In this document: piece after piece, positions 1 to 64,000 of the stretch
Numbering within the stretch: the first letter of the stretch is position 1
Layout of the letters: each line of letters begins with the position of its first letter
NCBI GenBank assembly: GCA_964588955.1
Contig: CAZPQJ010000001.1
Coordinates: 10,155 to 74,154 of the forward strand
Origin: an uncultured Gammaproteobacteria bacterium
GTDB taxonomy: Bacteria; Patescibacteriota; Patescibacteriia; UBA9934; CAMTUG01
DNA length: 64,000 bases
Reading direction: 5' to 3'
Notes under the pieces: generated by a model
Told to the model about the DNA's origin: nothing
Database searches by the model: none
What the model saw: only the letters and a program-made list of their open reading frames with translations
Translations under genes and position numbers: made by a program

Positions 1-129
1 ATTTTGCCCGCGTACGCTTGGGCATACCAGGTGCCCGCGCCTAACAAGACGGCTATAGCCAAAGAACATGGCAGTAAGCCGTAAAGGAGAACTTTTTTTG
101 CGGTCGGGTGCAACGGTTGCATAACACGG

Positions 130-513
130 TTATTCTTCGAAGCGAATGGGAATCTTGGTTTCTATTGTCGCTTTTAGCAGTGTAATGGTCAAGACCCCAT
201 TTTTCATCACGGCGTCAGTTGCTTCTGGACGAATATGAGCTGGCAACACGACGGTGCGGGAAAAGTCACCCCAATAGCATTCGCGAAAATGATAGGTTGA
301 ACCGATTTCTTCCTCCTCTTCCAGTCGGCGCGTCCCGCGAATGGTGATCACTTCTTCGCTCACATACAAGTCCACGTCTTCAATGCGGACACCGGCAATA
401 GCTGCACGAACAGTGATTGTGGTTGCTGACTCAATCACATCAACCGAAAGTTGCCCTTCGTTTTGCGAGATCCATTGGTCGGCAGCGTCGTTGGTGAACA
501 GTGGGGCGGACAT
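130..513 (-). CDS. Hsp20/alpha-crystallin family small heat-shock protein
   Basis: 127 aa ORF; alpha-crystallin-domain-like beta-strand pattern and a C-terminal GVLTITL-type motif typical of IbpA/Hsp20. Confidence 0.7.
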   Translation of the reverse strand: MSAPLFTNDAADQWISQNEGQLSVDVIESATTITVRAAIAGVRIEDVDLYVSEEVITIRGTRRLEEEEEIGSTYHFRECYWGDFSRTVVLPAHIRPEATDAVMKNGVLTITLLKATIETKIPIRFEE

Positions 514-515
514 AG

Positions 516-1172
516 CTAGGTGGTTGTTTTGGCGTTACGGACGAATTCATAGAGCGGTCCCAAAACAAATCCTACCACGCCAGAAAACAATAAGGCATCT
601 TTAGGGACCGAGAGGAGGTACGGTGTGACCGTTTCTCCTACGCCTAGGGTGCGAGCGAAGGTGAGCAAATAGAGAAGGTAAAAAACACCGGCCATCAAAA
701 AAGCACTCCAAATAGCGTTCCAAAATAAGTCGCGGCGCCGAGCGATGATATAACTGCCAATCACTAAACCTGCGGCGACGATGCTTTGGCTAGGAGAGGT
801 TTGCAGGAGAAAGATGAGTAGTAGGCTTAGCCACGACCAAGCGATGATGGCGAGAAGAAGTTCCGCAAACCAATGTTCGGCAGGACGGCGGAAAGGGAGA
901 TGGGCGTGGTGGCCGATGCGGTAGTGCTTACCAAACACGTTTTCAAAGATGACGGCGGCGATGCCGGCAAATAAGAACGCAATGAAGAAGTCAAAAATAC
1001 TTAACGAACCGCCCAGTGATTGTTGGGAGAGTGCCACAAAGACGGGGGTGAAGAAAACAGCGATAACACCGAGCAGGACCATTTCGCGCCGTGTGGAGGT
1101 TTGACGCAAAAAAAGATAGAGCCACATGACGCCAAGGAACGCGGTGAATACGGCAAGGGTAGGAGCGATCAT
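516..1172 (-). CDS. hypothetical integral membrane protein
   Basis: 218 aa ORF with several hydrophobic predicted TM segments; no recognisable catalytic motif. Confidence 0.5.
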   Translation of the reverse strand: MIAPTLAVFTAFLGVMWLYLFLRQTSTRREMVLLGVIAVFFTPVFVALSQQSLGGSLSIFDFFIAFLFAGIAAVIFENVFGKHYRIGHHAHLPFRRPAEHWFAELLLAIIAWSWLSLLLIFLLQTSPSQSIVAAGLVIGSYIIARRRDLFWNAIWSAFLMAGVFYLLYLLTFARTLGVGETVTPYLLSVPKDALLFSGVVGFVLGPLYEFVRNAKTTT

Positions 1173-1318
1173 AATGATCGCATTATAGCATATATTCAGA
1201 ACTTTCCTATTTGGTCTATTTTCGATTCACGAGCCTCGGCGACTTCATCAACGTATCAGATCCCTACGTCTCCTCATCGTTACTCCGTTTGTCGAAACTA
1301 GTCTCAAATTGAAAAGTT

Positions 1319-2611
1319 CTACCCGACAAGTCCCCTCCACGATCCTGCGCGGCGCAAACGGGCGGCGGGGTAGCGGATGTAAGTAATATTGAACTGGCCT
1401 TTGAAGCGGGAGAAGCCTTTCCAGGACTCGGGATCACCCTCCATCCAAAAGACGCCAAAGTCCAGGTAGTGAAATCCTTTTTTGATGGCATCTTCATGCC
1501 AGACGCACATGAGCCCCATACCTGCGGCGGTTTCTTTGGAAGTGGGGAGCATGAAGGACATGAGGTGGCGGGACTGTTTGGCTTCGGGAATGTCGTGGCT
1601 CACAAAGCCGGCGACCATTGGACCTTGGGTGCCAATACGTCGGACTCCCCAGAAAACGAGGTCGTTGCCGTGGGTTTGTAAAAGTTGCTTGGTAAGATTG
1701 ATGAAATAAAACTTGAGGAGCACATTTTGTGCGCTTTGACGGTAGGCGCGGAAGAGTTCAGTCGGCGTTGGGTGGTAAATTTCCCATTCGGTTTGTGCGC
1801 GCCACTTTTTGGCTTGCCGTCGGGCGTGTTCAGACCAACGACGTTCATAGTTGCCGTCTTCGGGGAGTGTCTCGAAGCCCGTCATGTGGTTATACTTCAA
1901 CAATTTTGTGCTGACCCAACCACGACTGGCTGGAACTTCCCGCATCGCCTGCCAAATAACCACACGTAATGGACCGTCATTCCCATGAGGCGGCTCTACA
2001 TCACCAAAAAAGTTTTCAAACCAAAACGGACCAAAATGCCAGCGCGTACCATAACAACCCTCACGGCCAACGAGGGAATTCTTGTGCGACTTTTTCATGT
2101 CGCGCAGCAGGAATGCTTTATTTTCAAGGTGACTGTGGTAAGGGGAATCTTTAGAGAGCAAATGTGTTTCGGGGATCGACCCAAAGTAGCCGCGATGTTT
2201 TTTGCGTTCCCGCGTGTCTTTACGGGCGTCAACAAACAAAATGCGTACGCATTTGTACAAAAACCAGATGAGGATACCCATCACGACCAACGTGGCAATG
2301 CGCTGGGCATGGACGGCGTCGAGAATGTTTTCCTCCAGAGCGATGGAATAGAGGAGAGCGCCAAAGAGAAAGAAAAAGGTTTTGTTGAACTTCATGAAGA
2401 CGCCGAGGATCATCAATACGCCGAGGATCATTAATCCATATTCGTTGAAAAAGAGGGTCAGGAGTGTGTCGTAGTGGCGACCGACGATGATGCGATACAG
2501 ACCAAGACAGATCAAAAAAACACCCAAACTAATGCGGGTGGCAGATTTGGCATTGAGGTTTCTGAGCATCATAGACTTGGCCATTTTATGCTCATTTTGC
2601 CGGATCGGCAA
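1319..2611 (-). CDS. membrane-anchored FemAB/MprF-C-like (GNAT-fold) transferase, tentative
   Basis: 430 aa; the N-terminal roughly 120 aa are strongly hydrophobic (3-4 TM); the C-terminal soluble domain by eye resembles the FemAB / DUF2156 aminoacyl-transferase fold; start uncertain. Confidence 0.3.
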   Translation of the reverse strand: MPIRQNEHKMAKSMMLRNLNAKSATRISLGVFLICLGLYRIIVGRHYDTLLTLFFNEYGLMILGVLMILGVFMKFNKTFFFLFGALLYSIALEENILDAVHAQRIATLVVMGILIWFLYKCVRILFVDARKDTRERKKHRGYFGSIPETHLLSKDSPYHSHLENKAFLLRDMKKSHKNSLVGREGCYGTRWHFGPFWFENFFGDVEPPHGNDGPLRVVIWQAMREVPASRGWVSTKLLKYNHMTGFETLPEDGNYERRWSEHARRQAKKWRAQTEWEIYHPTPTELFRAYRQSAQNVLLKFYFINLTKQLLQTHGNDLVFWGVRRIGTQGPMVAGFVSHDIPEAKQSRHLMSFMLPTSKETAAGMGLMCVWHEDAIKKGFHYLDFGVFWMEGDPESWKGFSRFKGQFNITYIRYPAARLRRAGSWRGLVG

Positions 2612-2641
2612 CGCTTCGTGTGCGACGCTATTCGCCTGCTT

Positions 2642-2890
2642 TTATGAGGGGTCTTTTTCGCGTGTAAGCTTGCTGCCAATCCAGGTGGCGATAATCACCA
2701 AAATTGTCACGGCGACGGCGTAAATAAACTTTGCTAATAAGCCTTGGGTGCCAAGGGGAAAGACAAAATCAATCAAGGCTTTAATGGCATCATTCCACGC
2801 CAACCCAGCCACAAACCCAAAGGCGGCTAAAATGTACCCGAACGATTGTCGGCGGATCTCTTTGCGCAGGTCGTTTTGTTGTTGGTTCAT
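2642..2890 (-). CDS. small membrane protein (DUF5654-like)
   Basis: 82 aa; charged N-terminus then two hydrophobic helices; common small protein type in reduced genomes. Confidence 0.45.
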   Translation of the reverse strand: MNQQQNDLRKEIRRQSFGYILAAFGFVAGLAWNDAIKALIDFVFPLGTQGLLAKFIYAVAVTILVIIATWIGSKLTREKDPS

Positions 2891-3063
2891 AGAAGACTAG
2901 TTTACCACGATTGACAAAAGTGGCTTTTTATGCTATATTTTAACGTTATTTTTAGGCTAAAAGTTGTGGTCAGACTGCATCTTTTATGTCCATTCGTGCT
3001 GAAAATGTTTTGTTGTCAGCATAAACGGGCAATCCTGCCCATCGATCAACCCCGGAGCAATCA

Positions 3064-3939
3064 ATGGCACGAAACATCATCGAATCCCGTCGCAACGTAA
3101 CTGGTGTCGCGCTGTTCGTCCGTCACGACGGCAGCACCATCGGTCGCATCGCTGACGACCAGTTGTGGGATCTGTTGAGCCGCAACCTGCTCGCCCGCCA
3201 CGACGACGGCATGCGGTCGGTCATCCGCCATATCGGCAACGCCCTTCATCCGGGCGTCCGGCACTGGAAGGACGACGGCAGCGAGGACAACGCACGAATC
3301 GTGGAGTACGGCGAACCGTGGAAGACGCGCAAGGACGACAAGGACGTCTGGACACTCGACGTTCGGGAGGGTGTGACCCTCACCGTCGGGCGCAACCTCG
3401 ATCCGCACTTCCGCGACCGCGGCCTCGCCGTCAACATCACGTTCACCGACACGCAGGCGGCCACGAACTTCGATCGCACGGTTCGGGACTTCTCCGGACG
3501 CATGCACGGTCTCGGCGCCTACGTCGAGATTGCGAGTGTCACCTACGAGTCGGCGTTCTTTGTCCGCTCCACGGTATCCGGCCACTACACGTTCACACAG
3601 GGCACCCCCGAGCGGCTCGGAACCCGCATCAAGGACGTCAACGGTTGGTACCGCATCGCGCCGCTCGAAGGAGAGACACTCGTGGTGTACGACAACAGCC
3701 TCGGGATCGGCAATGGTCCCGAGTACATCGTCCACCCTGAGCGTGCGTTTGCCTCGGTGGGCCGGCTGTCGTTCCGCCTTGTGCAGGGCACCACCGCGCG
3801 GTTCGGTGGCATGGAGAACCACCGCATCTACGTCTACGAGGACTCGCTGCTGCCGATCGCTCCGCAAGAGCGCAACGGCTACAACCCCGACGACTTCGAC
3901 GATACTCGTTCGTCCTTCGGCTACGAGGACGAGTACTAG
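3064..3939 (+). CDS. hypothetical protein, high-GC orphan
   Basis: 291 aa ORF; strongly GC-biased third codon positions on the + strand; the overlapping 302 aa minus-strand ORF is Val/Arg/Ala-rich antisense; no recognised domain. Confidence 0.55.
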   Translation: MARNIIESRRNVTGVALFVRHDGSTIGRIADDQLWDLLSRNLLARHDDGMRSVIRHIGNALHPGVRHWKDDGSEDNARIVEYGEPWKTRKDDKDVWTLDVREGVTLTVGRNLDPHFRDRGLAVNITFTDTQAATNFDRTVRDFSGRMHGLGAYVEIASVTYESAFFVRSTVSGHYTFTQGTPERLGTRIKDVNGWYRIAPLEGETLVVYDNSLGIGNGPEYIVHPERAFASVGRLSFRLVQGTTARFGGMENHRIYVYEDSLLPIAPQERNGYNPDDFDDTRSSFGYEDEY

Positions 3940-4030
3940 CCACCACCCAGCTAGCAGGGCATCACCCATTCTGGTGAACCTGCTGTGCGGGTGGTGTTTC
4001 TGTTTTTAAAAGGATCATCAACATGTAGAA

Positions 4031-4063
4031 CAAAAAATCCCGTAGCGTTGCTACAGGATTTTT
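4031..4063. terminator. bidirectional rho-independent terminator hairpin
   Basis: AAAAAATCCCGTAGC-GTTG-CTACAGGATTTTTT: imperfect 10-bp stem flanked by A-run and T-run; sits between the + gene ending at 3939 and the minus-strand tRNA-Glu. Confidence 0.6.
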
Positions 4064-4138
4064 TGGTGACCCCAGGGAGAGTCGAACTCCCGTTACAGGC
4101 TTGAAAAGCCCGTGTCCTAACCATTAGACGATGGGGCC
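4064..4138 (-). tRNA. tRNA-Glu (anticodon TTC)
   Basis: Reverse complement GGCCCCATCGTCTAATGGTTAGGACACGGGCTTTTCAAGCCTGTAACGGGAGTTCGACTCTCCCTGGGGTCACCA folds as a cloverleaf; anticodon loop TTTTCAA; encoded CCA. Confidence 0.9.
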
Positions 4139-4234
4139 TTATATTATGGATTCCTGAAATTGGCGAGCTACTCGTCGTCCGCTGCGTGGCTGCGTCAACG
4201 TACTGTCAGTACGTCTCCTTGCCACTTGCTCCAC

Positions 4235-4390
4235 GACTTCGTATTTCATCCAATTTCAGAAATCCACACAGGCTCGAATTTCAACTCATTTCTGCAAACC
4301 TCGTTTCCGAACGACTTCGCATCTCATCTATTTTCAGAAATCCTCACTTTCGACCTGGTCGAGAATTTCATCCAATTTCAGAAATCCTCG
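4235..4390. repeat. three copies of an imperfect 30-bp direct repeat (...TCATCCAATTTCAGAAATCC...)
   Basis: Copies start near 4235, 4313 and 4355 with irregular spacing; noncoding region next to tRNA-Glu. Confidence 0.5.
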
Positions 4391-4667
4391 CTTCCAGATA
4401 GGCCGAATTGTGCCAGCACTCTAATCAATTTGTTGGATTTCGTCAATTGGGGGTGGTATTGTTGGTTTTTAAACCCTATTGACGGCTGACTTGTCCTTAT
4501 TTATGATCCCTTCGCCACGCTGGTGGCCCACTCTTGCCATCCCTGGCGGGATAAGGAGGTGCAATCTTGCGCAACACGTCGTAAAAGGAGCCGAGGCCTT
4601 TCTCCCTCGGCCGTGGTTCACGGGTCGCCCAGTTCTGGCGACCCGTGTTTTGCTTTCAGACAATGCT

Positions 4668-5747
4668 TTAGAAGTTTTTGTATCCCTGATACGCTTCTAG
4701 TTGCGTTGCAAAGACAATCGTACCATTGTCGGCGTAGGGCTTGATGGCTTCGAGAAGTTCTTGGATGAGGGGGAGGTGTTCGTCGAATAAGGTGAGGGGG
4801 ATGTGGATGTTCAGGCGTGCCACGCGGCTGCGATCGCGAATAGTGTCGGCTTGTTTAATGTAATCCACCACGGCGGCGATGTCTGCTTCATCAAATACGC
4901 AATCAGGATTGCAGGTACTACGTCCTTCGGCAATGGATCCTAATTCACCAATCTCTCCACCCATGATGGTCAATACGCCATCGTTATCTGGCACCAAGTC
5001 TGCCGTGTCTTTCAAATCATACAAATACAACCGATCGGCAAAGTCTGGAGGGATACTGTCGTGGTAGGCCACCATGTTGATGTAGACATCGGTGAAGCCT
5101 TCTGGCCGAGCGCTCATAGGCATAGAAAGATAGCCGAGGGCGGTGAGTCCATCGAGAAATTTGAACCCGCCTTGCGCGGCGGCTTGCACCCAGTTGTCTT
5201 CGGCAAATCCGCCAGAGACCCCCTGGTTGTTCTCTGCACCGACGAGCGCGTCGACGTAGGATTTACCTTCAGCGTATAAGGCGGCGTACTCAGGAATCGT
5301 AACCGTCTCACCATCTGGCAAGTGAAATCCCGCATGGGTGCCAACGCCATGCCCGCGGTCGAGCACTTCTTTCATAATATTGACTCCCCAAATGGTATTC
5401 GCTTTGGCGAACGGTTCAGCGCTCTCTACGGTCATTTTGGCACCGAAGGTATCGAACAGATTCATCGCGTTGCGCAAGATGGCTACGTGACGATGGAATA
5501 GGGGTTCGATGGTGTCGTCTTTCCAGTCTTCTTCCATGTGGGTCATGGTGGTGAAGTACAGGGGTGCATCGGTGCGTTGCTGGACTGTTGGAATATTCGC
5601 CGTTGTATTGGTTGTTGAGGTGTTGGTGGAAGGTGTTGATGTCTTCGTAAGCGTAAAAAAGGTGATGCCACCGGCCAAGGCGGCTAGGCCAATGGAGAAG
5701 ATGGCGAGGTTGACGTGTTTGAAATTCATACGTGTGGAGCTTAGCAC
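4668..5747 (-). CDS. hypothetical secreted/membrane-anchored protein
   Basis: 359 aa; N-terminal hydrophobic anchor followed by a Thr/Ser/Asn-rich linker and a globular domain; no motif recognised. Confidence 0.5.
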   Translation of the reverse strand: MLSSTRMNFKHVNLAIFSIGLAALAGGITFFTLTKTSTPSTNTSTTNTTANIPTVQQRTDAPLYFTTMTHMEEDWKDDTIEPLFHRHVAILRNAMNLFDTFGAKMTVESAEPFAKANTIWGVNIMKEVLDRGHGVGTHAGFHLPDGETVTIPEYAALYAEGKSYVDALVGAENNQGVSGGFAEDNWVQAAAQGGFKFLDGLTALGYLSMPMSARPEGFTDVYINMVAYHDSIPPDFADRLYLYDLKDTADLVPDNDGVLTIMGGEIGELGSIAEGRSTCNPDCVFDEADIAAVVDYIKQADTIRDRSRVARLNIHIPLTLFDEHLPLIQELLEAIKPYADNGTIVFATQLEAYQGYKNF

Positions 5748-5798
5748 AGCGGCGTAAAAAAACGAATCAGGAGCCGGCGAGTAGCCAGGCTCCTGCGG

Positions 5799-6164
5799 TT
5801 AGCGGGGGTGGTGACGCGGATGCTTGTCGCGGACGAGGGCGGGGATGGGCTCAAGAGGAGCAAGACGCAGAACAATGAGAATGTGTGATTCCGGGTAGTC
5901 GGCGGCAACACCGTCGGCGAGCTGGTCGAGGGAGTGTTCTTCTTTCAGCGCCTCGAGTGTCGCAAAGCGCCAATGGTCAGCGACACGGAAGCGGCAGGTT
6001 TGCTCCGGGGTGGTGTTGTAAACTACAACAACGTCTCCGTCTTCAAATCCGCCGTAGAATTCGTGAGTGGTTGTTACCACGAAGCACTTTTTTCCGGCTC
6101 GGATCTGCGTGAAGTCTACTGAACTTACACGCACGCGTCGCGCCAATTTTCTTTGTCGGCTCAT
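5799..6164 (-). CDS. ASCH (PUA-like) domain protein, tentative
   Basis: Start refined to the Met preceded by GGAGGA (RC) 4 nt upstream; small beta-barrel-like protein resembling the ASCH fold. Confidence 0.4.
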   Translation of the reverse strand: MSRQRKLARRVRVSSVDFTQIRAGKKCFVVTTTHEFYGGFEDGDVVVVYNTTPEQTCRFRVADHWRFATLEALKEEHSLDQLADGVAADYPESHILIVLRLAPLEPIPALVRDKHPRHHPR

Positions 6165-6208
6165 GGTTTCCTCCAGGCGGCGTATTCTTCCTGTTTTCTG
6201 TTGTTCTG

Positions 6209-7231
6209 TCAAGGCTGGCGCGAGGCTTCGACTGCGGCGATAATCTTTTTGGCAACGGTGACGGCGCGTTCGGGCGTTTCGCTGATGGCCGTTTCTTTAC
6301 AGAGCATCACTGCCGAAGCGCCATCAAGGCAGGTGTTGGTGAGGTCGAGAATATCCGAACGCATCGGTAGGTAGTTTTCTAAAAGCGACTGTAGCATGCC
6401 AGTGGAAACAATCACGTACTTGCCGGCTCTGCGCGCCTTAGCAACAAGCATTTTTTGAATAAGCCCAAGGCGTTCGAACGGTACCGTGAGCGCTAAATCC
6501 CCACGAGCCACCATGATGCCGTGAGCGAGTTTCATAATTTCTTCGATGTTGTCGATCCCGCCCTGAGACTCGATTTTGGCGATGACAAGCGGTTGCCAGT
6601 CAGGTGTTGTTACTCGCGCAAGTTTTTGTATTAAGCGCTCGAGCATGTGCCGGGAGCTCACAAACGAAAAAGCCACCATCTCCGGTTTACTTTTGGGAAG
6701 CTCAGCGAGAATGGCGTCGAGTTCGTCGGTGACGTGATCAAGTTGGTCCGTAAGTTTTTCGCACGTGATGGCACAACGATTGTATAAAGCACCATTGTTC
6801 ATGGCACGAGCATGAAATTGATCGGCATGGTCGGTGGTCGTAACTTCAAATTGCAACTGGCCGTCGCCGGTATAAAAAAGATCGCCCATATTGAGCTGTG
6901 AGGCTAAATGCGGATAGGCAACGGGGATGAATTGTTCTACGTCGTCGGTCGATTGCGCGCTTACAAAGGTGTAAATTTTGTCTTGTACGAGTTTGATACT
7001 GACATCAGGGATTTTGCCAATGCGGATTTTTGCTTCCGGCAAGTCAGCCAACAAGCGCGCACCTTTGCCGTGGGCATCTACTTGCGCCCGGGCGGCTTGC
7101 AGCGAGGCACTAACTTTTGCTAAGTCCGCATGAGAAAACTTCATGCGAAAAACATCAACGCCCGCTTCGAGCATTTTTTGATTGCGCTCGGCGTAGTAAG
7201 GGTCTTTCCAAATGGTGGCGATGACGTCCAT
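6209..7231 (-). CDS. pyk: pyruvate kinase (A+B domains only, C-terminal domain absent)
   Basis: Aligns by eye to PykF: FSHADLAKV.. (NFSHG region), IAKIESQGGIDNIEEI, IMVARGDLALTVP (MVARGDLG), VIVSTGMLQSL, DGASAVMLCKETA (DGTDAVMLSGESA); the ORF ends near the A-domain boundary. Confidence 0.8.
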   Translation of the reverse strand: MDVIATIWKDPYYAERNQKMLEAGVDVFRMKFSHADLAKVSASLQAARAQVDAHGKGARLLADLPEAKIRIGKIPDVSIKLVQDKIYTFVSAQSTDDVEQFIPVAYPHLASQLNMGDLFYTGDGQLQFEVTTTDHADQFHARAMNNGALYNRCAITCEKLTDQLDHVTDELDAILAELPKSKPEMVAFSFVSSRHMLERLIQKLARVTTPDWQPLVIAKIESQGGIDNIEEIMKLAHGIMVARGDLALTVPFERLGLIQKMLVAKARRAGKYVIVSTGMLQSLLENYLPMRSDILDLTNTCLDGASAVMLCKETAISETPERAVTVAKKIIAAVEASRQP

Positions 7232-7354
7232 GGGATTGGATAAAAAAGGAGAAAGGAGGAGAAAAAATAAAAAAGGCATGAGGCCTCCTGAAGACAGTGT
7301 AACAGGGGTGGGTGGCTTGGCAAGAGGATAAAGTCGGGTTAGGATAAGGGAACT

Positions 7355-8404
7355 ATGCGCATATTGGCGATCGAGACAAGTTGTGACGAAACGGCGATGG
7401 CAATTATTGAAGGATCAAAGGATCGGTTGGTTGTGCGCAAGAATATTGTGGCTTCGCAAATGAAGTTGCATGAAAAATACGGCGGGGTGGTGCCAGAAGT
7501 GGCCGCGCGCAAACACGTGGAAACGATCGCACCGATGATTGCGGAGATCGCTCGGCCGGACGGATCCGACATCGATGCCATTGCGGTGACCTATGGTCCG
7601 GGGCTCGTTCCGGCACTGCGGGTCGGCGTGGAGATGGCGCGCACGTTGGCACTGCTCTGGAACAAACCGCTCGTTGGAGTGAATCATTTGGAAGGACATG
7701 TGTATTCCAACTGGCTAGGGCGCACTAAACGATCCAAGCCGATACGTTTTTCGGCGTTAGTGCTTATTGTCTCGGGAGGACATACGGAGATTGTGCTCAT
7801 GAAAGGTCATGGCGACTATACGTTGATCGGGGAGACACGCGATGACGCTGCTGGCGAGGCGTTCGACAAAGTCGCCAAGGTTTTGGGTTTGCCGTATCCG
7901 GGTGGCCCAGCCGTGTCGAGGCTGGCCCAAGAAGGAAATCCGAAGCGATTTGATTTACCGCGCCCGATGCTCGACGCGGCCAATTTTGATTTTAGTTTTT
8001 CCGGACTCAAGACGGCGGTGCTGTATGCGTGGCAGGCAGCATCAAAGTCCCCCTCCGGCTCCCCCTTGGTAAGGGGGAAAGATAAACTCGTGCGAGATAT
8101 GTGCGCGAGTTTTCAAGAGGCGGCGGTGGGAGTGTTGGTGGGTAAAATGACCAAAGCGATTGCCAAAACAAAACCAAAAACGGTCTTGATTGCTGGTGGG
8201 GTGGCAGCCAACGCGCACTTACGTAAATGCCTGGCGCGGGCGATCAAAAAACAATTTCCTAAAGTAACGTTTGTTGTTCCAAAGATGCCATACACCACCG
8301 ACAATGCCGCCATGATTGGGGCGGCGGGTTATTTTCATGCCATCAAAAAAGACGTGATAGATCCTCTTGCGCTCGAAGCCGATCCAAACTTGCGTTTAGT
8401 ATGA
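7355..8404 (+). CDS. tsaD: tRNA N6-adenosine threonylcarbamoyltransferase TsaD (Kae1/Gcp)
   Basis: MRILAIETSCDETAMAII N-terminus, HLEGH motif, conserved C-terminal ASKHSD-like region. Confidence 0.9.
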   Translation: MRILAIETSCDETAMAIIEGSKDRLVVRKNIVASQMKLHEKYGGVVPEVAARKHVETIAPMIAEIARPDGSDIDAIAVTYGPGLVPALRVGVEMARTLALLWNKPLVGVNHLEGHVYSNWLGRTKRSKPIRFSALVLIVSGGHTEIVLMKGHGDYTLIGETRDDAAGEAFDKVAKVLGLPYPGGPAVSRLAQEGNPKRFDLPRPMLDAANFDFSFSGLKTAVLYAWQAASKSPSGSPLVRGKDKLVRDMCASFQEAAVGVLVGKMTKAIAKTKPKTVLIAGGVAANAHLRKCLARAIKKQFPKVTFVVPKMPYTTDNAAMIGAAGYFHAIKKDVIDPLALEADPNLRLV

Positions 8405-8805
8405 CGACGACACATTCAGCCGAAGAGACAAAAGTGATTGCCGCGAACTTTGTGAAGTCACTCAAGGGCGGGGAGTTTATTGCGCTTATCGGAGATTTAG
8501 GATCGGGTAAAACGACGTTTGTGCAGGGAATGGCCGAGGCACTACGTTCACACGCCAAGGTAAAATCACCAACCTTCACCCTCATGAACATTTATCCGAC
8601 GGATCATCCAAAAGTTAAGCAGATTGTGCACATCGACTATTATCGCGTGCCAACAGCCCATGATGATTTAGCTTTGGAAGACTATCGCCGGCCAGACACG
8701 ATTATTGTCGCCGAGTGGCCTACCGGACGAGATTTAAAACAACATCCGATCGTTGTCCGTTTTGCCCACGGATCCCGACCGGATGAACGCACGATTTCTT
8801 TTTAA
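8401..8805 (+). CDS. tsaE: tRNA t6A biosynthesis ATPase TsaE (YjeE)
   Basis: 134 aa; P-loop GDLGSGKTTFVQG; ATGA overlap with tsaD. Confidence 0.85.
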   Translation: MTTTHSAEETKVIAANFVKSLKGGEFIALIGDLGSGKTTFVQGMAEALRSHAKVKSPTFTLMNIYPTDHPKVKQIVHIDYYRVPTAHDDLALEDYRRPDTIIVAEWPTGRDLKQHPIVVRFAHGSRPDERTISF

Positions 8806-8808
8806 TTT

Positions 8809-10548
8809 CTATTCCGCCACGCGGAAGACTTCGTCGACAGAAGTTACCCCGTCGATGGCTTTTAACAAACCATCTTGAACCATCGTCACCATCCCTTGTT
8901 TTAAGGCGATGTCGCGCATTTGATATTCCGAAACGTTGCCGGTGAGTACGGCTTGTTCCACGTCGGCGGCCATTTGTAGTAATTCATAGATGCCGACGCG
9001 GCCTTTGAATCCGCTATTGTTGCAGGCCTCACAGCCTTTGCCGCGATAAAATTTCATCGTTTCCAAGTTGACCACCTCGCCAGAGTTCGCCGGAATTTCT
9101 GACAAGAGTTTTTGCACACGAACAAGTACGTCAGGTTCAAGCGTAACTTCTTCTTTGCAGGCGGTGCAGATTTTGCGCACCAAGCGCTGGCCGATCATGG
9201 CGTTTAAGGCAGGTGCGAGCAAAAACGGCTTGACTCCCATGGAGAGGAAGCGGGGAATGGCTCCGGCGGCGTCGTTGGTATGGATCGTAGAGAGCATCAG
9301 GTGGCCGGTCAGCGAAGCTTGGATGGCGATCTCGGCCGTCTCTAGGTCGCGAATTTCTCCGACCATGACAATGTCTGGGTCTTGGCGGAGAATCGAACGC
9401 AATCCCTTGGCAAAGGTGTAATCTTTGGTGTGGTCAATCTGGCTTTGGTTGATCCCTTCCACTTTGTATTCAATTGGGTCTTCCAAAGTGATAATCTTCA
9501 CGTCTGGCGCGTTGAGTCGTTGGAGTACGGCGTAGAGCGTCGTCGTTTTACCAGATCCGGTTGGACCGGTGGTAATAATCATTCCATGGGGTTTCTCAAT
9601 TTCTTTGCGTAGTTTTTCAAACACGGGCGGTCGTAGTCCTAACTTTTCAAAATCCAATTTTACCGCCCCGGAGCGCAGTACGCGCATCACCACAGACTCG
9701 CCATAAGCTGTCGGCAGGGTAGAAGTACGCACGTCGATTTCTTCATCCTTCAAGTATATAGTAAAGCGCCCGTCTTGCGGTCGGTCGGTGATGTTGATTT
9801 TTAGTCCAGCGATCAATTTGATGCGGCTGACAATGCGCTTCCAGGATTCCGCGGGGAGCATGGCCACGTCTTGCAACAGGCCGTCGACGCGTAGACGGAA
9901 TTTGACTCCTTCTTCCTCGGCTTCAATATGCAAATCACTCGAATCGAGTTCCAAGGCAGCGGAAATCATCACGCTCAACACGTCAGTGGTTGAAGCACTC
10001 GTCAGCAATGTTTGCACGGCGGCAAAATCTTTGACCTGGCTGCGATAGCGCGTCATTTCTGCATCGGTAATTTTTACCCCTTTAATGACCTGCTTAATTT
10101 TTGGTAACGCGGCATACAGAGCTAAAGCTTTTTCTAAACTGTGTTCACTAATCGCGTAGACGGCGGCTGTTGCCTTATTGCGTTCTCCCAGCTGATAAAC
10201 AAGTTCGGTAACCGCCGGATCGTTGGGGGTAAGGGCGCCAACACGAATTTCTGTACCGCTAAAAAGAAAGGGAATGGCTTTGAGTGCCCGCGCTTGCTCT
10301 TCCGGCACCAGTGCCAGTGCTTCCGGGGAGACGGCATAGGAGGTGAGGTCCACATAACCGACCTGAAGTTGGGTGGCCAGATCTTTGGCGATTTTTTCCT
10401 TTTCCCCCGTTTGGATAGCGGTCATCTTTTGCTCAAACTTTTCGGTGGCGCTTGGCGGCGTCAACACAACCGGAGCGGCTTTTTTCGCCGGAACCGGAGC
10501 GGGTTGTTTTTTCAACAAGTCTTCAATGGAGGGGAGATCAGATGGCAC
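8809..10548 (-). CDS. pilB: type IV pilus / type II secretion assembly ATPase (GspE/PilB family)
   Basis: 579 aa; Walker A GPTGSGKTTTLYA; GspE-N-like N-terminal domain; C-terminal CxxC...CxxC zinc-binding motif. Confidence 0.9.
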   Translation of the reverse strand: MPSDLPSIEDLLKKQPAPVPAKKAAPVVLTPPSATEKFEQKMTAIQTGEKEKIAKDLATQLQVGYVDLTSYAVSPEALALVPEEQARALKAIPFLFSGTEIRVGALTPNDPAVTELVYQLGERNKATAAVYAISEHSLEKALALYAALPKIKQVIKGVKITDAEMTRYRSQVKDFAAVQTLLTSASTTDVLSVMISAALELDSSDLHIEAEEEGVKFRLRVDGLLQDVAMLPAESWKRIVSRIKLIAGLKINITDRPQDGRFTIYLKDEEIDVRTSTLPTAYGESVVMRVLRSGAVKLDFEKLGLRPPVFEKLRKEIEKPHGMIITTGPTGSGKTTTLYAVLQRLNAPDVKIITLEDPIEYKVEGINQSQIDHTKDYTFAKGLRSILRQDPDIVMVGEIRDLETAEIAIQASLTGHLMLSTIHTNDAAGAIPRFLSMGVKPFLLAPALNAMIGQRLVRKICTACKEEVTLEPDVLVRVQKLLSEIPANSGEVVNLETMKFYRGKGCEACNNSGFKGRVGIYELLQMAADVEQAVLTGNVSEYQMRDIALKQGMVTMVQDGLLKAIDGVTSVDEVFRVAE

Positions 10549-10559
10549 AGGCGGACAGA

Positions 10560-11561
10560 TTAGCGTTTGAGAAGATGTTTGGCGATCCGTTCGAGTTTGG
10601 AGACAATGCGGGAAGTTTTGCCGAAACGCTCATATAGATGATACCAGGCGGCATAGGTAAAACTGGTGGCAAAACCGAAGAGGGCAAGGACGATGAGACA
10701 CAAGAGGACGGCACCGAACGTGATGGTCAGAATCCACAAGAGGCCGGAACCAACCAAGATGGAAGCTTTAAGAAAAAGGAGATAGGGAACGGCGAACAAA
10801 AGAACAGCGGCAACGACGGCTCCGGAAAATATGGCGTTGATAAAAAAGAGCAGAACAGCCATTTCTGTGATCGGCAGCCAGTGACGAACGAGCACCTCGG
10901 CGCTGGCGCGAATGGATGCCTTCACCGTTTTCTTTTTTGCGATCGTTTCAATGACGCTGAAAATGGAAAGATAACTCACGAGCAATGCCAGGGGGATAAA
11001 CACGATCAGCACACTGAAGTTCACGAGTGCGTTGACGGTGGCGCTTGGGTGCGCGAGAATCGCGAAAAGCAGTGTTGCTCCAAGCGACAGAACAATCAGC
11101 ACTGCGCGAAAGAGCAGATCAATCGCCAGAACTTTTCCCAGTTCCCGTGTAGTACGGGAAAAGAGCGAGGGGATCTTTTTTTTGTGATCGAGCGCTGGAA
11201 TTGCTCCTACCAGTTCCGCTTGAGCGCACAAGGCAAGGACGCTGAGCAGCAACATGGCTAGCAGAATGCAGGTAACGGTAATAGTCAGTCGTGTTGGGGA
11301 CGTAAGAGCGATTTTTTGGACGTAGGCAAAAATCGTGGTGGCACCGGCGACGCTTTGTTCAAGATATCCGCGCAAGCCGGTGTGGAGTGCCTCGCCCTTG
11401 AAGGTATTGGCGACGATTTGAAAGACGGAGCCGCTATTGATAATCCCAGCTAACACACCAAAGATCCACAGTCGTTTGTGGTTCCAGGCGCTTTGCCAAG
11501 CTTGCCGTAAGATCGGCCGGTGCACGGCGAGTGTTTGTTTTCCTCCAGGCATATCCTCCAA
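10560..11561 (-). CDS. hypothetical polytopic membrane protein
   Basis: 333 aa, highly hydrophobic with at least 6 TM; immediately downstream of pilB on the same strand. Confidence 0.5.
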   Translation of the reverse strand: MEDMPGGKQTLAVHRPILRQAWQSAWNHKRLWIFGVLAGIINSGSVFQIVANTFKGEALHTGLRGYLEQSVAGATTIFAYVQKIALTSPTRLTITVTCILLAMLLLSVLALCAQAELVGAIPALDHKKKIPSLFSRTTRELGKVLAIDLLFRAVLIVLSLGATLLFAILAHPSATVNALVNFSVLIVFIPLALLVSYLSIFSVIETIAKKKTVKASIRASAEVLVRHWLPITEMAVLLFFINAIFSGAVVAAVLLFAVPYLLFLKASILVGSGLLWILTITFGAVLLCLIVLALFGFATSFTYAAWYHLYERFGKTSRIVSKLERIAKHLLKR

Positions 11562-11615
11562 AAAAAGATCGGAGCAGATGAAACCATCTGCTCCGCCATT
11601 TTACACTATTTATCC

Positions 11616-13454
11616 TTAAGTTGTCTGCTCGTGATAGTTGGGGTGGCTGGTGAAGAGGGCTTCGAACTCGTCTTTCTCCAGGGTTTCTTTAACCAGCAGT
11701 TCTTTGACAATGGCGTCCAAACGATCGCGTTTTTCGGTGATGATCTTTTTGGCCGTAGCCATGGCGTTGTTGATCATCCCCATGATTTCCTCATCAATCG
11801 CCTCAGCCCACTTTTCCGAGTAATCGCGGTTCTCGTGAATCTCACGACCCAAGAAGACCATCTCATCTGTTTTGCCAAAGGTGCGTGGCCCAAGTTTTTC
11901 ACTCATGCCGTATTTGGTGATGAGCTCTTTAGCCGTTTGGGTGGCACGGCGCAAGTCGTCGGACGCGCCGGTAGTCATGTCGCCAAAGACTAACTTCTCT
12001 GAAGTATAGCCCCCCAAAAGCACGGCCATCTCATCGATGAACTCGGCACGCATGTGCATCTTCTTGTCTTCAATTGGCAACTTCATGGTGTAGCCGGCGG
12101 CGCGACCTCGGCTAATGATGGAGATTTTGTGCACGGGATCGGCGTGAGGGAGTTCATGCGCCACTAAGGCGTGACCGGCTTCGTGATAGGCCGTGACTTC
12201 GCGTTCTTTTTTGGAGAGAATGTGGCTCTTGCGTTCGGGACCCAAAATAACTTTGTCTACCGACTCCAGCACTTCATTGAGTCCGATCGTTTTTTTGTTG
12301 CGGCGGGCGGCTAAGATGGCTGCTTCGTTCAACAAGTTGCCGAGGTCGGCACCAGAGAATCCAATGGTGCGTTCAGCAAGTTTTTTCAAATCAACGTCTT
12401 TGTCCATGGGTTTGTTGGCGGCGTGGATTTCCAAAATAGCCTGGCGATCTTTGAGATCTGGCAAGTCAATCATCACCCGGCGATCAAAACGTCCCGGACG
12501 CAACAAGGCGGGGTCCAGCACGTCGGGGCGGTTGGTGGCGGCAATGACGATGACGCCGAGGTTTGGATCAAAGCCGTCCATCTCCACCAAAATTTGGTTG
12601 AGGGTTTGTTCGCGCTCATCGTGTCCACCGCCTAAGCCCGCGCCACGTTGACGTCCAACGGCATCAATTTCGTCAATAAAGATAATACACGGAGCGGTTT
12701 TTTTGGCTTTGGCAAACAAATCACGCACCCGGCTGGCACCAACGCCTACAAACATCTCTACAAATTCCGATCCGGAAATATGATAGAACGGCACGTCGGC
12801 CTCGCCGGCCACTGCGCGTGTGAGCAATGTTTTGCCTGTTCCTGGAGAACCCATCAATAAGACTCCTTTTGGAATTTTCGCCCCTAATTCGGTGAACTTT
12901 TTTGGGTCACGTAAAAATTCAACGATCTCGGAGAGTTCTTCCTTGGCTTCTTTTACTCCGGCGACGTCTTTAAAGGTTACTTTGTTTTTTGTTTGATCAA
13001 CCTCGCGTGCTCCGGATTGTCCAAAGCTCATCGCCTTTTGATTGGAGCCTTGCAACTGACGCACCATAAACCAAAAGACCACAATCAGAACGAGAAGTGG
13101 CAAAAGAGAAGGGAGGATTGATTTCAAAAAATATTGCTTGCCGCTTAAATCTTTGACGTTGATAGCCACCTTGGAGAGTTCTTCGGGGGTGACTCCGTAG
13201 CTTGTAAGCAGCTCTGGGAGTGATTGCCCCGCTTCTTTTTTGGTGGTTTGTGTCGTGCCATCTGTAAGACTAGTTGTAATCGTGTCTTGCTCGACATCGA
13301 TGTGATCAACGGTGCCGGCATGGATTTCTTCCACCACCACGTTTATCGCCACTTCCGCCGGTTTAGGCGCGGACAAGTTTACCGTGGAAAAAATGGCACC
13401 AATGGCGATAATGGCAATCAGGAAAAGAATGATATTTTTGGATAGTGGTTTCAT
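11616..13454 (-). CDS. ftsH: ATP-dependent zinc metalloprotease FtsH
   Basis: 612 aa; AAA Walker A GSPGTGKT, second region of homology, HEAGHA zinc-binding motif. Confidence 0.95.
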
Positions 13455-13532
13455 AGCCGGAGAAGATTAGGTTGGACTTTAGTATAACACAGGCGGGGTT
13501 CTGCCCCGCCTGTGTCTTCTACCCGCGTATCC

Positions 13533-14672
13533 TTATTCGGTAACTTCTGCCTTTTTTTCGCTTTCTTCCTTTTCGGCGGCTTTTGTTTCCTCAGGTTTTT
13601 CTTTCAAAGCTTTGAGGGAGAGGCCCAAGCGGTGTTCGTTGGGTTCAATGGAGACAATGCGGAATTTGACGGTCTCGCCAATGGTGGCGAACTTGTTTGG
13701 ATCCTCGACGGGGCTGTCGGAGAGCTCGCTGACGTGCGCCAAACCGTGGATTTCGGCATCCAGCTCTACAAACAGGCCGAACGGGTTAATCTTCAAGACC
13801 TTTCCTTCCACCAGATCTCCAACTTTATAGCGGGCGGCTACATCTTTCCATGGATCGGCAATTAGTTTCTTCATCGACAAGAAGATTTTTGATCCTTCAA
13901 TGCCGATGATTTCTGCTTTTACCGTTTGACCAACTTTGACCACGTCTTTGGGGTGATCAATGCGCTGCCAAGCGAGTTCAGAAATGTGTACCAAGCCTTC
14001 GAGTGAGCCGAATTTCACAAAGGCGCCGAAGTCGGCCACGGCCGTGACTTCACCTTCAATCACATCGCCAACTTTGTGTTGAGCAATCACGTGGCGCTGG
14101 CGATCTTCCCACAATGCTTTTTCGGAAACGATTAATTTCTGATCATTTTCGTTAGCGTCGATTAAGCGCACTTCCATGGAAGAGCCAACGTAGGATTTCA
14201 ACTTCTCCAAAATCTTGCCTTTGTCGCCGCCGGTAACGCGCGGGTAGTGCTCCGGAGCCAACTGCGAGACAGGCAAGAAGCCGGTCACGTTTTCCAAGCG
14301 CACAATAAGTCCGCCTTTGTTGGCGTCCAGGATTTTGACACTGACCGCGTCGCCGGTGGCGAACATGCGGCGCAATTCTTCCCAGGCTTTCTTTTGACCC
14401 GCAAAGCGGAAGGAGAGTTCCATCTCGCCGTTCTCGTTTTCCAGTTCAACCACGGTCGCTTCCACGTCGTCACCTGGCTTCAAGGAGCTGTATTCCTTGC
14501 TCTCGGCGTACAGTTCACGCCCGCGGATGACGCCGGTTTTGACGCCGTTAATATCGATACGCACTTCGCGGCGGCTGGAAGAAATAATCGGACCCTTAAC
14601 AACGTCTCCTACTTTAGGAAACACCAGGTAGGACCCGTCTTCGAGCAACTCGGACAACGTTTTGTCGGCCAT
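13533..14672 (-). CDS. rpsA: 30S ribosomal protein S1 (four S1 domains)
   Basis: 379 aa with repeated S1 RNA-binding domain pattern (GxV.G.V..i..fGaFV..g...GLvHiSel). Confidence 0.8.
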   Translation of the reverse strand: MADKTLSELLEDGSYLVFPKVGDVVKGPIISSSRREVRIDINGVKTGVIRGRELYAESKEYSSLKPGDDVEATVVELENENGEMELSFRFAGQKKAWEELRRMFATGDAVSVKILDANKGGLIVRLENVTGFLPVSQLAPEHYPRVTGGDKGKILEKLKSYVGSSMEVRLIDANENDQKLIVSEKALWEDRQRHVIAQHKVGDVIEGEVTAVADFGAFVKFGSLEGLVHISELAWQRIDHPKDVVKVGQTVKAEIIGIEGSKIFLSMKKLIADPWKDVAARYKVGDLVEGKVLKINPFGLFVELDAEIHGLAHVSELSDSPVEDPNKFATIGETVKFRIVSIEPNEHRLGLSLKALKEKPEETKAAEKEESEKKAEVTE

Positions 14673-14890
14673 AAGGATAGGCTTGACTCTGCCTCACCCA
14701 AAACGGGCTCCGGGGAATCAAGAACTAAGGATTAAGTAAGTAGCGGGAGTTTAATAGAAAGCCGGCTTTTTGGCAAGAGCAAGCCAAGGGATGGACATTT
14801 TGTGGGTTTTCGTTTAAGGTGATCCGTCCGGTTCTTGCGTCATCCGACGTTGGAAACACCCAATGGCTTCCGGAAGCCCGAGAATCTCCC

Positions 14891-15370
14891 ATGTCTCTCC
14901 TCCTCCTGTCTTTGTTCGCCTGCGACGGCCTCGCCAACCACCTCAGCACCTCCCCCAAGGGGCCGATCGTCTGCACCTACAGCTGGCGCTTGCCGGCCAA
15001 CGAGGGCGTTCTCGACGATTCCCCCGTCACGTTCACCTATAACAGTCGCAGCCACGACTTCAAGGACAGTTATGGTCGAGGGGATGTGTCGGCACCTATC
15101 AAGTCGGGGGTGGCTTCGTTCGAGTTCTATCTGGTGGACGAGGTCGTCGTGGGCGGGCTCGTCAGGAAGACGGATACAGCGGCCGGGGAATATGACCCGG
15201 AACATCCGGAAGACGTTTTCCTTTGGGTCTGCGAGTTCGGTCGCCTCACGAGCGTGCAGACGGTCACCTGTGTCGACAGTGCCGGCAAGTCTGTTCCGAC
15301 GGCGCGCTCCATCGACATGGAGTTTCGTCACGGGAAGGGATGCGAAGTTGTTGTGAAGTTCGCAGACTAG
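14891..15370 (+). CDS. hypothetical lipoprotein, high-GC orphan
   Basis: Start refined to MSLLLLSLFAC (lipobox LFAC-D); GC-rich third positions; no known domain. Confidence 0.45.
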   Translation: MSLLLLSLFACDGLANHLSTSPKGPIVCTYSWRLPANEGVLDDSPVTFTYNSRSHDFKDSYGRGDVSAPIKSGVASFEFYLVDEVVVGGLVRKTDTAAGEYDPEHPEDVFLWVCEFGRLTSVQTVTCVDSAGKSVPTARSIDMEFRHGKGCEVVVKFAD

Positions 15371-15476
15371 GATTCCGTCTTGTCCCTGCCTACGTCGAAC
15401 CACTCCCGCTCGGAGTGGTTCTGCATTTTTATAAAGTTGTGACCAAGGCTGTCGGGCCTTGGTCGGGGAGAAGGGG

Positions 15477-16046
15477 CTAGTCTTTCCAGTGTTCGCGATC
15501 AATGATTGCGAGGAGTTGGGTAAAAGCCCGGTCGAGGGTGCTGTTGATGATGAAGTAGTCCCAGTTGGCGGCCAGGCGGCGTTTTTCCGCCGCGGCCAGG
15601 AGACGTAATTCGATTTGTTCGTCATCTTCGCTACCACGGGCGCGCAGACGTTCGGCGAGAATCGTATCACTTGGAGCGTCGATGAAGATGCGCACGGCTT
15701 GAGGATACGTTTGCATCACTTGCCGTGCCCCCACGTCATCGACCTCGAGGATGATCGATCGACCCTCGGCAAGAGTGCGAGCGACCGGTTCCGCGGGCGT
15801 GCCATAGTACCGCCCGTAGACCTCGGCATGCTCGAGCAGGGCGCCGCGATCGCGTAGGCACAGAAAGGCCTCGGTCGAAATGAAGGTGAAGTCGACTCCT
15901 GCCACTTCGTTGGGGCGTCGGTTCCTTGTTGTAACCGAGACGGAGTGAGTAATTTCAGGTCGTGCGGTACGGAGTTGCCGCAGGAGGCTCGTCTTACCTG
16001 ATCCGCTCGTGCCATCGAAGACGATGAGTTTTCCGTTGTTGCTCAA
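15477..16046 (-). CDS. gmk: guanylate kinase
   Basis: 189 aa; P-loop GTSGSGKTSL; SVSVTTR..R..E..G.DF.F guanylate-kinase signature. Confidence 0.85.
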   Translation of the reverse strand: MSNNGKLIVFDGTSGSGKTSLLRQLRTARPEITHSVSVTTRNRRPNEVAGVDFTFISTEAFLCLRDRGALLEHAEVYGRYYGTPAEPVARTLAEGRSIILEVDDVGARQVMQTYPQAVRIFIDAPSDTILAERLRARGSEDDEQIELRLLAAAEKRRLAANWDYFIINSTLDRAFTQLLAIIDREHWKD

Positions 16047-16096
16047 GGAACACCTCTAGAATCGGATCGTAACAAGGAAAAGGAGATATTGCCACC

Positions 16097-16804
16097 GTGC
16101 CAAGGCGCAGGTACTATAATCGCCATATGACCCATCCCCACAAAGCCATGCTTGATGAGTTTGCCTACGCTCTTGACCATCTTCCCCTGACTGTTCCCGA
16201 CGCCATTGTGAAAGAAGGTCGTCAACTTCACAAAACGCTGTCTGAGAATCCAGAAGCCACGGCCGAGGAAATCCAGGATGCTATGGTCGCGATTGGGAAA
16301 AAAGAATATCCCTTCCGCAAGGCGTACCAAGACATGATCGGTCAAGTTTCCGAAGAGCGTCACGTGGAGTTGGTGCTGGAACATTTGGAACCCGAGGTGC
16401 GAACGAAAGTGCAGGAGCTGTTGAACTCGGGAGTCAGCCTTGATGCCTTGTGCCGCAGTTCCATGTTTGAAACAGACTTTACTGCTGAAGAGCGCTATCA
16501 AGTGGAAGATGGCATTTTGCACGCTGCGGATCACGTAGCTGAAGAACTGCCGGAAAAAATCGCCGCTGATTCCTCGCGCTACGATGCGTTAGTGGCCGAA
16601 TGGAAAGCTAAACAAGCAAAGATTGAAGAGAAAATCGTCGAGTTGAAAGCGCTGGCCAGTAAGGATCCCAAGTGGTCGGCCGAGATTCTTGATAAGGTTA
16701 AAACGCTGGAGGAAGGTTGGACACTGACCGAACGCGATCCGGAACTACTGGAAGTGGAGAAAGAGATCGAATATTGGATGGGGACGATAGCGGACATTGG
16801 CTAG
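16097..16804 (+). CDS. hypothetical acidic/coiled-coil protein
   Basis: 235 aa, Glu/Lys-rich helical; no motif recognised. Confidence 0.45.
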   Translation: MPRRRYYNRHMTHPHKAMLDEFAYALDHLPLTVPDAIVKEGRQLHKTLSENPEATAEEIQDAMVAIGKKEYPFRKAYQDMIGQVSEERHVELVLEHLEPEVRTKVQELLNSGVSLDALCRSSMFETDFTAEERYQVEDGILHAADHVAEELPEKIAADSSRYDALVAEWKAKQAKIEEKIVELKALASKDPKWSAEILDKVKTLEEGWTLTERDPELLEVEKEIEYWMGTIADIG

Positions 16805-16865
16805 CGCCAGGGGGAGAGGTGTGCTAGAATGAGCCGGCAAAAGAGGAGGATAGCCTATTGAACGT

Positions 16866-17519
16866 ATGCAAATTTCCTGGCACGGACTGAACTGTTTTTC
16901 CATCACCGTTTCCTCGATTAATGGGGAAGCGGCGATTGTTCTCGATCCCTATCAAAACGAAACCGGCTTGCGTTTCCCGCGCACGCTTGGCGCCGATGTG
17001 GTGGCAAGTACGCACGACGGGGAGGATGCCAATAACCGGGAAGCCGTTGGGGAAAACGGCCACGGCAAACCGTTCGTGATCGACATGCCTGGCGAATACG
17101 AAGCCAAAGGCATCTTTGTGCACGCCATTGACGCTAAACGTAAGGAAGACAAGCACAGTCACCACATGCTGTTAGTTGAAGCTGAAGGCATCACCATCGC
17201 TCATTTGGGGGCGATGAATCGTGAACTGAGCAACCAAGAATTGGAAGCTCTCAACAACGTGGATATTTTGTTGGTGCCGGTCGGTGGTGGACGTTATATG
17301 GGTCCAAAGACGGCGGCAGAAGTGATCGCGCAAGTAGAGCCGCGAATTGTGATTCCTTATGCCTTCGACACCGACGGGGTGAAGGAAAAATTGGAGCCGG
17401 TCGACGCGTTTTGCAAAGCGCTCGGCGTATGCAAGCGGGAAGACACCAATAAATTGAAAGTCAGCAAAAAGAATTTACCCGAAGATGAGATGGTTATTTA
17501 CGTTTTAGCTCGCAGTTAA
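16866..17519 (+). CDS. MBL-fold metal-dependent hydrolase (UPF0173-like)
   Basis: 217 aa; HxHxDH-like STHDGED region and overall resemblance to small standalone metallo-beta-lactamase-fold proteins. Confidence 0.6.
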   Translation: MQISWHGLNCFSITVSSINGEAAIVLDPYQNETGLRFPRTLGADVVASTHDGEDANNREAVGENGHGKPFVIDMPGEYEAKGIFVHAIDAKRKEDKHSHHMLLVEAEGITIAHLGAMNRELSNQELEALNNVDILLVPVGGGRYMGPKTAAEVIAQVEPRIVIPYAFDTDGVKEKLEPVDAFCKALGVCKREDTNKLKVSKKNLPEDEMVIYVLARS

Positions 17520-17523
17520 GGCT

Positions 17524-17934
17524 ATGACACGTGTCCAGCATGTAGCGGCAGAAGAACACCACCCGCGCCCGATGACGCATCCGTCAGACGCTACGCGCCG
17601 GCGATGGTTTATTGCTTCCGCTGTGCTTACCGGTGGCTTGGCGCTGATCGGTTGGATGTATTTTTTCTCTGGACAGGTCGCCGCGCTCGCTAACCATCTT
17701 CCTGGTGCTGTTGCTTCCGAAACCCTGAAGCAGTTTGCTACAGAAACACAGTCGCTCGGTGCGGGAGCGGTGGGAGATTTCAAAACCACCTTGGCTCCAG
17801 CGGCCGTGGCCGCCGTGGAAGATGTTCAGGCGGAACTCGAAGCCAAAGCTAAACTGGCCAATGTGGTACAACAAATGACGGCAGAACTTTCCGCGAATAC
17901 GGAGACCACAGCTGATCCTCAAGAATCCAATTAA
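17524..17934 (+). CDS. hypothetical membrane-anchored protein
   Basis: 136 aa; one predicted TM ([20 protein letters not shown]) then a helical Ala/Glu-rich tail. Confidence 0.4.
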
Positions 17935-17939
17935 TACGT

Positions 17940-20432
17940 ATGGCGATCAAACGACCAAAACAGGGGAGTCTTTCTGTAGAAAATAAAGCGCTGTTCGACA
18001 CGATCGGTAAAGTAGATATTCGCCCAATTACCAGCGAAATGGAAACGGCCTACATGAGCTACGCCATGTCGGTGATTGTTTCGCGCGCTTTGCCAGACGT
18101 GCGTGATGGCTTGAAGCCGGTGCATCGTCGTATTTTGTACTCCATGTGGCAAACCGGTTTGCGCGCTGGTTCGCGTTATAAGAAATGTGCCACTGTGGTT
18201 GGAGACGTGCTTGGTAAGTACCACCCGCATGGTGACTCCGCGGTTTACGATTCCTTGGTGCGCATGGCGCAGGATTTTTCTCTGCGCTACCCATTGGTCA
18301 ACGGTCAGGGCAACTTCGGCTCGCTCGACGGCGATTCGGCCGCTGCCTATCGTTACACCGAAGCCAAACTGACTGCCATCTCTGAAGAGATGTTGAATGA
18401 TATTGAAAAAGACACCGTTGATTTCATGCCCAACTTCGACGGCACGCACAAAGAACCGAAAGTGCTGCCGGCCGCTTTTCCTAACTTGCTATTAAACGGC
18501 ACGCTCGGTATTGCTGTGGGCATGGCCACCAACATTCCTCCTCACAACCTCACCGAGTTGTGCGATGGGGTGGAACATTTGTTGGACAATCCAGAAGCTT
18601 CGATTGAAGATTTGATGAAGTTTGTGAAAGCTCCAGACTTTCCCACCGGCGGCATCATCTACAACGTTCGCGACATTCAACAAGCCTATGCCACGGGTAA
18701 GGGATCGGTCGACGTGCGTGCCAAAACGGAGATTGTGGAAGGGAAGAATGGCTGGCAGATTATTGTGTCAGAAATTCCGTATCAGGTGAACAAGGCAACT
18801 TTGTTGGAAAAAATTGCTGAGTGCGTGCAGGAGAAAAAAATTGAAGGCATACGCGACTTGCGCGATGAATCGACTCGCGAAGGGGTGCGCATTGTGGTTG
18901 ATTTGAAGAAAGATGCCTATCCGCAAAAGGTGCTGAATCGTTTGTTCCAATTGACGGCTTTGCAACAGCCGTTCCATTTCAACATGCTGGCCTTGGTTGA
19001 TGGTATTCAGCCGCGCGTGCTCAACTTGAAGATGATGTTGGAGGAGTATGTGAAGCATCGTGAAGTGGTGGTGCGCCGCCGAACCCAGTACGATTTGGAT
19101 CGCGCCAAAGATCGGGCGCACATTTTGGAAGGGTTGCGTATTGCTTTGTTGCAAATCGACAAAATTATCGCCACCATCAAAAAATCCAAAGACAAAGACG
19201 ATGCGCGGGTCAATTTGATGAAAGGATTTAAACTGTCGGAATTGCAGGCGGGCGCCATTTTGGAGATGCGTTTGCAAGCCTTGGCCAACCTAGAGCGCTT
19301 GAAGGTGGAACAGGAATACGAAGAAAAGATGAAGTTGATCAAAGAGCTGGAAGCAATCTTGAAATCGCGTGCCCGCATTTTTGGCATCATCAAGTCCGAA
19401 ATTCAAGATATCAAGAAGCGCTTTGGCGACGAACGTCGTACCGAGATTGTTAAAGCTGGCATTGGTGAGTTCCGCATTGAAGACGTGATTCCTGACTCGC
19501 CAACCATCGTTCTTATTACCCGTGATGGCTATATTAAGCGCTTGCCTCCGGACACTTTCCACACCCAAGCGCGCGGAGGCAAAGGCGTGGCTGGGCTCAC
19601 CACCAAAGAAGAAGATATTGTCGAACATACTTTTTCAACGACGACGCATAAAGATTTAATGTTCTTTACTTCTCGAGGACGTGCCTTCCAACTCAAGGCC
19701 TACGACGTGCCCGAAGCGTCACGCACCGCTAAGGGTCAGGCCTTGGTGAATTTCTTACAGCTGGCGCCAGGGGAGAAGCTTTCTGCTGTGCTCTCGCTCG
19801 ACGACATGGCGAGCATGAAGTATTTGGTGATGGTTACCAACAAGGGAACGGTTAAAAAGACGTCGCTGGAAGACTTTGCCAACGTGCGTCGATCGGGGCT
19901 GATCGCTATAAAGTTGCGCGAAGGTGACAACTTGGAGTGGGTTAAACCATCGACAGGCAAAGATGATGTTATCTTGGTGACTAGCAACGGCCAGTCGATT
20001 CGCATGACTGAAGAAGATATGCGCCCCATGGGACGCGTGGCTTCCGGCACCCGCGGTATTCGTTTGAAGGGATCAGATGAAGTGGTTGGTATGGATGTGT
20101 TGCCGAACAAAACCAAAGATGGGGAGTATCAGTTGTTAGTGGTGATGCAAAATGGTTTTGGCAAACGGACAGACGTGACAGAATATAAAACCCAAGGACG
20201 TGGAGGATCTGGTATTAAAACTGCCGCGGTGACAACGAAGACGGGAAAAGTCGTTTCTGCCTTTGTGGTGCGCGGCAACGACGAACGCGACTTGTTCTGT
20301 GTGAGCGAAGGCGGGCAAGTGATTCGCACGAGCCTCGCTTCCATTAGCGAAGTTGGTCGTGCCACCCAAGGCGTGCGCGTGATGCGGTTCAAAGAGGAAA
20401 ATGACAAAGTCGCATCGGTAGCGATTATCTAA
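17940..20432 (+). CDS. gyrA: DNA gyrase subunit A
   Basis: 830 aa; N-terminal [23 protein letters not shown] with catalytic-Tyr region; C-terminal beta-pinwheel repeats. Confidence 0.95.
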
Positions 20433-20807
20433 CTTGATCGGATCGTACAGGGTCGGCCTTTTAGAGGATCGGGGCGGGTCAGATTATATAGGCGGGAGTC
20501 TTTACTCCCGCCTTGTGTGTTGAAATTGATCGTCCGTCAAAGTACGTGTTTCTAAATCGGTGTCGCACAGATGTATTAGAGATATCATCCGGGAGTCTTC
20601 CACGATATACCTCGTCAAAAGTAGGTTAGAAGCATACCCTCTCCAGAACATCGTTTTTCAAATAGGTGCGTGTTAGGAGGTGTTTTGTATAGATTAAGTT
20701 TATACAAACCACACCTAATCCGAACCTATTCCTAAAACAACTCAATTGGAAGGTATCTTATCCTGGCAGATTATCTAAAACAGCTAGGCGGGGCACAGTG
20801 ACCCCGC

Positions 20808-21047
20808 CTATACAACTCTTAAAAGGATCCCGTCGCGTAAGTTGTTAAAAGCATGACGACCACCCGAGAGAGTGGCCGCCGTGCGTTGGCGAGACCTCGG
20901 ATGGTCGCGTGAGTGGGCTATTGCCAACTCGGCATCGGGTGCGCCGAGCGGATCGAGTTCGAGCTTGTCGCGCTCGACCTCTTTCGCACGTTGGCGGAAG
21001 GCATCGATCAGGGCGTCATCGGACAACTTTTTGGGATCCACGTTCAT
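20808..21047 (-). CDS. hypothetical small protein (doubtful)
   Basis: 79 aa ORF with GC-rich codons; its C-terminus runs through a dispersed repeat and a GC hairpin, so it may be spurious or shorter. Confidence 0.2.
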   Translation of the reverse strand: MNVDPKKLSDDALIDAFRQRAKEVERDKLELDPLGAPDAELAIAHSRDHPRSRQRTAATLSGGRHAFNNLRDGILLRVV

Positions 21048-21243
21048 TTCAGATCAGACTCCGGTTGTGCCTATCCTTTTTGGAGGTAGAGGCGTGTGGA
21101 CGAAGATAGCAGCCTGAAAAGTCGACTTTGACAATCCCTTGACCAAAATCCGACGTTTAGCTATACTCCCAGCGTTCAGAAATCAACGATACGGCATCCA
21201 TGTTTGGTACTTCGGATTTCGTATTTAAGCATTTTCTCAAGCT

Positions 21244-21471
21244 ATGGCACTTCCGATTAAGCATCACAACAAACATTCTAAAGGGAACCGTCGCTCCCAC
21301 CACGCCCTCAAAAAGGTGAACCTCACCAAATGCGGGAAGTGTGGAGAACCGATCAAGCCCCACTACATGTGCAAGGCTTGCGGCAACTACAACGGTCGCA
21401 CGGTGGTCAACACCGGAGCCCGCGCGGAGAAGACCTTGAAGAAAAAGGCTCCTGCCAAAAAAGAAGCCTAA
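21244..21471 (+). CDS. rpmF: 50S ribosomal protein L32
   Basis: 75 aa; RRSHHAL...CxKCGEP...H..C..CG.Y.GR zinc-ribbon pattern of L32. Confidence 0.8.
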
Positions 21472-21505
21472 GCGCTTCTTTTTTGCTATACTTGACTCGT
21501 TCTTT

Positions 21506-21961
21506 ATGTCTAATCGCCATCTTTCGCGTACCATCGCCATGCAGTCACTCTATGAGTGGGATTTTTCCAGCTCGCCCATGGAACGGCTATCAGAAATTGT
21601 CGCCTACAACAAAGCGGAGTTCGCTCCCGATTTTGACGACGGTGGGTATATTTTAGAAACCGTTAATCAAGTTGCTCAACGTCAAAAGGAGTTGGATACC
21701 ATTATTACCCAATTTGCCCCGGACTGGCCGATTGCCAACATGACGGTGATTGATCGCAATATTTTGCGTCTTGGCACCTACGAGCTGAAATATAATTTGG
21801 CTATTCCTTCCAAGGTGGCGATCAACGAAGCGATTGAACTAGGTAAAACGTTTGGGGGAGACGCCTCTGGTAAGTTTGTGAACGGCGTACTCGGAGCGAT
21901 TTTTAAAGACATGGTTGCTAATGGCCAATTGAAAGGGGTCGATGCGGTTAAAGAAGAATAA
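21506..21961 (+). CDS. nusB: transcription antitermination factor NusB
   Basis: 151 aa; [18 protein letters not shown]-terminus and all-helical NusB pattern. Confidence 0.75.
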
Positions 21962-21964
21962 TCT

Positions 21965-22681
21965 ATGGACGAACAAGAAAAAAATCCTATGGAGCGGGAT
22001 TTGAGCGGCTTGGAAGCGGCGATCGGCGTGGCGTTTAAGAATAAGGAATTGATTCGCCAGGCGGTGGTGCATCGCTCGTATTTGAATGAGCACCCCGATT
22101 TTCCGCTAGGTCAAAACGAGCGCTTGGAGTTTTTGGGCGATGCTGTTCTTGAGCTTGTGGTGACGGAGCACTTATTTAACACGTACAACAACCCGGAGGG
22201 GGAGCTCACTAACTGGCGGGCGGCACTGGTCAACGCGGATATTTTGTCGGCCATTTGTAAGGCCATTGGAGTAGAGCCGTATTTGTACTTGTCGCGCGGG
22301 GAACAAAAAGATGCGGAGAGTAAAGCCCGTCGTTACATTTTGGCGAACGCGTTTGAGTCGGTGGTGGGAGCGATTTATTTGGATCAAGGCTGGGAGGCCT
22401 CGAAGACGTTTATCCATCGCTTTGTCCTCGACAAGTTGCCTTACATTATTGAACACAAACTGTACATTGATCCCAAGAGTCGCTTTCAAGAAGCGGCCCA
22501 GTCGCACGCCGGAGTGACGCCGAGTTATCGCGTGATTTCGGAAGAGGGGCCAGATCACCAAAAGTTGTTCGAGGTGGCGGTGATGATCGACAAAGAAGAA
22601 GTGGCTCGAGGCAAAGGCACCAGCAAGCATGAGGCACAAGTCGCCGCCGCCGAAGCCGCGTTGGCGGTGAAGGGGTGGTAA
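21965..22681 (+). CDS. rnc: ribonuclease III
   Basis: 238 aa; RNase III signature ERLEFLGDAVLELVVTEHLF; C-terminal dsRBD. Confidence 0.9.
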   Translation: MDEQEKNPMERDLSGLEAAIGVAFKNKELIRQAVVHRSYLNEHPDFPLGQNERLEFLGDAVLELVVTEHLFNTYNNPEGELTNWRAALVNADILSAICKAIGVEPYLYLSRGEQKDAESKARRYILANAFESVVGAIYLDQGWEASKTFIHRFVLDKLPYIIEHKLYIDPKSRFQEAAQSHAGVTPSYRVISEEGPDHQKLFEVAVMIDKEEVARGKGTSKHEAQVAAAEAALAVKGW

Positions 22682-22724
22682 AAGAAACAAACAAAAAACC
22701 GTCACGACGATCGTGATGGTTTTT

Positions 22725-22801
22725 TGGTGCGGGCGGAGGGATTTGAACCCCCTACCTCCTGGTTCGAAGCCAGGCGCTCTATCCAAATGAGCTACGCCCG
22801 C
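22725..22801 (-). tRNA. tRNA-Arg (anticodon TCG)
   Basis: Reverse complement GCGGGCGTAGCTCATTTGGATAGAGCGCCTGGCTTCGAACCAGGAGGTAGGGGGTTCAAATCCCTCCGCCCGCACCA; anticodon loop CTTCGAA; encoded CCA. Confidence 0.85.
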
Positions 22802-23004
22802 ATGGGCGGAAGGATACGGAAAATCTTGACGCGCGTCAATTATCTTGGCATACTACCCGCGGATTTCGTATTTGTGGTTTGCAGAAAAACTTCAGCTGCA
22901 AGGCACGGGACAGTGAGGGAGGAGACGTACGACCCGTACGTTGACGACCGAGCAGGACCCCGTAACGCAGCAGATGAAGGAATTTCTGCGAACCATCCTA
23001 ATAT

Positions 23005-23079
23005 GCGTCGGTAGCTCAGTGGTAGAGCAGGGGCCTCTTAAGCCCAAGGTCGTGGGTCCGATCCCCACCCGACGCACCA
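23005..23079 (+). tRNA. tRNA-Lys (anticodon CTT)
   Basis: GCGTCGGTAGCTCAGTGGTAGAGCAGGGGCCTCTTAAGCCCAAGGTCGTGGGTCCGATCCCCACCCGACGCACCA; anticodon loop CTCTTAA; 27-43 mismatch and unusual T-loop TCCGATC; followed by a hairpin plus T-run terminator at 23081..23112. Confidence 0.7.
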
Positions 23080-23132
23080 AAAGTCTCTCTGTTTTGACAG
23101 AGAGGTTTTTGTTGCGTACACTGTGCATCATT

Positions 23133-23330
23133 ATGCTAGCGATTTTAATTTTGGCCATTGTTCTTATTGCCGTTCCGGTGCTTGGATTTGTGACGGCTGG
23201 TTGCATCATGCTGTACAAGTGTTTGATGGAAGATGCTCCTGCGGGATTATTTGGCGGACTCATGTTGTCGGTAGGGCTTGGGTTCGTGTTGTTGGGTGTG
23301 TATTTCGGATTGTTGTACGCGCAAGCGTAG
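23133..23330 (+). CDS. small hydrophobic membrane peptide (tentative)
   Basis: 66 aa, two TM helices; the annotated 22941.. ORF is truncated to the first Met after the tRNA because the longer ORF overlaps tRNA-Lys. Confidence 0.3.
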   Translation: MLAILILAIVLIAVPVLGFVTAGCIMLYKCLMEDAPAGLFGGLMLSVGLGFVLLGVYFGLLYAQA

Positions 23331-23374
23331 AAACAAAAAAAGACCGGCGTGATGCCGGTCTTTTTTTGTTTGCG

Positions 23375-24199
23375 TTAGGTGTGCCGTTCGTAACGGTATT
23401 TGGCGGAACCTTTGGCCACAAGGGCACAGATGAGAAAACAAATGATGGCAGAAAGGACAATTGTTCCACCGCTGGCAAGATTGAAGTAGAACGAGGCCAT
23501 AAGTCCCACGATGGTTGAGACGATAGAAAAAGCCACCGCCCATTCCCAGGTTGCTCTAAATCCTAATCGGAATTGCATTGCCGCCAGGACAGGGATCACC
23601 ATTAACGCGCCGATTAATAACACCCCCACGACGTTCATGGAAATGGCGATGGTGGCGGCACCGAGGACGGCGAGAATGCGGTTAAGTGCTTTGACCGGTA
23701 AACCGTTGGCTTCGGCTGTGTCTTCATCAAGACTCACGGAGAATAGCGGGCGCCACAGCAATAAGGTAACAAGAAAAGCCACGCTGCCAATTACAGCCAC
23801 GGAAAGAATATCCGCCGTGCTTACCGTAATAATGTTGCCGAACAAATAGTTGACGACGTTTACATTTTTGCCGTGGCTGAGTCCTAGCATCACTACTCCG
23901 GCGGCCAAACCGCCAAACAAAAACAGAGAGACGATCGTGTCTGGGGGGAGCACACGTTTTTCGCGCAAGTGTTCAATGCCAAGCACAGAGGCGATAGAAA
24001 CAACGAGCGCGGTGGGAATAGCGGCGGTACCGGCCAGTAAGCTGGCAGCCACCCCGGCAAGCGACACGTGGGCTAAGGTGTCGGCCATAGAGGAATAGCG
24101 GCGTACCACAAAGAAGATGCCAATGGTGGGCGCCACCACAGCTACGATGAGGCCGACGGCCAGCGCGCGGCGCATGAAATCAAGAGCGAGGAAATCCAT
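23375..24199 (-). CDS. znuB: zinc/manganese ABC transporter permease (ABC-3 family)
   Basis: 274 aa polytopic membrane protein typical of ZnuB/TroC. Confidence 0.8.
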   Translation of the reverse strand: MDFLALDFMRRALAVGLIVAVVAPTIGIFFVVRRYSSMADTLAHVSLAGVAASLLAGTAAIPTALVVSIASVLGIEHLREKRVLPPDTIVSLFLFGGLAAGVVMLGLSHGKNVNVVNYLFGNIITVSTADILSVAVIGSVAFLVTLLLWRPLFSVSLDEDTAEANGLPVKALNRILAVLGAATIAISMNVVGVLLIGALMVIPVLAAMQFRLGFRATWEWAVAFSIVSTIVGLMASFYFNLASGGTIVLSAIICFLICALVAKGSAKYRYERHT

Positions 24200-24200
24200 A

Positions 24201-24926
24201 TTAGGTGTCGTGATGCGCTAAAATTTCTTCCCGATCCGGGTGGAACAAATCACGTAGTTTTTCTTGCCCGATCACACAGGCTTTGTGGCCGTGGCAGACA
24301 AGTTGGTGTTTCAAACAAATGGCCGAGCGGGCTTCTTCGGCTACCGTGTGCACATCGTGGGTCACAAAAATGATGGTAAGTCCGCTTTGGTTCAATTTGC
24401 GTAACAGGGCGTAGAAGGCATCGCGTGAAGTGGGGTCGAGTCCGTCGACTGGCTCATCTAAAAACAAGATTTTGGGTTCACGGGCGATGGCACGGGTTAG
24501 CAAAACTTTTTGGCGTTCGCCCCCGGAGAGACGGCTCATGGGGCGCTTCATGAGATGCTGGACGTTCATTTCTTTCACGACGCGTTTCATCACCCGCTCG
24601 TTTAATGCGCCTGAGCGAATCACCTCCTCTACCGTGGCTGGAAATTGAGCATCAAGATTACCCCCGCGCTGTGCGACGTAACCAAGCTGTTCGCGTACGC
24701 GGCGATCCGTTGGTGCGCCGCCAAGAATTTCAATGGCACCGTGGGTTGGACGCATGAGCCCGAGTAGTAAACGCAACAAGGTTGTCTTTCCGCCGCCGTT
24801 TGGTCCGATCACGCCCACGTAATCGCCGGCGCGCACGTCAAAAGAGAAGTCGTGGATAATATCCTCGCCGTTGCGTTCGAAGGTGAGATCTTCGACATGA
24901 ATGACAATGCGGTTTTTTACCGACAT
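24201..24926 (-). CDS. znuC: zinc ABC transporter ATP-binding protein
   Basis: 241 aa; Walker A GPNGGGKTTLL, ABC signature LSGGERQ, Walker B ILFLDEP. Confidence 0.85.
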   Translation of the reverse strand: MSVKNRIVIHVEDLTFERNGEDIIHDFSFDVRAGDYVGVIGPNGGGKTTLLRLLLGLMRPTHGAIEILGGAPTDRRVREQLGYVAQRGGNLDAQFPATVEEVIRSGALNERVMKRVVKEMNVQHLMKRPMSRLSGGERQKVLLTRAIAREPKILFLDEPVDGLDPTSRDAFYALLRKLNQSGLTIIFVTHDVHTVAEEARSAICLKHQLVCHGHKACVIGQEKLRDLFHPDREEILAHHDT

Positions 24927-25816
24927 AGCATTCCTATACGTAGGTTATTGAGATTTTCCTCCATAACAGTCAGATAGGTTTTGCCTTGCGCCATTTCGTC
25001 TTCGTTTAATCCTTCAAGAGGATTGAAGACAAGTGTTTGGGCGCCAACTTCACGTGCGAGTGCTTCAGCAAGCTTTGGGCTCACTAATGTTTCAAAGTAA
25101 ATATACTTGATGTTGTGTTCTTTGGCTATTTGGGTGATGTCAGCTAAGCGTCCGGCGGAGGGTTCGTCTTCGGGAGAAAGACCGGTGATGGGCACCACGG
25201 TAAACTGGTATTCATTTGCGAGATAGGTAAGGGCTGCGTGCGATGTGACAACATAGCGATTATCGCAGTCCGCAAGACCCGTACGATAATTATTGTCGAG
25301 CGCGGAAAGATGTTGTGCGTAGGATTGCGCTTGTTCGGTAAATGGTGTTGTTGCAACGGGGTTCGCTTTGATGAACGTGTCGCGAATAATAGTGATTTCT
25401 TGTGTGGCAAGAACGGGATCAAGCCAGAAGTGCGGGTCGTCATAGTGGGCGTCGATGCTCTGAGACATATTCACGACGCGCGTGCCCTTTGCGGCAACGT
25501 CTTCAGCGATTCGTTCTGCCCAAGCATCTACACCGTTGCCGTTGTAGAGAAACACATCGGCAGCATAGATTGCCTGAAGTTGTTGTGCAGTCGGTTCGTA
25601 ATCGTGCGGTTCTGTTCCTGCTGGAGTAATGGTGTTCACGTTGACTGCCTCGCCACCGACCTGACGAGCAAACTCGGCTAGTGGATAGAAGCTGGCCACA
25701 ACACGGATCGTTTCTTTTGCTGGCGCGTTGGTGGTTGTCGTGTTTGGTCTCAGCAACAGAATGATCACGACGATGAGGACACCGAGAGCAGCAAGGAGAG
25801 GGAGATGTCTACGCAT
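24917..25816 (-). CDS. znuA: periplasmic zinc-binding protein (ZnuA/TroA family)
   Basis: 299 aa; N-terminal signal/TM; cluster-9 solute-binding protein pattern with His-rich metal site (HDYEP, HFWLDP). Confidence 0.8.
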   Translation of the reverse strand: MRRHLPLLAALGVLIVVIILLLRPNTTTTNAPAKETIRVVASFYPLAEFARQVGGEAVNVNTITPAGTEPHDYEPTAQQLQAIYAADVFLYNGNGVDAWAERIAEDVAAKGTRVVNMSQSIDAHYDDPHFWLDPVLATQEITIIRDTFIKANPVATTPFTEQAQSYAQHLSALDNNYRTGLADCDNRYVVTSHAALTYLANEYQFTVVPITGLSPEDEPSAGRLADITQIAKEHNIKYIYFETLVSPKLAEALAREVGAQTLVFNPLEGLNEDEMAQGKTYLTVMEENLNNLRIGMLCR

Positions 25817-25827
25817 AAGTCAGAATG

Positions 25828-26229
25828 TTACGAGCACTGTGTGCAGCGTCCTTCAAACAAGAGTTGATGGGCGGTGATTTTAATCGGTATCCTTGATGCT
25901 GGTTTTGGATCGGCACAGGGGACGCACTGATAGGTTCCGCAGTTGGTGCACTTTAGATGATCGTGGTGTTTATCGTTGGCGCGTTCGTAGACAGGTTGCT
26001 TGCCATCGTCGAGGGCGATTTGGATGAGCCCGCGTTCTTTTAGGTGGTTGAGATTACGTCGAAGAGTTGTCATGTTGCCCCATTTTGGACCGAGACTGTG
26101 CCAGAGTTGGTTGGCTGTCCAGGCACGGGTCATGGAGAGGAGTTTTTCTAGAAGGGCGTGTTTTTGTTTGGTGGTGCGCTCTGAAATCTCCGTAAAGAGT
26201 TCTTCAATGTCGCAATAGTGTTGTGGCAT
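25828..26229 (-). CDS. zur: Fur-family metalloregulator, probably Zur
   Basis: 133 aa; winged helix plus HHDHLKCTNCG...C..C Fur-family metal-site motifs; first gene of the znu cluster. Confidence 0.7.
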   Translation of the reverse strand: MPQHYCDIEELFTEISERTTKQKHALLEKLLSMTRAWTANQLWHSLGPKWGNMTTLRRNLNHLKERGLIQIALDDGKQPVYERANDKHHDHLKCTNCGTYQCVPCADPKPASRIPIKITAHQLLFEGRCTQCS

Positions 26230-26256
26230 AGGTATTTGATCGACCGCCTACTGTTT

Positions 26257-26282
26257 CTTATTGCATTTCGAAATGCAATAAG
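26257..26282. promoter_or_regulatory. 26-bp perfect palindrome, candidate Zur operator 1
   Basis: CTTATTGCATTTC|GAAATGCAATAAG, 28 bp upstream of the zur start codon and overlapping the likely promoter. Confidence 0.6.
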
Positions 26283-26412
26283 GGCGGTGGGAAAGGTGAG
26301 CCGTTTTTTGTCCTTTTTGGTCAACTTTATCTCTTAAATTAGACAAAAGATGGCAGTTTGTGACGAAAATGATCTGTTTTGGCCCCCAAAGTGGGGACGA
26401 AATAAGTATACC

Positions 26413-26438
26413 CTTATTGCATTCTGAAATGCAATAAG
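26413..26438. promoter_or_regulatory. near-identical second palindrome, candidate Zur operator 2
   Basis: CTTATTGCATTCTGAAATGCAATAAG (one central mismatch), 156 bp from operator 1 and about 220 bp upstream of proS. Confidence 0.5.
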
Positions 26439-26656
26439 GAGGGTGGGGGTATCAGCCGAAGGGTATCAAATCCATACTGTCCGCGACCTATGCTCTTCCG
26501 ACCAACACGTTTCCGACCAACTGCCACAACAATGACAACCCGCCCATCTCCTAAAAGGATCCCGTCCGACCCCCAGCCTCTAAAAGGCCTCGAACCGACC
26601 CAGTCCGCCAAGCCTGCTTAACAGATCAGCCCCAATACGCTAGACTAGCAATCACT

Positions 26657-27940
26657 ATGAAGTACTCACGTTTCTTCGGAAAAACTAACAAGAATGCCCC
26701 ACACGATGCCGATTCGGCTAATGCGCGTTTCCTTATTCAAGGAGGCTTTGTTAATCAGCTTGCCGCTGGTATCTATACGTACCTGCCACTCGGTCTGCGC
26801 GTCATTACCAAAATCAAACAGATTGTTCGTGAAGAAATGAACGCCATTGATAGTAACGAAATTTTGATGCCGGCACTTATTCCAAAAGACCCCTGGATGA
26901 CCACGGGGCGTTGGGACAAGATCGATGTTCTGTTTAAGCTTGAAGGAGCCGGAGAAAAAGAATACGCGCTTGGACCAACCCACGAAGAAGTCGTCACGCC
27001 ACTTGTTCAGCAGTTTGTGAAGTCGTACAAAGATCTCCCCGTTTCGGTTTATCAGATTCAAGACAAGTTTCGCAACGAAGCTCGCGCCAAGTCTGGTTTG
27101 CTCCGTGGCCGCGAGTTTGCCATGAAGGACATGTACAGCTTTCATCGTACGTCGGAAGACTTAGAGGCTTACTACGAACGAGCCCAGGGTGCTTACGCCA
27201 ATGTATTTGCCCGCCTTGGCCTCAATGCTATTTTGACCGAGGCATCTGGCGGCGTGTTCTCGAAGTATTCGCATGAATATCAAGTGGCCACGCCGTATGG
27301 GGAAGATTTGATTTATGTTTGCGATGCCTGCGGATCTTCGCAGAACCGCGAGATCACTGAGGCTAAAGACGGCGACAGCTGCGGCAAGTGCGGAAAAGGA
27401 ACGATCAAAGAAGTCAAAGCGATCGAGGTGGGTAACATCTTCAAACTCTCCACCCGTTTCGCCGATGACTTCGGATTTACGACCACAGATGAAGAAGGGA
27501 AACAAGGGCAAGTATGGATGGGCTGCTACGGCATTGGCATCTCGCGCCTTGCAGGGTCGATTGTGGAGATCCATCACGATGATAATGGAATCATTTGGCC
27601 AAAGAGCGTGGCGCCGTTTAGTGTACAGTTGGTGAGCTTGCGGTCGAAAGATGAAGCGGTGATGCAGCGCATTTTGGAGACGGCGGAATCGTTGCATGCG
27701 GACTTGGAAAAAGCGGGTGTGGAAGTGCTGTGGGACGATCGCGAAGCGGCTTCACCGGGAGAGAAGTTCGCCGACGCGGATTTAATCGGTATTCCTCTGC
27801 GCATTGTGGTTTCAGAAAAAACCTTGAAAGAAGAGGCGGTGGAATGGAAAGAACGTCATGTGGCAGATTCGATGCTGGTTAAGCTCGACGACGCCATGGA
27901 AAAAATCTTGAGCTTCGTTAACGAACCCGCCGCGGAATAA
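26657..27940 (+). CDS. proS: prolyl-tRNA synthetase (short form without editing domain, with CxxC...CxxC insertion)
   Basis: 427 aa; class II aaRS motifs, ProRS-type catalytic core and C-terminal anticodon-binding domain; CDACG...CGKCGKG zinc-ribbon-like insert. Confidence 0.9.
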   Translation: MKYSRFFGKTNKNAPHDADSANARFLIQGGFVNQLAAGIYTYLPLGLRVITKIKQIVREEMNAIDSNEILMPALIPKDPWMTTGRWDKIDVLFKLEGAGEKEYALGPTHEEVVTPLVQQFVKSYKDLPVSVYQIQDKFRNEARAKSGLLRGREFAMKDMYSFHRTSEDLEAYYERAQGAYANVFARLGLNAILTEASGGVFSKYSHEYQVATPYGEDLIYVCDACGSSQNREITEAKDGDSCGKCGKGTIKEVKAIEVGNIFKLSTRFADDFGFTTTDEEGKQGQVWMGCYGIGISRLAGSIVEIHHDDNGIIWPKSVAPFSVQLVSLRSKDEAVMQRILETAESLHADLEKAGVEVLWDDREAASPGEKFADADLIGIPLRIVVSEKTLKEEAVEWKERHVADSMLVKLDDAMEKILSFVNEPAAE

Positions 27941-27953
27941 ATTGTCGTGTATA

Positions 27954-27980
27954 GGCGGGGCTACCACGCCCCGCTTTTTT
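27954..27980. terminator. GC-rich hairpin plus T6 terminator (member of a dispersed hairpin family)
   Basis: GGCGGGGC-TACCAC-GCCCCGC followed by TTTTTT, 14 nt after the proS stop. Confidence 0.7.
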
Positions 27981-27988
27981 GTATTAGG

Positions 27989-29170
27989 ATGGACCCGCTC
28001 TCTATCGATCGCCCAAGCCCGCCGCCGCCATGTTGGCCTACGCGGATCACCTTGATCGTGCCAGAGCTGGAACCCACCATGCCCCGTCCTGAAAACACCC
28101 GTGATGCCCTGGTTGCCCTTCACCAGATCGGCGACGACGTTCTGGCCCGCGAGCTGCCGACCCGCTCCGACCAGCTCCGGCGCTTCCAGTCCAACCCCGA
28201 CGCCTGTCTGAGTGATCTGTGTCGCGGGGTTGAGTGGATCAACGGCTCCATCCAGGATCTTATGGTCACTCCCGACGGCAGGCCGGCCTGGATCGGAAAG
28301 CACCACGACCTCCTGGTTCTGATGGTCGACGGCAAGCCGTGGCCGCTCAGCTTCGATACCGGCGTAAGTCCCACGAGTAGGACTGATGCCGGTATCGTCT
28401 CAGCTGAACTGTTCGGCTTCACCAGCGTTGCTCCTGTTGGTGAACCGATTGTCCTTCTGCGTCACGAAAGTCGTGGCGCTGTGATCTACATTGGCAACAT
28501 GCCGGTGTGGGATGGAAATCTTCACAATGTCGGTGTTCGGATTCTTCCGCACACCCCCGCTCCGACGCTTGTCATTTGGGGGTTGAAGGACGCTGAAGGT
28601 GGGATTGCTGCCCATGCCGAGGCTTTTCTCTGGAAGCCTGTCGCACTCGGTCAACTCGGCTCCTGGTCGAGCGAGATCCTTTCCTGCTTCGGCCTGAGCG
28701 CGGATGAACTGTTCGTCAAGTTCGAACGCCACCAAGGCCTCGGACCGAAGAACGCGAGCAAGCCCCGCGGCCTCCACTCCCTGCGTTTCGGTCGCGAAGT
28801 ACCCATCGATGCAGACGTCCTCGACATCGTGACGGCGAGGGACGGGAGTATGCGTATTCTTGCGCAGAGCCGTGAGTGTGTTCTGGGGATGTACAATTTC
28901 TTTGTGAGTGATGATGGACCCCAAGTGCGGTTCATTGACGATGTTCGGATCCCCGCGCCGTATCGTGGCGGCTACAAGCATATCGATCGATACCCGGCCT
29001 ACAAAGTCGATCTGCGCCATCAGCAGGTAGCCTGGGTCGTCGGACGCAACGTCGTCCAGCCGGCCATGAACCAGGTGACGGATCTGTTCGAACATCCCAT
29101 GCATGGCTGGTGCTACTGGGGGTCGGTTCGACAGCAACTCTTCCTCATGAAAGTCGACTTCGACGAATAA
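27989..29170 (+). CDS. hypothetical protein, high-GC orphan
   Basis: About 393 aa with GC-rich third positions; start uncertain (27989 or 28079); no recognisable motif. Confidence 0.45.
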   Translation: MDPLSIDRPSPPPPCWPTRITLIVPELEPTMPRPENTRDALVALHQIGDDVLARELPTRSDQLRRFQSNPDACLSDLCRGVEWINGSIQDLMVTPDGRPAWIGKHHDLLVLMVDGKPWPLSFDTGVSPTSRTDAGIVSAELFGFTSVAPVGEPIVLLRHESRGAVIYIGNMPVWDGNLHNVGVRILPHTPAPTLVIWGLKDAEGGIAAHAEAFLWKPVALGQLGSWSSEILSCFGLSADELFVKFERHQGLGPKNASKPRGLHSLRFGREVPIDADVLDIVTARDGSMRILAQSRECVLGMYNFFVSDDGPQVRFIDDVRIPAPYRGGYKHIDRYPAYKVDLRHQQVAWVVGRNVVQPAMNQVTDLFEHPMHGWCYWGSVRQQLFLMKVDFDE

Positions 29171-29252
29171 CCGGCGCCACTTCACGGCGCGCGCGACAAC
29201 AAACGACCGACGGCCGCTCTAGGCCATCGGTCGTCGATTTTTTTGTGACACG

Positions 29253-29588
29253 TTACATTTGGGTGGTTGGAGCGGCGGCGGGAGCGGTGGAGGAAGCGCC
29301 GACTTTGCGTTTGCCTTTCAAGGAATCCTTGAGGGCTTTGCCAGCTTTGAATTTTGGCACGGTGACCGAAGGAATATCGATCGTCTCGCTCGGATTTTGT
29401 GGGTTGACCCCTTTGCGGCCGGCACGCTCTCGTGCGGAGAAAGTGCCAAATCCGGCAATGGTCACTTCGCCGCCAGCCACCAATTCGGCAGTGATGATTT
29501 CTTCAAACAATTCCACTACATCTTCAGCGGTTTTTTTGGGGAGGTTTAAGCGTGCGGCAATGCGATTGGCGAGTTCTGCCTTGTTCAT
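29253..29588 (-). CDS. hup: HU family DNA-binding protein with Lys/Ala-rich C-terminal tail
   Basis: 111 aa; MNKAELANRIA...GFGTFSARERAGRKGVNPQN matches the HU/IHF fold. Confidence 0.85.
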   Translation of the reverse strand: MNKAELANRIAARLNLPKKTAEDVVELFEEIITAELVAGGEVTIAGFGTFSARERAGRKGVNPQNPSETIDIPSVTVPKFKAGKALKDSLKGKRKVGASSTAPAAAPTTQM

Positions 29589-29620
29589 AGTTGTTCATGA
29601 TAATTTCTCCAAGTCTAGCA

Positions 29621-31144
29621 CTAGCGAGCGTACTCGACAACCCGTGTTTCGCGGATCACCGTTACTTTGATTTCTCCAGGATACTGCAGTTCCGATTCGA
29701 TTTTTTGAGCGATATTTTTGGCCAGCTGGAAGGCGCCGTAATCGTCCATGGCGGTTGGTTCTACGAACACCCGAATCTCGCGTCCGGCTTGAATGGCGTA
29801 GGCTTTTTCTACCCCGGTGAATCCGGTTGCGGCCGCTTCCAATTCTTCCAAGCGTTGGATGTATTGTTCGATGGTGTTCTTACGCGCGCCAGGTCGAGCG
29901 CCGGAAATGGCGTCGGCGGCTTTCACGATCACGCCTTCAAGGGTGCGAGGTTTGTCTTCGTGATGGGCAATCGACTGGTAGCACAAGTCTTCCGGGAAGC
30001 CGAACTTTTTCAAAATGTTGTAGCCAATCTCTGGGTGCGCCCCTTGCATGTCGTGGTCAACAGCTTTGCCGATGTCATGGAAGAGTCCGCCTTTTTTACA
30101 TGCGGCCACGTCGGCGCCGAGCTCTTCGGCAATCATTCCAGCCACGGTGGCTACTTCAATCGAGTGCTGCAAGGCGTTCTGACCGTAACTGGTGCGGAAC
30201 TTCATGCGACCCAAAATGGAGGTCAGTTTGGGATCAATCGAAGAGACGGGAATACCAAGAGCATACAACGCTTCATCTCCCGCCTTTTTGATTTCCACGG
30301 CCAAATTTTTCTTGGCTTCGTTGACGGCTTCTTCAATACGCGCCGGATGGATACGTCCGTCAGCGATGAGGGATTCAAGTGTACGGCGGCAGACCTGGCG
30401 ACGAATGGGGGAGAAGCCGCTGATCATGATCGACCCTGGAGTGTCGTCGACAATAATCTCCGTGCCAGTCAAATGCTCCAGCGCTTTGATGTTGCGTCCT
30501 TCTTTTCCAATAATGCGTCCTTTGAGTTCGTCGTTAGGCAATTCCACCATTGTGGTTGTGGCATCCACCACCACCGAACCAGCCATACGCATTACCGCGA
30601 GCGAAAGTACGTCGCGAGCCTTGGTTTGCAATTCCTCTTCACTTACGTCGGCTAATTTGCGAATACGGGAGTTAAGCGCCTCTTGCGAGGTTTCTTCTAC
30701 CATCTTCATGAGCCGCGCTTCGGCTTCCGTTTTACTAAGTCCAGCCACTTCCTCTAATTTTTTCGATTGCTCAGCGCGCAAGGCATCAACTTTGGCGCGT
30801 ACTTCCTCCACTTGTTTGGTCTTCTCTTCCAGTTTGGTTTTTTTGTCTTCAAACTCCAACAACTTGCCATCAAACATGGCTTCGCGTTTTTCCAAACGTG
30901 ATTGCGTTTCGGTTAGTTCTTTTCGGCGATTTGCCTCTTCCTTTTTGGCCTCCTCAACAACCTGGATCGCTTTCTCTTTGGCTTCCAGCATCATCTCCTG
31001 CTGTTTGGTTTTGGCTTCAGCTAAGATTTTCTCCGCTTTGGTCTCGGCTCCGGCCATCTTTTTTTCGGCAGCCAGTTTGCGGAAGAAGTATCCGCCGCCG
31101 GCGCCTAACAAAAGACCCAGGAGCGCGAATGCAATAGTAGGCAT
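29621..31144 (-). CDS. rny: ribonuclease Y
   Basis: 507 aa; N-terminal TM, coiled coil, KH domain (GKEGRNIKALE), HD domain (HSIEVA...LFHDIGK). Confidence 0.9.
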   Translation of the reverse strand: MPTIAFALLGLLLGAGGGYFFRKLAAEKKMAGAETKAEKILAEAKTKQQEMMLEAKEKAIQVVEEAKKEEANRRKELTETQSRLEKREAMFDGKLLEFEDKKTKLEEKTKQVEEVRAKVDALRAEQSKKLEEVAGLSKTEAEARLMKMVEETSQEALNSRIRKLADVSEEELQTKARDVLSLAVMRMAGSVVVDATTTMVELPNDELKGRIIGKEGRNIKALEHLTGTEIIVDDTPGSIMISGFSPIRRQVCRRTLESLIADGRIHPARIEEAVNEAKKNLAVEIKKAGDEALYALGIPVSSIDPKLTSILGRMKFRTSYGQNALQHSIEVATVAGMIAEELGADVAACKKGGLFHDIGKAVDHDMQGAHPEIGYNILKKFGFPEDLCYQSIAHHEDKPRTLEGVIVKAADAISGARPGARKNTIEQYIQRLEELEAAATGFTGVEKAYAIQAGREIRVFVEPTAMDDYGAFQLAKNIAQKIESELQYPGEIKVTVIRETRVVEYAR

Positions 31145-31408
31145 ACGTTTACGCTCTTGGGTTCAACACGAACAACGGCGATGGCTTATCGCTTGCGGTA
31201 CACAGTCGTCAATTGTCCAAAAATCGAGGAAAAATTGATCATACAGCCACATCCGTCTTGTTCGTCTGAACCCTTCGAGAATCAAGTTAAGTAATTCGAT
31301 GGCCTGACTCTACCACACCTGTTTATTTTCTTCAAATCTGGCCTTTTTGGCTGGAATTAGCCTTGAATGATTGAAAAACGAAACTTTTTTGTTCTTTTTA
31401 AAGAGTAG

Positions 31409-32122
31409 TTAGAAAAACTTCGGACCGTCTTTTTGCAATGCTTCCAGCGTTTGCGCGTTTTCCACTTTGTAGGAGCCGATGGAGGTGCGACGGAGTTCAG
31501 AGACATAACCGCCGCAGCCGAGTTTGGCGCCGAGGTCGCGGGCGATGGCACGGATGTAGGTGCCGGAGGAGACGCTTAGGTGGACGTGGATTGAAAGAGG
31601 AAAAGTAGGAGAAAGAGAGAAAGATGGAGAAAGTAGGGTGAACGAATAAATTGTCACCGTGCGGGGTTTGGCTTCGACCACTTTACCTTCGCGGGCGAGT
31701 TCGTACATTTTTTTGCCTTTAATTTTGATGGCGGCGTATTGGGGAGGAATTTGTTGGATTTCGCCGACGAAGGAGCGCATGGCTTCTTCGATCGCAACCA
31801 CCCCTAACCCCTCCTTGGAAAGGAGGGGAGCGCCCGGGGTCGCAGTGATTACTCCCTCCGGATCATCCGTCGTCGAGGTTGCTCCAAGAACAAAAGTGGC
31901 TTCGTACTCTTTCGACAATCCAACAAACTCAAACAACCGCGTGGTCGCTTTGCCGCCGACGGCCACAATCAACAAGCCAGTGGCAAACGGGTCGAGCGTG
32001 CCCGCATGGCCAACACGGCGTTGCCCGGTTACGCGCCGCACGGCATCGACCACGTCATGCGAAGTCATGCCGGCGGGTTTGTCGATCAAGAGAAATCCGC
32101 TAGGTTCCATAGTGGCATTCAT
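31409..32122 (-). CDS. truB: tRNA pseudouridine(55) synthase TruB
   Basis: 237 aa; GFLLIDKPAGMTSHDVV...HAGTLDP catalytic-Asp motif; carries a low-complexity insertion. Confidence 0.85.
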   Translation of the reverse strand: MNATMEPSGFLLIDKPAGMTSHDVVDAVRRVTGQRRVGHAGTLDPFATGLLIVAVGGKATTRLFEFVGLSKEYEATFVLGATSTTDDPEGVITATPGAPLLSKEGLGVVAIEEAMRSFVGEIQQIPPQYAAIKIKGKKMYELAREGKVVEAKPRTVTIYSFTLLSPSFSLSPTFPLSIHVHLSVSSGTYIRAIARDLGAKLGCGGYVSELRRTSIGSYKVENAQTLEALQKDGPKFF

Positions 32123-32150
32123 GTTATCATAATCCTATCATCCTTTTTCT

Positions 32151-32624
32151 ATGCGCAAGATTCTTATTGCTCTGCGACACTTGGATCACTTCACCATCGT
32201 GGTGATGTTGGTCGCTATCGTCACGGTCATCTTTTTTGCCGTGCAGCCGTGGAAAAGGCTGACGTCGTTGCGCGACGAGCGTCGAGCGGAAGATGTTCGC
32301 GGCCTTTTGGCGAGTTTGGTGGAGTACCGTGCGACCCACAACGGGACACTTCCGGCGGCGATGGATACGGATCCTAACACCTATCAGCTCCTGGGCACGG
32401 AAACGTTCGGTTGCGAACAACGGTGTTCCGCGGCTGTTACCCTGAATGCCTGTGTGGATCTTTCTTCCGCGGTCGCTGAGACGGGTTTACAAAATGTGCC
32501 GACCGATCCCGTGGTCGGATCGGATTTTATGACCGGCTATGCGGTCAATGTAACAGTTGATGGCCGCCTGGCGGTGGTGGCTTGCGAAAACGAAAATGGT
32601 CAAAGCATCGAAGTGCGGGAATAA
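32151..32624 (+). CDS. hypothetical membrane-anchored protein
   Basis: 157 aa; single N-terminal TM then a soluble domain with 4 Cys. Confidence 0.4.
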   Translation: MRKILIALRHLDHFTIVVMLVAIVTVIFFAVQPWKRLTSLRDERRAEDVRGLLASLVEYRATHNGTLPAAMDTDPNTYQLLGTETFGCEQRCSAAVTLNACVDLSSAVAETGLQNVPTDPVVGSDFMTGYAVNVTVDGRLAVVACENENGQSIEVRE

Positions 32625-32661
32625 ACGTCCGCATTGACGAATCGCTCTTTGAAGACTACTA

Positions 32662-34695
32662 TTGCGTGGCATGAATATTTCTGAACTTGCCCGCAGATTG
32701 CGCGTCCCAACAGACGACTTACGAGCCAAATTGCCTGAGCTCGGTTTTAGCATTGGACGCCACGCCATTAAAATCAACGACCGTGAGGCCCAACGCATTA
32801 TGGAAGCCTGGGCAGACTATCAGCGCCGGGCACGTTTGACTGCCAAGCGCGACGAGCAGATGGCGCGGGTGGAAGCGCAGCGCAGCGGGGAGAAGCCGGT
32901 GTTGGAAAAGAAGGTCACCTTGCCGGCAGTAATTTCCGTGCGCGATTTTGCTGCCAAATTGGATTTGCCAATTGCCAAAGTGATGCAGGAGTTGTTGCGT
33001 AACGGCATTTTGGCTTCGCTTAATGAACGCATCGATTACGACACTGCGGCCATTGTTTCGGAAGATTTGGGTTACGAAGCGTTGAAGGAAGACGCCTCCA
33101 TCGACACTGAAGCCGATGACGCGGGTAGTAAGCGCCTGGAAGACATGTTGCAAGGCGAAGAAAAGTCGCTCTTGGTTTCTCGTCCGCCGGTAATTGTGGT
33201 GATGGGTCACGTTGACCACGGAAAAACCAAATTGCTCGACGCCATTCGTTCGGCCAACGTGATGGATACCGAAGCCGGTGGCATCACGCAGCATATTGGT
33301 GCGTACCAGGTGGTGCGTAAAGATAAGTTGATTACCTTCATCGATACTCCGGGTCATGAAGCCTTCACGGTGATGCGATCACGTGGTGCCAAAGTCGCCG
33401 ACATTGCCATTTTGGTGGTGGCGGCGGACGACGGTGTGCAACCACAAACGAAAGAAGCGGTGGATATTATCAAAGCCGCTGGATTGCCGTATGTGGTGGC
33501 CATCAACAAAATTGATAAACCCGATGCCAACGTGGAGAAGGTCAAAGGACAGTTGGCAGAACTCAATTTGATTCCGGAAGAATGGGGTGGAAAAACGTTG
33601 ATTGTTCCGGTGTCTGCCAAGGCTGGCACGGGCATTGATGAATTGCTCGACATGTTGCTCTTGGTGAACGACATGGAAAAAGAAAAGATCGCCGCTAACC
33701 CCGACCGCCGTGCCGCCGGAACGATTATCGATTCGCATATCGACAAAGGTGCTGGTCCTGTGGCCACGATTTTGGTGCAATCGGGTACGTTGAAACTCGG
33801 CGACGTGATTGGCGTGCGTGGAGCCATGTATGGCCGCGTCCGTTTCATGAAAGATTGGCGCGGGGAGTCGGTGAACGAAGCGCCGCCGTCGATGCCAGTG
33901 GAAGTGTTGGGATTCAAAGCCGCTCCGGCCGTGGGAGATGTGCTAGAGGTGCCGGAAGACGTGAAGGCACTCGAAAAAATGAAAGACAAACCAATGCGTA
34001 CCGGCGTGGCTCAAACCGTAACCAGCCGTCCGACCGCTGCGGAAAACAAAGAGGGTAAACAATTCCTGAATGTGATGGTACGTGCCGACGTGCTTGGATC
34101 GTTGGAAGCCTTTTTGGGTATGTTGGAAAAGATTAAACATGAAGCGGTGGGAGTAGAAGTGGTGGCCAAAGGGCTTGGTAACATCACCGACGCTGATGTC
34201 TTGAAAGCGGAAGCGACGCATTCGGTGATGTACGCTTTCGGAGTGCGTCCATCGACGACCGCGGAAGAGCTTTCCCGCGACAAGAATGTGGAAATTGTCC
34301 AAAACGACATTATTTATAAATTGTTCGAAGACGTGTTGGTACGTTTGCAGAAAATGTTGCCAAGCGAAGAGATTCTCACAGAGATGGGAAAAATCGAAGT
34401 TTTGGCCGTCTTTAAGAAAACAGACAAAGGCGGTATTATTGGCGGGAAGGTGCTCGGCGACAAAGTGCGTGCTCCGGCCAAGATGCGTATTTTGCGCGCC
34501 GGTGGCGTGGTTGGCGAAGGGGAGATTATTCGCCTGCAGGCGGCCAAGCAAGCGGTGAAAGAAGTCTCTGGTGGGAGCGAATGCGGAGTCGAATTTACTG
34601 GACGCACCAAGATTGAAGTCGGGGACATTTTGGAAACGTACACGGAAGAGTCGAAGACGCGTATCTTGAAGATCGAAGGGGTCGACTTGCGCTAG
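32662..34695 (+). CDS. infB: translation initiation factor IF-2
   Basis: 677 aa; G-domain VIVVMGHVDHGKTKLLD, DTPGHEAF, NKIDK; C-terminal beta-barrel domains. Confidence 0.9.
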   Translation: MRGMNISELARRLRVPTDDLRAKLPELGFSIGRHAIKINDREAQRIMEAWADYQRRARLTAKRDEQMARVEAQRSGEKPVLEKKVTLPAVISVRDFAAKLDLPIAKVMQELLRNGILASLNERIDYDTAAIVSEDLGYEALKEDASIDTEADDAGSKRLEDMLQGEEKSLLVSRPPVIVVMGHVDHGKTKLLDAIRSANVMDTEAGGITQHIGAYQVVRKDKLITFIDTPGHEAFTVMRSRGAKVADIAILVVAADDGVQPQTKEAVDIIKAAGLPYVVAINKIDKPDANVEKVKGQLAELNLIPEEWGGKTLIVPVSAKAGTGIDELLDMLLLVNDMEKEKIAANPDRRAAGTIIDSHIDKGAGPVATILVQSGTLKLGDVIGVRGAMYGRVRFMKDWRGESVNEAPPSMPVEVLGFKAAPAVGDVLEVPEDVKALEKMKDKPMRTGVAQTVTSRPTAAENKEGKQFLNVMVRADVLGSLEAFLGMLEKIKHEAVGVEVVAKGLGNITDADVLKAEATHSVMYAFGVRPSTTAEELSRDKNVEIVQNDIIYKLFEDVLVRLQKMLPSEEILTEMGKIEVLAVFKKTDKGGIIGGKVLGDKVRAPAKMRILRAGGVVGEGEIIRLQAAKQAVKEVSGGSECGVEFTGRTKIEVGDILETYTEESKTRILKIEGVDLR

Positions 34696-34774
34696 TGGCT
34701 GAGTGATTAGTGGCTCGTGGTTAGTAGCTTGTTGAAGCACTAACATCTAGCCACTAGCCACTCAATACTTTTCT

Positions 34775-35086
34775 ATGGATTTCACTCAAGACACGTTCGA
34801 TAGTCACGTTCTTCAATCCGCCACTCCCGTGATTGTGGATTTTTGGGCTCCTTGGTGCGGGCCGTGCAAAGTCATGTCACCAATTGTCGACGAGGTTGCT
34901 GGCGAGATGGGCGGCAAGCTCACTATCGGCAAAGTGAACGTCGACGAGAACTCCGGACTCGCGCAACGTTTCAATGTTTTGTCGATCCCTACGTTTATTG
35001 TGTTCAAGGGCGGACAAGTTGTTGATCAGTTTTCTGGTTCGATGAGTAAAGACGCATTTAAGGCGCGGGTGGAGAAACATCTTTAA
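34775..35086 (+). CDS. trxA: thioredoxin
   Basis: 103 aa; WAPWCGPCK active site. Confidence 0.9.
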   Translation: MDFTQDTFDSHVLQSATPVIVDFWAPWCGPCKVMSPIVDEVAGEMGGKLTIGKVNVDENSGLAQRFNVLSIPTFIVFKGGQVVDQFSGSMSKDAFKARVEKHL

Positions 35087-35233
35087 TAAAAAGACTAAAA
35101 ACTCATCTTGAAAAGACTAAACAAATTCTAAATGTCTAAAATCTAAACCGGTTTAAACCTTTTAGGATTTAGTGACTGCGAGTTTGTTTGGTTCTTAGAT
35201 TTTAAGATTTTAGTTTTTTTACGACAAGCAACT

Positions 35234-36163
35234 ATGTCTGAAAAACTCGTGATTATTGGTTCCGGTCCTGCTGGTTGGACAGCCGCCTTATATGCCGCGC
35301 GTGCCGAGCTTAAACCGGTGGTGATTGAAGGGCGAGAACCAGGCGGACAATTGATGGGCACCACGGACGTGGAAAATTTCCCGGGTTTTCCTAACGGTGT
35401 GTTAGGCCCTGAACTCATGGAGATCATGAAAAAACAAGCGGTGCGATTTGGTACGCATGTCGTGAGTGATTTTGTTGAGTCTGTGGACTTCTCGACGCGC
35501 CCCTTCAAGCTGAAAACAACGAGTAATGGAGAGTTCGAAGCAGAGTCCGTGATTATTGCCACGGGTGCCGCGGCCAAGTGGTTGAACGTGCCGGGCGAAG
35601 ACAAGCTCAAAGGGCACGGTGTTTCCGCCTGCGCCACCTGCGATGGATTTTTCTTTAAGGAGAAAGAGATCGCCGTAGTCGGTGGGGGAGACGCGGCCAT
35701 GGAGGAAGCCAACTTTTTGACTCGCTTTGCCAAGAAGGTACATGTCTTCGTGCGTAGCGATGTGTTGCGCGCATCGAAAATCATGCAGGAGCGAACGATG
35801 AAGAATCCCAAGATCGAATTTGTCTGGAATTCAGAAGTGAAAGAAGTGCTGGGAGAAGAAAAAGTGACCGGGCTCAAGGTCTTCAACAATAAAACCAACG
35901 AGACCCACGAAATGCCAATTGATGGATTATTCGTCGCCATTGGTCACGAGCCCAACACGGAAATTTTCAAAGGCAAGATTGAACTCGACGTCAAAAATTA
36001 CGTCGTTGTGCAATCTGGATCAACCAAAACGAATGTCGAAGGTGTCTTCGCTGCCGGCGACGTCGCTGATCATGTCTATCGTCAAGCTATTAGCGCTGCT
36101 GGCACCGGCTGCATGGCCGCCCTCGACGCGGAGAGATATTTATCCAGTAGGGACAATTCATGA
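35234..36163 (+). CDS. trxB: thioredoxin-disulfide reductase
   Basis: 309 aa; FAD site GSGPAGWTAA, redox CATC, NADPH site GGGDAAMEEA. Confidence 0.9.
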   Translation: MSEKLVIIGSGPAGWTAALYAARAELKPVVIEGREPGGQLMGTTDVENFPGFPNGVLGPELMEIMKKQAVRFGTHVVSDFVESVDFSTRPFKLKTTSNGEFEAESVIIATGAAAKWLNVPGEDKLKGHGVSACATCDGFFFKEKEIAVVGGGDAAMEEANFLTRFAKKVHVFVRSDVLRASKIMQERTMKNPKIEFVWNSEVKEVLGEEKVTGLKVFNNKTNETHEMPIDGLFVAIGHEPNTEIFKGKIELDVKNYVVVQSGSTKTNVEGVFAAGDVADHVYRQAISAAGTGCMAALDAERYLSSRDNS

Positions 36164-36262
36164 ACCTGCCTGCCGGTAGGCAAGTTGTCCAAGATTCTCT
36201 TGATGTAAATTGTTGACGCCCTGGTGGAGTTCCCACCAGGGCGTTCGGCTTGAGAAGAGGTC

Positions 36263-36541
36263 TCACACGGTGAGAGCCCAGTAGATCACGTCGTACCTCG
36301 GTGCGAGTGCCCCTTGGCTGTGCTGGCGAATGACGATCAGGACGTCCGGCGGGTGGGGTTCACTAGCCGGGGGAAGGAGTTCCCCCACGCACTTCGCGGT
36401 TCCCAGTTCGACCGCGATCCAGTCCTTGCGGCCGTATTTGAGCCAGACCTGGATCGTCGATCTGTCCGCTCGCGCGACGCCGATGGGGATGTAGCCGACG
36501 TCTCGGCGCCAGAGCCGAATCCGGCGCACGTCTTCATCCAT
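36263..36541 (-). CDS. hypothetical small protein, high-GC (doubtful)
   Basis: 92 aa ORF in a GC-rich patch with overlapping ORFs on both strands. Confidence 0.2.
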   Translation of the reverse strand: MDEDVRRIRLWRRDVGYIPIGVARADRSTIQVWLKYGRKDWIAVELGTAKCVGELLPPASEPHPPDVLIVIRQHSQGALAPRYDVIYWALTV

Positions 36542-36767
36542 CGTGGGCTCAGGTAGCTGGAGTGACTTGGCGAAGCCGCGGCCCCCGAAGATCGTTTCGC
36601 CGACTTGCCGCAGGCCGTCGGGAAGTCGACGACGTATGTGTATAACACGTGTTCTTCTTCTGCGTCAATTGATCGCTTGTACTCGATCACATATTTGGAT
36701 TATGGTTTACGTGAGAACCCGCCCGGAGCAATGCTCGACAGGCGGGTTTTGGTGAGTGTAGAAGTGT

Positions 36768-37595
36768 TCATTCCGGTTTCTGAAGACAGTAGACTTCGGT
36801 TGTCCTACTCCGCCGAGGGTCAGCACGTTCGACTGTGGCCAGCTTGACGGGGTCACCCATTGCTTGAGCCTGAGTGATCATTGCATCGTACATTGCAACA
36901 TCAAAGAAGACATGATCTCCCAGATCCACAAATCCAATTTCTGCCGCAGGATTGTATTTGAACAAGCCCATGAGGATCATCATCCCGCCCGGACGCAGAC
37001 AGTCGGCGAAGGCGTGCAAATCGCGTGACGTTGCGTAGCCGTTAAGACAGAGAACCATGTCGACAGGATGACGGTCATTCCTTTTGAGTAGATCCAAAGC
37101 CTGTCGATGGCTCCCTACCGACATCCCCACATTGGCGCGGTTGAGCCGAAGCATGCGCGCTTGGGTAACTCCCATAGCTACCTGTGACACGTCGTAGGCG
37201 ATGAAGCCTGTCTTGTTAAATTCGCTGGCCAAGTATCCGAGGGGGAGTCCGGTGCCGCAGGCGGCATCGAGCACCAAGCGCGGATGGTGGTGGCGGATTT
37301 TAGCCGCGCAATAGGCGATGAATTCGGCCGTGCGACGGCGTGTCCTCGAGTGCGCATGCACGAGATCGTTTTTTGCTCCAACATGGTCGTAGATGGCCGC
37401 GAGGACTTTTTCAGGATTGGGCATGAGCGGTGCCAATGCAAGGAGCTCATGGGTTTCTCTGAACACCTCGGCCGGATCGCACGTATCCGTATTGAGGTTG
37501 CCGAATAGCCAGCGCCATTGGGCCATGATGTAGCGGGTGATTGCCGTCACTTCGTTGTGATTAAACAGAGGGGTTGTGTTCGACACGGTGTTCAC
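36768..37595 (-). CDS. class I SAM-dependent methyltransferase
   Basis: 275 aa; motif I LDAACGTGLP and Rossmann-fold pattern. Confidence 0.65.
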   Translation of the reverse strand: MNTVSNTTPLFNHNEVTAITRYIMAQWRWLFGNLNTDTCDPAEVFRETHELLALAPLMPNPEKVLAAIYDHVGAKNDLVHAHSRTRRRTAEFIAYCAAKIRHHHPRLVLDAACGTGLPLGYLASEFNKTGFIAYDVSQVAMGVTQARMLRLNRANVGMSVGSHRQALDLLKRNDRHPVDMVLCLNGYATSRDLHAFADCLRPGGMMILMGLFKYNPAAEIGFVDLGDHVFFDVAMYDAMITQAQAMGDPVKLATVERADPRRSRTTEVYCLQKPE

Positions 37596-37662
37596 CAGGG
37601 TTGTTGCCGATCATGAGCGGTCGGCGTATCCTTACTAACACATCTTTTTAAGCCCATCAACT

Positions 37663-38874
37663 ATGCAAAATCCTTTCGATAACGCCCTCAACCAAATCAA
37701 CCGTGCTGCCGTCCTGTCCACCTTCGATCCAGACTTGCTAGAGTTGATGCGTCACCCCATGCGTCAGGTGAGGATTTCTATCCCCGTGCGTATGGATGAC
37801 GGTTCCCTCAAGGTCTTCGAAGGCTACCGTGTGCAACACAACAACTGGCGCGGACCGTTCAAGGGCGGCATTCGTTATCATCAAGACACCAACATCGATG
37901 AGGTTAAAGCTTTAGCATTGTGGATGGCGATTAAGTGCGCGGTGGCCAACATTCCCATGGGCGGTGGCAAAGGGGGAGTCACCGTTAATCCCAAAGAGTT
38001 GTCCGTGGGCGAGCTAGAACGGTTGACCCGTGGCTGGGCGCGGATGATGAAACCGGTGATTGGACCAGAAGTTGATGTGCCCGCACCAGACGTGAACACC
38101 ACGCCGCGAGAGATGGATTGGATTGCCGATGAGTTTGGGCATCCGGCGGTGGTGACAGGCAAAACTATTTCAGCAGGTGGATCAGAAGGTCGCGGTACGG
38201 CCACAGCGCAAGGCGGATTTTATGTGCTCGAAGCTCTGCGTGAACGACTGTTTTTGGATCCGGAAACAAGCACGGTGGCCATTCAAGGGTTCGGCAATGC
38301 TGGCCAGCATTTTGCCACGCTGTGTCATCGCCATGGCTACAAAGTGGTCGCGGTTTCTGATTCCTCCGGCGCTATTCATAGCGAGGCGGGACTCGACGTG
38401 CCATCGGTCATTGCTCACAAACACACAACCGACTCGGTACAAGGTTTTCCTGGAAGTCGCGATATCACGAACGATGAATTAATCGCCTTAGAAGTGGGCG
38501 TGTTGGTGCCAGCGGCGCTCGAGAATGTGATCACTGCGGAAAACGTCGCGGGAGTGAAAGCTAAGGTGGTGCTCGAGCTTGCTAACGGTCCAACGACTCC
38601 GGAAGCGGATGATGTATTGTTCGGCAAAGGCGTCACCGTAATCCCCGACGTGCTGGCGAACTCCGGCGGAGTCACGGTGAGCTACTTCGAGTGGGATCAG
38701 AATATGAAAAACGAGAAGTGGACGGAAGAAGAAGTTTTTGCCAAGTTGAAGCCCATGATGATGGAAGCAGCGGAAGGGATTTGGCACAAAAAAGAGTCCC
38801 TCAAAACCGACATGCGCCGCGCGGCTTTCGTGGTCGCGCTTGAGCGGATTCAATCAGCGATGCCGAAGATGTAA
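37663..38874 (+). CDS. gdh: Glu/Leu/Phe/Val dehydrogenase family, probably glutamate dehydrogenase
   Basis: 403 aa; KGGIRYH...IPMGGGKGG catalytic-Lys motif; GFGNAGQ NAD(P)-binding site. Confidence 0.85.
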   Translation: MQNPFDNALNQINRAAVLSTFDPDLLELMRHPMRQVRISIPVRMDDGSLKVFEGYRVQHNNWRGPFKGGIRYHQDTNIDEVKALALWMAIKCAVANIPMGGGKGGVTVNPKELSVGELERLTRGWARMMKPVIGPEVDVPAPDVNTTPREMDWIADEFGHPAVVTGKTISAGGSEGRGTATAQGGFYVLEALRERLFLDPETSTVAIQGFGNAGQHFATLCHRHGYKVVAVSDSSGAIHSEAGLDVPSVIAHKHTTDSVQGFPGSRDITNDELIALEVGVLVPAALENVITAENVAGVKAKVVLELANGPTTPEADDVLFGKGVTVIPDVLANSGGVTVSYFEWDQNMKNEKWTEEEVFAKLKPMMMEAAEGIWHKKESLKTDMRRAAFVVALERIQSAMPKM

Positions 38875-38978
38875 GCGGTTATAAAAGTATAGGCGGGGCC
38901 ACTGTGCCCCGCTTTATGTATATTCGAAGACCGCACCTGGAGAGTGGGCCTTCGAGTTGAAGGCCGACCAGATGCGGT

Positions 38979-39299
38979 CTAGCTGGGGATGACGCAGTCT
39001 TCGTCGACTTCGCCATCGCAGTTGTTGTCGACCTCGTCGCAGTACTCGGTGGCGCCGGGGTAGACCGAGCGGTCGAGGTCGTCGCAGTCCTCTTCTTCAT
39101 CTTCATCGGCGGGCGGACGGTAGCATGCACCATCATCCACGATGTATCCGTCCCCATCTTCATCCGAGCAGATCGGTTCGCCCAGCCAGGCGACGCATCC
39201 GCTGAGGTTGGATACCGCGAACAGGAAAAAAATCAGAATCATGCACATGTGCGTTCCTAGGTGGAGAGGAAATATAGCATAAAAACTCGGTTTTGTCAA
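38979..39299 (-). CDS. small secreted lipoprotein with Cys/Asp-rich putative metal-binding motif
   Basis: Signal plus lipobox (..FAVSNLSGC); DCDDLDRSVYPGATEYCDEVDNNCDGEVDEDC matches the D-C-D-D...P-G-A-x-E-x-C-D-x-x-D-N-(D/N)-C-D-G pattern; high-GC codons; start may be the Met at 39248 or 39242. Confidence 0.5.
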   Translation of the reverse strand: MTKPSFYAIFPLHLGTHMCMILIFFLFAVSNLSGCVAWLGEPICSDEDGDGYIVDDGACYRPPADEDEEEDCDDLDRSVYPGATEYCDEVDNNCDGEVDEDCVIPS

Positions 39300-39457
39300 C
39301 CCTCCTTGGCTAGTTTTAGCCCTATTTTACTGATTGCGATGCCTCAGGATTGTGGTAAACTTGTTTGGTTCCTGCCGGATCCGTTTTCCGTTTTTCCCTT
39401 TTCCGGTTAGTATTTGTTTGGAACTTGGTGCTTAGTATTTAGTCTTTTCGCCCCGCT

Positions 39458-41869
39458 ATGTCCTACAACCACAAACACCTCGAACAAAAATGGCAGGAGC
39501 GTTGGGAGCAAGACCAACCCTGGCGGGCGGAAGACGATTCCACGAAGCCGAAGTTTTATTGTTTGATTGAGTTCCCTTATCCATCAGGCGCGGGTTTGCA
39601 CGTTGGACACCCCCGCAGTTATTCGGCGCTTGATGCTGTATGCCGCAAACGTCGTATGGAGGGGTTCAACGTTCTGTATCCAATTGGTTGGGATGCCTTC
39701 GGATTGCCAACGGAAAATTACGCCATCAAAACCGGTCGAAAGCCGCAGGAAATCACCCAAGAAAATACCGATACCTTTCGACGTCAATTAAAAGCCCTCG
39801 GTTTGTCGTTTGATTGGTCACGCGAGGTCAACACCACGGATCCCGCCTATTACAAATGGACGCAGTGGATGTTTTTAGAATTTTTCAAGGCCGGTCTTGC
39901 CTACAAAGCTAAGACGATGATCAACTGGTGCCCTAAAGATAAAATTGGTTTGGCGAATGAAGAAGCGGCCGGGGGAGTCTGCGACCGCTGCGGCGGCGCG
40001 GTAGAGAAGCGCGAGAAAGAACAGTGGATGATCGCCATCACCAAATATGCTGATCGATTACTCAGCGATCTCGACACAGTCAACTATCTGCCCAAAATCA
40101 AAAAGCAGCAGGCTGATTGGATTGGCAAATCTGTAGGAATCAACATCACGTATAAGGTTGAGGGTCTCGATAAGTCCATTACCGTTTTTACCACGCGTCC
40201 AGACACCAACTTTGGGGCAACGTTCGTGGCTGCGGCGCCGGATGGGCAGTTTGTGCGTGACAACATCGATCAGTTTCCACAAAAAGATGCCGTCGCCAAG
40301 TACGTCGCTGAAGCGGCTAAGAAGACAGATGCCGATCGCATGGCCGAAGGTCGAAAAAAGACTGGGGTGTTTACGGGGCTCTATGCCATCAATCAACTCA
40401 CTAATCGCAAGATGCCTATTTGGGTGGCCGATTTTGCTTTAGGGAATGTTGGTACAGGAGCGCTGGTCGGCGTGCCAGGACACGATGTGCGTGACTTTGA
40501 ATTTGCCACTGCGTTTGGGTTGGAGATTGTGCGTGTTGTTGTTGGTTCCGATGGGGACACGTCGCCGATTGGACGTGTCGAACAAGTACAAGAAGAAAAG
40601 GGAACCATGATCAATAGTGGTTTTCTTGATGGGTTAAATATTCACGTTGCCACAGAAACGATCATGGATCATTTGGAAGAGGCTGGTTGGGGCAAACGGA
40701 CGGTGAGCTACAAACTCCGCGATTGGGTTTTTTCACGCCAGCGTTATTGGGGCGAACCAATCCCTCTTGTGCACTGCGAGGATCATGGCTGGGTTGCTAT
40801 TCCCGATGACCAGCTCCCATTGAAACTTCCAGAGGTTGAAAAGTACGAACCGACAGACAATGGTGAGTCGCCACTCGCGACGATTAGCGATTGGGTCAAC
40901 ACACAATGCCCTACGTGTGGCAGACCGGCCAAGCGTGAAACAGACACCATGCCGAACTGGGCCGGATCGAGCTGGTACTTTTTGCGCTACCTTGATCCTA
41001 AAAACGAAATGCAATTTGCTTCGCCGGAAAAATTGAAGCATTGGATGCCGGTGGATTTGTACAATGGCGGGATGGAGCACACCACGTTGCATTTGTTGTA
41101 TTCACGTTTTTGGAATAAGTTTTTGTTTGATCGCGGACTGGTGCCAACGAGTGAACCCTACGCGCGGCGCCACAGTCATGGTTTGGTGATGGCAGAGGAT
41201 GGTACTAAAATGAGCAAGTCCAAAGGCAACGTCATTAATCCAGATGAGATCGTTGATCAATATGGTGCCGACGCCTTGCGCACATACATCATGTTCATGG
41301 GGCCGTTTGAGGAACCGGTACCATGGAGTACGAATGGTCTTATTGGCGTACGCCGGTTTTTGGATAAGGTGATGGCCTTGAGCGACAAGATTGTCCCTAC
41401 CGCTTCCGACGAAGTCGTCCGCATGGTGCATAAAACAATAAAAAAAGTTGGCGAGGACATAGAGGTGATGAAGTTTAACACCGCCATTGCTCAGCTCATG
41501 ATCTGCGTAAATACGATGCAAGAGGCTGGCGGTGTCAGTTCAGAGTTCTTTAATATGTTCTTGAAAGTGCTGTTTCCTTTTGCTCCGCACTTGGCGAGCG
41601 AACTGTGGGAGAAGCTTGGTCACACCAAGTTGCTTGATGCCGAGCGCTGGCCGTCGTTCGACGCGGCGCTGGTTGTTGATGATCTGGTTGCCGTGTCGGT
41701 GCAAGTGATGGGCAAATTGCGTGGAACGATTCAAGCTCCACCAAACGCCAGTCAGGGAGATGTTGAGGCCATGGCCAAAGTCGATCCCAACGTTGCCAAG
41801 TACTTGGAAGGTCAGGCAATCAAAAAAGTGATTTACATTCCCGGGAGAACGATTAACTTCGTCATATAA
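39458..41869 (+). CDS. leuS: leucyl-tRNA synthetase
   Basis: 803 aa; HVGH (HIGH) and KMSKS motifs, CP1 editing domain. Confidence 0.95.
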   Translation: MSYNHKHLEQKWQERWEQDQPWRAEDDSTKPKFYCLIEFPYPSGAGLHVGHPRSYSALDAVCRKRRMEGFNVLYPIGWDAFGLPTENYAIKTGRKPQEITQENTDTFRRQLKALGLSFDWSREVNTTDPAYYKWTQWMFLEFFKAGLAYKAKTMINWCPKDKIGLANEEAAGGVCDRCGGAVEKREKEQWMIAITKYADRLLSDLDTVNYLPKIKKQQADWIGKSVGINITYKVEGLDKSITVFTTRPDTNFGATFVAAAPDGQFVRDNIDQFPQKDAVAKYVAEAAKKTDADRMAEGRKKTGVFTGLYAINQLTNRKMPIWVADFALGNVGTGALVGVPGHDVRDFEFATAFGLEIVRVVVGSDGDTSPIGRVEQVQEEKGTMINSGFLDGLNIHVATETIMDHLEEAGWGKRTVSYKLRDWVFSRQRYWGEPIPLVHCEDHGWVAIPDDQLPLKLPEVEKYEPTDNGESPLATISDWVNTQCPTCGRPAKRETDTMPNWAGSSWYFLRYLDPKNEMQFASPEKLKHWMPVDLYNGGMEHTTLHLLYSRFWNKFLFDRGLVPTSEPYARRHSHGLVMAEDGTKMSKSKGNVINPDEIVDQYGADALRTYIMFMGPFEEPVPWSTNGLIGVRRFLDKVMALSDKIVPTASDEVVRMVHKTIKKVGEDIEVMKFNTAIAQLMICVNTMQEAGGVSSEFFNMFLKVLFPFAPHLASELWEKLGHTKLLDAERWPSFDAALVVDDLVAVSVQVMGKLRGTIQAPPNASQGDVEAMAKVDPNVAKYLEGQAIKKVIYIPGRTINFVI

Positions 41870-42001
41870 AATTCGAAATACGAAATACGAAATCTCAAAC
41901 AAAGGGGAAAGAGAAAAAAGGGAAAGGCAAAAGTCGGTTTTTCGTTTTAGGATTTCGAATTTAGAATTTGTTTCGGATTTGAGATTTCGAATTTCGGATT
42001 T

Positions 42002-43255
42002 ATGAAACTCGTCGTTGTTGGAACAGGATACGTTGGTCTTGCCTGCGTCGGATTTACCGACTGGGGGCACACGGTGGTTGGGGTAGACATCGACGCCCAA
42101 AAAATCGAACAAATCAATCGAGGTGTGCTGCCGATTGTCGAGCCTGGATTGCCGGAGCTCATCGACAAAGCCACGGCTTCGGGACTTTTGTCGTTTACGA
42201 CCGATCTTGCTTCTGCCGTGAAAGACGCTGACGTTTGTTTTATTTGCGTCGGTACTCCGTCACTTGCCGACGGCAGCGCGGACTTGCAATATGTGGAAGC
42301 GGCGGTGGCTTCGGTGCGCACGGTGATGGATCCATCGACGGCGCTGGTTATTAAAAGTACCGTGCCAGTTGGTACATGCGAGCGACTCGGCTGCGCATCA
42401 AACCCTGAGTTTTTGCGCGAGGGGAGAGCCTTGCAGGATTTTTTGCATCCAGATCGTGTTGTTATTGGATCAAACGATCAAGCGACGATCGATGCATTGC
42501 TTAAATTGTATGCCTCGGCCGACGCGCCTAAATTGACGATGGCGCCAGCATCTTCGGAACTCACCAAGTACGCTGCCAACGGATTTTTGGCTACCAAGAT
42601 TTCGTTTGTCAACGAGATCGCGGCGATTGCCGAGAAGGTGGGTGCGGACATTCGTGATGTTACGAAAGCGATCGGACTTGACCCGCGGATCGGTCCACAC
42701 TTTTTGCGCGCCGGCATTGGCTATGGCGGTTCGTGCTTTCCCAAAGACACGGAGGCGCTCATGAAGATTGCTGGGCTTAACGAAGTTGATTTTGAAATGT
42801 TGCGTGCGGCGAGTGTTGCCAACGACCGAGCGCGTGAGCGGTTTGTCGACAAAGTTGTGTCTTCTCTCCCCCTTACCGGCAAGGGGGGGTTGGAGGGGGT
42901 CAAACTCGCCGTCTGGGGACTTGCTTTCAAAGCGCAAACCGACGACGTGCGTAAGTCCGCAGCGATAGATGTGATCGAACTTTTGCTTGTTAGAGGTGCT
43001 TCGGTCACCGCCTTCGATCCAGAGGCGATGGAGAACGCAAAAACTATCTTCGGCGATCGTGTGGTCTACGCCACTTCGGCACGTGACGCACTGACAGACG
43101 CTTCAGCCGTGCTCGTGCTCACCGAATGGTCAGAGTTCGCGGAGGCGGCTAAACAGATTCCGCCGACGATGAAGATTTTTGACGGTCGTAACCTGCTCGC
43201 GGATTTGCATTTGCCAAACTATGTCGGTGTGGGCTTGGGTCAGGCGCATTCCTAA
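42002..43255 (+). CDS. ugd: UDP-glucose/GDP-mannose dehydrogenase family (nucleotide-sugar 6-dehydrogenase)
   Basis: 417 aa; N-terminal GTGYVGL NAD-binding site, catalytic GGSCFPKD Cys motif. Confidence 0.85.
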   Translation: MKLVVVGTGYVGLACVGFTDWGHTVVGVDIDAQKIEQINRGVLPIVEPGLPELIDKATASGLLSFTTDLASAVKDADVCFICVGTPSLADGSADLQYVEAAVASVRTVMDPSTALVIKSTVPVGTCERLGCASNPEFLREGRALQDFLHPDRVVIGSNDQATIDALLKLYASADAPKLTMAPASSELTKYAANGFLATKISFVNEIAAIAEKVGADIRDVTKAIGLDPRIGPHFLRAGIGYGGSCFPKDTEALMKIAGLNEVDFEMLRAASVANDRARERFVDKVVSSLPLTGKGGLEGVKLAVWGLAFKAQTDDVRKSAAIDVIELLLVRGASVTAFDPEAMENAKTIFGDRVVYATSARDALTDASAVLVLTEWSEFAEAAKQIPPTMKIFDGRNLLADLHLPNYVGVGLGQAHS

Positions 43256-44633
43256 ACAGCTCGGGTTGCACACGCGACACCCTTCTTGGCAGTTGAGTTT
43301 TGTTTTACTCGCTTTTTTGCTGGGCATTGGTATCCATTCGTGGATCGTGACGCCGTTGCCATTTTTCCCCATGCTCACCGCCGCGCTTGGCGCGCTCACC
43401 GCGGCAGTATTTTTGCTCGGCCATCATCGCCTCGCTCTCGTGGCGTTTATGATCAGCGCTTGTCTTTTTGGTCTTGCGCGTTACGCGGTGAGTTTTCCGA
43501 GCCAAGGCGCGGACTCCATCGCGGGTGCCATCGGATCGGAAGTGCGTCTTGATGGCACGATCGTCAACGATCCGTCATCTGCCGAAGAACGTCAGGAAGT
43601 GATTTTAGATTACATCAGCGTCAACGACGCTCCGCGACAAAACAAGATCGTTGCCTACTTTGCCCGTTATCCTGATTTGTCGTATGGCTGGCGGCTGTCG
43701 TTTCGTTGTCGGCTAGAGGAACCAAAAGCCATCGAAGGCTTCGACTATCCGCGTTATCTGTTGAAAGACGGTATTGTCGCCATCTGTTTTTCCGGCGATG
43801 AACCCATGGTCGTTTCTCGCGCGGCGGATCATCCTGTCCGTGCCGTTTTGTACGCCTTGCGAGATACGATTGAAGCGTTGTTCCATCGTGCCTTGCCAGA
43901 ACCGGCCGCCAGCATCTCCGCTGGCTTGCTGCTCGGCATCAAAACGCTTCCGGAAAAACTCGACGCCATCTTTCGCGCCGTTGGTGTCAGTCATATTTTC
44001 GCTGCCTCGGGGTCGAATGTTGCCATGGTGTTGATGGTGTTCGCGAGCGCTCTTTCTTATGTGGTTCGTCGGCAAAAAGCTTTTTGGATGCTGCTGCTTT
44101 TAACTGGCGTCTATGTTGTTTTAGCGGGCGCGGAAGCGGCCGTAGTGCGAGCGGGGATTATGGCTGCCGCCGTGCTCATTGCCACTCACACGGGCCGAGC
44201 AACCACGCCGCGCAATCTTATTTTGCTTGCCGCCGCCTTAATGCTCGCCGCAAACCCACGACTGTTGCGCGACGATGTTGGCTTTCAACTATCCGTTCTC
44301 GCTACATCGGGCATGGCCTTGCTTTCCAAGCCCGTTGGTGAGCGCTTGGAGTTTCTCCCTCAAGCATTTGGCGTGCGTGAAGCGCTGGCCACCACCATCT
44401 CCGCGAGCATCTTTACTTTGCCGATTATGATCCTCAACTTCCACCAGTTCAGTCTTGTTTCCCCCATCGCCAATCTGTTGATTCTCCCTCTCGTTCCCTA
44501 CGCTATGGTTTTTTCAACCGTGGCCGCCGCCTTGGTAGCTGTTGTGCCAGCAGCGGGAATCGCGGTCGGCGGACTAGCTTGGGGAGTAGAACGTCTGATT
44601 GTGATAATTGCCACCGCTCTTGCCGCCTTATGA
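43179..44633 (+). CDS. comEC: ComEC/Rec2 competence channel (membrane domain portion)
   Basis: Polytopic membrane protein with DUF4131-like N-terminus and competence-domain TM helices; start uncertain (43221 or 43371 are alternatives); stop overlaps the next ORF. Confidence 0.75.
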   Translation: MTVVTCSRICICQTMSVWAWVRRIPKQLGLHTRHPSWQLSFVLLAFLLGIGIHSWIVTPLPFFPMLTAALGALTAAVFLLGHHRLALVAFMISACLFGLARYAVSFPSQGADSIAGAIGSEVRLDGTIVNDPSSAEERQEVILDYISVNDAPRQNKIVAYFARYPDLSYGWRLSFRCRLEEPKAIEGFDYPRYLLKDGIVAICFSGDEPMVVSRAADHPVRAVLYALRDTIEALFHRALPEPAASISAGLLLGIKTLPEKLDAIFRAVGVSHIFAASGSNVAMVLMVFASALSYVVRRQKAFWMLLLLTGVYVVLAGAEAAVVRAGIMAAAVLIATHTGRATTPRNLILLAAALMLAANPRLLRDDVGFQLSVLATSGMALLSKPVGERLEFLPQAFGVREALATTISASIFTLPIMILNFHQFSLVSPIANLLILPLVPYAMVFSTVAAALVAVVPAAGIAVGGLAWGVERLIVIIATALAAL

Positions 44634-45499
44634 AACACGAGAAACAGCTCGGTGTTGCGGGCACGCTCATCATCACTGCTGCGTTGGTGGTGTTTAGCTG
44701 GCTGCAGGCGGGGCACGCTATTGGTTCACCGCGATTGATCGTGTGGTTTTTTGATGTGGGTCAGGGCGACGCCATTTTTATTGAAAGTCCTACCGGGCAC
44801 CAAGTGCTGATTGATGGTGGACCAAACGATGCTGTGTTGGAAAAGCTTTCCGACGTGATGCCCTTTTGGGATCGTTCGATTGATGACGTCATTAACACCC
44901 ATCCGCATGCCGATCACTTAGACGGTCTGGTTGATGTTGTTGATCGCTACGCGGTTAGTCGTGTTTATCAAACTGGTATCGAATATTACACCCCACTACG
45001 TCCAGAGTTTAATCAACGCACGAGTGATGGGGAAGAGTTGATAGATGTATTGCAACCGACGGATCTCGATCTCGGCGGTGGGGTCGTATTGCACATCATC
45101 TATCCGACGTCGTCATTTGTTGGACAAAAAGTTGACGACCCGAATCAAACATCGATTGTTGCGTTACTCACCTATGGTGACACGTCTGTGTTACTAACGG
45201 GGGACACCACCGCAGAGAACGAACCAGAACTTCAATCACTGCTCACCGATCCTGTCGACGTGCTCAAAGTGGCTCACCATGGCAGTGCCTATTCTTCTAC
45301 CATGCCTTTTTTGCAAACCATCCATCCCCGCTACGCCATCATCTCCTGCGGCGTTAACAATGATTATGGCCATCCCGCCTCGTCTACCTTGGAGCGCCTT
45401 CGAGCCATCGGCGCGCAAACCTTTCGTACAGATTTACAAGGCGATATTCGTTTGATTTCTGATGGGGGAGAGCCGCAGCTGCTTGCGATCCCGCTTTAG
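44630..45499 (+). CDS. ComEC C-terminal metallo-beta-lactamase domain encoded as a separate ORF
   Basis: HPHADHLDG motif (HxHxDH); start ATG overlaps the comEC stop (ATGA). Confidence 0.75.
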   Translation: MKHEKQLGVAGTLIITAALVVFSWLQAGHAIGSPRLIVWFFDVGQGDAIFIESPTGHQVLIDGGPNDAVLEKLSDVMPFWDRSIDDVINTHPHADHLDGLVDVVDRYAVSRVYQTGIEYYTPLRPEFNQRTSDGEELIDVLQPTDLDLGGGVVLHIIYPTSSFVGQKVDDPNQTSIVALLTYGDTSVLLTGDTTAENEPELQSLLTDPVDVLKVAHHGSAYSSTMPFLQTIHPRYAIISCGVNNDYGHPASSTLERLRAIGAQTFRTDLQGDIRLISDGGEPQLLAIPL

Positions 45500-45577
45500 A
45501 GCCCGTTTTCTGGTCGAGCGGCGATCTTGACGAAGAAGCACGAGACTGCTAGGATTAGCCCAATAAAATTTTGTCCT

Positions 45578-46036
45578 ATGGCTCAGACACAGCGCACCCT
45601 CATTTTAATCAAGCCAGACGCGCTCCAGCGCGATTTGGTCGGCGAGATCGTTCACCGTTTTGAGCGTAAAGGGCTCAAAATTGTTGCCATGAAAATGATT
45701 CAGCTTGGCGACGCGGTTTTGGACGTCCACTACGCTCATTTGGCCGATAAACCGTTCTTCCCAGGCTTGAAGGACTTCATGATGTCTTCACCAGTCATTG
45801 CTATGGTGCTGGAAGGTGTGGAGGCCGTTGGAGCTGTGCGCTTGATTTTGGGTCCCACCAAAGCCTACGAAGCCGATGCCGGATCGATTCGCGGCGACTT
45901 GGCCATTGCCGTGGCTTCCAACCTGGTGCACGCTTCCGATTCTGCGGAGTCGGCGGTAGCAGAAATTGATCGATTCTTCGCGCCAAACGAGCTGTTTGCC
46001 TACGAGAAAATCACCGACAAGTTGTTCAACGACTAA
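45578..46036 (+). CDS. ndk: nucleoside diphosphate kinase
   Basis: Start refined to MAQTQRTLILIKPDA; NDK active-site His region (VHASDS). Confidence 0.9.
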   Translation: MAQTQRTLILIKPDALQRDLVGEIVHRFERKGLKIVAMKMIQLGDAVLDVHYAHLADKPFFPGLKDFMMSSPVIAMVLEGVEAVGAVRLILGPTKAYEADAGSIRGDLAIAVASNLVHASDSAESAVAEIDRFFAPNELFAYEKITDKLFND

Positions 46037-46057
46037 TCGACATATCCACACGTCGAT

Positions 46058-46262
46058 TTGACGGTAAAATAGCGCGACCGTATCATAGACTCCGTTATGA
46101 AATCACAAGCCTGGCACACCTTTACGCTTACGACCCGCGCAATTGATTGCGTCGATTTTGCGCTTCCGTATGCGTTAGCGATGGCCAGGATGGGACACTA
46201 AGGTTTCTTAGATCAATTCCAACCGACCATCGCTCGAGAAGAGTGGTGGTCGGTTTCGTTTC
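46058..46262 (+). promoter_or_regulatory. promoter plus leader L0: TTGACG-17-TATCAT, 34-codon upstream ORF (46097..46201), hairpin plus T-rich tract
   Basis: ATGAAATCA start 10 nt after the -10; peptide MKSQAWHTFTLTTRAIDCVDFALPYALAMARMGH; hairpin CCGACCA...TGGTCGG at 46223..46253 followed by TTTCGTTTCG. Confidence 0.45.
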
Positions 46263-46323
46263 GTGGTCGGATTCTGTGGCGAAGGTTGTTGCCGTAGACT
46301 CCGCCCTCTAAACCCAGGGTGGA

Positions 46324-46530
46324 ATGGAGCTGTCGATGACGAATGGTGATCGCACCGCCCCGACGACGGGCACGAACTCCACTTTCCGCTGCGCCGCCCT
46401 GCGTAGTCTTTCCGATGTGATGTTGGGTGACCCGCCGACCCAGCCGCTGCCGGCGCTTCAGCCGCCGCTCGATCGACACATGGTCGGTGTCTGCTGCACC
46501 CCCAATCCGCCCAACCGGCACCGTCTCTAG
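46324..46530 (+). CDS. small high-GC hypothetical protein (sORF1), Pro-rich C-terminus
   Basis: 68 aa; GC3-rich; GGGTGGA just upstream of ATG; followed by a hairpin (46562..46590) homologous to the one after sORF2. Confidence 0.4.
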   Translation: MELSMTNGDRTAPTTGTNSTFRCAALRSLSDVMLGDPPTQPLPALQPPLDRHMVGVCCTPNPPNRHRL

Positions 46531-46665
46531 TCTCTGTTCTTTCCTTCGTTTTCTTCCCGCGCCGGCTCGTCGAGTTTCTCTCCGAGCCGGCCGACCACAC
46601 CTTTGCGACGTGTAACTGTGGATCGGAATCCTCCGATTCATTGAACCCACCGCAGAGGATTCCCC

Positions 46666-47139
46666 ATGCCGAAGTCTCAGCGCCGATACGACTCTCTCGT
46701 GTTTGTGGACGTCTCGTGGTGCGACCCGGACCGTCGCCGTGGACCGAACCGCCTGACCATTTCCCAGAAGGTCGCGGACGAGCTCGGTTTCAGCGCTGGG
46801 TGTACGGTCGTACTGCGTGTCTACACCAGCATGCCTACGAAGACCACTGTCATCCGTCCGTTCCCCGCCTACGATCTCCTGGGCTCATGCCAGGTTGTGG
46901 TCAAGGAACAGATCGATCGCCCGAGGCTTGCTGGGGAGCTTTTGTCCAAAGCCAAGGAACAGGGTGGTGTCATCGTTTCTGCCGTCAGGGTGCGAGACAA
47001 GGGTCGCATCATCTGCTACAGGCACAACGATCAGAAGTTGACGCGTTCCGGAATCAATTCCGTTTCCGTCAGTCGTGCCAACGCCGCCAACGTCGACGAA
47101 AACACGGACAGCTTCGTCCCCATCCCACAGACCGCCTAG
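46666..47139 (+). CDS. small high-GC hypothetical protein (sORF2), possibly with AbrB/SpoVT-like swapped-hairpin segments
   Basis: 157 aa; GAGGA RBS 8 nt upstream; GC3-rich; NRLTISQKVADELGFSAGCTVVLRV resembles a looped-hinge DNA-binding motif (weak, by eye); terminator hairpin at 47162..47192. Confidence 0.5.
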   Translation: MPKSQRRYDSLVFVDVSWCDPDRRRGPNRLTISQKVADELGFSAGCTVVLRVYTSMPTKTTVIRPFPAYDLLGSCQVVVKEQIDRPRLAGELLSKAKEQGGVIVSAVRVRDKGRIICYRHNDQKLTRSGINSVSVSRANAANVDENTDSFVPIPQTA

Positions 47140-47204
47140 TTCGCTCCTTCTTCTTCCTCGTGACTGGCTCGTGAGTTCTCTCCGAGCCAGTCCAGCCCCT
47201 TTTA

Positions 47205-47436
47205 TTGACAATTATTGACCAGTTTTGTATCCTCAACCCATCGCTATGAAATCAATTGCCTTGTACTTTAGCCTCGGCTTTAGCGGGTTTACTCCCGGGG
47301 CGGTTGATGTTGCATAGAAGCTAGATTCTTTGAACATCAGGCCGCCGCAAGGGCGGTTTTTTGGTTGCTGATTTGATCAAGACTTGTCCGAACAAGTCTT
47401 GCAGAGTCTACAACCTTCCGTGCCTCAGGGGTTCCC
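47205..47436 (+). promoter_or_regulatory. promoter plus leader L1 for ATP-grasp 1
   Basis: TTGACA(47205)-N4-TTGACC, 17-nt spacer, TATCCT(47228); uORF 47246..47317 (MKSIALYFSLGFSGFTPGAVDVA); hairpin CCGCC-GCAAG-GGCGG plus T6 (47343..47362); second perfect 9-bp-stem hairpin 47378..47401. Confidence 0.55.
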
Positions 47437-48711
47437 ATGAACGACGATCGCGACGCTGTCTCCTGTTCCGTCGTAGCTGCCAGCGCGTCGACTGCCACCG
47501 TGCGCAAGCCCGTCTGCTGGGCGCATCTGACCGGCGACGTCTGCGACTTCGACACCGGGCATGGTCCGATTCTCTCCGCCCTCTCGGTGCGAGCCCTCCC
47601 GCTCGCTCGCAAGGGCGACATCGTCATCCTGCCCGCGCCTGGCGAGATTCCGCAAGATCTCGGCTACCACCAGAGCTTCGCTCTCGGTCCTGACCCGTTC
47701 GACGTCCACTGGGCGGATCTCACCGGCCACGAGGAGGGGCGTGTCACCGAAGGTCTTCCGATCACGAAGGGAATGTGCATCGACGTCATGTCGGGCACCT
47801 CCCGCGACGTGCGCAAGATCGCCGAACATTACGGCGCTCGGGTCGTTGCTCCGGATCTCGATGTTTGTCGGAATGCCAATTCCAAGAGTTGGCAGCAGGA
47901 GCTCGTGATCAAGATCGGAGGAGTTCCGATCCCTCTCGGCGGTTCCGTTCTCAACGTTGAGGAGGCACGTCGAGTGGTCGATGAACTGCGCACCGCCGGC
48001 TACCCTGTCGTGCGCTTCAAGCCGAAGAACTCGGCCAGTGGCATCGGACAGGTAGTCATCGGCGGCAACTTCGAAAGCTACGGTGACCTCATGTACCCCG
48101 GCGTCGTGCAGGCGCAGATCAACGTTGTGTCCTGCCACAGCGTGCAATTCTTCGTGAACGCTCGGCACCTCGCCGAGTTGGTGCACGAAGGGCCGAAGGC
48201 TCAGGTCTTTGAGGTCATCGATCAGATTGTCGATGGCAACGGCGGCTACGAAGGCTCGGTCTATCCGTCGATGCTGATCGACGATGAGAAGAATCGTCTG
48301 CAGACCATGGCCTGGCGTATCGTCAGTCGTCTGGCCGTGGAAGGATTCAACGGTTACGGCTCGGTCGACTTCATGCGCGATACGAGCGGCAACTTCTGGT
48401 TCGCCGAGGTCAACGGCAGGAAGACCGCTACCTACTACGCGGCGATGATCTCCCGCCGGATCTTCGGCAAGGTCGTGCCGTTCGTCCTGCGTTCTTTCCG
48501 CTTCCCCAAGCACATGCCCTTCCCGGCCTTCGGGAAGCACATGGGTGCCTGGATGTTGCGCCCGGGATCGAGCGAGGGGTTCTTCCCCTTCGCCTACCTG
48601 CCGCGCTTCGGCTTCAGCTACGGCGTGACTTTCAGCCCTGATGCCGAGAAGGTTCGGCGTCTCGACGCCCAGGTTCGCCTCAATATGGCGCCGCTCACGC
48701 GTAGCGCCTGA
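47437..48711 (+). CDS. ATP-grasp superfamily ligase, paralog 1 (subfamily A)
   Basis: 424 aa; flexible-loop motif FKPKNSASGIGQVV (K-P-x-x-x-S-x-G-x-G) and FWFAEVNGRKTA (E-V-N-x-R); N-terminal pre-ATP-grasp-like region; ANSKSW motif shared with paralog 3; GC about 65%. Confidence 0.7.
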   Translation: MNDDRDAVSCSVVAASASTATVRKPVCWAHLTGDVCDFDTGHGPILSALSVRALPLARKGDIVILPAPGEIPQDLGYHQSFALGPDPFDVHWADLTGHEEGRVTEGLPITKGMCIDVMSGTSRDVRKIAEHYGARVVAPDLDVCRNANSKSWQQELVIKIGGVPIPLGGSVLNVEEARRVVDELRTAGYPVVRFKPKNSASGIGQVVIGGNFESYGDLMYPGVVQAQINVVSCHSVQFFVNARHLAELVHEGPKAQVFEVIDQIVDGNGGYEGSVYPSMLIDDEKNRLQTMAWRIVSRLAVEGFNGYGSVDFMRDTSGNFWFAEVNGRKTATYYAAMISRRIFGKVVPFVLRSFRFPKHMPFPAFGKHMGAWMLRPGSSEGFFPFAYLPRFGFSYGVTFSPDAEKVRRLDAQVRLNMAPLTRSA

Positions 48712-48763
48712 GCGCTACTTCAACCGCCGGCCGGGGTACACCCTCGGCCGGCATCATCTTTAT

Positions 48764-49025
48764 TTGACAACTCTTGATCTACTCTTTACGATAAGGATAA
48801 AGCTATGTCATCAATGAATTTCAGCATCGACGTTTCTGAATCGTTGTCTTCAACGCCAAAGGTTGTTGCCGGTTTGCTTTTGAACCTCGACCTTCTTCCT
48901 TAGGGTCGCCTGGTTCCTTGTTACATCATGGAGTTGGACGACCCGATTGAATGGGTCGTTTTTGTTTGTCTGTGCTGTTGACTAGGGGTCTGAATGATCA
49001 GATCTCTTGAAACAGCGGAGTCAAC
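48764..49025 (+). promoter_or_regulatory. promoter plus leader L2 for ATP-grasp 2
   Basis: TTGACA(48764)-N4-TTGATC, 17-nt spacer, TACGAT(48787); AAGGA RBS then uORF 48805..48903 (MSSMNFSIDVSESLSSTPKVVAGLLLNLDLLP); hairpin ACGACCC-GATTGAAT-GGGTCGT plus T5 (48939..48964); long-range stem GTTGACT...AGTCAAC abutting the start codon. Confidence 0.55.
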
Positions 49026-50357
49026 ATGAACCGTACCTGCCTGCTGCACTGCCTTAGCGAATACGGACACGACGCTCAAGGCAGCGTGACGACCTCGATC
49101 GATGGTGTAGGTCTCTATGCCGGCCGTGGACTGGTTGTTCCTGCGCAGCTCAAGATCGTGCCGGATCACCCGGTCCTTTCTGCCGCTTGCGACTACATGC
49201 GGCGTGTAGGGATCGGTCCCAAGCGTATCGTTCACGTCCCGAGCATGGGATCACTCTACGACGGGGTACGTGCCAGTTCTGAAGCACAGCGGGCGATCGT
49301 CGAGCACGTTGCTCAGGACGGAGACGTCGAGTTCTACATCCCTGGCCCGGCAGCATGGGCACTCTGTCACGAGCTCGGTGTTCCTCAGAGTCGGGTGCGC
49401 AATCAACGGCCGGAGCTCGCGCCCGAGACCGACAAGGTGGGGATGCGGCGTTTGGGCGAGCAGCTCGGTTTGCGTACCTGTTTTCCTTCGCACGCATTCT
49501 CGCGTGGCAAGGAGGAAACGATGCGTGTGGCTCGCACGCTGTTCGCTGAGGGTCATGCACGTATCGTCATCAAGCGGCCGGACTTGGCGAGCGGCGAAGG
49601 GCAGCTGGTGATCGGCTCGATTAACGATCTCTCGCAGCAGGAAGGCGTGGCCTTTCTCCATCGCTATGCCGTGGACGGCGTCGAGTTGGTGGTCGAAGCG
49701 TGGTGGGAAGGGGAGGATTTCTCCGCGGTCTTCGAAGTCGATTTCGACGAAGTTCGGCTCATGCACATGAGCGGCCAGTTCATGCGTTCTGCCGATGGCA
49801 AGACCCACATGGGCAACTTTCTCGGTAATCGGCCGAACCAAGTATTTCCCAGTGTCGGGTCCTGTTCTTGGCATAATCGTATGGAGGTGGCTTGCCGACA
49901 GATGATCAGCGTCTGGCAACAGCGTGGCTATCGCGGCAAGATCGGCTTCGACGGCAAGGTGCGTCCTCATGCGGGAGAGTTCGTTCTGCTCGAAGTCAAC
50001 GCGCGTCCGTCGGCGAGCATCTTCGCCCGCTACGTGCTGGAGCAGGTGCGCCGCAGCGATGATGAAGAGATCGGCGTCTCCATGCTGAGTGTCACGCCGC
50101 CGCGCGCTTTCTCGATTGAAGAGATGGTGGCACTTCTCGGAAGTGACGCCTACAATCCGAGTACTCGCCGCGGAGTGATCATCGGCAACCCTGTTCGGAT
50201 GGGCGACATGCGTCATCCCGAGACGCCGATCCATGTGGTCGCTGACTCCGTTTCTCAGTCGATCGAGACCGCGCTTACCATCAAGCGTCGTGTCGAAGGC
50301 GATCGTTTCGACCCGGTAACGGTCCCTGACTTCACCTCTTGGCAGATGGCCAGCTAG
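49026..50357 (+). CDS. ATP-grasp superfamily ligase, paralog 2 (subfamily B)
   Basis: 443 aa; IKRPDLASGEGQLVIG (K-R-P-x-x-x-S-G-x-G) and FVLLEVNARPSAS (E-V-N-x-R-P); clearly similar along its whole length to paralog 4. Confidence 0.75.
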   Translation: MNRTCLLHCLSEYGHDAQGSVTTSIDGVGLYAGRGLVVPAQLKIVPDHPVLSAACDYMRRVGIGPKRIVHVPSMGSLYDGVRASSEAQRAIVEHVAQDGDVEFYIPGPAAWALCHELGVPQSRVRNQRPELAPETDKVGMRRLGEQLGLRTCFPSHAFSRGKEETMRVARTLFAEGHARIVIKRPDLASGEGQLVIGSINDLSQQEGVAFLHRYAVDGVELVVEAWWEGEDFSAVFEVDFDEVRLMHMSGQFMRSADGKTHMGNFLGNRPNQVFPSVGSCSWHNRMEVACRQMISVWQQRGYRGKIGFDGKVRPHAGEFVLLEVNARPSASIFARYVLEQVRRSDDEEIGVSMLSVTPPRAFSIEEMVALLGSDAYNPSTRRGVIIGNPVRMGDMRHPETPIHVVADSVSQSIETALTIKRRVEGDRFDPVTVPDFTSWQMAS

Positions 50358-50410
50358 TTGTCTGCCTCCATTCTCTTACGAACCAGCCGTCGACACGGCT
50401 GGTTCTTGCG

Positions 50411-50626
50411 TTGACAGAGCGTGTTGATTGTGTTAAGTTTCTCTTGTTATGGAATGTATTGTCGCAAACAGCAACAGCTATTATTACGCTCTCGCCACCA
50501 CGAGGGTGCTGATGCGTTAACACATATTTGTGTCGATGCCGCCGCCCTCGGGCGGTTTTTTGTTGTGTGTTTTATGAAGAACGGAAGCGTTCTGTTCTTC
50601 TCAAACCCACAACGTTCGAGGTCAAC
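50411..50626 (+). promoter_or_regulatory. promoter plus leader L3 for ATP-grasp 3
   Basis: TTGACA(50411)-N7-TTGATT, 17-nt spacer, TAAGTT(50434); uORF 50449..50520 (MECIVANSNSYYYALATTRVLMR); hairpin CCGCCC-TCG-GGCGG plus T6 (50541..50561); second hairpin GAAGAAC..GTTCTTC (50576..50600). Confidence 0.55.
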
Positions 50627-51775
50627 ATGTCTGCGTTCTTTCACCTTACCGGTAATGACGTCGCTCTTCCGTCGAGCGACTACAAGGTTCTGCGCCACTA
50701 CGCTCTGCGTGCGCTTCTTCCCGCCGGAGCTGACGACACGGTCATTTTGCACGGTCTGCCGTACCCCACCGATCTGCTCCGCCTGTTCAATCGTCTAGAG
50801 ATCGGACCGCACCCTGATCGTGTCTTCACGCACCTGTCGCGAGCGCGTGGGACGACGCTGCAAACCTTCAGTGGTGCCGCGCCGCGGGTGTGGGCCCTTA
50901 GCGATCAATTCGGTTGCCGCCTCGACGCACCCTCGTTCGAGGTCTGCATCACTGCCAATAGCAAGTCCTGGTTCCAGCGTACCTTCGGTGATAACACGTT
51001 GGCTTCGTTGCCTCCGGGGGCCGTCTGTCGTTTCGCCGACGTACCGATGCGTGCTTCCGCTCTCATGCGTGAGCACGGTCGCGCGGTACGTCTCAAGGAT
51101 CCCCACTCCGCGAGCGGCATCAAGCAGATGGTCCTGCCGTTGGGATCAGACGTGTCTGCCCGCCTGCCGCATGGACGAATGGATCAACAGGTCGTCCTCC
51201 AAGTCGAACAGCATCGCGACGCTGACGCCAGTGTGCAAGGTCATGTTACGCGTGACGGGGAAGTCATCGTGGGACAGGTGACGGGTCAGCACATCAGCGG
51301 ACAGGGAAGTCATGGTGGCAACTTCTTTCCTTCTGGTTTGCCGGAATGGGCGGAAGTGGCCATGCGTGACTCCACGCGCGCGGTGGGCGAAGGACTCGTA
51401 CGTCTCGGCTACTTCGGTCCGTACTCGGTTGACTTCGTCATCGACTTTGAAGCTTGCCGCGTCTACGCCGTGGAGTGCAACGCCCGTGTGACCGCCCCGC
51501 AGTATCCAATCCGTGCCTTGCAGACCTGGTACGGAGAAGCCGAGCATAGGCCGTTCGATCTCTTCAGCGTGCGTGTGGCATCGGGTACGAGTGTCGACGC
51601 AGTCGCGAATGCGCTAAATGGCACGCTCTTCTCGCGCGTGCTCGGCATCGGAGTCGTGCCGTTCGTCGTTCTGCCTCAGTTCGGCCTTGTCGTCTGCACT
51701 GTCTTCGCCACGAGCGAAGCGCATCGCGACTACCTTTCGAGCGAAGTCAGACACCTGCTCTTGCCCCTGCGCTAA
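50627..51775 (+). CDS. ATP-grasp superfamily ligase, paralog 3 (subfamily A)
   Basis: Start refined to MSAFFHL (GTCAACATG context identical to paralog 2); RLKDPHSASGIKQMV loop and YAVECNARVTAPQ (E-C-N-x-R); ANSKSW motif shared with paralog 1. Confidence 0.65.
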   Translation: MSAFFHLTGNDVALPSSDYKVLRHYALRALLPAGADDTVILHGLPYPTDLLRLFNRLEIGPHPDRVFTHLSRARGTTLQTFSGAAPRVWALSDQFGCRLDAPSFEVCITANSKSWFQRTFGDNTLASLPPGAVCRFADVPMRASALMREHGRAVRLKDPHSASGIKQMVLPLGSDVSARLPHGRMDQQVVLQVEQHRDADASVQGHVTRDGEVIVGQVTGQHISGQGSHGGNFFPSGLPEWAEVAMRDSTRAVGEGLVRLGYFGPYSVDFVIDFEACRVYAVECNARVTAPQYPIRALQTWYGEAEHRPFDLFSVRVASGTSVDAVANALNGTLFSRVLGIGVVPFVVLPQFGLVVCTVFATSEAHRDYLSSEVRHLLLPLR

Positions 51776-51821
51776 GTTCTTCCATCGCGCCCTCTTCTCA
51801 GGGGGGCGCGATTTATCGTTC

Positions 51822-52035
51822 TTGACCACTTTCCAGTGGTGTGATAGTTTTTTCTTGTTATGCAGATCGCCTCGAACAATGCACGCCGCGCCGCCACGAG
51901 CTATTGCTTCGCTGCGATTATTATTGATCTCGTTATTGCCTAGGGCCGTGTTCTTTTGTTGAAACGACGAAAGAAGACGGCCCTGCGCAAGCGGGGTCAT
52001 TTTTGTTCCTTCACCCTCATGCATAGGGGAATGCC
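51822..52035 (+). promoter_or_regulatory. promoter plus leader L4 for ATP-grasp 4
   Basis: TTGACC(51822), 17-nt spacer, TAGTTT(51845) with the same TTTCTTGTTATG context as L3; uORF 51860..51943 (MQIASNNARRAATSYCFAAIIIDLVIA); 13-bp-stem hairpin 51942..51984 and T5 at 52001. Confidence 0.5.
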
Positions 52036-53382
52036 GTGAATCTGATCCATCTCTTCGACATGCACTGCTACCAAACCGGTGAAGCCTCAGCTGATGGCCG
52101 TCAGACCCTGGCGGGGATCGACGATCGCATCGGCGACTACGCCGCGCGTGCTCTTCTTCTGCCCGGCAAGGCAGCCATTGTGCCCAAAGATGTGCTCATC
52201 GACGCGAGTGTCGCAGACCTCCGCACCTGGGGAATCGGTCCCCAAGAGATCATTCAAGTGCCTGGTGATCGAGGACTGTACAGCGGCGTTCTCGACTGTT
52301 CGCGCACTACGGCGATTCTTCGTCATCACGTCAACCTGGGTGGCAAGATCCAGGTCTTCAATCCCACGGCGAGTTGCTGGTCCTTTTGCGAGCAGTTGGG
52401 GGTCCACCGAGGCGTCCTGCACAACCGTCCGGAAGATCTAACGGCACTGACCGACAAGATCGGCTTCCGTCGTCTGGCTGCGGAGCTTGGCCTGCGCCGA
52501 GCGTTTCCCGAACATCGCTTCGCGACGCAAGCGGAAGAAGTCCGTGCGGCGGCGCGCGAGCTGTTCCTTCTCGGCCATCGACAGGTGTTCATCAAGCGGC
52601 CGGACCTGGCGAGTGGAACGGGGATGATCAAGGTTGGCGCTCGCGGTCTTAACGGTCGCAAGCTGAATACCTTTCTGTCCCGTTACGCTGGAAGCGTGGA
52701 GTTGATCGTCGAAGCGGCCTGGGGACAGGAAGACTATTCGTTTGTCTTCGACGTAAACGAAACGTCGTGGACGCTCGAGTACGTTACCGGCCAGTTCATG
52801 GAAGCCGACCGTAAGACCCATGCCGGCAACTTCCTTGGAGCAACCCCGAAGGACTGTCTGCCTGCTGATTGGAATAAGATCAAGCGAGGGAAGTTCATCT
52901 GCACGGTTCTTGATTTCATGACGCCGATGATCGACCAGTTGCGTAAGCGCGGTTATCGCGGCAAACTCTGCGTAGATGTGCGCGGCAATCATCGTGGCGA
53001 AGCGCGTCTGCTCGAGCTCAATGCTCGCGCTTCCGCGAGCAACTTCCCGCACGCCGTGCTCGAACAGGTCCGCAATCATTATGGTCACAAAGAGCTCGGT
53101 GCTGTGATGCTCAACGTCTGGCTCCCGAACCAGGTAGAGCGCTACGAAGATCTGCGCGCCCTCATCGGTAACGACTTGTTCGATCCGACCACCGGTTTCG
53201 GAATCGTCCCTGGCAACATCTTGTGTGTGCGCCACCAACGCCCCAAGTTCAGCCCGGTAATGGTGCAACCGAGCGTGGCCGGCGCGGTCGCGGCGCTGCT
53301 CGCGTTCAAACAGCGCATCGAACGCCGGCGTCCGGATCTCATCTACCCCGATCACTTAGCGACCGTCATGGTCGCTAAGTAA
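52036..53382 (+). CDS. ATP-grasp superfamily ligase, paralog 4 (subfamily B), GTG start
   Basis: 448 aa; FIKRPDLASGTGMIKVG and ARLLELNARASAS; AGGGGA RBS 8 nt upstream of the GTG; terminator hairpin GTCGAAGC-TTCGTC-GCTTCGAC downstream. Confidence 0.75.
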   Translation: MNLIHLFDMHCYQTGEASADGRQTLAGIDDRIGDYAARALLLPGKAAIVPKDVLIDASVADLRTWGIGPQEIIQVPGDRGLYSGVLDCSRTTAILRHHVNLGGKIQVFNPTASCWSFCEQLGVHRGVLHNRPEDLTALTDKIGFRRLAAELGLRRAFPEHRFATQAEEVRAAARELFLLGHRQVFIKRPDLASGTGMIKVGARGLNGRKLNTFLSRYAGSVELIVEAAWGQEDYSFVFDVNETSWTLEYVTGQFMEADRKTHAGNFLGATPKDCLPADWNKIKRGKFICTVLDFMTPMIDQLRKRGYRGKLCVDVRGNHRGEARLLELNARASASNFPHAVLEQVRNHYGHKELGAVMLNVWLPNQVERYEDLRALIGNDLFDPTTGFGIVPGNILCVRHQRPKFSPVMVQPSVAGAVAALLAFKQRIERRRPDLIYPDHLATVMVAK

Positions 53383-53483
53383 CCCGTTCTCACTTCGCGG
53401 TCGAAGCTTCGTCGCTTCGACCCTCACCTGTCTTCGTAAGTTTCCTTGCGCATGCAGGTGAGAACTCGTATTATTCCTTCACT

Positions 53484-54254
53484 ATGAAAGTACTCCTCTT
53501 ACAGATTCGTCGCGATGTCATGAAAGAGCATGAACGCAAATGTGTTGTAGCTAAGTCCGGCTTGTCGGAACAAGAGATTGTTGCGTTCGACATCTTTGAG
53601 CGGTTGATCACTGCGGACGATTTGAATGGTTACGATGCCTTGGTTGTCGGGGGTAGTGGTGGATACTGCGTTTCTGAACGTGAGATTCCCGCCGAGATCG
53701 ATGCGATGGAGGGGGTTATTCGTGAAGCACGCCAACGCCGCATGCCTGTGCTCGGTATTTGTTTTGGGCATCATTTGATTGCTGAAGCGCTTGGCGGCGA
53801 AGTACGCCAGGATCGCGATCGTCAGGAAGTGGGAACTTTTGAAGTGGCGCAAACTGCGGAAGCAAAAGTTGATCCAATATTTTCGCACCTACCGGCAAGC
53901 TTTTTGGCACAGGAGGGACACAAAGATCATGTCACGAAATTGCCACCAGGTGCGGTGCATCTTCTCTCAACTCCCACCTCGCCGTTGCAAGCCTTCACCT
54001 TTCCCGGCGAGCCTATTTACAGCATGCAGTTGCATCCAGAGTTGTCGAAAGCAGATGTGTTCGAACGCCTCGATTTTTATCGTTCGTTGTATTTGAAATC
54101 GCAAATGGTCGAAGGGACAACAGATGTGGGTGCGGGGAGTACAGAATTTGACACGATTATGAGTGCTACTATGGACACGCCAGAGGCGGAAAAGATTTTG
54201 CATCTATTTTTTGAAGAAGTTGTTGATAACGGAAAACGTTATCCACACGCGTAG
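53484..54254 (+). CDS. class I glutamine amidotransferase-like protein (standalone GATase1)
   Basis: 256 aa; nucleophile elbow GICFGHHL (Cys), His in MQLHPE, overall GATase1 pattern; GC about 50% (host-like). Confidence 0.7.
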   Translation: MKVLLLQIRRDVMKEHERKCVVAKSGLSEQEIVAFDIFERLITADDLNGYDALVVGGSGGYCVSEREIPAEIDAMEGVIREARQRRMPVLGICFGHHLIAEALGGEVRQDRDRQEVGTFEVAQTAEAKVDPIFSHLPASFLAQEGHKDHVTKLPPGAVHLLSTPTSPLQAFTFPGEPIYSMQLHPELSKADVFERLDFYRSLYLKSQMVEGTTDVGAGSTEFDTIMSATMDTPEAEKILHLFFEEVVDNGKRYPHA

Positions 54255-54629
54255 AGGATAACTTGGGTGTAACTTTTTTGACGCACCCATTGACCGTGCT
54301 ACGCTACTAGTGTCTCAGGGTCAATCGGGTTCGGTCTTGGATCAACGGTTCAGCAACACATTCCTTTAACGCCGCGACTGCGGTTACGGCAAAAGGAATC
54401 GGCACGCACTGACCCGCGGAAACGATCACCACGGATGACTTGGGGGACTGCCCCATGAGAAGTCATAAACAAGGCGTCTGCCTTGATCGTCCGCCCGCGC
54501 GGAACAGCGACAGTAGGATCCTTATCGCCAGACCACCCGATTGAACCCTGGGGCGCAAATTTCGCCTTTGTGTTTCGACACGTTTCGTTTTCGACGTTTT
54601 GCGTCGATTTTTTGTTACAATGGGCATAT

Positions 54630-55274
54630 ATGCTTCGCAGCCACTTTACGAGAACGGAATGGCAAATACTACGGCAACTGAATACTCCCAAAAAGATTCA
54701 GGACTTTTTGAATACCCTGCCGCAAAGTTTTAGTAAGCACGGGCAAGAGTGTCGCTCGCCTCGGCGGGTGTTGCGTGAGGGAAGCGCCTATTGTTTGGAA
54801 GGAGCGATGCTTGCCGTCTTGGCTCTGCGTGTTCATGGACATCGACCACTGCTCTTAGATCTCACCTCGCATGATAGTGATGATGATCACGTTGTTGCTT
54901 TGTTCCAACACAACGGTTGCTGGGGGGCGATTTCCAAAACGAATCACGCGGTCTTGCGCTATCGCGAGCCGATCTACCGATCCGTTCGCGAACTTGTGAT
55001 GAGTTACTTTCATGAATACTTTTTGCAGCGCGGTGGCAGAAAAACTTTACGTTCCTACGCCGTTGCGGATGTGTCTAAATTTGATCGTCGAGGATGGATG
55101 ACCGATGAAGAAGATCTGTGGTACATCGCTGAGCACTTGTGTGACATTCCGCACAAGCAAGTTTTAACGCGATCGCAAATCGCCGGTTTGCGTCCAGCCG
55201 ACGCGATTGAAATCCAAGCGGGGGAGTTGCTTGAGTGGCGAAAGGGTCAGGGATCTTTTAAGAAAAGTGTATAG
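54630..55274 (+). CDS. transglutaminase-like / papain-fold cysteine peptidase domain protein (tentative)
   Basis: Candidate catalytic Cys in GSAYCLEGAMLAVLALRVHG, downstream His (DHVVALFQHNGCW) and Asp; start uncertain (TTG at 54483, or ATG at 54630 directly after an extended -10 TGTTACAAT). Confidence 0.4.
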   Translation: MLRSHFTRTEWQILRQLNTPKKIQDFLNTLPQSFSKHGQECRSPRRVLREGSAYCLEGAMLAVLALRVHGHRPLLLDLTSHDSDDDHVVALFQHNGCWGAISKTNHAVLRYREPIYRSVRELVMSYFHEYFLQRGGRKTLRSYAVADVSKFDRRGWMTDEEDLWYIAEHLCDIPHKQVLTRSQIAGLRPADAIEIQAGELLEWRKGQGSFKKSV

Positions 55275-55295
55275 GCGGGGCTACCACGCCCCGCC
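55274..55295. terminator. GC-rich hairpin identical to the one after proS
   Basis: GTGTATAGGCGGGGCTACCACGCCCCGC is shared as a 28-mer between 27947..27974 and 55267..55294. Confidence 0.6.
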
Positions 55296-55424
55296 GCATA
55301 GGTTTGACCCTTTCGATCGGGCGCGAAAAACAACTCGTTTGAACACAATTTGTGTTCATCCCGTGGCTTTTCTAAAAGGTTCCATTCGGCTATACTCATC
55401 TCGATCGTTTTTCCTAAACATCCT

Positions 55425-56729
55425 ATGAAAAAACTGCTGATTACCGGCGGAAATCCATGTAACGGCGAAGTCCGTGTTTCCGGAGCAAAGAATGCGGCGT
55501 CGAAAATGATGATCGCCAGTTTGCTTACCGATGAACCGGTGACGATTCAAAATATTCCCCGCCAGCAGGAGACAGACATCACCAAAGAAATTTGTGAGCT
55601 GATCGGTACGACGTCCACCTGGGTCGATGAACATACACTGACGTTACAGACAAAGGAAATCAAATCAAATTCCGTTGTTGCTTTGTCGCGCAAAAATCGC
55701 ATCTCTATTTTGGCCACGGCGCCGCTCCTGCATCGCGTCAAAGAAGCTGTTGTGCCAATGCCTGCTGGCGACAAGATTGGTCCGCGACCTGTCAACTTCC
55801 ACATCGACGCCTTGGAAAACATGGAAGCCAAGTTTGAACAAACAGCAGAAGGGTTGCATGCTACGATCGTTGGCAAATTGAAAGGCTCGTTGATTGAGCT
55901 GCCGTATCCATCGGTTGGTGCTACCGAGTCGAGTATCTTAGCAGGCGTGTTGGCCGAAGGGCGCACGGTGATTGTGAATGCCGCCATTGAGCCAGAGATC
56001 ATGGCGCTCATCAAAATGTTACAAACCATGGGAGCGGTTATTGGCGTTGGCGCCGGGCGCGTGATTGAGATTTACGGAGTAGAGAAGTTGCACGGCACAA
56101 CCGTGCGGGTGCTGCCAGATCCGCTCGAGGTGGTCAGCTTTGCTTGTGTGGCGCTTGGTACGGGCGGACAGATTTATGTCAAAGATGCCGTGCATGATCA
56201 TTTAATTACCTTCTTGAACACGGTGCGCCGCATTGGTGGGGATTATGAGGTAAAAGAAGACGGTATTATTTTCAAAGGCGCCAAGTCGTACAAAGGATTG
56301 GAAGTGGAAACCGACACGTATCCTGGATTCCGTACCGATTGGCAACAACCGTTTGTGGCTGTGCTGACCCAAGCCGAAGGCACGTCGGTGGTGCACGAAA
56401 CGGTGTATGAAGATCGATTCGGTTACACCAAAGATTTGAACGCTATGGGAGCAGACGTGACGGTGTTCTCTAATTGTTTGGGAGAAGTTCCTTGCCGATT
56501 CAAAGGGCAAAATCACCGCCACAGCGCGGTCATCAACGGCCCACGTAAATTGCACGCGGCGCACCTTGAGCTGCAAGACATTCGTGCCGGACTCGCCCTG
56601 GTGGTCGCTGCTCTTATCGCCGAAGGAACTTCCGAACTCGTGGTCGGTGAACACCTTGATCGCGGCTACGAAAAGCTCGATGAAAAATTACGCAGCCTAG
56701 GCGCGGACATCAAGGTGGTTAATGAATAA
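55425..56729 (+). CDS. murA: UDP-N-acetylglucosamine 1-carboxyvinyltransferase
   Basis: Start refined to MKKLLITGG; EPSP-synthase-fold repeats; catalytic-Cys loop region conserved. Confidence 0.9.
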   Translation: MKKLLITGGNPCNGEVRVSGAKNAASKMMIASLLTDEPVTIQNIPRQQETDITKEICELIGTTSTWVDEHTLTLQTKEIKSNSVVALSRKNRISILATAPLLHRVKEAVVPMPAGDKIGPRPVNFHIDALENMEAKFEQTAEGLHATIVGKLKGSLIELPYPSVGATESSILAGVLAEGRTVIVNAAIEPEIMALIKMLQTMGAVIGVGAGRVIEIYGVEKLHGTTVRVLPDPLEVVSFACVALGTGGQIYVKDAVHDHLITFLNTVRRIGGDYEVKEDGIIFKGAKSYKGLEVETDTYPGFRTDWQQPFVAVLTQAEGTSVVHETVYEDRFGYTKDLNAMGADVTVFSNCLGEVPCRFKGQNHRHSAVINGPRKLHAAHLELQDIRAGLALVVAALIAEGTSELVVGEHLDRGYEKLDEKLRSLGADIKVVNE

Positions 56730-56737
56730 CGCGTTGT

Positions 56738-57277
56738 ATGAGCAATGCTTCGCCAAAGCTGTATCGTGATCAGTCGGAAAAGAAGTATCCGTCCGTTCGT
56801 CTTGGTGATGAAGAGTACGGCCGAGCCATCCAATCGCTTGTTGTTGTTTGTACAGACATCGTCGTTGTGGATACTCCTACTAAAACGATCTATCTTCCCC
56901 GACGAGCTTCGCGGCCAGCGAGCGGAAAGTGGTGGTTTGTTGGAGGTCGTAGTTTTATCGGAGAAACAGAACAACAGTCAGCTCAGCGTTGTTTCCGACG
57001 CGAAACAGGACTCCTGATTGAAGAGAATCGTTTTGAATTTATTTGCATGAATCGGTATTTCTTCGCAGATCGACAGCAAATTCCACAAGATGTTGGTTGC
57101 GATAGTTTGTGTTATACCTTTTCGCTTCAACTAACGGAGGAAGAACGAAGTCGCGTTGTTCTTGATCCTAAGGAATATCAAGAAGGTGGCCTGCGAGCAT
57201 TTGGACGTGAAGATTTGCAGACCGAGGGGGTTCAGCAATGTGTGCGTGATGTTTACAAGAATATTTTTGGTGACTAG
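56738..57277 (+). CDS. NUDIX hydrolase
   Basis: 179 aa; Nudix box GGRSFIGETEQQSAQRCFRRETGL. Confidence 0.7.
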   Translation: MSNASPKLYRDQSEKKYPSVRLGDEEYGRAIQSLVVVCTDIVVVDTPTKTIYLPRRASRPASGKWWFVGGRSFIGETEQQSAQRCFRRETGLLIEENRFEFICMNRYFFADRQQIPQDVGCDSLCYTFSLQLTEEERSRVVLDPKEYQEGGLRAFGREDLQTEGVQQCVRDVYKNIFGD

Positions 57278-57279
57278 TT

Positions 57280-57684
57280 ATGGAATGCAAGCTCTGTGAA
57301 TCATTAGATCAGCCACGCGTCGTTTGTCAGAATGATGTTGCCTTTGTGGTTATGAACGTGGAGCCACTGAATGACGGACATGTGATGGTGATTCCCAAGC
57401 AGCATGTAGAGACCTTAGGCGAACTCGCCGCAGAAGATGTGAAGGGGCTCATGGAGTTGGTCACCAAGATGGAAAAAACGCTCGCACGAATCTTTCCTAA
57501 TCCGCCAATTATTTTTCTCAACTCGAGCTCGCACAAAACACAGCCCCATGTGCATATCCACGTCCTTCCAAGCAAGGGCGCCCTGCGTGATCTTGTTGCG
57601 GGTTTCGAACAAATTCCACCGCGCGTCCGGCGACCGATGGAAGAACTCGCGTCACTCGCGGACGCAATCCGATCCGCTTTGTAA
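57280..57684 (+). CDS. HIT (histidine triad) family protein
   Basis: 134 aa; HVHIHVLP histidine-triad motif. Confidence 0.8.
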   Translation: MECKLCESLDQPRVVCQNDVAFVVMNVEPLNDGHVMVIPKQHVETLGELAAEDVKGLMELVTKMEKTLARIFPNPPIIFLNSSSHKTQPHVHIHVLPSKGALRDLVAGFEQIPPRVRRPMEELASLADAIRSAL

Positions 57685-57744
57685 AGACAAAACATCCTGG
57701 GTGCGAGGCTCAGGATGTTTTGTGTTATGTTGTAGGTCGGGTTG

Positions 57745-58497
57745 TTAGTCGGTCAATTTCAAAAAGATCGCCGCGGCGCAATGGTCGGCTAAAATGCCGA
57801 CTTTTATGTCTGGAAGATGGAGACGCACGGTGTTATAAATTGTAGGAATGGCTATTAACATTTCTGTAATGTTTGACGGAAGGTGTTTGTAAAAAATGCG
57901 GGTGATGTAGTGGCCGTTTAGCGCGTGATGAGCCCATTGATAATTTGAATCACTTGGAGGGAAGTCTTGCAGAAAGTGTTGATAGAGTTCCTCCACAGAG
58001 TTGAGGCCAAGATACGGCGATGGATCAAAGTTTCGTTTTGATGCTTTATCAGAAGTGCGCCAAGCAATGCGTCGAGCGGCCAGAAGCGAACTGACGGCTT
58101 CTGGTCCATTTGTTTTGACAATGTCGGTTAATCGATCAATAACATCTTCACCATGTGTTAACGTTAGGCGGGCGTGTACGGCGGGGAACATGGCTTCTAA
58201 AAGTCCGAGGGTTAAAAACTTTCCGGAACTAAAACGTGGAACAATTTGCAGGGCATGGATGAACTCTTCAAAACTATTTGTGTGTTCAGGGTGGTCAATA
58301 ATCTTTTCGGCCGTACGATGAAAAAAACGTGAAGCATTGATAGCAGCGATTAAAAAGTCTTGCAGCGGTTTGCCGGGCAAATCAACAAGACGATGCGTGC
58401 AGCCCTGTTTGTAAGAAATCGCTTCTAGGACAAAAGCCATGGTTACGCGATCCGCAATGTCACTGGCTGAGAGCTTCATACGAAGACACCCTAACAA
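57745..58497 (-). CDS. hypothetical protein
   Basis: 250 aa helical protein; no motif recognised; start uncertain. Confidence 0.4.
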   Translation of the reverse strand: MLGCLRMKLSASDIADRVTMAFVLEAISYKQGCTHRLVDLPGKPLQDFLIAAINASRFFHRTAEKIIDHPEHTNSFEEFIHALQIVPRFSSGKFLTLGLLEAMFPAVHARLTLTHGEDVIDRLTDIVKTNGPEAVSSLLAARRIAWRTSDKASKRNFDPSPYLGLNSVEELYQHFLQDFPPSDSNYQWAHHALNGHYITRIFYKHLPSNITEMLIAIPTIYNTVRLHLPDIKVGILADHCAAAIFLKLTD

Positions 58498-58582
58498 AGA
58501 ATCTAACCGATGGACAGAGGTTTATGGACGAGGGTGTTTTCAAACAAAAAAACACCCCGGGATCACCGAGATGCTTTTCGCG

Positions 58583-58867
58583 TTATTTTGTTGGATGGGT
58601 TTTGCGCTTGGTCTGGCTGACGCGCACTTTGGTGGCTTTCTTTTTGTCGCGGCTGGACAAGCGGCGTTCAACTTTTCCTGCTTGCTCGATCAAAGCCGGG
58701 TTTTTGACGAGGGTGCGCAGACAGCGGGTGCAAAGTTTGTAGGCTTTGTTGCCGATGCGTTTGACCTGCAAGTTCACGTACTTGCGGGTTTTGGTTTTGT
58801 TGTTGGCGTGGCTGACCGTATTGGCGCTCATCGCTCCACGGCCACAGGTTTGGCAAAATTGGGACAT
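58583..58867 (-). CDS. rpmB: 50S ribosomal protein L28 with Lys-rich C-terminal extension
   Basis: 94 aa; MSQFCQTCGRGAMSANTVSHANNKTKTRKYVNLQ matches the L28 N-terminal pattern. Confidence 0.75.
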   Translation of the reverse strand: MSQFCQTCGRGAMSANTVSHANNKTKTRKYVNLQVKRIGNKAYKLCTRCLRTLVKNPALIEQAGKVERRLSSRDKKKATKVRVSQTKRKTHPTK

Positions 58868-58938
58868 ACTGTGCGTTTAAGATGTGCCGGCATGCTATCA
58901 GGATCGACGTAAATTGGCAAGAGCGGTAGAATGGGGGC

Positions 58939-59619
58939 ATGTTTTTATCTCTTTTGAGTTACAACCCCGCCATTGCCGTCGCTTGGGTCATCGCCATTAT
59001 CCTTTCCCTCACCATTCACGAGTTCAGCCACGCCCTGGTCGGCAAATGGAAAGGGGATAAGACGGCCGAGCGTGAAGGGCGGTTAACCTTGAATCCCTTA
59101 GCGCATTTAGAGTTGATGGGCTTCGTTGCTTTGCTGTTTTTGGGTTTTGGTTGGGCCAAGCCTGTGCCATATAACCCCTACAATTTGAAAAATCCCAAGT
59201 GGGATGCGGTGTTGATTGCCCTTGCTGGGCCTGGTGCCAACTTCATTATGGCCACAATTGCTGCCGTGGTATTACGGTTTTTGCTGCCGTCGGTGGCAGT
59301 GACGGGATTTACTTTGTTGGATATTTTCCTTCTCTTGGTCGTGATTCTTAACTTGTTTTTGCTCTTTTTTAACGTCATCCCTGTGCATCCGTTGGATGGA
59401 TCTAAGCTGGTCTTCGCCTTGCTCGACAGTCCTAAACACGCCGCCCTGCGTCAGATTATTTTAACCAAAGGTCCTCAATTGTTGATGTTTTTGGTTCTTC
59501 TTTCTCTCGTTACCACTATCGACGTTTTTGGATTTGTGAGTGCCCCAGCTTACGCCGTTTGTTCCTCCCTGGTTGGAGCCTCGTGTCCCAATTTGCTCGG
59601 AGTTGTTTTTGGTGGGTAG
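58939..59619 (+). CDS. site-2 protease family (M50) membrane metalloprotease
   Basis: 226 aa polytopic; HEFSHALV (HExxH) in the first TM region; LDGS motif. Confidence 0.7.
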   Translation: MFLSLLSYNPAIAVAWVIAIILSLTIHEFSHALVGKWKGDKTAEREGRLTLNPLAHLELMGFVALLFLGFGWAKPVPYNPYNLKNPKWDAVLIALAGPGANFIMATIAAVVLRFLLPSVAVTGFTLLDIFLLLVVILNLFLLFFNVIPVHPLDGSKLVFALLDSPKHAALRQIILTKGPQLLMFLVLLSLVTTIDVFGFVSAPAYAVCSSLVGASCPNLLGVVFGG

Positions 59620-59690
59620 GCCATGACGGTAGAACTTGACGGTTTTGGGGGCAAGTGTTAATCTTTCGCCACTTTTGATTCCGCAATATT

Positions 59691-60116
59691 ATGCCAACGA
59701 TTAACCAATTGATCCGTAAAGGCCGCAAGCAAACGACGACCAAATCCAAGTCGCCGGCGATGCAGTTTAAATACGACTCCTTGCACCGCAAGCGCACGGA
59801 ATACAAGCGCGGTTCCGCCTTCAAGCGCGGCGTGTGTGTGAAAGTCACTACCATGACTCCAAAGAAGCCAAACTCGGCTTTGCGTAAGATTGCCCGTATT
59901 CGTTTGAGTAACGGTATGGAAGTCACGGCTTACATTCCTGGCGAAGGACACAACCTCCAAGAGCACTCGATCGTCATGATTCGCGGCGGACGTGTGAAAG
60001 ATCTTCCTGGTTGTCGTTATCACGTGGTGCGCGGTCGTTACGACGCTGTCGGCGTTGAAGCCCGTCGTCGTGGACGCTCCATTTACGGTGCGAAGCGACC
60101 GAAGGTGAAGAAGTAG
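59691..60116 (+). CDS. rpsL: 30S ribosomal protein S12
   Basis: [14 protein letters not shown]-terminus; promoter TTGACG-17-TAATCT upstream. Confidence 0.95.
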
Positions 60117-60192
60117 AATCCCAAAAATTATAAACCGCCTTTCGTAGTACCACACACGCTGGGAATAAACGAAAGAGCGATAACACAAAGCT

Positions 60193-60660
60193 ATGCGTGG
60201 AAAAAAGGCCCCTATTCGTAAGATTGCGGTTGATGGCAAGTATGGAAATCCCATGGTTGCCAAGTTTATTAATTACTTGATGTACGACGGCAAGAAGTCG
60301 ACGGCAGAAGCGGTGGTTTACGACGCCTTCGACCTCATCTCCGAAAAAACCAAGAAAGACGCGGTGGAGATTTTCGATAAAGCCATCAAAAACGTCATGC
60401 CAACGTTGGAAGTGAAGTCTCGTCGCGTGGGAGGAGCCAACTATCAAATCCCGATCCCGGTGCGCGCCGAGCGTCGCCTGTTTTTGGCGTGTAAGTGGGT
60501 GTTGGAAGCGGCACGTTCCAAAAAAGGCCGTCCCATGCACATGCGCTTGGCCGATGAATTGATGGCCGCCGCTGAAGGCACAGGTGACTCCTTCAAAAAG
60601 AAATCCGACGTGCAGCGCATGGCAGAGGCGAACAAAGCTTTTGCCCATTTCGCCCGATAG
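60193..60660 (+). CDS. rpsG: 30S ribosomal protein S7
   Basis: 155 aa; canonical S7 sequence. Confidence 0.95.
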   Translation: MRGKKAPIRKIAVDGKYGNPMVAKFINYLMYDGKKSTAEAVVYDAFDLISEKTKKDAVEIFDKAIKNVMPTLEVKSRRVGGANYQIPIPVRAERRLFLACKWVLEAARSKKGRPMHMRLADELMAAAEGTGDSFKKKSDVQRMAEANKAFAHFAR

Positions 60661-60681
60661 GTCTAACCTTTTTACAACTCT

Positions 60682-62778
60682 ATGCCTCGAGAATATTCTC
60701 TTCAAAACACCCGTAACATTGGGATCATCGCCCACATCGACGCCGGAAAAACCACTACCACTGAGCGTGTGCTTTTCTACACCGGTAAGAAACATAAAAT
60801 CGGGGAAGTGCATGAAGGGGAAGCGACCATGGACTGGATGGAACAGGAGCGCGAGCGCGGTATTACGATTACCGCCGCCGCCACGACCTGTTTTTGGAAA
60901 GGCAACCGCATCAACATTATCGACACCCCTGGCCACGTGGACTTCACGGTGGAAGTGGAGCGTTCGTTACGCGTGCTCGATGGTGGTGTGACGGTGTTTG
61001 ATGGCGTGGCGGGTGTGGAACCACAATCCGAAACGGTTTGGCACCAGGCAGACAAATACGGCGTGCCGCGTGTGTGTTTTATCAACAAACTCGACCGTAC
61101 CGGCGCGGATTTTTATAAAGACTTAGACTCCATCCATGCACGCCTTACCAAGAAGGCCTATCCGATTCAATTGCCGATTGGTATTGAAGACGGATTCAAC
61201 ACGATCATTGATCTGTTGAAGCGCAAGGCCTATGTGTTTAAAGACGACATGGGAAAAGATGTGGAAGAGATCGATATTCCTGCCGACATGAAAGATAAGG
61301 CCGAAGAGTATCGCAAGCGCTTGGTGGAAGCGATCGTGGAAAACGAAGATGCGTTGATGAACAAGTATTTGGCCGGTGAAGAGATTGGTATTGAAGATTT
61401 GAAACGCGCCTTGCGCAAAGGTGTTGTCTCGTTGAACATTTTCCCCGTGTTGTGTGGATCCGCTTTGAAAAACAAAGGGGTGCAAATGATGCTCGACGCC
61501 GTGGTCGACTATTTGCCAAGCCCACTCGACGTGCCGGCGTTGAAAGGTACTGATCCCGATGATCACGAAAAAGTTATCGAGTGTCCTGCCGATGACAACA
61601 AACCGTTTGCCGCCTTGGCTTTTAAAGTCGCCGCGGATCCATTCGTTGGTAAATTGATTTTCTTCCGTGTCTATTCAGGCATGATGAAAGCCGGTTCCTA
61701 TGTGCTAAACACCTCCAATGGAAAAACGGAACGCTTGTCGCGCATCGTGCGTTTGCACGCCAACTCGCGTGAAGACGTGGACGAGGTGTACGCCGGCGAC
61801 ATTGCCGCCGCCGTGGGGTTGAAAGAAACCGTTACCGGAAACACCATGTGTGATCCTGCCCACCCAATCTTGTTGGAATCGATCACCTTCCCAGAGCCGG
61901 TTATTTCCGTGGCTGTGGAACCAAAAACCAAAGCCGACCAAGAAAAAATGGGTATGGCGCTTTCCAAATTGGCGGAAGAAGATCCAACTTTCCACGTGCA
62001 CACTGATCCAGAAACCTTACAGACGATTTTGGCTGGTATGGGTGAGTTACATTTGGAAATTCTCGTTGATCGCATGAAGCGTGAATACAACGTGGAAGCT
62101 AACGTCGGTAAACCACAGGTGGCTTACCGCGAAACGATCAAGAAGCAAGCCGAAGCTGAAGGAAAATATATTCGTCAAACAGGTGGACGCGGTCAGTACG
62201 GTCATTGCTGGTTGCGCGTGGAACCGAACGAACCAGGCAAGGGCTTTGAGTTCTTTGAAGAAATTAAAGGCGGTGTCATTCCAAAAGAATTCATCAACCC
62301 GATTGAAAAAGGCGTTAAAGAAGCAACGGAACGCGGTGTGCTCGCCGGCTATCCGCTGGTGGACATTAAAGCGACTGTGTTCGATGGTAGCTACCACGAT
62401 GTGGACTCTTCGGAAATGGCCTTTAAAATCGCCGGTTCTATGGCCTTCCAAGAGGCGGCCAAGAAAGCCGGGATTTCTCTGTTGGAGCCAATGATGAAAG
62501 TGGAAGTGGTGACTCCAGAAGAATCGATGGGTACGATCATGGGTGATTTGAACTCGCGTCGTGGACAAATTCAAGAAATGGGTGAACGCGGAACGGTCAA
62601 AACCATTCGCGCCTTGGTGCCACTCTCGGAAATGTTCGGCTACGCCACTACCGTGCGTTCGTTGTCCCAAGGCCGCGCTAGCTACTCGATGGAGTTTGCT
62701 CACTACGCCGAAGTTCCTGGCAACGTCGCCAAAGCCATCATCGAAGCCCGCGCCGGCGTTGTGAAGCGCGTCACCTAG
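60682..62778 (+). CDS. fusA: elongation factor G
   Basis: 698 aa; G-domain [22 protein letters not shown]. Confidence 0.95.
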
Positions 62779-62947
62779 TCATCTCCTTCCCTTCGAGCGC
62801 TCCCCCCCTGTCTGAGGGGGAGTTAGAGGGGTGGAAGTTGGGGGGGTCTAAAATTTGTAGAAGCGGGGCCATGCGCCCCGCTTTTCTGTTTGCCTTGACG
62901 TGCGTTGGTTACCAGGGTATTTTGTTCAGTCCATCACGGAGGCACAA

Positions 62948-63406
62948 ATGACTCTCAGCCGCATCTGCATCCTGGTCAGCGACATTCCCAACCAACTCGG
63001 CCACTTCCTGTGGATGGCCATCGTGTTCGCCTTCCCGATCTGGTGGACGGGAAGCTGGTGGCTCGGGAGCTTCCTCCTCGGCCTGGAGCTCCTGAGTTTC
63101 TTCCTCCACGTGGGAGAGCACCATGAGGGTGCCTGGCTGGACTACCCGGGCGTGGGGATGGTGGCCGCCGTGCTCCTCGTACTTTCCCCCGTCGGTGAGT
63201 GCCACCAAAGCGGAGTGATCGCGCTGGGTCTTTATCCGATCATCGGCATCGGAACCCAGATGGTCTCCTACGCCATTCACCGGTTGGTGCACCGCAAGCA
63301 GCGCGACGAGCTTTGGCCCGAGCCCTGGTCGATCGGGCGGTGCCTGGCCATGATCTCCACTGGCCTTGTCGTCGCCTACGTCCCTGTGCTCCTCTATCCC
63401 CGCTAG
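62948..63406 (+). CDS. hypothetical membrane protein, high-GC orphan
   Basis: Start refined to MTLSRIC (GGAGG RBS 5 nt upstream); 4 predicted TM; Trp/His-rich; GC-rich codons; sits directly after fusA. Confidence 0.45.
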   Translation: MTLSRICILVSDIPNQLGHFLWMAIVFAFPIWWTGSWWLGSFLLGLELLSFFLHVGEHHEGAWLDYPGVGMVAAVLLVLSPVGECHQSGVIALGLYPIIGIGTQMVSYAIHRLVHRKQRDELWPEPWSIGRCLAMISTGLVVAYVPVLLYPR

Positions 63407-63542
63407 CGCCTCGCGCCCCGAAGCTCCTCTTGCTTCCTTGGGCTCGAGGCGCTTCGCATTTGTTTCGTCTTGTTTGGTGCTGTGGAAAGGCTGTTTAGAG
63501 AATGGTTGACAGGGGATTTAGCTAGGCTAAGATACAACAACT

Positions 63543-64000
63543 ATGGATCGCCAATTGAAACGCATTTTAGACCTCGTTCGCCGCACAGGGGATCGGATGG
63601 TCGTTACCGACCCGAATGGCACCGATGCCTACGTGATTATGGGTCTGGATCAGTATGAGGACTTAGTTGATTCCAGCTGTCACGGGCACTTTGCTGATGG
63701 TGAGGAAGATTGGGAGCCACCGTTCGGTGACGAGGAAGAGGATGTAAAGCCAGAATGGAATCCAGAAATGGATGGAGATCTTATCTCGGTGGATCAAGAA
63801 CCAGCGCCACATGGGGACGAACTGGGGAAAACTCCGGCTCCTGCCGAGCAAATCCAGCAAGATGATCTCCCAAAAGATCTCCGAGAAGCCGTTGAACATG
63901 ATTTGGCCATTCTGGAATCCTGGCGTAAAGAGAAGGAATCTGAGCCAAAAACGAACACCCAAGAACAAAAAGTTAGCGAAAAAGAGCAAAAAAATGATGA
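63543..64000 (+). CDS. hypothetical protein with acidic C-terminal region (partial, continues beyond the window)
   Basis: Open frame from the ATG at 63543 to the window end without a stop, so it is absent from the ORF track; the N-terminus (KRILDLVRRTGDRMVVTDPNGTDAYVIMGLDQYEDL) loosely resembles Phd/YefM-like antitoxin folds. Confidence 0.35.
   Translation, partial: MDRQLKRILDLVRRTGDRMVVTDPNGTDAYVIMGLDQYEDLVDSSCHGHFADGEEDWEPPFGDEEEDVKPEWNPEMDGDLISVDQEPAPHGDELGKTPAPAEQIQQDDLPKDLREAVEHDLAILESWRKEKESEPKTNTQEQKVSEKEQKND

Follow-up and report, generated by a model that had tools for sequence, protein, structure and literature searches.

The two small open reading frames upstream of the ligase array, sORF1 and sORF2, tentatively make up a lineage-specific accessory operon that heads a four-gene island of PGM1-like ATP-grasp ligases in an Uhrbacteria-like CPR bacterium. 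By the window we mean the whole 64-kb stretch of DNA that was analyzed; the features discussed below are collected in Table 1. Bacteria of the CPR (Patescibacteria) have small genomes, and their lineage-specific genes are mostly without known function. Both sORFs were predicted to share the high GC content of the array, and this is what we find: the values are 0.657 for sORF1 and 0.593 for sORF2, as compared to 0.59–0.62 for the ligase genes and 0.49–0.55 for the flanking genes. The codon usage of both sORFs is also like that of the ligase array. Only one syntenic relative, the distantly related locus L016, carries the pair of ATP-grasp and GATase genes. It keeps ndk, a leader, the ATP-grasp gene, the GATase gene and murA in this order, and both sORFs are missing from it. 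As L016 retains its ATP-grasp and GATase genes although it has no sORFs, we regard the sORFs as accessory. The GC content is elevated at the ATP-grasp locus of L016 as well.

Table 1. Features in and around the sORF1–sORF2 region (positions refer to the window).
Feature	Position	Strand	Remarks
Promoter P0 (TTGACG-17-TATCAT)	46058-46086	+	Matches the consensus at 10 of 12 positions; unchanged in strain variant L001
L0 leader ORF	46097-46201	+	34 aa (MKSQAWHTFTLTTRAIDCVDFALPYALAMARMGH); ATG 10 nt past the -10 hexamer, near-leaderless
L0 intrinsic terminator	46222-46265	+	14-bp stem 46222-46235/46241-46254, then U-rich tail UUUCGUUUCG
Two post-terminator hairpins	46273-46298; 46300-46307/46316-46323	+	Predicted by folding
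sORF1	46324-46530	+	68 aa; 64 aa with start at ATG 46336
CU-rich tract after sORF1 stop	46531-46560	+	Homologous to 47140-47161
Hairpin 1	46561-46569/46583-46591	+	Two-tier stem-loop, -24.0 kcal/mol, z -4.4
Predicted pairing of CCUUUGCG (46600-46607) with CGCAGAGG (46651-46658)	46600-46658	+	z -3.0
Degenerate paralog of promoter P1	46603-46632	+	TTGCGA-18-AATCCT vs. TTGACA-17-TATCCT; below scan threshold
Small hairpin/palindrome	46618-46641	+	Core ATCGGA-AUCC-UCCGAU; unique in the window
sORF2	46666-47139	+	157 aa, pI 9.6; lineage-specific orphan
CU-rich tract after sORF2 stop	47140-47161	+	Homologous to 46531-46560
Hairpin 2	47162-47171/47183-47192	+	Paralog of hairpin 1, -23.4 kcal/mol, z -5.4
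Promoter P1 (leader L1 + ligase 1 unit)	47205-47233	+	Promoter scan

Judged by its sequence, sORF2 is a real protein-coding gene, encoding a basic protein with the C-terminus PIPQTA. The reading frame of 157 aa was found where it had been predicted, preceded by the proposed GAGGA ribosome binding site at 46654–46658, 7 nt before the ATG. A strain variant with 87% identity gave a dN/dS of 0.29 with an excess of synonymous changes (p = 1e-4), and the substitutions are distributed over the codon positions as 7/13/28 (p = 7e-4). The two strains are contained in the sequencing runs SRR16481186 and SRR17347193. The codon score of sORF2 (0.258) exceeds that of every off-frame ligase window, and the gene is called in both NCBI and Logan. 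A word-indexed search of 5.8 billion proteins returned the 87% strain variant only, and an exhaustive HMMER search of 1.84 billion cluster representatives (∼15 billion proteins) likewise yielded the strain variant as the only genuine relative. The one additional HMMER match, P0004, results from translation of a tandem DNA repeat and is spurious. No homologs of sORF2 were found in GTDB genomes, JGI metagenomes or plasmids, and comparison of both sORFs to Pfam, NCBIfam, PHROGs and PADLOC gave nothing usable. An Ig-like “D-x-G-x-Y-x-C” resemblance of sORF2 to pIgR domains, seen in the PDB sequence search, was not significant (E 0.09). We found neither an internal repeat within sORF2 nor similarity between sORF1 and sORF2, and we rejected the idea that the sORFs are decayed fragments of a fifth ligase, as no similarity is seen at the protein or DNA level. 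Across the searches run, no homolog, domain or confident structure assigned a function to sORF1 or sORF2; by sequence, both are lineage-specific orphans.

For sORF1 the sequence points to a probable coding status. The frame of 68 aa exists as predicted, with a proline-rich C-terminal part (nine of its ten prolines fall within residues 36–63) and a CC pair at residues 57–58. Its product would probably be a disordered peptide of 64–68 aa rich in proline and threonine, with no lysine, one glutamate, four scattered aspartates and the C-terminus NRHRL. The RNA structure of the sORF1 region is ordinary (z +0.44).

The original prediction placed both sORFs under the control of leader L0. This agrees with the layout of the locus, in which P0 and L0 precede the two and no further consensus promoter intervenes. 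P0 and the start of L0 are paralogous to their L1 counterparts (repeat D10). The L0 terminator alone has a predicted folding energy of -26.3 kcal/mol, and the entire L0 leader a z-score of -3.98. When the fold was cut before the 3′ arm of the terminator, positions 46181–46189 paired with the terminator 5′ arm as an antiterminator, and in these in silico folds both terminator and antiterminator overlap the end of the leader ORF. Further downstream, the second post-terminator hairpin (46300–46323) covers GGGUGGA just 5′ of ATG 46324. The same arrangement of leader ORF, terminator and antiterminator is present in L1–L4 and in L016. Runs of at least three identical residues occur in four of the six leader peptides (P = 0.0014). 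L0 has no run of three, and its peptide contains the segment TFTLTT, in which four of six residues are threonine. In the strain variant (L001) both changes in this threonine cluster are synonymous (ACG>ACT, ACC>ACT). That L0 senses threonine is a guess from this cluster of four in six.

In silico, L0 fits the layout of a leader-peptide transcription attenuator. Based on sequence and folding, transcription of sORF1 and sORF2 would start at P0 and be gated by L0. A ribosome reaching the leader stop codon would melt the antiterminator and let the U-tailed terminator form, while the stalling of a ribosome on the threonine codons would let transcription run on into sORF1 and sORF2. Gates of this type would also control the four ligase genes, with an amino acid run that differs from gene to gene. 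Leader-peptide attenuators are known in the amino acid operons thr, trp, his, leu, ilv and pheA of Enterobacteria. L0 resembles these in its short leader ORF with a putative codon cluster for a single amino acid, in its predicted, mutually exclusive antiterminator and terminator, and in the position of the U-tailed terminator before the structural genes. Unlike the enterobacterial attenuators, the leaders of the island are near-leaderless, with the ATG 9–12 nt past the -10 hexamer, and they would follow a two-structure design with the 5′ arm of the antiterminator at the stop codon of the leader ORF. They would control ligases of the ATP-grasp type and small orphan proteins, not biosynthetic enzymes, and the host belongs to an amino acid-auxotrophic CPR lineage.

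The sequences following the two sORFs are related to each other. Near-identical hairpins after both genes had been taken as a sign of local duplication, and alignment and shuffling confirm that the 3′ regions are paralogous. The two post-stop regions align over ∼55 nt, comprising the CU-rich tract, the lower stem, a GAG/CUC upper stem and an identical CTCTCCGAGCC, and the homology extends into the promoter-like stretch downstream of the stem. The Smith-Waterman score of the pair is 47, as compared to 15.4 ± 2.6 for the null, and none of 1000 shuffles reached 47. At the base of the stem, a C-G pair in one copy is matched by U-A in the other, which is a compensatory change. All other pairings of gene-end regions within the island fell short of significant similarity. 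The hairpin motif occurs just twice in the 64-kb window and is missing from the 80 other CPR loci compared, so we discarded the possibility of a dispersed repeat.

The further proposal that these hairpins are terminators has to be corrected. Neither stem is directly followed by a U-tract (the downstream sequences are CGACCACACCUUUG for hairpin 1 and CAGCCCCUUUUAUU for hairpin 2), and a terminator scan that called the leader terminators passed over both. A UUUU run starts 7 nt past the stem of hairpin 2 and continues into the -35 hexamer of P1. As adjacent U-tracts are lacking, hairpins 1 and 2 are not canonical terminators. A search of the island against Rfam, at the gathering and at the E-value threshold, gave no known RNA family. 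In our reading, the hairpins are paralogous module-end elements that arose by serial duplication of promoter-gene-hairpin units. Most likely they would act as 3′ mRNA-stabilizing stem-loops or as leaky tail-less terminators that set the ratios of transcript between units. Tail-less (“I-shaped”) terminators and 3′ mRNA-stabilizing stem-loops are established classes. Like these, hairpins 1 and 2 are stable, GC-rich, located 20–30 nt past the stop codon and devoid of a U-tract; they differ in the conserved CU-rich tract upstream and in their two-tier stem, which consists of an 8-bp lower stem, an internal loop and the GAG/CUC upper stem.

Two segments of sORF2 had been likened to AbrB/SpoVT-type DNA-binding motifs. 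Of these, one was recovered as a weak signal (residues 27–53), and a second was not. Using hhalign against a hand-typed alignment of nine AbrB-type domains, residues 27–53 (PNRLTISQKVADELGFSAGCTVVLRVY) were placed in register with AbrB residues 13–39 (β2-α-β3) with P = 0.0069 and a probability of 5.6%. The only invariant column of that alignment, the proline of the (I/V)P turn before the helix, corresponds to Ser33 in sORF2. Searches with sORF2 retrieved no Pfam family at E ≤ 1, no NCBIfam family, and no AbrB, MazE, SpoVT or MraZ chain among phmmer matches to PDB at E ≤ 10. AlphaFold2 monomer models had a pLDDT of 32.8 for the full-length protein and 45.6 for residues 1–76, both unusable, and a Foldseek search of PDB with the models gave no match. 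With low pLDDT in both runs and no Foldseek match, the fold of sORF2 cannot be assigned. The secondary structure in these low-confidence models follows the order β-β-α-β. sORF2 shares with the SpoVT/AbrB (MazE-like) swapped-hairpin domain PF04014 its basic character and a predicted β-β-α-β order, while the domain would begin around residue 10 and not at the N-terminus. The PF04014 fold is a dimeric swapped-hairpin β-barrel, to which sORF2 was compared by sequence and by low-confidence monomer models. The AbrB/SpoVT assignment of sORF2 is weak. Tentatively, sORF2 might serve the island as a nucleic acid-binding regulator or adaptor whose N-terminal β-α-β region is AbrB-like. The pI of 9.6, the in-register hhalign match and the predicted order of secondary structure lean toward a regulator. 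The palindrome before sORF2 is absent at the other promoters and thus provides no operator motif to back such a role.

The best relatives of the ligases themselves are PGM1, BesA and biotin carboxylase-like enzymes. A profile of the four ligases matched PGM1 (3wvq, E 8.9e-11), an “ATP-grasp peptide ligase” (8ynd, E 1.4e-9) and also BesA in PDB, and in NCBIfam BesA was found for ligase 3 (E 1e-8). With PGM1 the homology is remote: it spans the C-terminal ATP-grasp core and lies below any curated cut-off. A literature search on 8ynd found nothing. Single-protein and profile searches for ligase homologs recovered the proteins of the window only, and none were found in JGI metagenomes and viral contigs; the five-sequence ligase alignment was too divergent as a query. 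The suggestion that the sORFs are substrates of RimK-type or graspetide ligases is not upheld, as the ligases fall outside both families. Ligase 1 gave sub-threshold matches to the graspetide maturase family TIGR04187 (E 0.088, 12 bits, cut-off 350) and, as the only one of the ligases, to rimK_fam (E 0.0057, 16 bits, cut-off 143). MdnC-type maturases are not among the best solved relatives. Neither sORF1 nor sORF2 has an acidic Glu tail at the C-terminus or a graspetide-like core (Thr/Ser-Asp/Glu-Lys), and sORF1 has no repeated T/S-x-D/E motif. Any role of the sORFs as substrate or regulator of the ligases is putative.

Several other explanations of the sORF pair were weighed against that of an accessory operon. 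sORF1 could be an ORF that arose by chance within a 5′ UTR of high GC content. Only sORF2 would then be expressed, through read-through from P0 or from a weak internal promoter, and this orphan protein would have no functional tie to the ligases. sORF1 is missing from the gene calls of all sources examined, the GC-rich stretch carries long ORFs in several frames, and a degenerate promoter lies 5′ of sORF2. The codon log-likelihood ratio of sORF1 (0.175) falls inside the in-frame ligase distribution and is also reached by 5% of off-frame ligase windows. As a single substitution separates sORF1 from its counterpart in the strain variant, selection on it cannot be tested. However, the frame has the GC3 signature of the island (0.77) and the only positive codon score among the three forward frames of the locus, and overlapping alternative ORFs on both strands score negative. 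A GGAG lies 6 nt 5′ of the alternative start at ATG 46336, as in the identically arranged ligase 2. The 6-nt indel found in the strain variant keeps the reading frame, sORF1 has its own CU tract and hairpin just past the stop codon, like sORF2, and codon usage, GC content and unit architecture are common to sORF2 and the ligases. We consider a chance ORF somewhat unlikely. That the pair is instead a toxin-antitoxin-like or mobile-element cargo that landed beside the ligases, sORF2 having the fold of an AbrB/MazE-like antitoxin, seems most improbable. Such cargo would fit a two-gene unit with a weakly AbrB/MazE-like N-terminal region in sORF2 and a composition unlike the flanking host genes, but PADLOC, PHROGs, Pfam, NCBIfam, plasmids and viral contigs contained nothing of the kind, and the gene order and sizes differ from those of a typical AbrB-type antitoxin (∼80 aa, upstream of the toxin). 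Moreover, promoter, leader and hairpin architecture are common to the sORF and ligase units, and the raised GC content is intrinsic to the ATP-grasp locus, L016 included.

A more specific role is that sORF1, possibly together with sORF2, is a ribosomally made acceptor to which the ligases add amino acids at a free amine or the C-terminus; we regard this as unlikely. In this case, the hairpin after sORF1 would serve to maintain a surplus of precursor transcript, and processing of the peptide would fall to a nearby protease. PGM1, 8ynd and BesA are the best solved relatives of the ligase profile. PGM1 acylates the N-terminus of a ribosomal peptide with a nonproteinogenic acid, and its family uses ribosomal peptides as nucleophiles (PMC8939145, PMC8359417). 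sORF1 would suit such a part, as it is small, contains Pro and Cys and has a ribosome binding site, with a stem-loop lacking a U-tail behind it, and a gene for a CPR-C4 vasohibin-like cysteine protease is situated just downstream of the array (PMC9108980). Against an acceptor role, the PGM1 match is far under the family cut-offs, L016 has ATP-grasp and GATase genes without either sORF, the motifs of known acceptors (an acidic C-terminus, a graspetide-like core) are lacking in both, no genes for a nonproteinogenic acid are present in the island, and translation of sORF1 is only putative. In addition, the adjacency of CPR-C4 to the ligase array is not conserved among 80 CPR loci, and, judging from its pocket, the protease would have an acidic substrate (PMC9108980). 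The closest parallel is the pheganomycin system (PGM1 with the precursor PGM2), where small ORFs likewise adjoin the ATP-grasp ligase gene and the shared concept is the joining of a ribosomal peptide and an acid by an ATP-grasp enzyme (PMC8939145). Unlike that system, the island has four tandem ligase paralogs and no nonproteinogenic acid genes, its candidate small ORFs (sORF1 and the leader ORFs), like sORF2, show no similarity to known precursors, and its host is a CPR bacterium and not an actinomycete, with a related locus (L016) that does without the sORFs.

Still further, and very unlikely in our judgment, the island could be a programmable peptide-tailoring system of an auxotrophic CPR host, with sORF1 and/or sORF2 as the scaffold and CPR-C4 trimming the product. 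Each PGM1-like paralog would be switched by its own leaderless attenuator (Phe-, Leu-, Tyr- and Ile-rich, respectively), and a fifth, Thr-gated unit would provide the ribosomal scaffold. If true, this would make the island a bacterial equivalent of the tubulin tyrosine-ligase/vasohibin cycle, and the orphan CPR-C4 family would gain its first candidate substrate. For the accessory operon itself, a role of the sORFs as ligase scaffold or regulator would couple amino acid supply to peptide ligation in an auxotrophic episymbiont, and it might also point to a substrate of the conserved CPR-C4 protease. Taken alone, the sORFs are two orphans whose 3′ stem-loops are homologous, which is of value for annotation and of modest interest. 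The regulatory layout of the locus is unusually legible, with five tandem units, putative attenuators and near-leaderless transcripts.

The region between the two sORFs contains some minor elements. The degenerate paralog of P1 may be either a relic or a weak internal promoter, and in the latter case it may uncouple sORF2 from L0. The predicted pairing of 46600–46607 with 46651–46658 would sequester the Shine-Dalgarno sequence of sORF2. A shared operator function of the palindrome before sORF2 was dismissed on account of its single occurrence in the window. In the strain variant, two base pairs of this palindrome are altered on both sides.

The two small ORFs heading the four-gene ATP-grasp ligase island (ligases 1–4, then a GATase) are both found in the ORF list where the original prediction had placed them, and its observation stands, with corrections. 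We favour, as the best supported, a reading in which they form a lineage-specific, attenuator-gated accessory operon, whose function we infer. As predicted, the sORFs share the high GC content of the array (0.657 for sORF1 and 0.593 for sORF2; 0.59–0.62 in the ligases vs 0.49–0.55 in the flanking genes), with a GC3 of 0.77 and 0.73, respectively (ligases 0.68–0.79).

Features of the sORF units and of the leaders (window coordinates unless L016, a distant Patescibacteria genome, is named)
Feature	Coordinates	Description
sORF1	46324–46530	68 aa
sORF2	46666–47139	157 aa
Hairpin 1, 3′ of sORF1	46561–46569/46583–46591	two-tier stem-loop, −24.0 kcal/mol, z −4.4
Hairpin 2, 3′ of sORF2	47162–47171/47183–47192	two-tier stem-loop, −23.4 kcal/mol, z −5.4
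P0, promoter ahead of the L0 ORF		TTGACG-17-TATCAT
L0 leader ORF	46097–46201	34 codons, begins 10 nt after P0
Leader L0 (sORFs)	46058–46265	TFTLTT (Thr)
Leader L1 (ligase unit)	47205–47365	F..F..F (Phe)
Leader L2 (ligase unit)	48764–48972	LLLNLDLL (Leu)
Leader L3 (ligase unit)	50411–50566	YYY (Tyr)
Leader L4 (ligase unit)	51822–52010	IIIDLVI (Ile)
Leader of L016	4798–5008	IIII (Ile)
Additional leader hairpins	46273–46298, 47376–47410, 48977–49025; L016 5013–5060

sORF2 is a genuine gene, and purifying selection on it is moderate. A strain variant (Logan contig L001) is syntenic over ComEC, LactB, ndk, L0, sORF1 and sORF2, ending just past sORF2, and its sORF2 is 87% identical to that of the window. 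Between the two strains, substitutions are distributed 7/13/28 over the codon positions (p=7e-4) with a synonymous excess (p=1e-4), and dN/dS is 0.29 (dS 0.24) as compared to 0.08–0.15 for the housekeeping neighbours. The changes cluster in residues 1–20 and 108–148, and residues 72–107 are invariant. On a codon score trained on the ligases, sORF2 (0.258) exceeds all off-frame ligase windows and falls inside the in-frame distribution. Its ATG is preceded by GAGGA at 7 nt.

sORF1 lies within a near-identical block (44885–46585), and all that separates the two strains there is a single nonsynonymous substitution plus a 6-nt indel that stays in frame. None of the gene-call sources checked calls it, and 5% of off-frame windows score higher than its 0.175. 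Its frame has the only positive score among the three forward frames at the locus, and other overlapping ORFs on either strand score negative. GGAG is found 6 nt upstream of an internal ATG (46336), an arrangement also seen in ligase 2, and the RNA structure is unremarkable (z +0.44), in contrast to that of L0 (z −3.98). This indirect evidence favours sORF1 being coding. The product, which contains 10 Pro, 8 Thr and paired Cys (CC, residues 57–58), is probably a small disordered peptide. Strain identity over 43885–47139 is a mosaic, ∼99–100% in the block and 77–83% at 44485–44885 and 46585–46785, which indicates strain-to-strain recombination with one breakpoint right after hairpin 1.

The prediction that L0 drives the sORFs is supported: a consensus promoter, P0, lies upstream of the L0 ORF and none was found between the L0 terminator and sORF1, so sORF1 relies on read-through. 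A weak internal promoter may serve sORF2 as well. The L0 ORF ends 20 nt upstream of a terminator (14-bp stem, U-rich tail), and upon folding without the terminator's 3′ arm, the 5′ arm pairs with 46181–46189, inside the last codons of the ORF. L0–L4 and the L016 leader share one layout of promoter, ORF, antiterminator overlapping the ORF end and U-tailed terminator. The leader ATG is near-leaderless, 9–12 nt past the −10 hexamer, and the ORFs have 23–35 codons with a stop 17–35 nt before the terminator. Each leader peptide has a cluster dominated by a single amino acid (table), and runs of at least three identical residues occur in four of the six (P=0.0014). In L001 both changes within the Thr cluster of L0 are synonymous, and three further downstream alter the peptide. 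Rfam holds no family matching the leaders. Judged from sequence and folding, the logic is that of classical leader-peptide attenuation: a ribosome at the leader stop codon would melt the antiterminator and transcription would terminate, and a ribosome stalled on the clustered codons would permit read-through into the downstream genes. MurA is 65–68% identical to that of Candidatus Uhrbacteria and Patescibacteria MAGs, which places the host in the Candidate Phyla Radiation (CPR); the leaders thus look like amino-acid-specific attenuators in a CPR bacterium.

The sORF2 Shine-Dalgarno is predicted to pair with CCUUUGCG (46600–46607). A small hairpin at 46618–46641, a palindrome without a second copy in the window, keeps its pairing in L001 via two double changes. 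Past the attenuator terminator and ahead of the downstream RBS, each leader contains a further strong hairpin; the one in L2 pairs with the stretch between Shine-Dalgarno and AUG. These hairpins may constitute a second, translational control layer. The ligase promoters P1–P3 (47205–47220, 48764–48779 and 50411–50429; TTGACAATTATTGACC, TTGACAACTCTTGATC and TTGACAGAGCGTGTTGATT) carry a second TTGAY 10–13 nt past the start of the −35 TTGACA, which could be an operator half-site or a duplication relic.

The local duplication proposed from the two hairpins is borne out, with broader homology than described. The post-stop regions align from ∼8 nt past the TAG through a CU-rich tract, the stem-loop and 3′ sequence, with a score of 47 (null 15.4±2.6; reached by 0 of 1000 shuffles), and at the base of the stem, C-G in one hairpin is U-A in the other, keeping the pairing. 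Downstream of hairpin 1, TTGCGA-18-AATCCT aligns with P1 (TTGACA-17-TATCCT) downstream of hairpin 2, and the L0 start is paralogous to that of L1 (repeat D10). Thus, promoter-gene-hairpin units were duplicated, and the best-supported view is that the paralogous stem-loops mark the unit ends. Among all pairs of gene ends in the island, this is the only one with significant similarity. Two copies of the motif are present in the window, and 80 other CPR loci had none. The label "terminator" is only partly apt: the stem-loops are stable, but neither has a U-tract directly 3′, and a terminator scan that reported the leader terminators left both out.

The sORFs had been proposed as substrates of RimK- or graspetide-type ligases. 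The island's enzymes are of neither type. All four are paralogous to one another, show ATP-grasp hallmarks and lack relatives in the protein database. Their profile best matches PGM1 (3wvq, E 9e-11), 8ynd, an "ATP-grasp peptide ligase" (E 1e-9), and BesA (E 1e-5), which rank above biotin carboxylases and D-Ala-D-Ala ligases. As PGM1 acts on ribosomal peptides, joining an acid to their N-terminus (PMC8939145, PMC8359417), this likeness makes peptide substrates conceivable and the sORFs somewhat more attractive in that role. However, neither sORF has a defining feature of RimK-, LysX- or graspetide-type substrates, and both are absent from the L016 locus, which has the same gene order (ndk, leader, a single ATP-grasp, GATase, murA; 24% identity to ligase 2, 44% for the GATase). 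This makes the sORFs an accessory of the ATP-grasp/GATase pair. The L016 ATP-grasp gene (5119–6498) is also ∼10 GC points above its neighbours (0.464 vs 0.36–0.40; window, 46265–53382, 0.59 vs 0.52). High GC thus appears intrinsic to the gene family or locus, and recent horizontal transfer need not be invoked.

For sORF2, we lean toward a nucleic-acid-binding or regulatory role. Of the two AbrB/SpoVT-type segments predicted, one gave a weak match and the other none: when the strain pair was compared by hhalign with a hand-entered set of nine AbrB, MazE, SpoVT and MraZ domains, residues 27–53 aligned in the expected register with AbrB residues 13–39 (P 0.007, probability 5.6%). The family-invariant Pro is Ser in sORF2. 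Low-confidence AlphaFold2 models (pLDDT 33 at full length, 46 for residues 1–76) have the order beta-beta-alpha-beta, and Foldseek returned no match. The protein is basic (pI 9.6). We regard the resemblance as a lead suggested by sequence, not an assignment. Beyond the strain variant, sORF2 has no relatives in 5.8 billion clustered proteins, in 1.84 billion representatives searched exhaustively by HMMER (one extra match was a repeat-derived artefact), or in GTDB genomes, JGI metagenomes or plasmids, and nothing significant among PDB sequences. Neither sORF matches Pfam, NCBIfam, PHROGs or PADLOC; they lack mutual similarity, and sORF2 has no internal repeat. Comparison with the ligases ruled out a decayed ligase.

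Vasohibins reverse the work of tubulin tyrosine ligase, an ATP-grasp enzyme, so a vasohibin-like neighbour of the ligases is suggestive. Just past the array and the GATase, 54630–55274 encodes a close homolog (PDB 7ob6, E 2e-61) of the CPR-conserved, vasohibin-like cysteine protease CPR-C4, which has no known substrate (PMC9108980). This adjacency is not conserved at 80 other CPR murA loci. The gene also appears to be leaderless: TACAAT precedes its ATG by 8 nt. ComEC (43179–45499) is divided over two overlapping ORFs, one for the DUF4131/Competence part and one for the metallo-beta-lactamase part; L016 and further CPR loci show the same division.

Follow-up and report, generated by a model that had tools for sequence, protein, structure and literature searches.

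The window, the whole 64,000-nucleotide stretch of DNA analysed here, carries four ATP-grasp paralogs (AG1–AG4) within a conserved housekeeping order: UDP-glucose dehydrogenase, comEC, ndk, the paralogs, a class-I glutamine amidotransferase (GATase)-like gene, and murA, with the GATase-like gene being a conserved neighbor in most of the syntenic loci that reach past the paralogs. Five leaders (L0–L4; Table 1) have a common layout, in which a sigma-70-like promoter is followed by an ATG 9–12 nt past the −10 element, a short ORF (sORF) of 23–34 codons, and a GC hairpin with a T-run. At each paralog the same order is kept, from the previous gene's terminator through a single promoter, sORF, and terminator to the ATP-grasp gene.

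Table 1 Features of the leader cassettes and neighboring genes (window coordinates).
Feature	Coordinates	Strand	Details
L0 promoter	46058-46086	+	TTGACG-17-TATCAT
L0 leader sORF	46097-46201	+	34 aa, MKSQAWHTFTLTTRAIDCVDFALPYALAMARMGH; Thr-rich stretch 46118-46135
L0 antiterminator 5′ strand	46172-46195	+	pairs with terminator 5′ arm; duplex −20.9 kcal/mol, p 0.013
L0 terminator hairpin	46221-46265	+	−26.2 kcal/mol, then TCGTTTCGTG, interrupted T-run
Doubtful 68-aa ORF	46324-46530		between L0 and 157-aa ORF
157-aa ORF	46666-47139	+	first clear gene downstream of L0
L1 promoter	47205-47233	+	TTGACA-17-TATCCT; second TTGACC at 47215
L1 leader sORF	47246-47317	+	23 aa, MKSIALYFSLGFSGFTPGAVDVA; three UUU Phe codons in 47267-47290
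L1 antiterminator 5′ strand	47296-47309	+	CGGGGCGGTTGATG, final sORF codons; pairs with 47333-47346
L1 intrinsic terminator	47339-47362	+	AGGCCGCC-GCAAG-GGCGGTTT + T-run
L1 second hairpin	47378-47401	+	10-bp perfect stem, z −3.2
AG1	47437-48711	+	424 aa, type A
AG1 gene-end terminator	48726-48752	+	
L2 promoter	48764-48792	+	TTGACA-17-TACGAT; second TTGATC at 48774
L2 leader sORF	48805-48903	+	32 aa, ...VVAGLLLNLDLLP; Leu run LLLNLDLL, 6/8 codons, 48874-48897
L2 antiterminator 5′ strand	48902-48917	+	starts inside stop codon; pairs with 48930-48944
L2 intrinsic terminator	48937-48968	+	GACGACCC-loop-GGGTCGTT + TTTGTTTG
L2 second hairpin	48984-49007	+	z −5.1
AG2	49026-50357	+	443 aa, type B
AG2 gene-end hairpin	50382-50403	+	
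L3 promoter	50411-50439	+	TTGACA-17-TAAGTT
L3 leader sORF	50449-50520	+	23 aa, MECIVANSNSYYYALATTRVLMR; YYY, Tyr codons UAU UAU UAC, 50479-50487
L3 regions 1 and 2	50486-50508	+	region 1 ACGCTCTCG 50486-50494; region 2 CGAGGGTG 50501-50508
L3 intrinsic terminator	50541-50561	+	GCCGCC-CTCG-GGCGGT + TTTTT
L3 second hairpin	50576-50600	+	z −4.4
AG3	50627-51775	+	382 aa, type A; AlphaFold model pLDDT 96.8
AG3 gene-end terminator	51784-51812	+	
L4 promoter	51822-51850	+	TTGACC-17-TAGTTT, TG-extended −10
L4 leader sORF	51860-51943	+	27 aa, MQIASNNARRAATSYCFAAIIIDLVIA; IIIDLVI, Ile run, AUU x4, 51917-51937
L4 antiterminator hairpin	51942-51984	+	5′ strand from stop codon; duplex −21.6 kcal/mol, p 0.003
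L4 intrinsic terminator	51979-52005	+	GGCCCTGC-GCAA-GCGGGGTC + ATTTTTG
AG4	52036-53382	+	448 aa, type B
GATase-like gene	53484-54254	+	class-I glutamine amidotransferase / gamma-glutamyl-peptidase-like

Architecture of the leader cassettes

An earlier sequence-only reading had proposed a common architecture for the 5′ regions of the paralogs; the elements lie where it placed them, and they recur in L0. The proposed 17-nt spacer between −35 and −10 is found in all five leaders, the distance from the −10 to the ATG is 10, 12, 12, 9, and 9 nt in L0–L4, in line with the proposed 9–12 nt, and a GC hairpin with a T-run follows every sORF, including the previously unlisted case of L4. Other elements were described as more uniform than they are: the doubled −35 element is present in L1 and L2 (TTGAYC at +10 bp) and L3 (TTGATT at +13) and absent from L0 and L4, and the second hairpin reaches significance in L1, L2, and L3 only, being borderline in L0 (z −1.4) and missing from L4. 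Of the short strings described as shared, TTTCTTGTTATG, thought to be common to L3 and L4, occurs exactly only in L4 (L3 reads TCTCTTGTTATG), and ATGAAATCA (five occurrences in the window) and GTCAACATG (a short match at the Shine–Dalgarno (SD)/start of two paralogs) are both incidental.

The sORF starts 9–13 nt past the −10 in 16 of 19 leaders, and the leader sORFs are leaderless-like, with no SD. The terminator hairpin lies 19–35 nt past the sORF stop in L0–L4, and its stem energy ranges from −11.9 to −26.2 kcal/mol. Between the leader terminator and the ATP-grasp gene, no second promoter-like site was found at any paralog, so that ATP-grasp expression would require read-through. We scanned the window and ~243 kb of related loci on both strands (307 kb) with a composite pattern of promoter, ATG 8–14 nt past the −10, sORF of 10–50 codons, and terminator within 90 nt. 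The matches in the window were exactly L0–L4, with zero others, and over the 307 kb the composite pattern was confined to this locus. Conservation in related genomes had been suggested as a check, and syntenic loci from several lineages of Patescibacteria do retain the cassette.

Predicted leader peptides and downstream enzymes

A conserved feature of the leaders that the sequence-only reading overlooked is a run of codons for a single amino acid. These codon runs are kept across the syntenic Patescibacteria loci and the remainder of the peptide is not: Phe runs among these loci read PFFFGGF[CP]FF, FTYFFFRF, and NFIFPLFTFGF, and among the window and syntenic loci Leu runs read LLLNLDLL, SLSLNLLL, and NNLLGLLSLLDL, and Ile runs IIIDLVIA, TIINLTIA, and SIIEIVIPMIILGIIILI, among others. 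The leaders appear to be specific for different amino acids (Phe, Leu, Tyr, Ile) and do not carry the one shared signal that had been supposed. Judged by codon content, the AG2, AG3, and AG4 leaders would be specific for Leu, Tyr, and Ile, respectively. The AG1 leader is assigned to Phe because of its orthologues, in which the signal appears clear; in the window it is weak (3 Phe in 23 aa, p 0.06). The composition of L0 is not significant (4 Thr in 34 aa), and its amino acid is possibly Thr, which is a guess. Evolutionarily, leader type follows enzyme type, with Phe/Tyr leaders ahead of 6/6 type-A ligases and Ile/Leu leaders ahead of 11/11 type-B ligases; the Leu and the Ile leaders, taken separately, do not correspond to monophyletic subclades of the enzymes.

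Functionally, the regulated genes appear to encode active-looking ATP-grasp carboxylate-amine ligases of the PGM1/BesA type, in which the ATP-grasp catalytic residues K113, K157, D269, E283, N285, and R287 (AG3 numbering) are conserved. The closest relatives are PGM1 (3wvq, pheganomycin peptide ligase), BesA (8yi6, L-propargylglycine-L-glutamate ligase), and a Streptomyces ATP-grasp peptide ligase (8ynd), whose fold the paralogs are predicted to share (TM 0.76, Foldseek E ~1e-19), with PDB profile matches to this group at E 1e-13 to 1e-16 among the matches listed. Sequence identity to these relatives is only ~15–19%, and, unlike them, the paralogs have no surrounding secondary-metabolite cluster.

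Alternative pairing of the terminator arm

The search for alternative structures that the earlier reading had recommended yielded a statistically supported terminator/antiterminator alternative in every leader. In MFE folds the terminator 5′ arm is paired with the sORF end; in L3, region 2 pairs alternatively with region 1 or with the terminator segment CGCCCTCG (50543-50550), and in L4 the terminator 5′ arm and the antiterminator 3′ strand (51965-51984) overlap. We compared the duplex between the terminator 5′ arm and the upstream leader with 1000 dinucleotide shuffles for 17 leaders taken from both the window and the syntenic Patescibacteria loci, and it beat the shuffles in 17/17 (every z < −1.2, median −2.88; p < 0.05 in 13/17; Fisher 1.5e-16), with individual p values for L1–L3 in the window of only 0.09–0.12. 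Thirty gene-end terminators from the same loci lacked such pairing (median z +0.34, Mann–Whitney p 2.4e-7). In an alignment of Phe leaders, the terminator had 83% of cells paired and four compensatory pairs, with its covariation score reached by 0/500 shuffles, and the antiterminator had 85% of cells paired versus 31–74% when slid; an example of compensation is GGGCGG/CCGCCC/GCGG in L008 versus GGGUGG/CCACCC/GGUGG in L021. Without exception, the 5′ strand of the antiterminator is located past the main codon run and at, or ahead of, the stop codon, and an upstream anti-antiterminator (1:2 helix) is lacking in most leaders.

Probable leader-peptide attenuation and competing explanations

From these features, we posit that each cassette is very probably a ribosome-mediated (leader-peptide) transcription attenuator and not a riboswitch. 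Transcription would start a few nt before the sORF AUG, giving a (nearly) leaderless transcript with no SD, and a ribosome would translate the leader peptide right behind RNA polymerase. With abundant cognate aminoacyl-tRNA, the ribosome would reach the sORF end and mask the segment that pairs with the terminator 5′ arm, such that the GC hairpin and U-tract could form and transcription would end ahead of the ATP-grasp gene. With scarce cognate aminoacyl-tRNA, the ribosome would instead stall upstream on the clustered codons, the sORF 3′ end would be available for antiterminator pairing with the terminator 5′ arm, and polymerase would enter the gene. The earlier suggestion of an attenuation or riboswitch-type leader is thus narrowed to its first half, for which the alternative pairings and the conservation of the cassette speak, and a classical mechanism would take the place of one specific to this system. 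Attenuation itself is textbook; the interesting part is the regulon, which would link an uncharacterised ATP-grasp family in an ultra-small CPR/Patescibacteria host to scarcity of specific amino acids.

When a ribosome was modelled in the middle of the codon run, 14/17 leaders had at least 60% of the terminator arm sequestered; when it was placed on the stop codon, 6/17 did, and in those six the static model still permits the antiterminator, so there the argument needs kinetic coupling. With no ribosome modelled, the antiterminator still formed in 14/17 leaders, and an untranslated leader would therefore read through. Also counting against attenuation are the missing 1:2 helix of most leaders, the weak composition of L0 and L1, the modest individual pairing p values of L1–L3, the poor match of Leu and Ile leaders to enzyme subclades, the imperfect U-tracts of L0 and L4, the longer Ile leaders (36–42 aa), which resemble small transmembrane peptides, and the regulated genes themselves, which are not known genes of amino-acid synthesis, charging, or transport and sit in a host that probably cannot make Phe, Leu, Tyr, or Ile, leaving attenuation here short of a physiological rationale.

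There is a small chance that the sORFs are instead RiPP-like substrates or precursors for the adjacent PGM1-like ligases, with the hairpin being a leaky terminator that sets the precursor:enzyme transcript ratio. One small ORF does stand ahead of every ligase, and peptide type correlates with enzyme clade, but the orthologous peptides conserve only the single-amino-acid run, and the cassette is also found before genes other than ATP-grasp ones (L0 in the window, the Phe leader L035, and the 374-aa gene of L008). The nearest solved relatives include PGM1, which adds an amino acid to ribosomal peptides, and an "ATP-grasp peptide ligase"; however, no conserved leader/core motif, protease, transporter, or non-proteinogenic amino-acid pathway was found at the examined loci, and a plain leaky terminator needs no competitor helix, whereas the leader terminators have one and the gene-end terminators do not. 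Predictions of putative graspetide (ATP-grasp RiPP) clusters exist for CPR genomes, but the branches concerned differ in gene context (PMC8939145), and no graspetide (MdnB/C) ligase was among the 60 PDB profile matches listed.

We regard it as highly improbable that the sORFs are independent genes for small hydrophobic or membrane proteins (e.g., toxin-like), with ATP-grasp expressed by incidental read-through. Every sORF does come with a promoter and a terminator of its own, and several Ile-type peptides of the longer class have a transmembrane-like hydrophobic stretch, yet the short leaders (17–24 aa; MAKMYKNTSTIINLTIA, MNCLTHHSTSLSLNLLLT) are too short for a membrane-spanning segment, leaders of the Phe, Tyr, and Leu types lack transmembrane-like character, the downstream genes have no alternative promoter, and this view would not account for the antiterminator pairing or for its constant placement with respect to codon run and stop codon. 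Just as improbable is a metabolite- or tRNA-binding riboswitch (e.g., T-box-like) or RNA-binding protein target with an irrelevant sORF: the L0–L4 leaders are strongly structured (z −3.6 to −5.6), terminator/antiterminator alternatives are the expression platform of many riboswitches too, and attenuation leaves the conserved-looking second hairpin unexplained, but Rfam families gave zero matches to the leaders even at E ≤ 10, and upstream of the antiterminator lies no conserved aptamer-sized structure, only the sORF itself, starting close to the −10, with codon content conserved and not sequence or structure.

Leader-peptide attenuation would place the cassettes beside enterobacterial pheL/pheA, pheM/pheST, leuL, ilvL, thrL, trpL, and hisL, with which they share a short ORF bearing a run of regulatory amino-acid codons, an intrinsic terminator ahead of the regulated gene, and an antiterminator that uses the terminator 5′ arm. 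The peptides also resemble the E. coli pheL/pheM, leuL, and ilvL leaders, as seen by comparing PFFFGGFCFF with pheL IPFFFAFFFTFP, GLLLNL with leuL GLLLLNA, and VILIPATAAL with ilvL VIIIPPCGAAL. Unlike the enterobacterial attenuators, they occur in Patescibacteria/CPR, match no Rfam leader family, have leaderless-like sORFs, usually miss the 1:2 helix, bear an extra hairpin past the terminator in many copies, and precede single ATP-grasp ligases, not biosynthetic operons or synthetases. Paralogous enzymes each under a different amino acid are known from E. coli, in the ilvBN versus ilvGMEDA attenuators and in aroF/aroG/aroH; those isozymes are biosynthetic and of known chemistry, whereas the enzymes here are ligases, and their host belongs to a group, CPR, generally regarded as lacking amino-acid biosynthesis. 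A preprint on mycobacteria (bioRxiv 10.1101/834739) reports polycysteine leaderless sORFs as Cys-responsive attenuators, in which, as proposed here, a leaderless codon-run sORF senses amino-acid supply and controls genes on the same transcript; the present leaders belong to another phylum and to other amino acids, and they combine an explicit intrinsic terminator/antiterminator pair with a paralog set in which each member has a different amino-acid leader.

Layout and initiation of the leader cassettes

The four ATP-grasp paralogs of the window (AG1–AG4) share only 19–38% identity with one another, and Pfam and NCBIfam give them weak, sub-threshold ATP-grasp matches. Each is preceded by a cassette (L1–L4, with a further copy, L0) in which the terminator hairpin of the preceding gene is followed, in order, by a sigma-70-like promoter, an ATG, a small ORF (sORF) and a GC hairpin with a T-run. 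In L1–L4 the promoter spacer is 17 nt, the sORF ATG lies 9–12 nt past the −10, the sORF extends over 23–32 codons (23–34 with L0 included) and the terminator lies 20–35 nt past its stop codon, with another strong hairpin after the terminator in L1–L3, and then the Shine–Dalgarno (SD) sequence and the gene. With the elements located in this way, the leader layout described by the sequence-only reading was confirmed with small corrections: the second hairpin that it placed upstream of the RBS in every leader is present in L1–L3 and missing from L4, and the string that it quoted as shared by L3 and L4 is exact in L4 only. An intrinsic terminator separates sORF and gene in 5/5 window leaders and 17/19 leaders overall, a promoter scan located promoter-like sites solely 5′ of the sORFs and none between sORF and gene, and sORF and downstream gene are, judging from sequence, probably carried on one transcript. 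Relative to dinucleotide shuffles, L0–L4 fold with z-scores of −3.6 to −5.6, and a composite-pattern scan, run on the two strands of the window and of some 243 kb from related loci, returned exactly L0–L4 in the window and, outside it, solely leaders of the same locus type.

Coordinates of features in the window and in related loci (three-digit handles)
Feature	Position	Remark
ndk	45579–46036	left border of paralog region
L0	46058–46265	fifth cassette copy; after ndk, before 157-aa ORF
L0 terminator to 157-aa ORF	46270–46660	about 400 nt
68-aa ORF	46324–46530	doubtful
Hairpin	about 46560–46597	closely like terminator 47162–47192 after 157-aa ORF
AG1	47437–48711	divergent paralog
AG2	49026–50357	divergent paralog
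AG3	50627–51775	divergent paralog
AG4	52036–53382	divergent paralog
Class-I glutamine-amidotransferase gene	53484–54254	right border of paralog region
Second TTGAYY	47205–47220, 48764–48779, 50411–50429, 54278–54295	10–13 bp past −35
Extra hairpins	47378–47401, 48984–49007, 50576–50600	no T-run
Extra hairpin, weaker	46268–46303	no T-run
Candidate structured RNA	54278–54612 (+)	TTGACG-16-TACGCT, second TTGACC 12 nt downstream
Its hairpin-plus-T sites	54550–54568, 54591–54607	3′ end
Extra hairpins, relatives	L008 7457–; L021 6915–; L033 5915–, 8319–, 10063–	
Phe leader ATG	L003 3006–3013	overlaps final ndk codons
374–384-aa family	L008 4601–5725; L021 5579–6718; L024 5511–6665	third conserved family
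Phe leader	L035 7260–7416	MTYSHTATFFFFMTTVVQS + terminator
Region after Phe leader	L035 7492–8852	59-aa ORF and 361-aa protein
Five tandem paralogs	L006 7285–11986	about 260–296 aa
HicB/HicA pair	L033 7452–7923	Candidatus Uhrbacteria MAG

In 16/19 leaders a TTGAC(A/G/C)-16/18-TAnnnT promoter ends 9–13 nt before the sORF ATG, which has no SD sequence; the ATP-grasp genes themselves carry one. This spacing and the missing SD suggest that translation of the leader peptide probably starts at a 5′ end that is leaderless or nearly so; the nearest published parallel is the leaderless polycysteine sORFs reported as attenuators in mycobacteria (bioRxiv 10.1101/834739). In the related locus L003, the Phe leader ATG overlaps the final ndk codons (...TCTATGAATAA) and a separate promoter is absent; that attenuator is apparently fed by ndk transcription, with an ordinary rather than leaderless initiation context. 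The doubled −35 attributed to the leaders in general holds for three of the five window promoters, is lacking from the other two and is not generally conserved among relatives. Where a second TTGAYY occurs (four promoters), it repeats the −35 in direct orientation at a distance of about one helical turn, which could reflect a binding site for a regulator or the remnant of a duplicated promoter.

Two minor features accompany the cassettes. Between the attenuator terminator and the SD, extra hairpins recur in the window and in relatives, with z of −3 to −5 in many copies; the attenuation model does not require them, and they might serve to stabilise or process the mRNA or to cause pausing. The stretch that separates the L0 terminator from the 157-aa ORF may represent the remains of a gene or the product of a terminator duplication. 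The 157-aa protein had no match in Pfam, NCBIfam and PDB searches and does not resemble the 164-aa protein that occupies the equivalent position in the related locus L006.

Codon runs and a predicted terminator–antiterminator switch

A feature overlooked in the sequence-only reading is that each sORF favours a single amino acid, whose codons cluster shortly 5′ of the predicted RNA switch. Taken by itself, amino-acid composition reaches only moderate significance in the window, with L1 and L0 as the weak cases. Orthologous leaders in seven other loci keep the codon run, the remaining peptide being variable, and these Phe, Leu and Ile leader peptides look like pheL, pheM, leuL and ilvL of Escherichia coli. 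On the enzyme tree, all 6 leader-bearing genes of type A (AG1 and AG3 in the window) have Phe or Tyr leaders, and all 11 of type B (AG2 and AG4) have Ile or Leu leaders. A finer assignment of Leu and Ile leaders to distinct enzyme subclades was unsupported on that tree; only the aromatic versus branched-chain split holds.

Leader peptides, their codon runs or downstream genes, and antiterminator pairings
Leader	Peptide	Codon run or gene	Antiterminator pairing
L0	HTFTLTT	Thr cluster, weak	
L1	MKSIALYFSLGFSGFTPGAVDVA	three UUU Phe codons	GGGGCGGUUGAUGUU with AACAUCAGGCCGCC
L2	...VVAGLLLNLDLLP	Leu cluster, LLLNLDLL	(UA)GGGUCGCCUGGUUCC with GGAGUUGGACGACCC
L3	...NSNSYYYALATTRVLMR	Tyr cluster, YYY	CGAGGGUG with upstream CGCUCUCG or with terminator CGCCCUCG
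L4	...AAIIIDLVIA	Ile cluster, IIIDLVI	(U)AGGGCCGUG...GACGGCCCU
Phe, L003	MNNRNTALFTYFFFRFCGDGLSVA	putative type-A ligase	
Phe, L008	MTRRSLPFFFGGFPFFQKAGGFVMGQG	putative type-A ligase	
Phe, Uhrbacteria L012/L021	MNRRHTPFFFGGFCFFKKVGGFVVNSR	putative type-A ligase	
Phe, L033	MTTQNFIFPLFTFGFPQAGWFRR	putative type-A ligase	
Leu, L003	MNCLTHHSTSLSLNLLLT		
Leu, L033	MHRDFRSNNLLGLLSLLDLPVVRFGRL		
Ile, L003	MAKMYKNTSTIINLTIA		
Ile, L008	...KIISNVILFVILIP...		
Ile, L021	...SIIEIVIPMIILGIIILI...		
Ile, L024	MSNIFSTIIFLDLRKFILAVIFG		
Ile, L036	...LALIIIRSG...		

In MFE folds, the terminator 5′ arms are able to pair alternatively with the last sORF codons or the stop-codon region. An initial statistic for this competition, the MFE gain on adding the terminator arm relative to shuffles, was noisy (Fisher 0.001, median z −0.6) and was replaced by the duplex energy of the terminator arm with the upstream leader, compared with 1000 dinucleotide shuffles in 17 leaders, with gene-end terminators as its negative control. 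The duplex-energy z was below −1.2 in 17/17 leaders (median −2.88) and p was <0.05 in 13/17 (Fisher combined p 1.5e-16), whereas the median z was +0.34 for 30 ordinary terminators at gene ends in these loci (Mann-Whitney p 2.4e-7, leader versus gene-end), and the competitor helix therefore belongs to leader terminators only. In a covariation alignment confined to six Phe leaders, with the structure read from one of them, 83% of terminator cells were paired, with four pairs showing compensatory changes and a covariation score reached by 0/500 shuffles; for the antiterminator, 85% of cells were paired, versus 31–74% when it was slid. As an example, GGGCGG / CCGCCC / GCGG in L008 becomes GGGUGG / CCACCC / GGUGG in L021.

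In every case the main codon run is followed by the antiterminator 5′ strand, which sits at the stop codon or immediately upstream of it. In an occlusion model, a ribosome held mid-run leaves at least 60% of the terminator arm sequestered in 14/17 leaders, and a ribosome on the stop codon does so in 6/17; these six have long tails past the antiterminator strand, and for them the argument would depend on the ribosome crossing that strand while the terminator is being synthesized. With no ribosome, the modelled antiterminator forms in 14/17 leaders. A 1:2 anti-antiterminator helix was found, among the leaders folded, only in L3 and the L021 Phe leader, so that most leaders, if untranslated, would be predicted to read through, which sets them apart from trp-type attenuators; to our knowledge, this helix is not needed by every described attenuator.

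Together, the duplex-energy test, its gene-end control, the covariation and the syntenic conservation of the codon runs support the attenuation interpretation, and the alternative structures expected of it are borne out by the Phe alignment and by a competitor helix in every leader tested. Apart from the 1:2 helix, the cassettes have what characterizes leader-peptide attenuators (an upstream sORF, clustered codons, a terminator and an exclusive antiterminator), and the sequence evidence supports reading them as such, each probably tuned to a different amino acid, in place of the single shared signal first suggested. Starvation for the cognate amino acid would be expected to lift premature termination. 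Mechanistically, such attenuation is textbook knowledge; none of the literature searched describes leader-peptide attenuation in Patescibacteria/CPR or ahead of ATP-grasp genes.

The putatively regulated enzymes and other readings of the sORFs

Structurally, the AlphaFold model of AG3 (pLDDT 96.8) matches a Streptomyces ATP-grasp peptide ligase (8ynd), BesA (8yi6) and PGM1 (3wvq) with a TM of about 0.76, followed by PurK/PurT and biotin carboxylases, and the sequence profile ranks them alike. K113, K157, D269, E283, N285 and R287 (AG3 numbering) are invariant or nearly so, the catalytic Lys/Glu/Asn/Arg being kept, and the paralogs thus show both the modelled fold and the nucleotide/Mg ligand residues of the ATP-grasp superfamily. 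Given these fold matches and kept residues, the enzymes are probably amino-acid or peptide ligases. The conserved class-I glutamine amidotransferase-like neighbour (GATase) is similar to GATase subunits of the GuaA type and, along most of its sequence, to plant gamma-glutamyl peptidase 1; a BesA-like gamma-glutamyl ligase cooperating with a gamma-glutamyl peptidase is a lead rather than a result.

The similarity to PGM1, along with the putative graspetide clusters reported for CPR genomes (PMC8939145), prompted the reading that the sORFs are graspetide/RiPP precursors or peptide substrates of the ligases, which we reject. Although the PGM1-like ligase fold is common to both, the pheganomycin pathway has a precursor gene, non-proteinogenic donor genes and a protease, whereas protease, transporter and donor-biosynthesis genes are absent from the locus. 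Graspetide clusters are recognised by a macrocyclising ATP-grasp enzyme of the MdnB/C type, by a precursor that joins a conserved leader motif to a Thr/Ser...Asp/Glu/Lys core, and by a protease or transporter nearby; the locus lacks this combination, there is no graspetide ligase among the structure and profile matches listed, and the CPR graspetide loci of PMC8939145 differ in gene context. Furthermore, no peptide or core motif is conserved beyond the codon run, the antiterminator is specific to leader terminators, and the cassette also precedes non-ATP-grasp genes (L0, the Phe leader of L035, and L008).

A riboswitch, T-box or known leader RNA family, the other half of the original proposal, was rejected because Rfam gave nothing: no family had a match anywhere in the window at gathering score, only noise appeared at E≤10 in 45900–52200, and none of the Phe_leader, Leu_leader, Thr_leader, His_leader, Trp_leader, riboswitch or T-box models was matched by the leaders. 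The 'aptamer' region would, moreover, coincide with the sORF itself. Independent small membrane peptides cannot explain the leaders, since those of 17–24 aa and the RNA switch would be left unaccounted for.

Related loci and a possible starvation regulon

Word-indexed protein searches returned only the query itself or the orthologue of one paralog, and a collection of 5.8 billion proteins had no close relatives of AG1–AG4 other than themselves. The family came into reach only through an HMMER profile search of 1.84 billion representatives, which returned 34 proteins at E<1e-30. The nearest relatives are named 'hypothetical protein'. A type-B alignment search of GTDB representatives found nothing, which places the window's own genome outside that collection; for type A, it gave 9 genome and 11 metagenome loci, with only a few true orthologues. 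Records that carry a name are MAGs of Candidatus Uhrbacteria or 'Patescibacteria group bacterium', and distant Saccharimonadia homologues (L014–L020), in which such a leader is absent, were excluded from the leader set. Syntenically, window and relatives have in common UDP-glucose dehydrogenase, comEC, an MBL hydrolase, ndk, one to four ATP-grasp paralogs, GATase and murA, single loci showing most, not all, of this order. The window, whose genome was assembled from SRR16481186/7, is accordingly assigned to a CPR/Patescibacteria bacterium.

Several relatives carry, between ndk and the type-A gene, a third conserved family of 374–384 aa that is absent from the window, has no Pfam match and is undetected by the ATP-grasp profile; in L008, this gene comes with a promoter, sORF (MSCVCVQPTVKMYVRFLWKQGGFTMDA) and terminator of its own. 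In L035 a 59-aa ORF and a non-ATP-grasp protein of 361 aa follow a clear Phe leader, so that use of the cassette extends beyond ATP-grasp genes. Five tandem paralogs follow the type-A gene in L006, without a Pfam match (two scanned), and 4/5 of their spacers are only 70–84 nt; all five spacers start with a G-rich/T-run motif.

We tentatively propose, as a possibility worth serious weight, that the attenuators reveal a hitherto unrecognised amino-acid-specific starvation regulon of Patescibacteria, in which PGM1/BesA-like ligases, aromatic for type A and branched-chain for type B, would be switched on when the cognate tRNA is undercharged and would work with the conserved GATase/gamma-glutamyl-peptidase-like neighbour. 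The interest lies in the regulon, in that its leaders would label an orphan CPR ATP-grasp ligase family as aromatic or branched-chain and starvation-induced. By such 'guilt by regulation', the codon runs would assign Phe, Leu, Tyr and Ile to four paralogs that otherwise lack annotation, and the leaders would split the family into an aromatic and a branched-chain clade. These bacteria are regarded as unable to make amino acids and are presumably auxotrophic, which sits oddly with ligase induction on the undercharged tRNA of one amino acid; the enzymes would thus define a new salvage, trapping or exchange route rather than biosynthesis. If the regulon is real, the ligases could spend ATP on joining Phe, Tyr, Leu and Ile into dipeptides, gamma-glutamyl or other, for later hydrolysis, or, alternatively, an amino-acid-specific 'demand' molecule could be aimed at the host. 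Sensing of and response to single-amino-acid shortage, hard to study in ultra-small, presumably auxotrophic bacteria, would become a biochemical question in which four enzymes meet four candidate substrates and a single neighbouring hydrolase/amidotransferase, and the leaders, at about 150–190 nt from the −35 to the T-run end, are predicted to be compact amino-acid-responsive regulatory parts.

Two further observations concern neighbouring sequence. In L033 a HicB/HicA toxin–antitoxin pair is inserted between the Phe- and Ile-controlled putative ligase genes. In the window, the promoter-like site after the GATase gene is followed by about 300 nt without a plausible ORF or an Rfam match, closed by a long-range 5′/3′ helix (MFE −116.5 kcal/mol, z −3.2) and ending in two hairpin-plus-T sites, a candidate unannotated structured RNA between GATase and the next ORF, whose real start is probably near 54631–54659 rather than at 54483.
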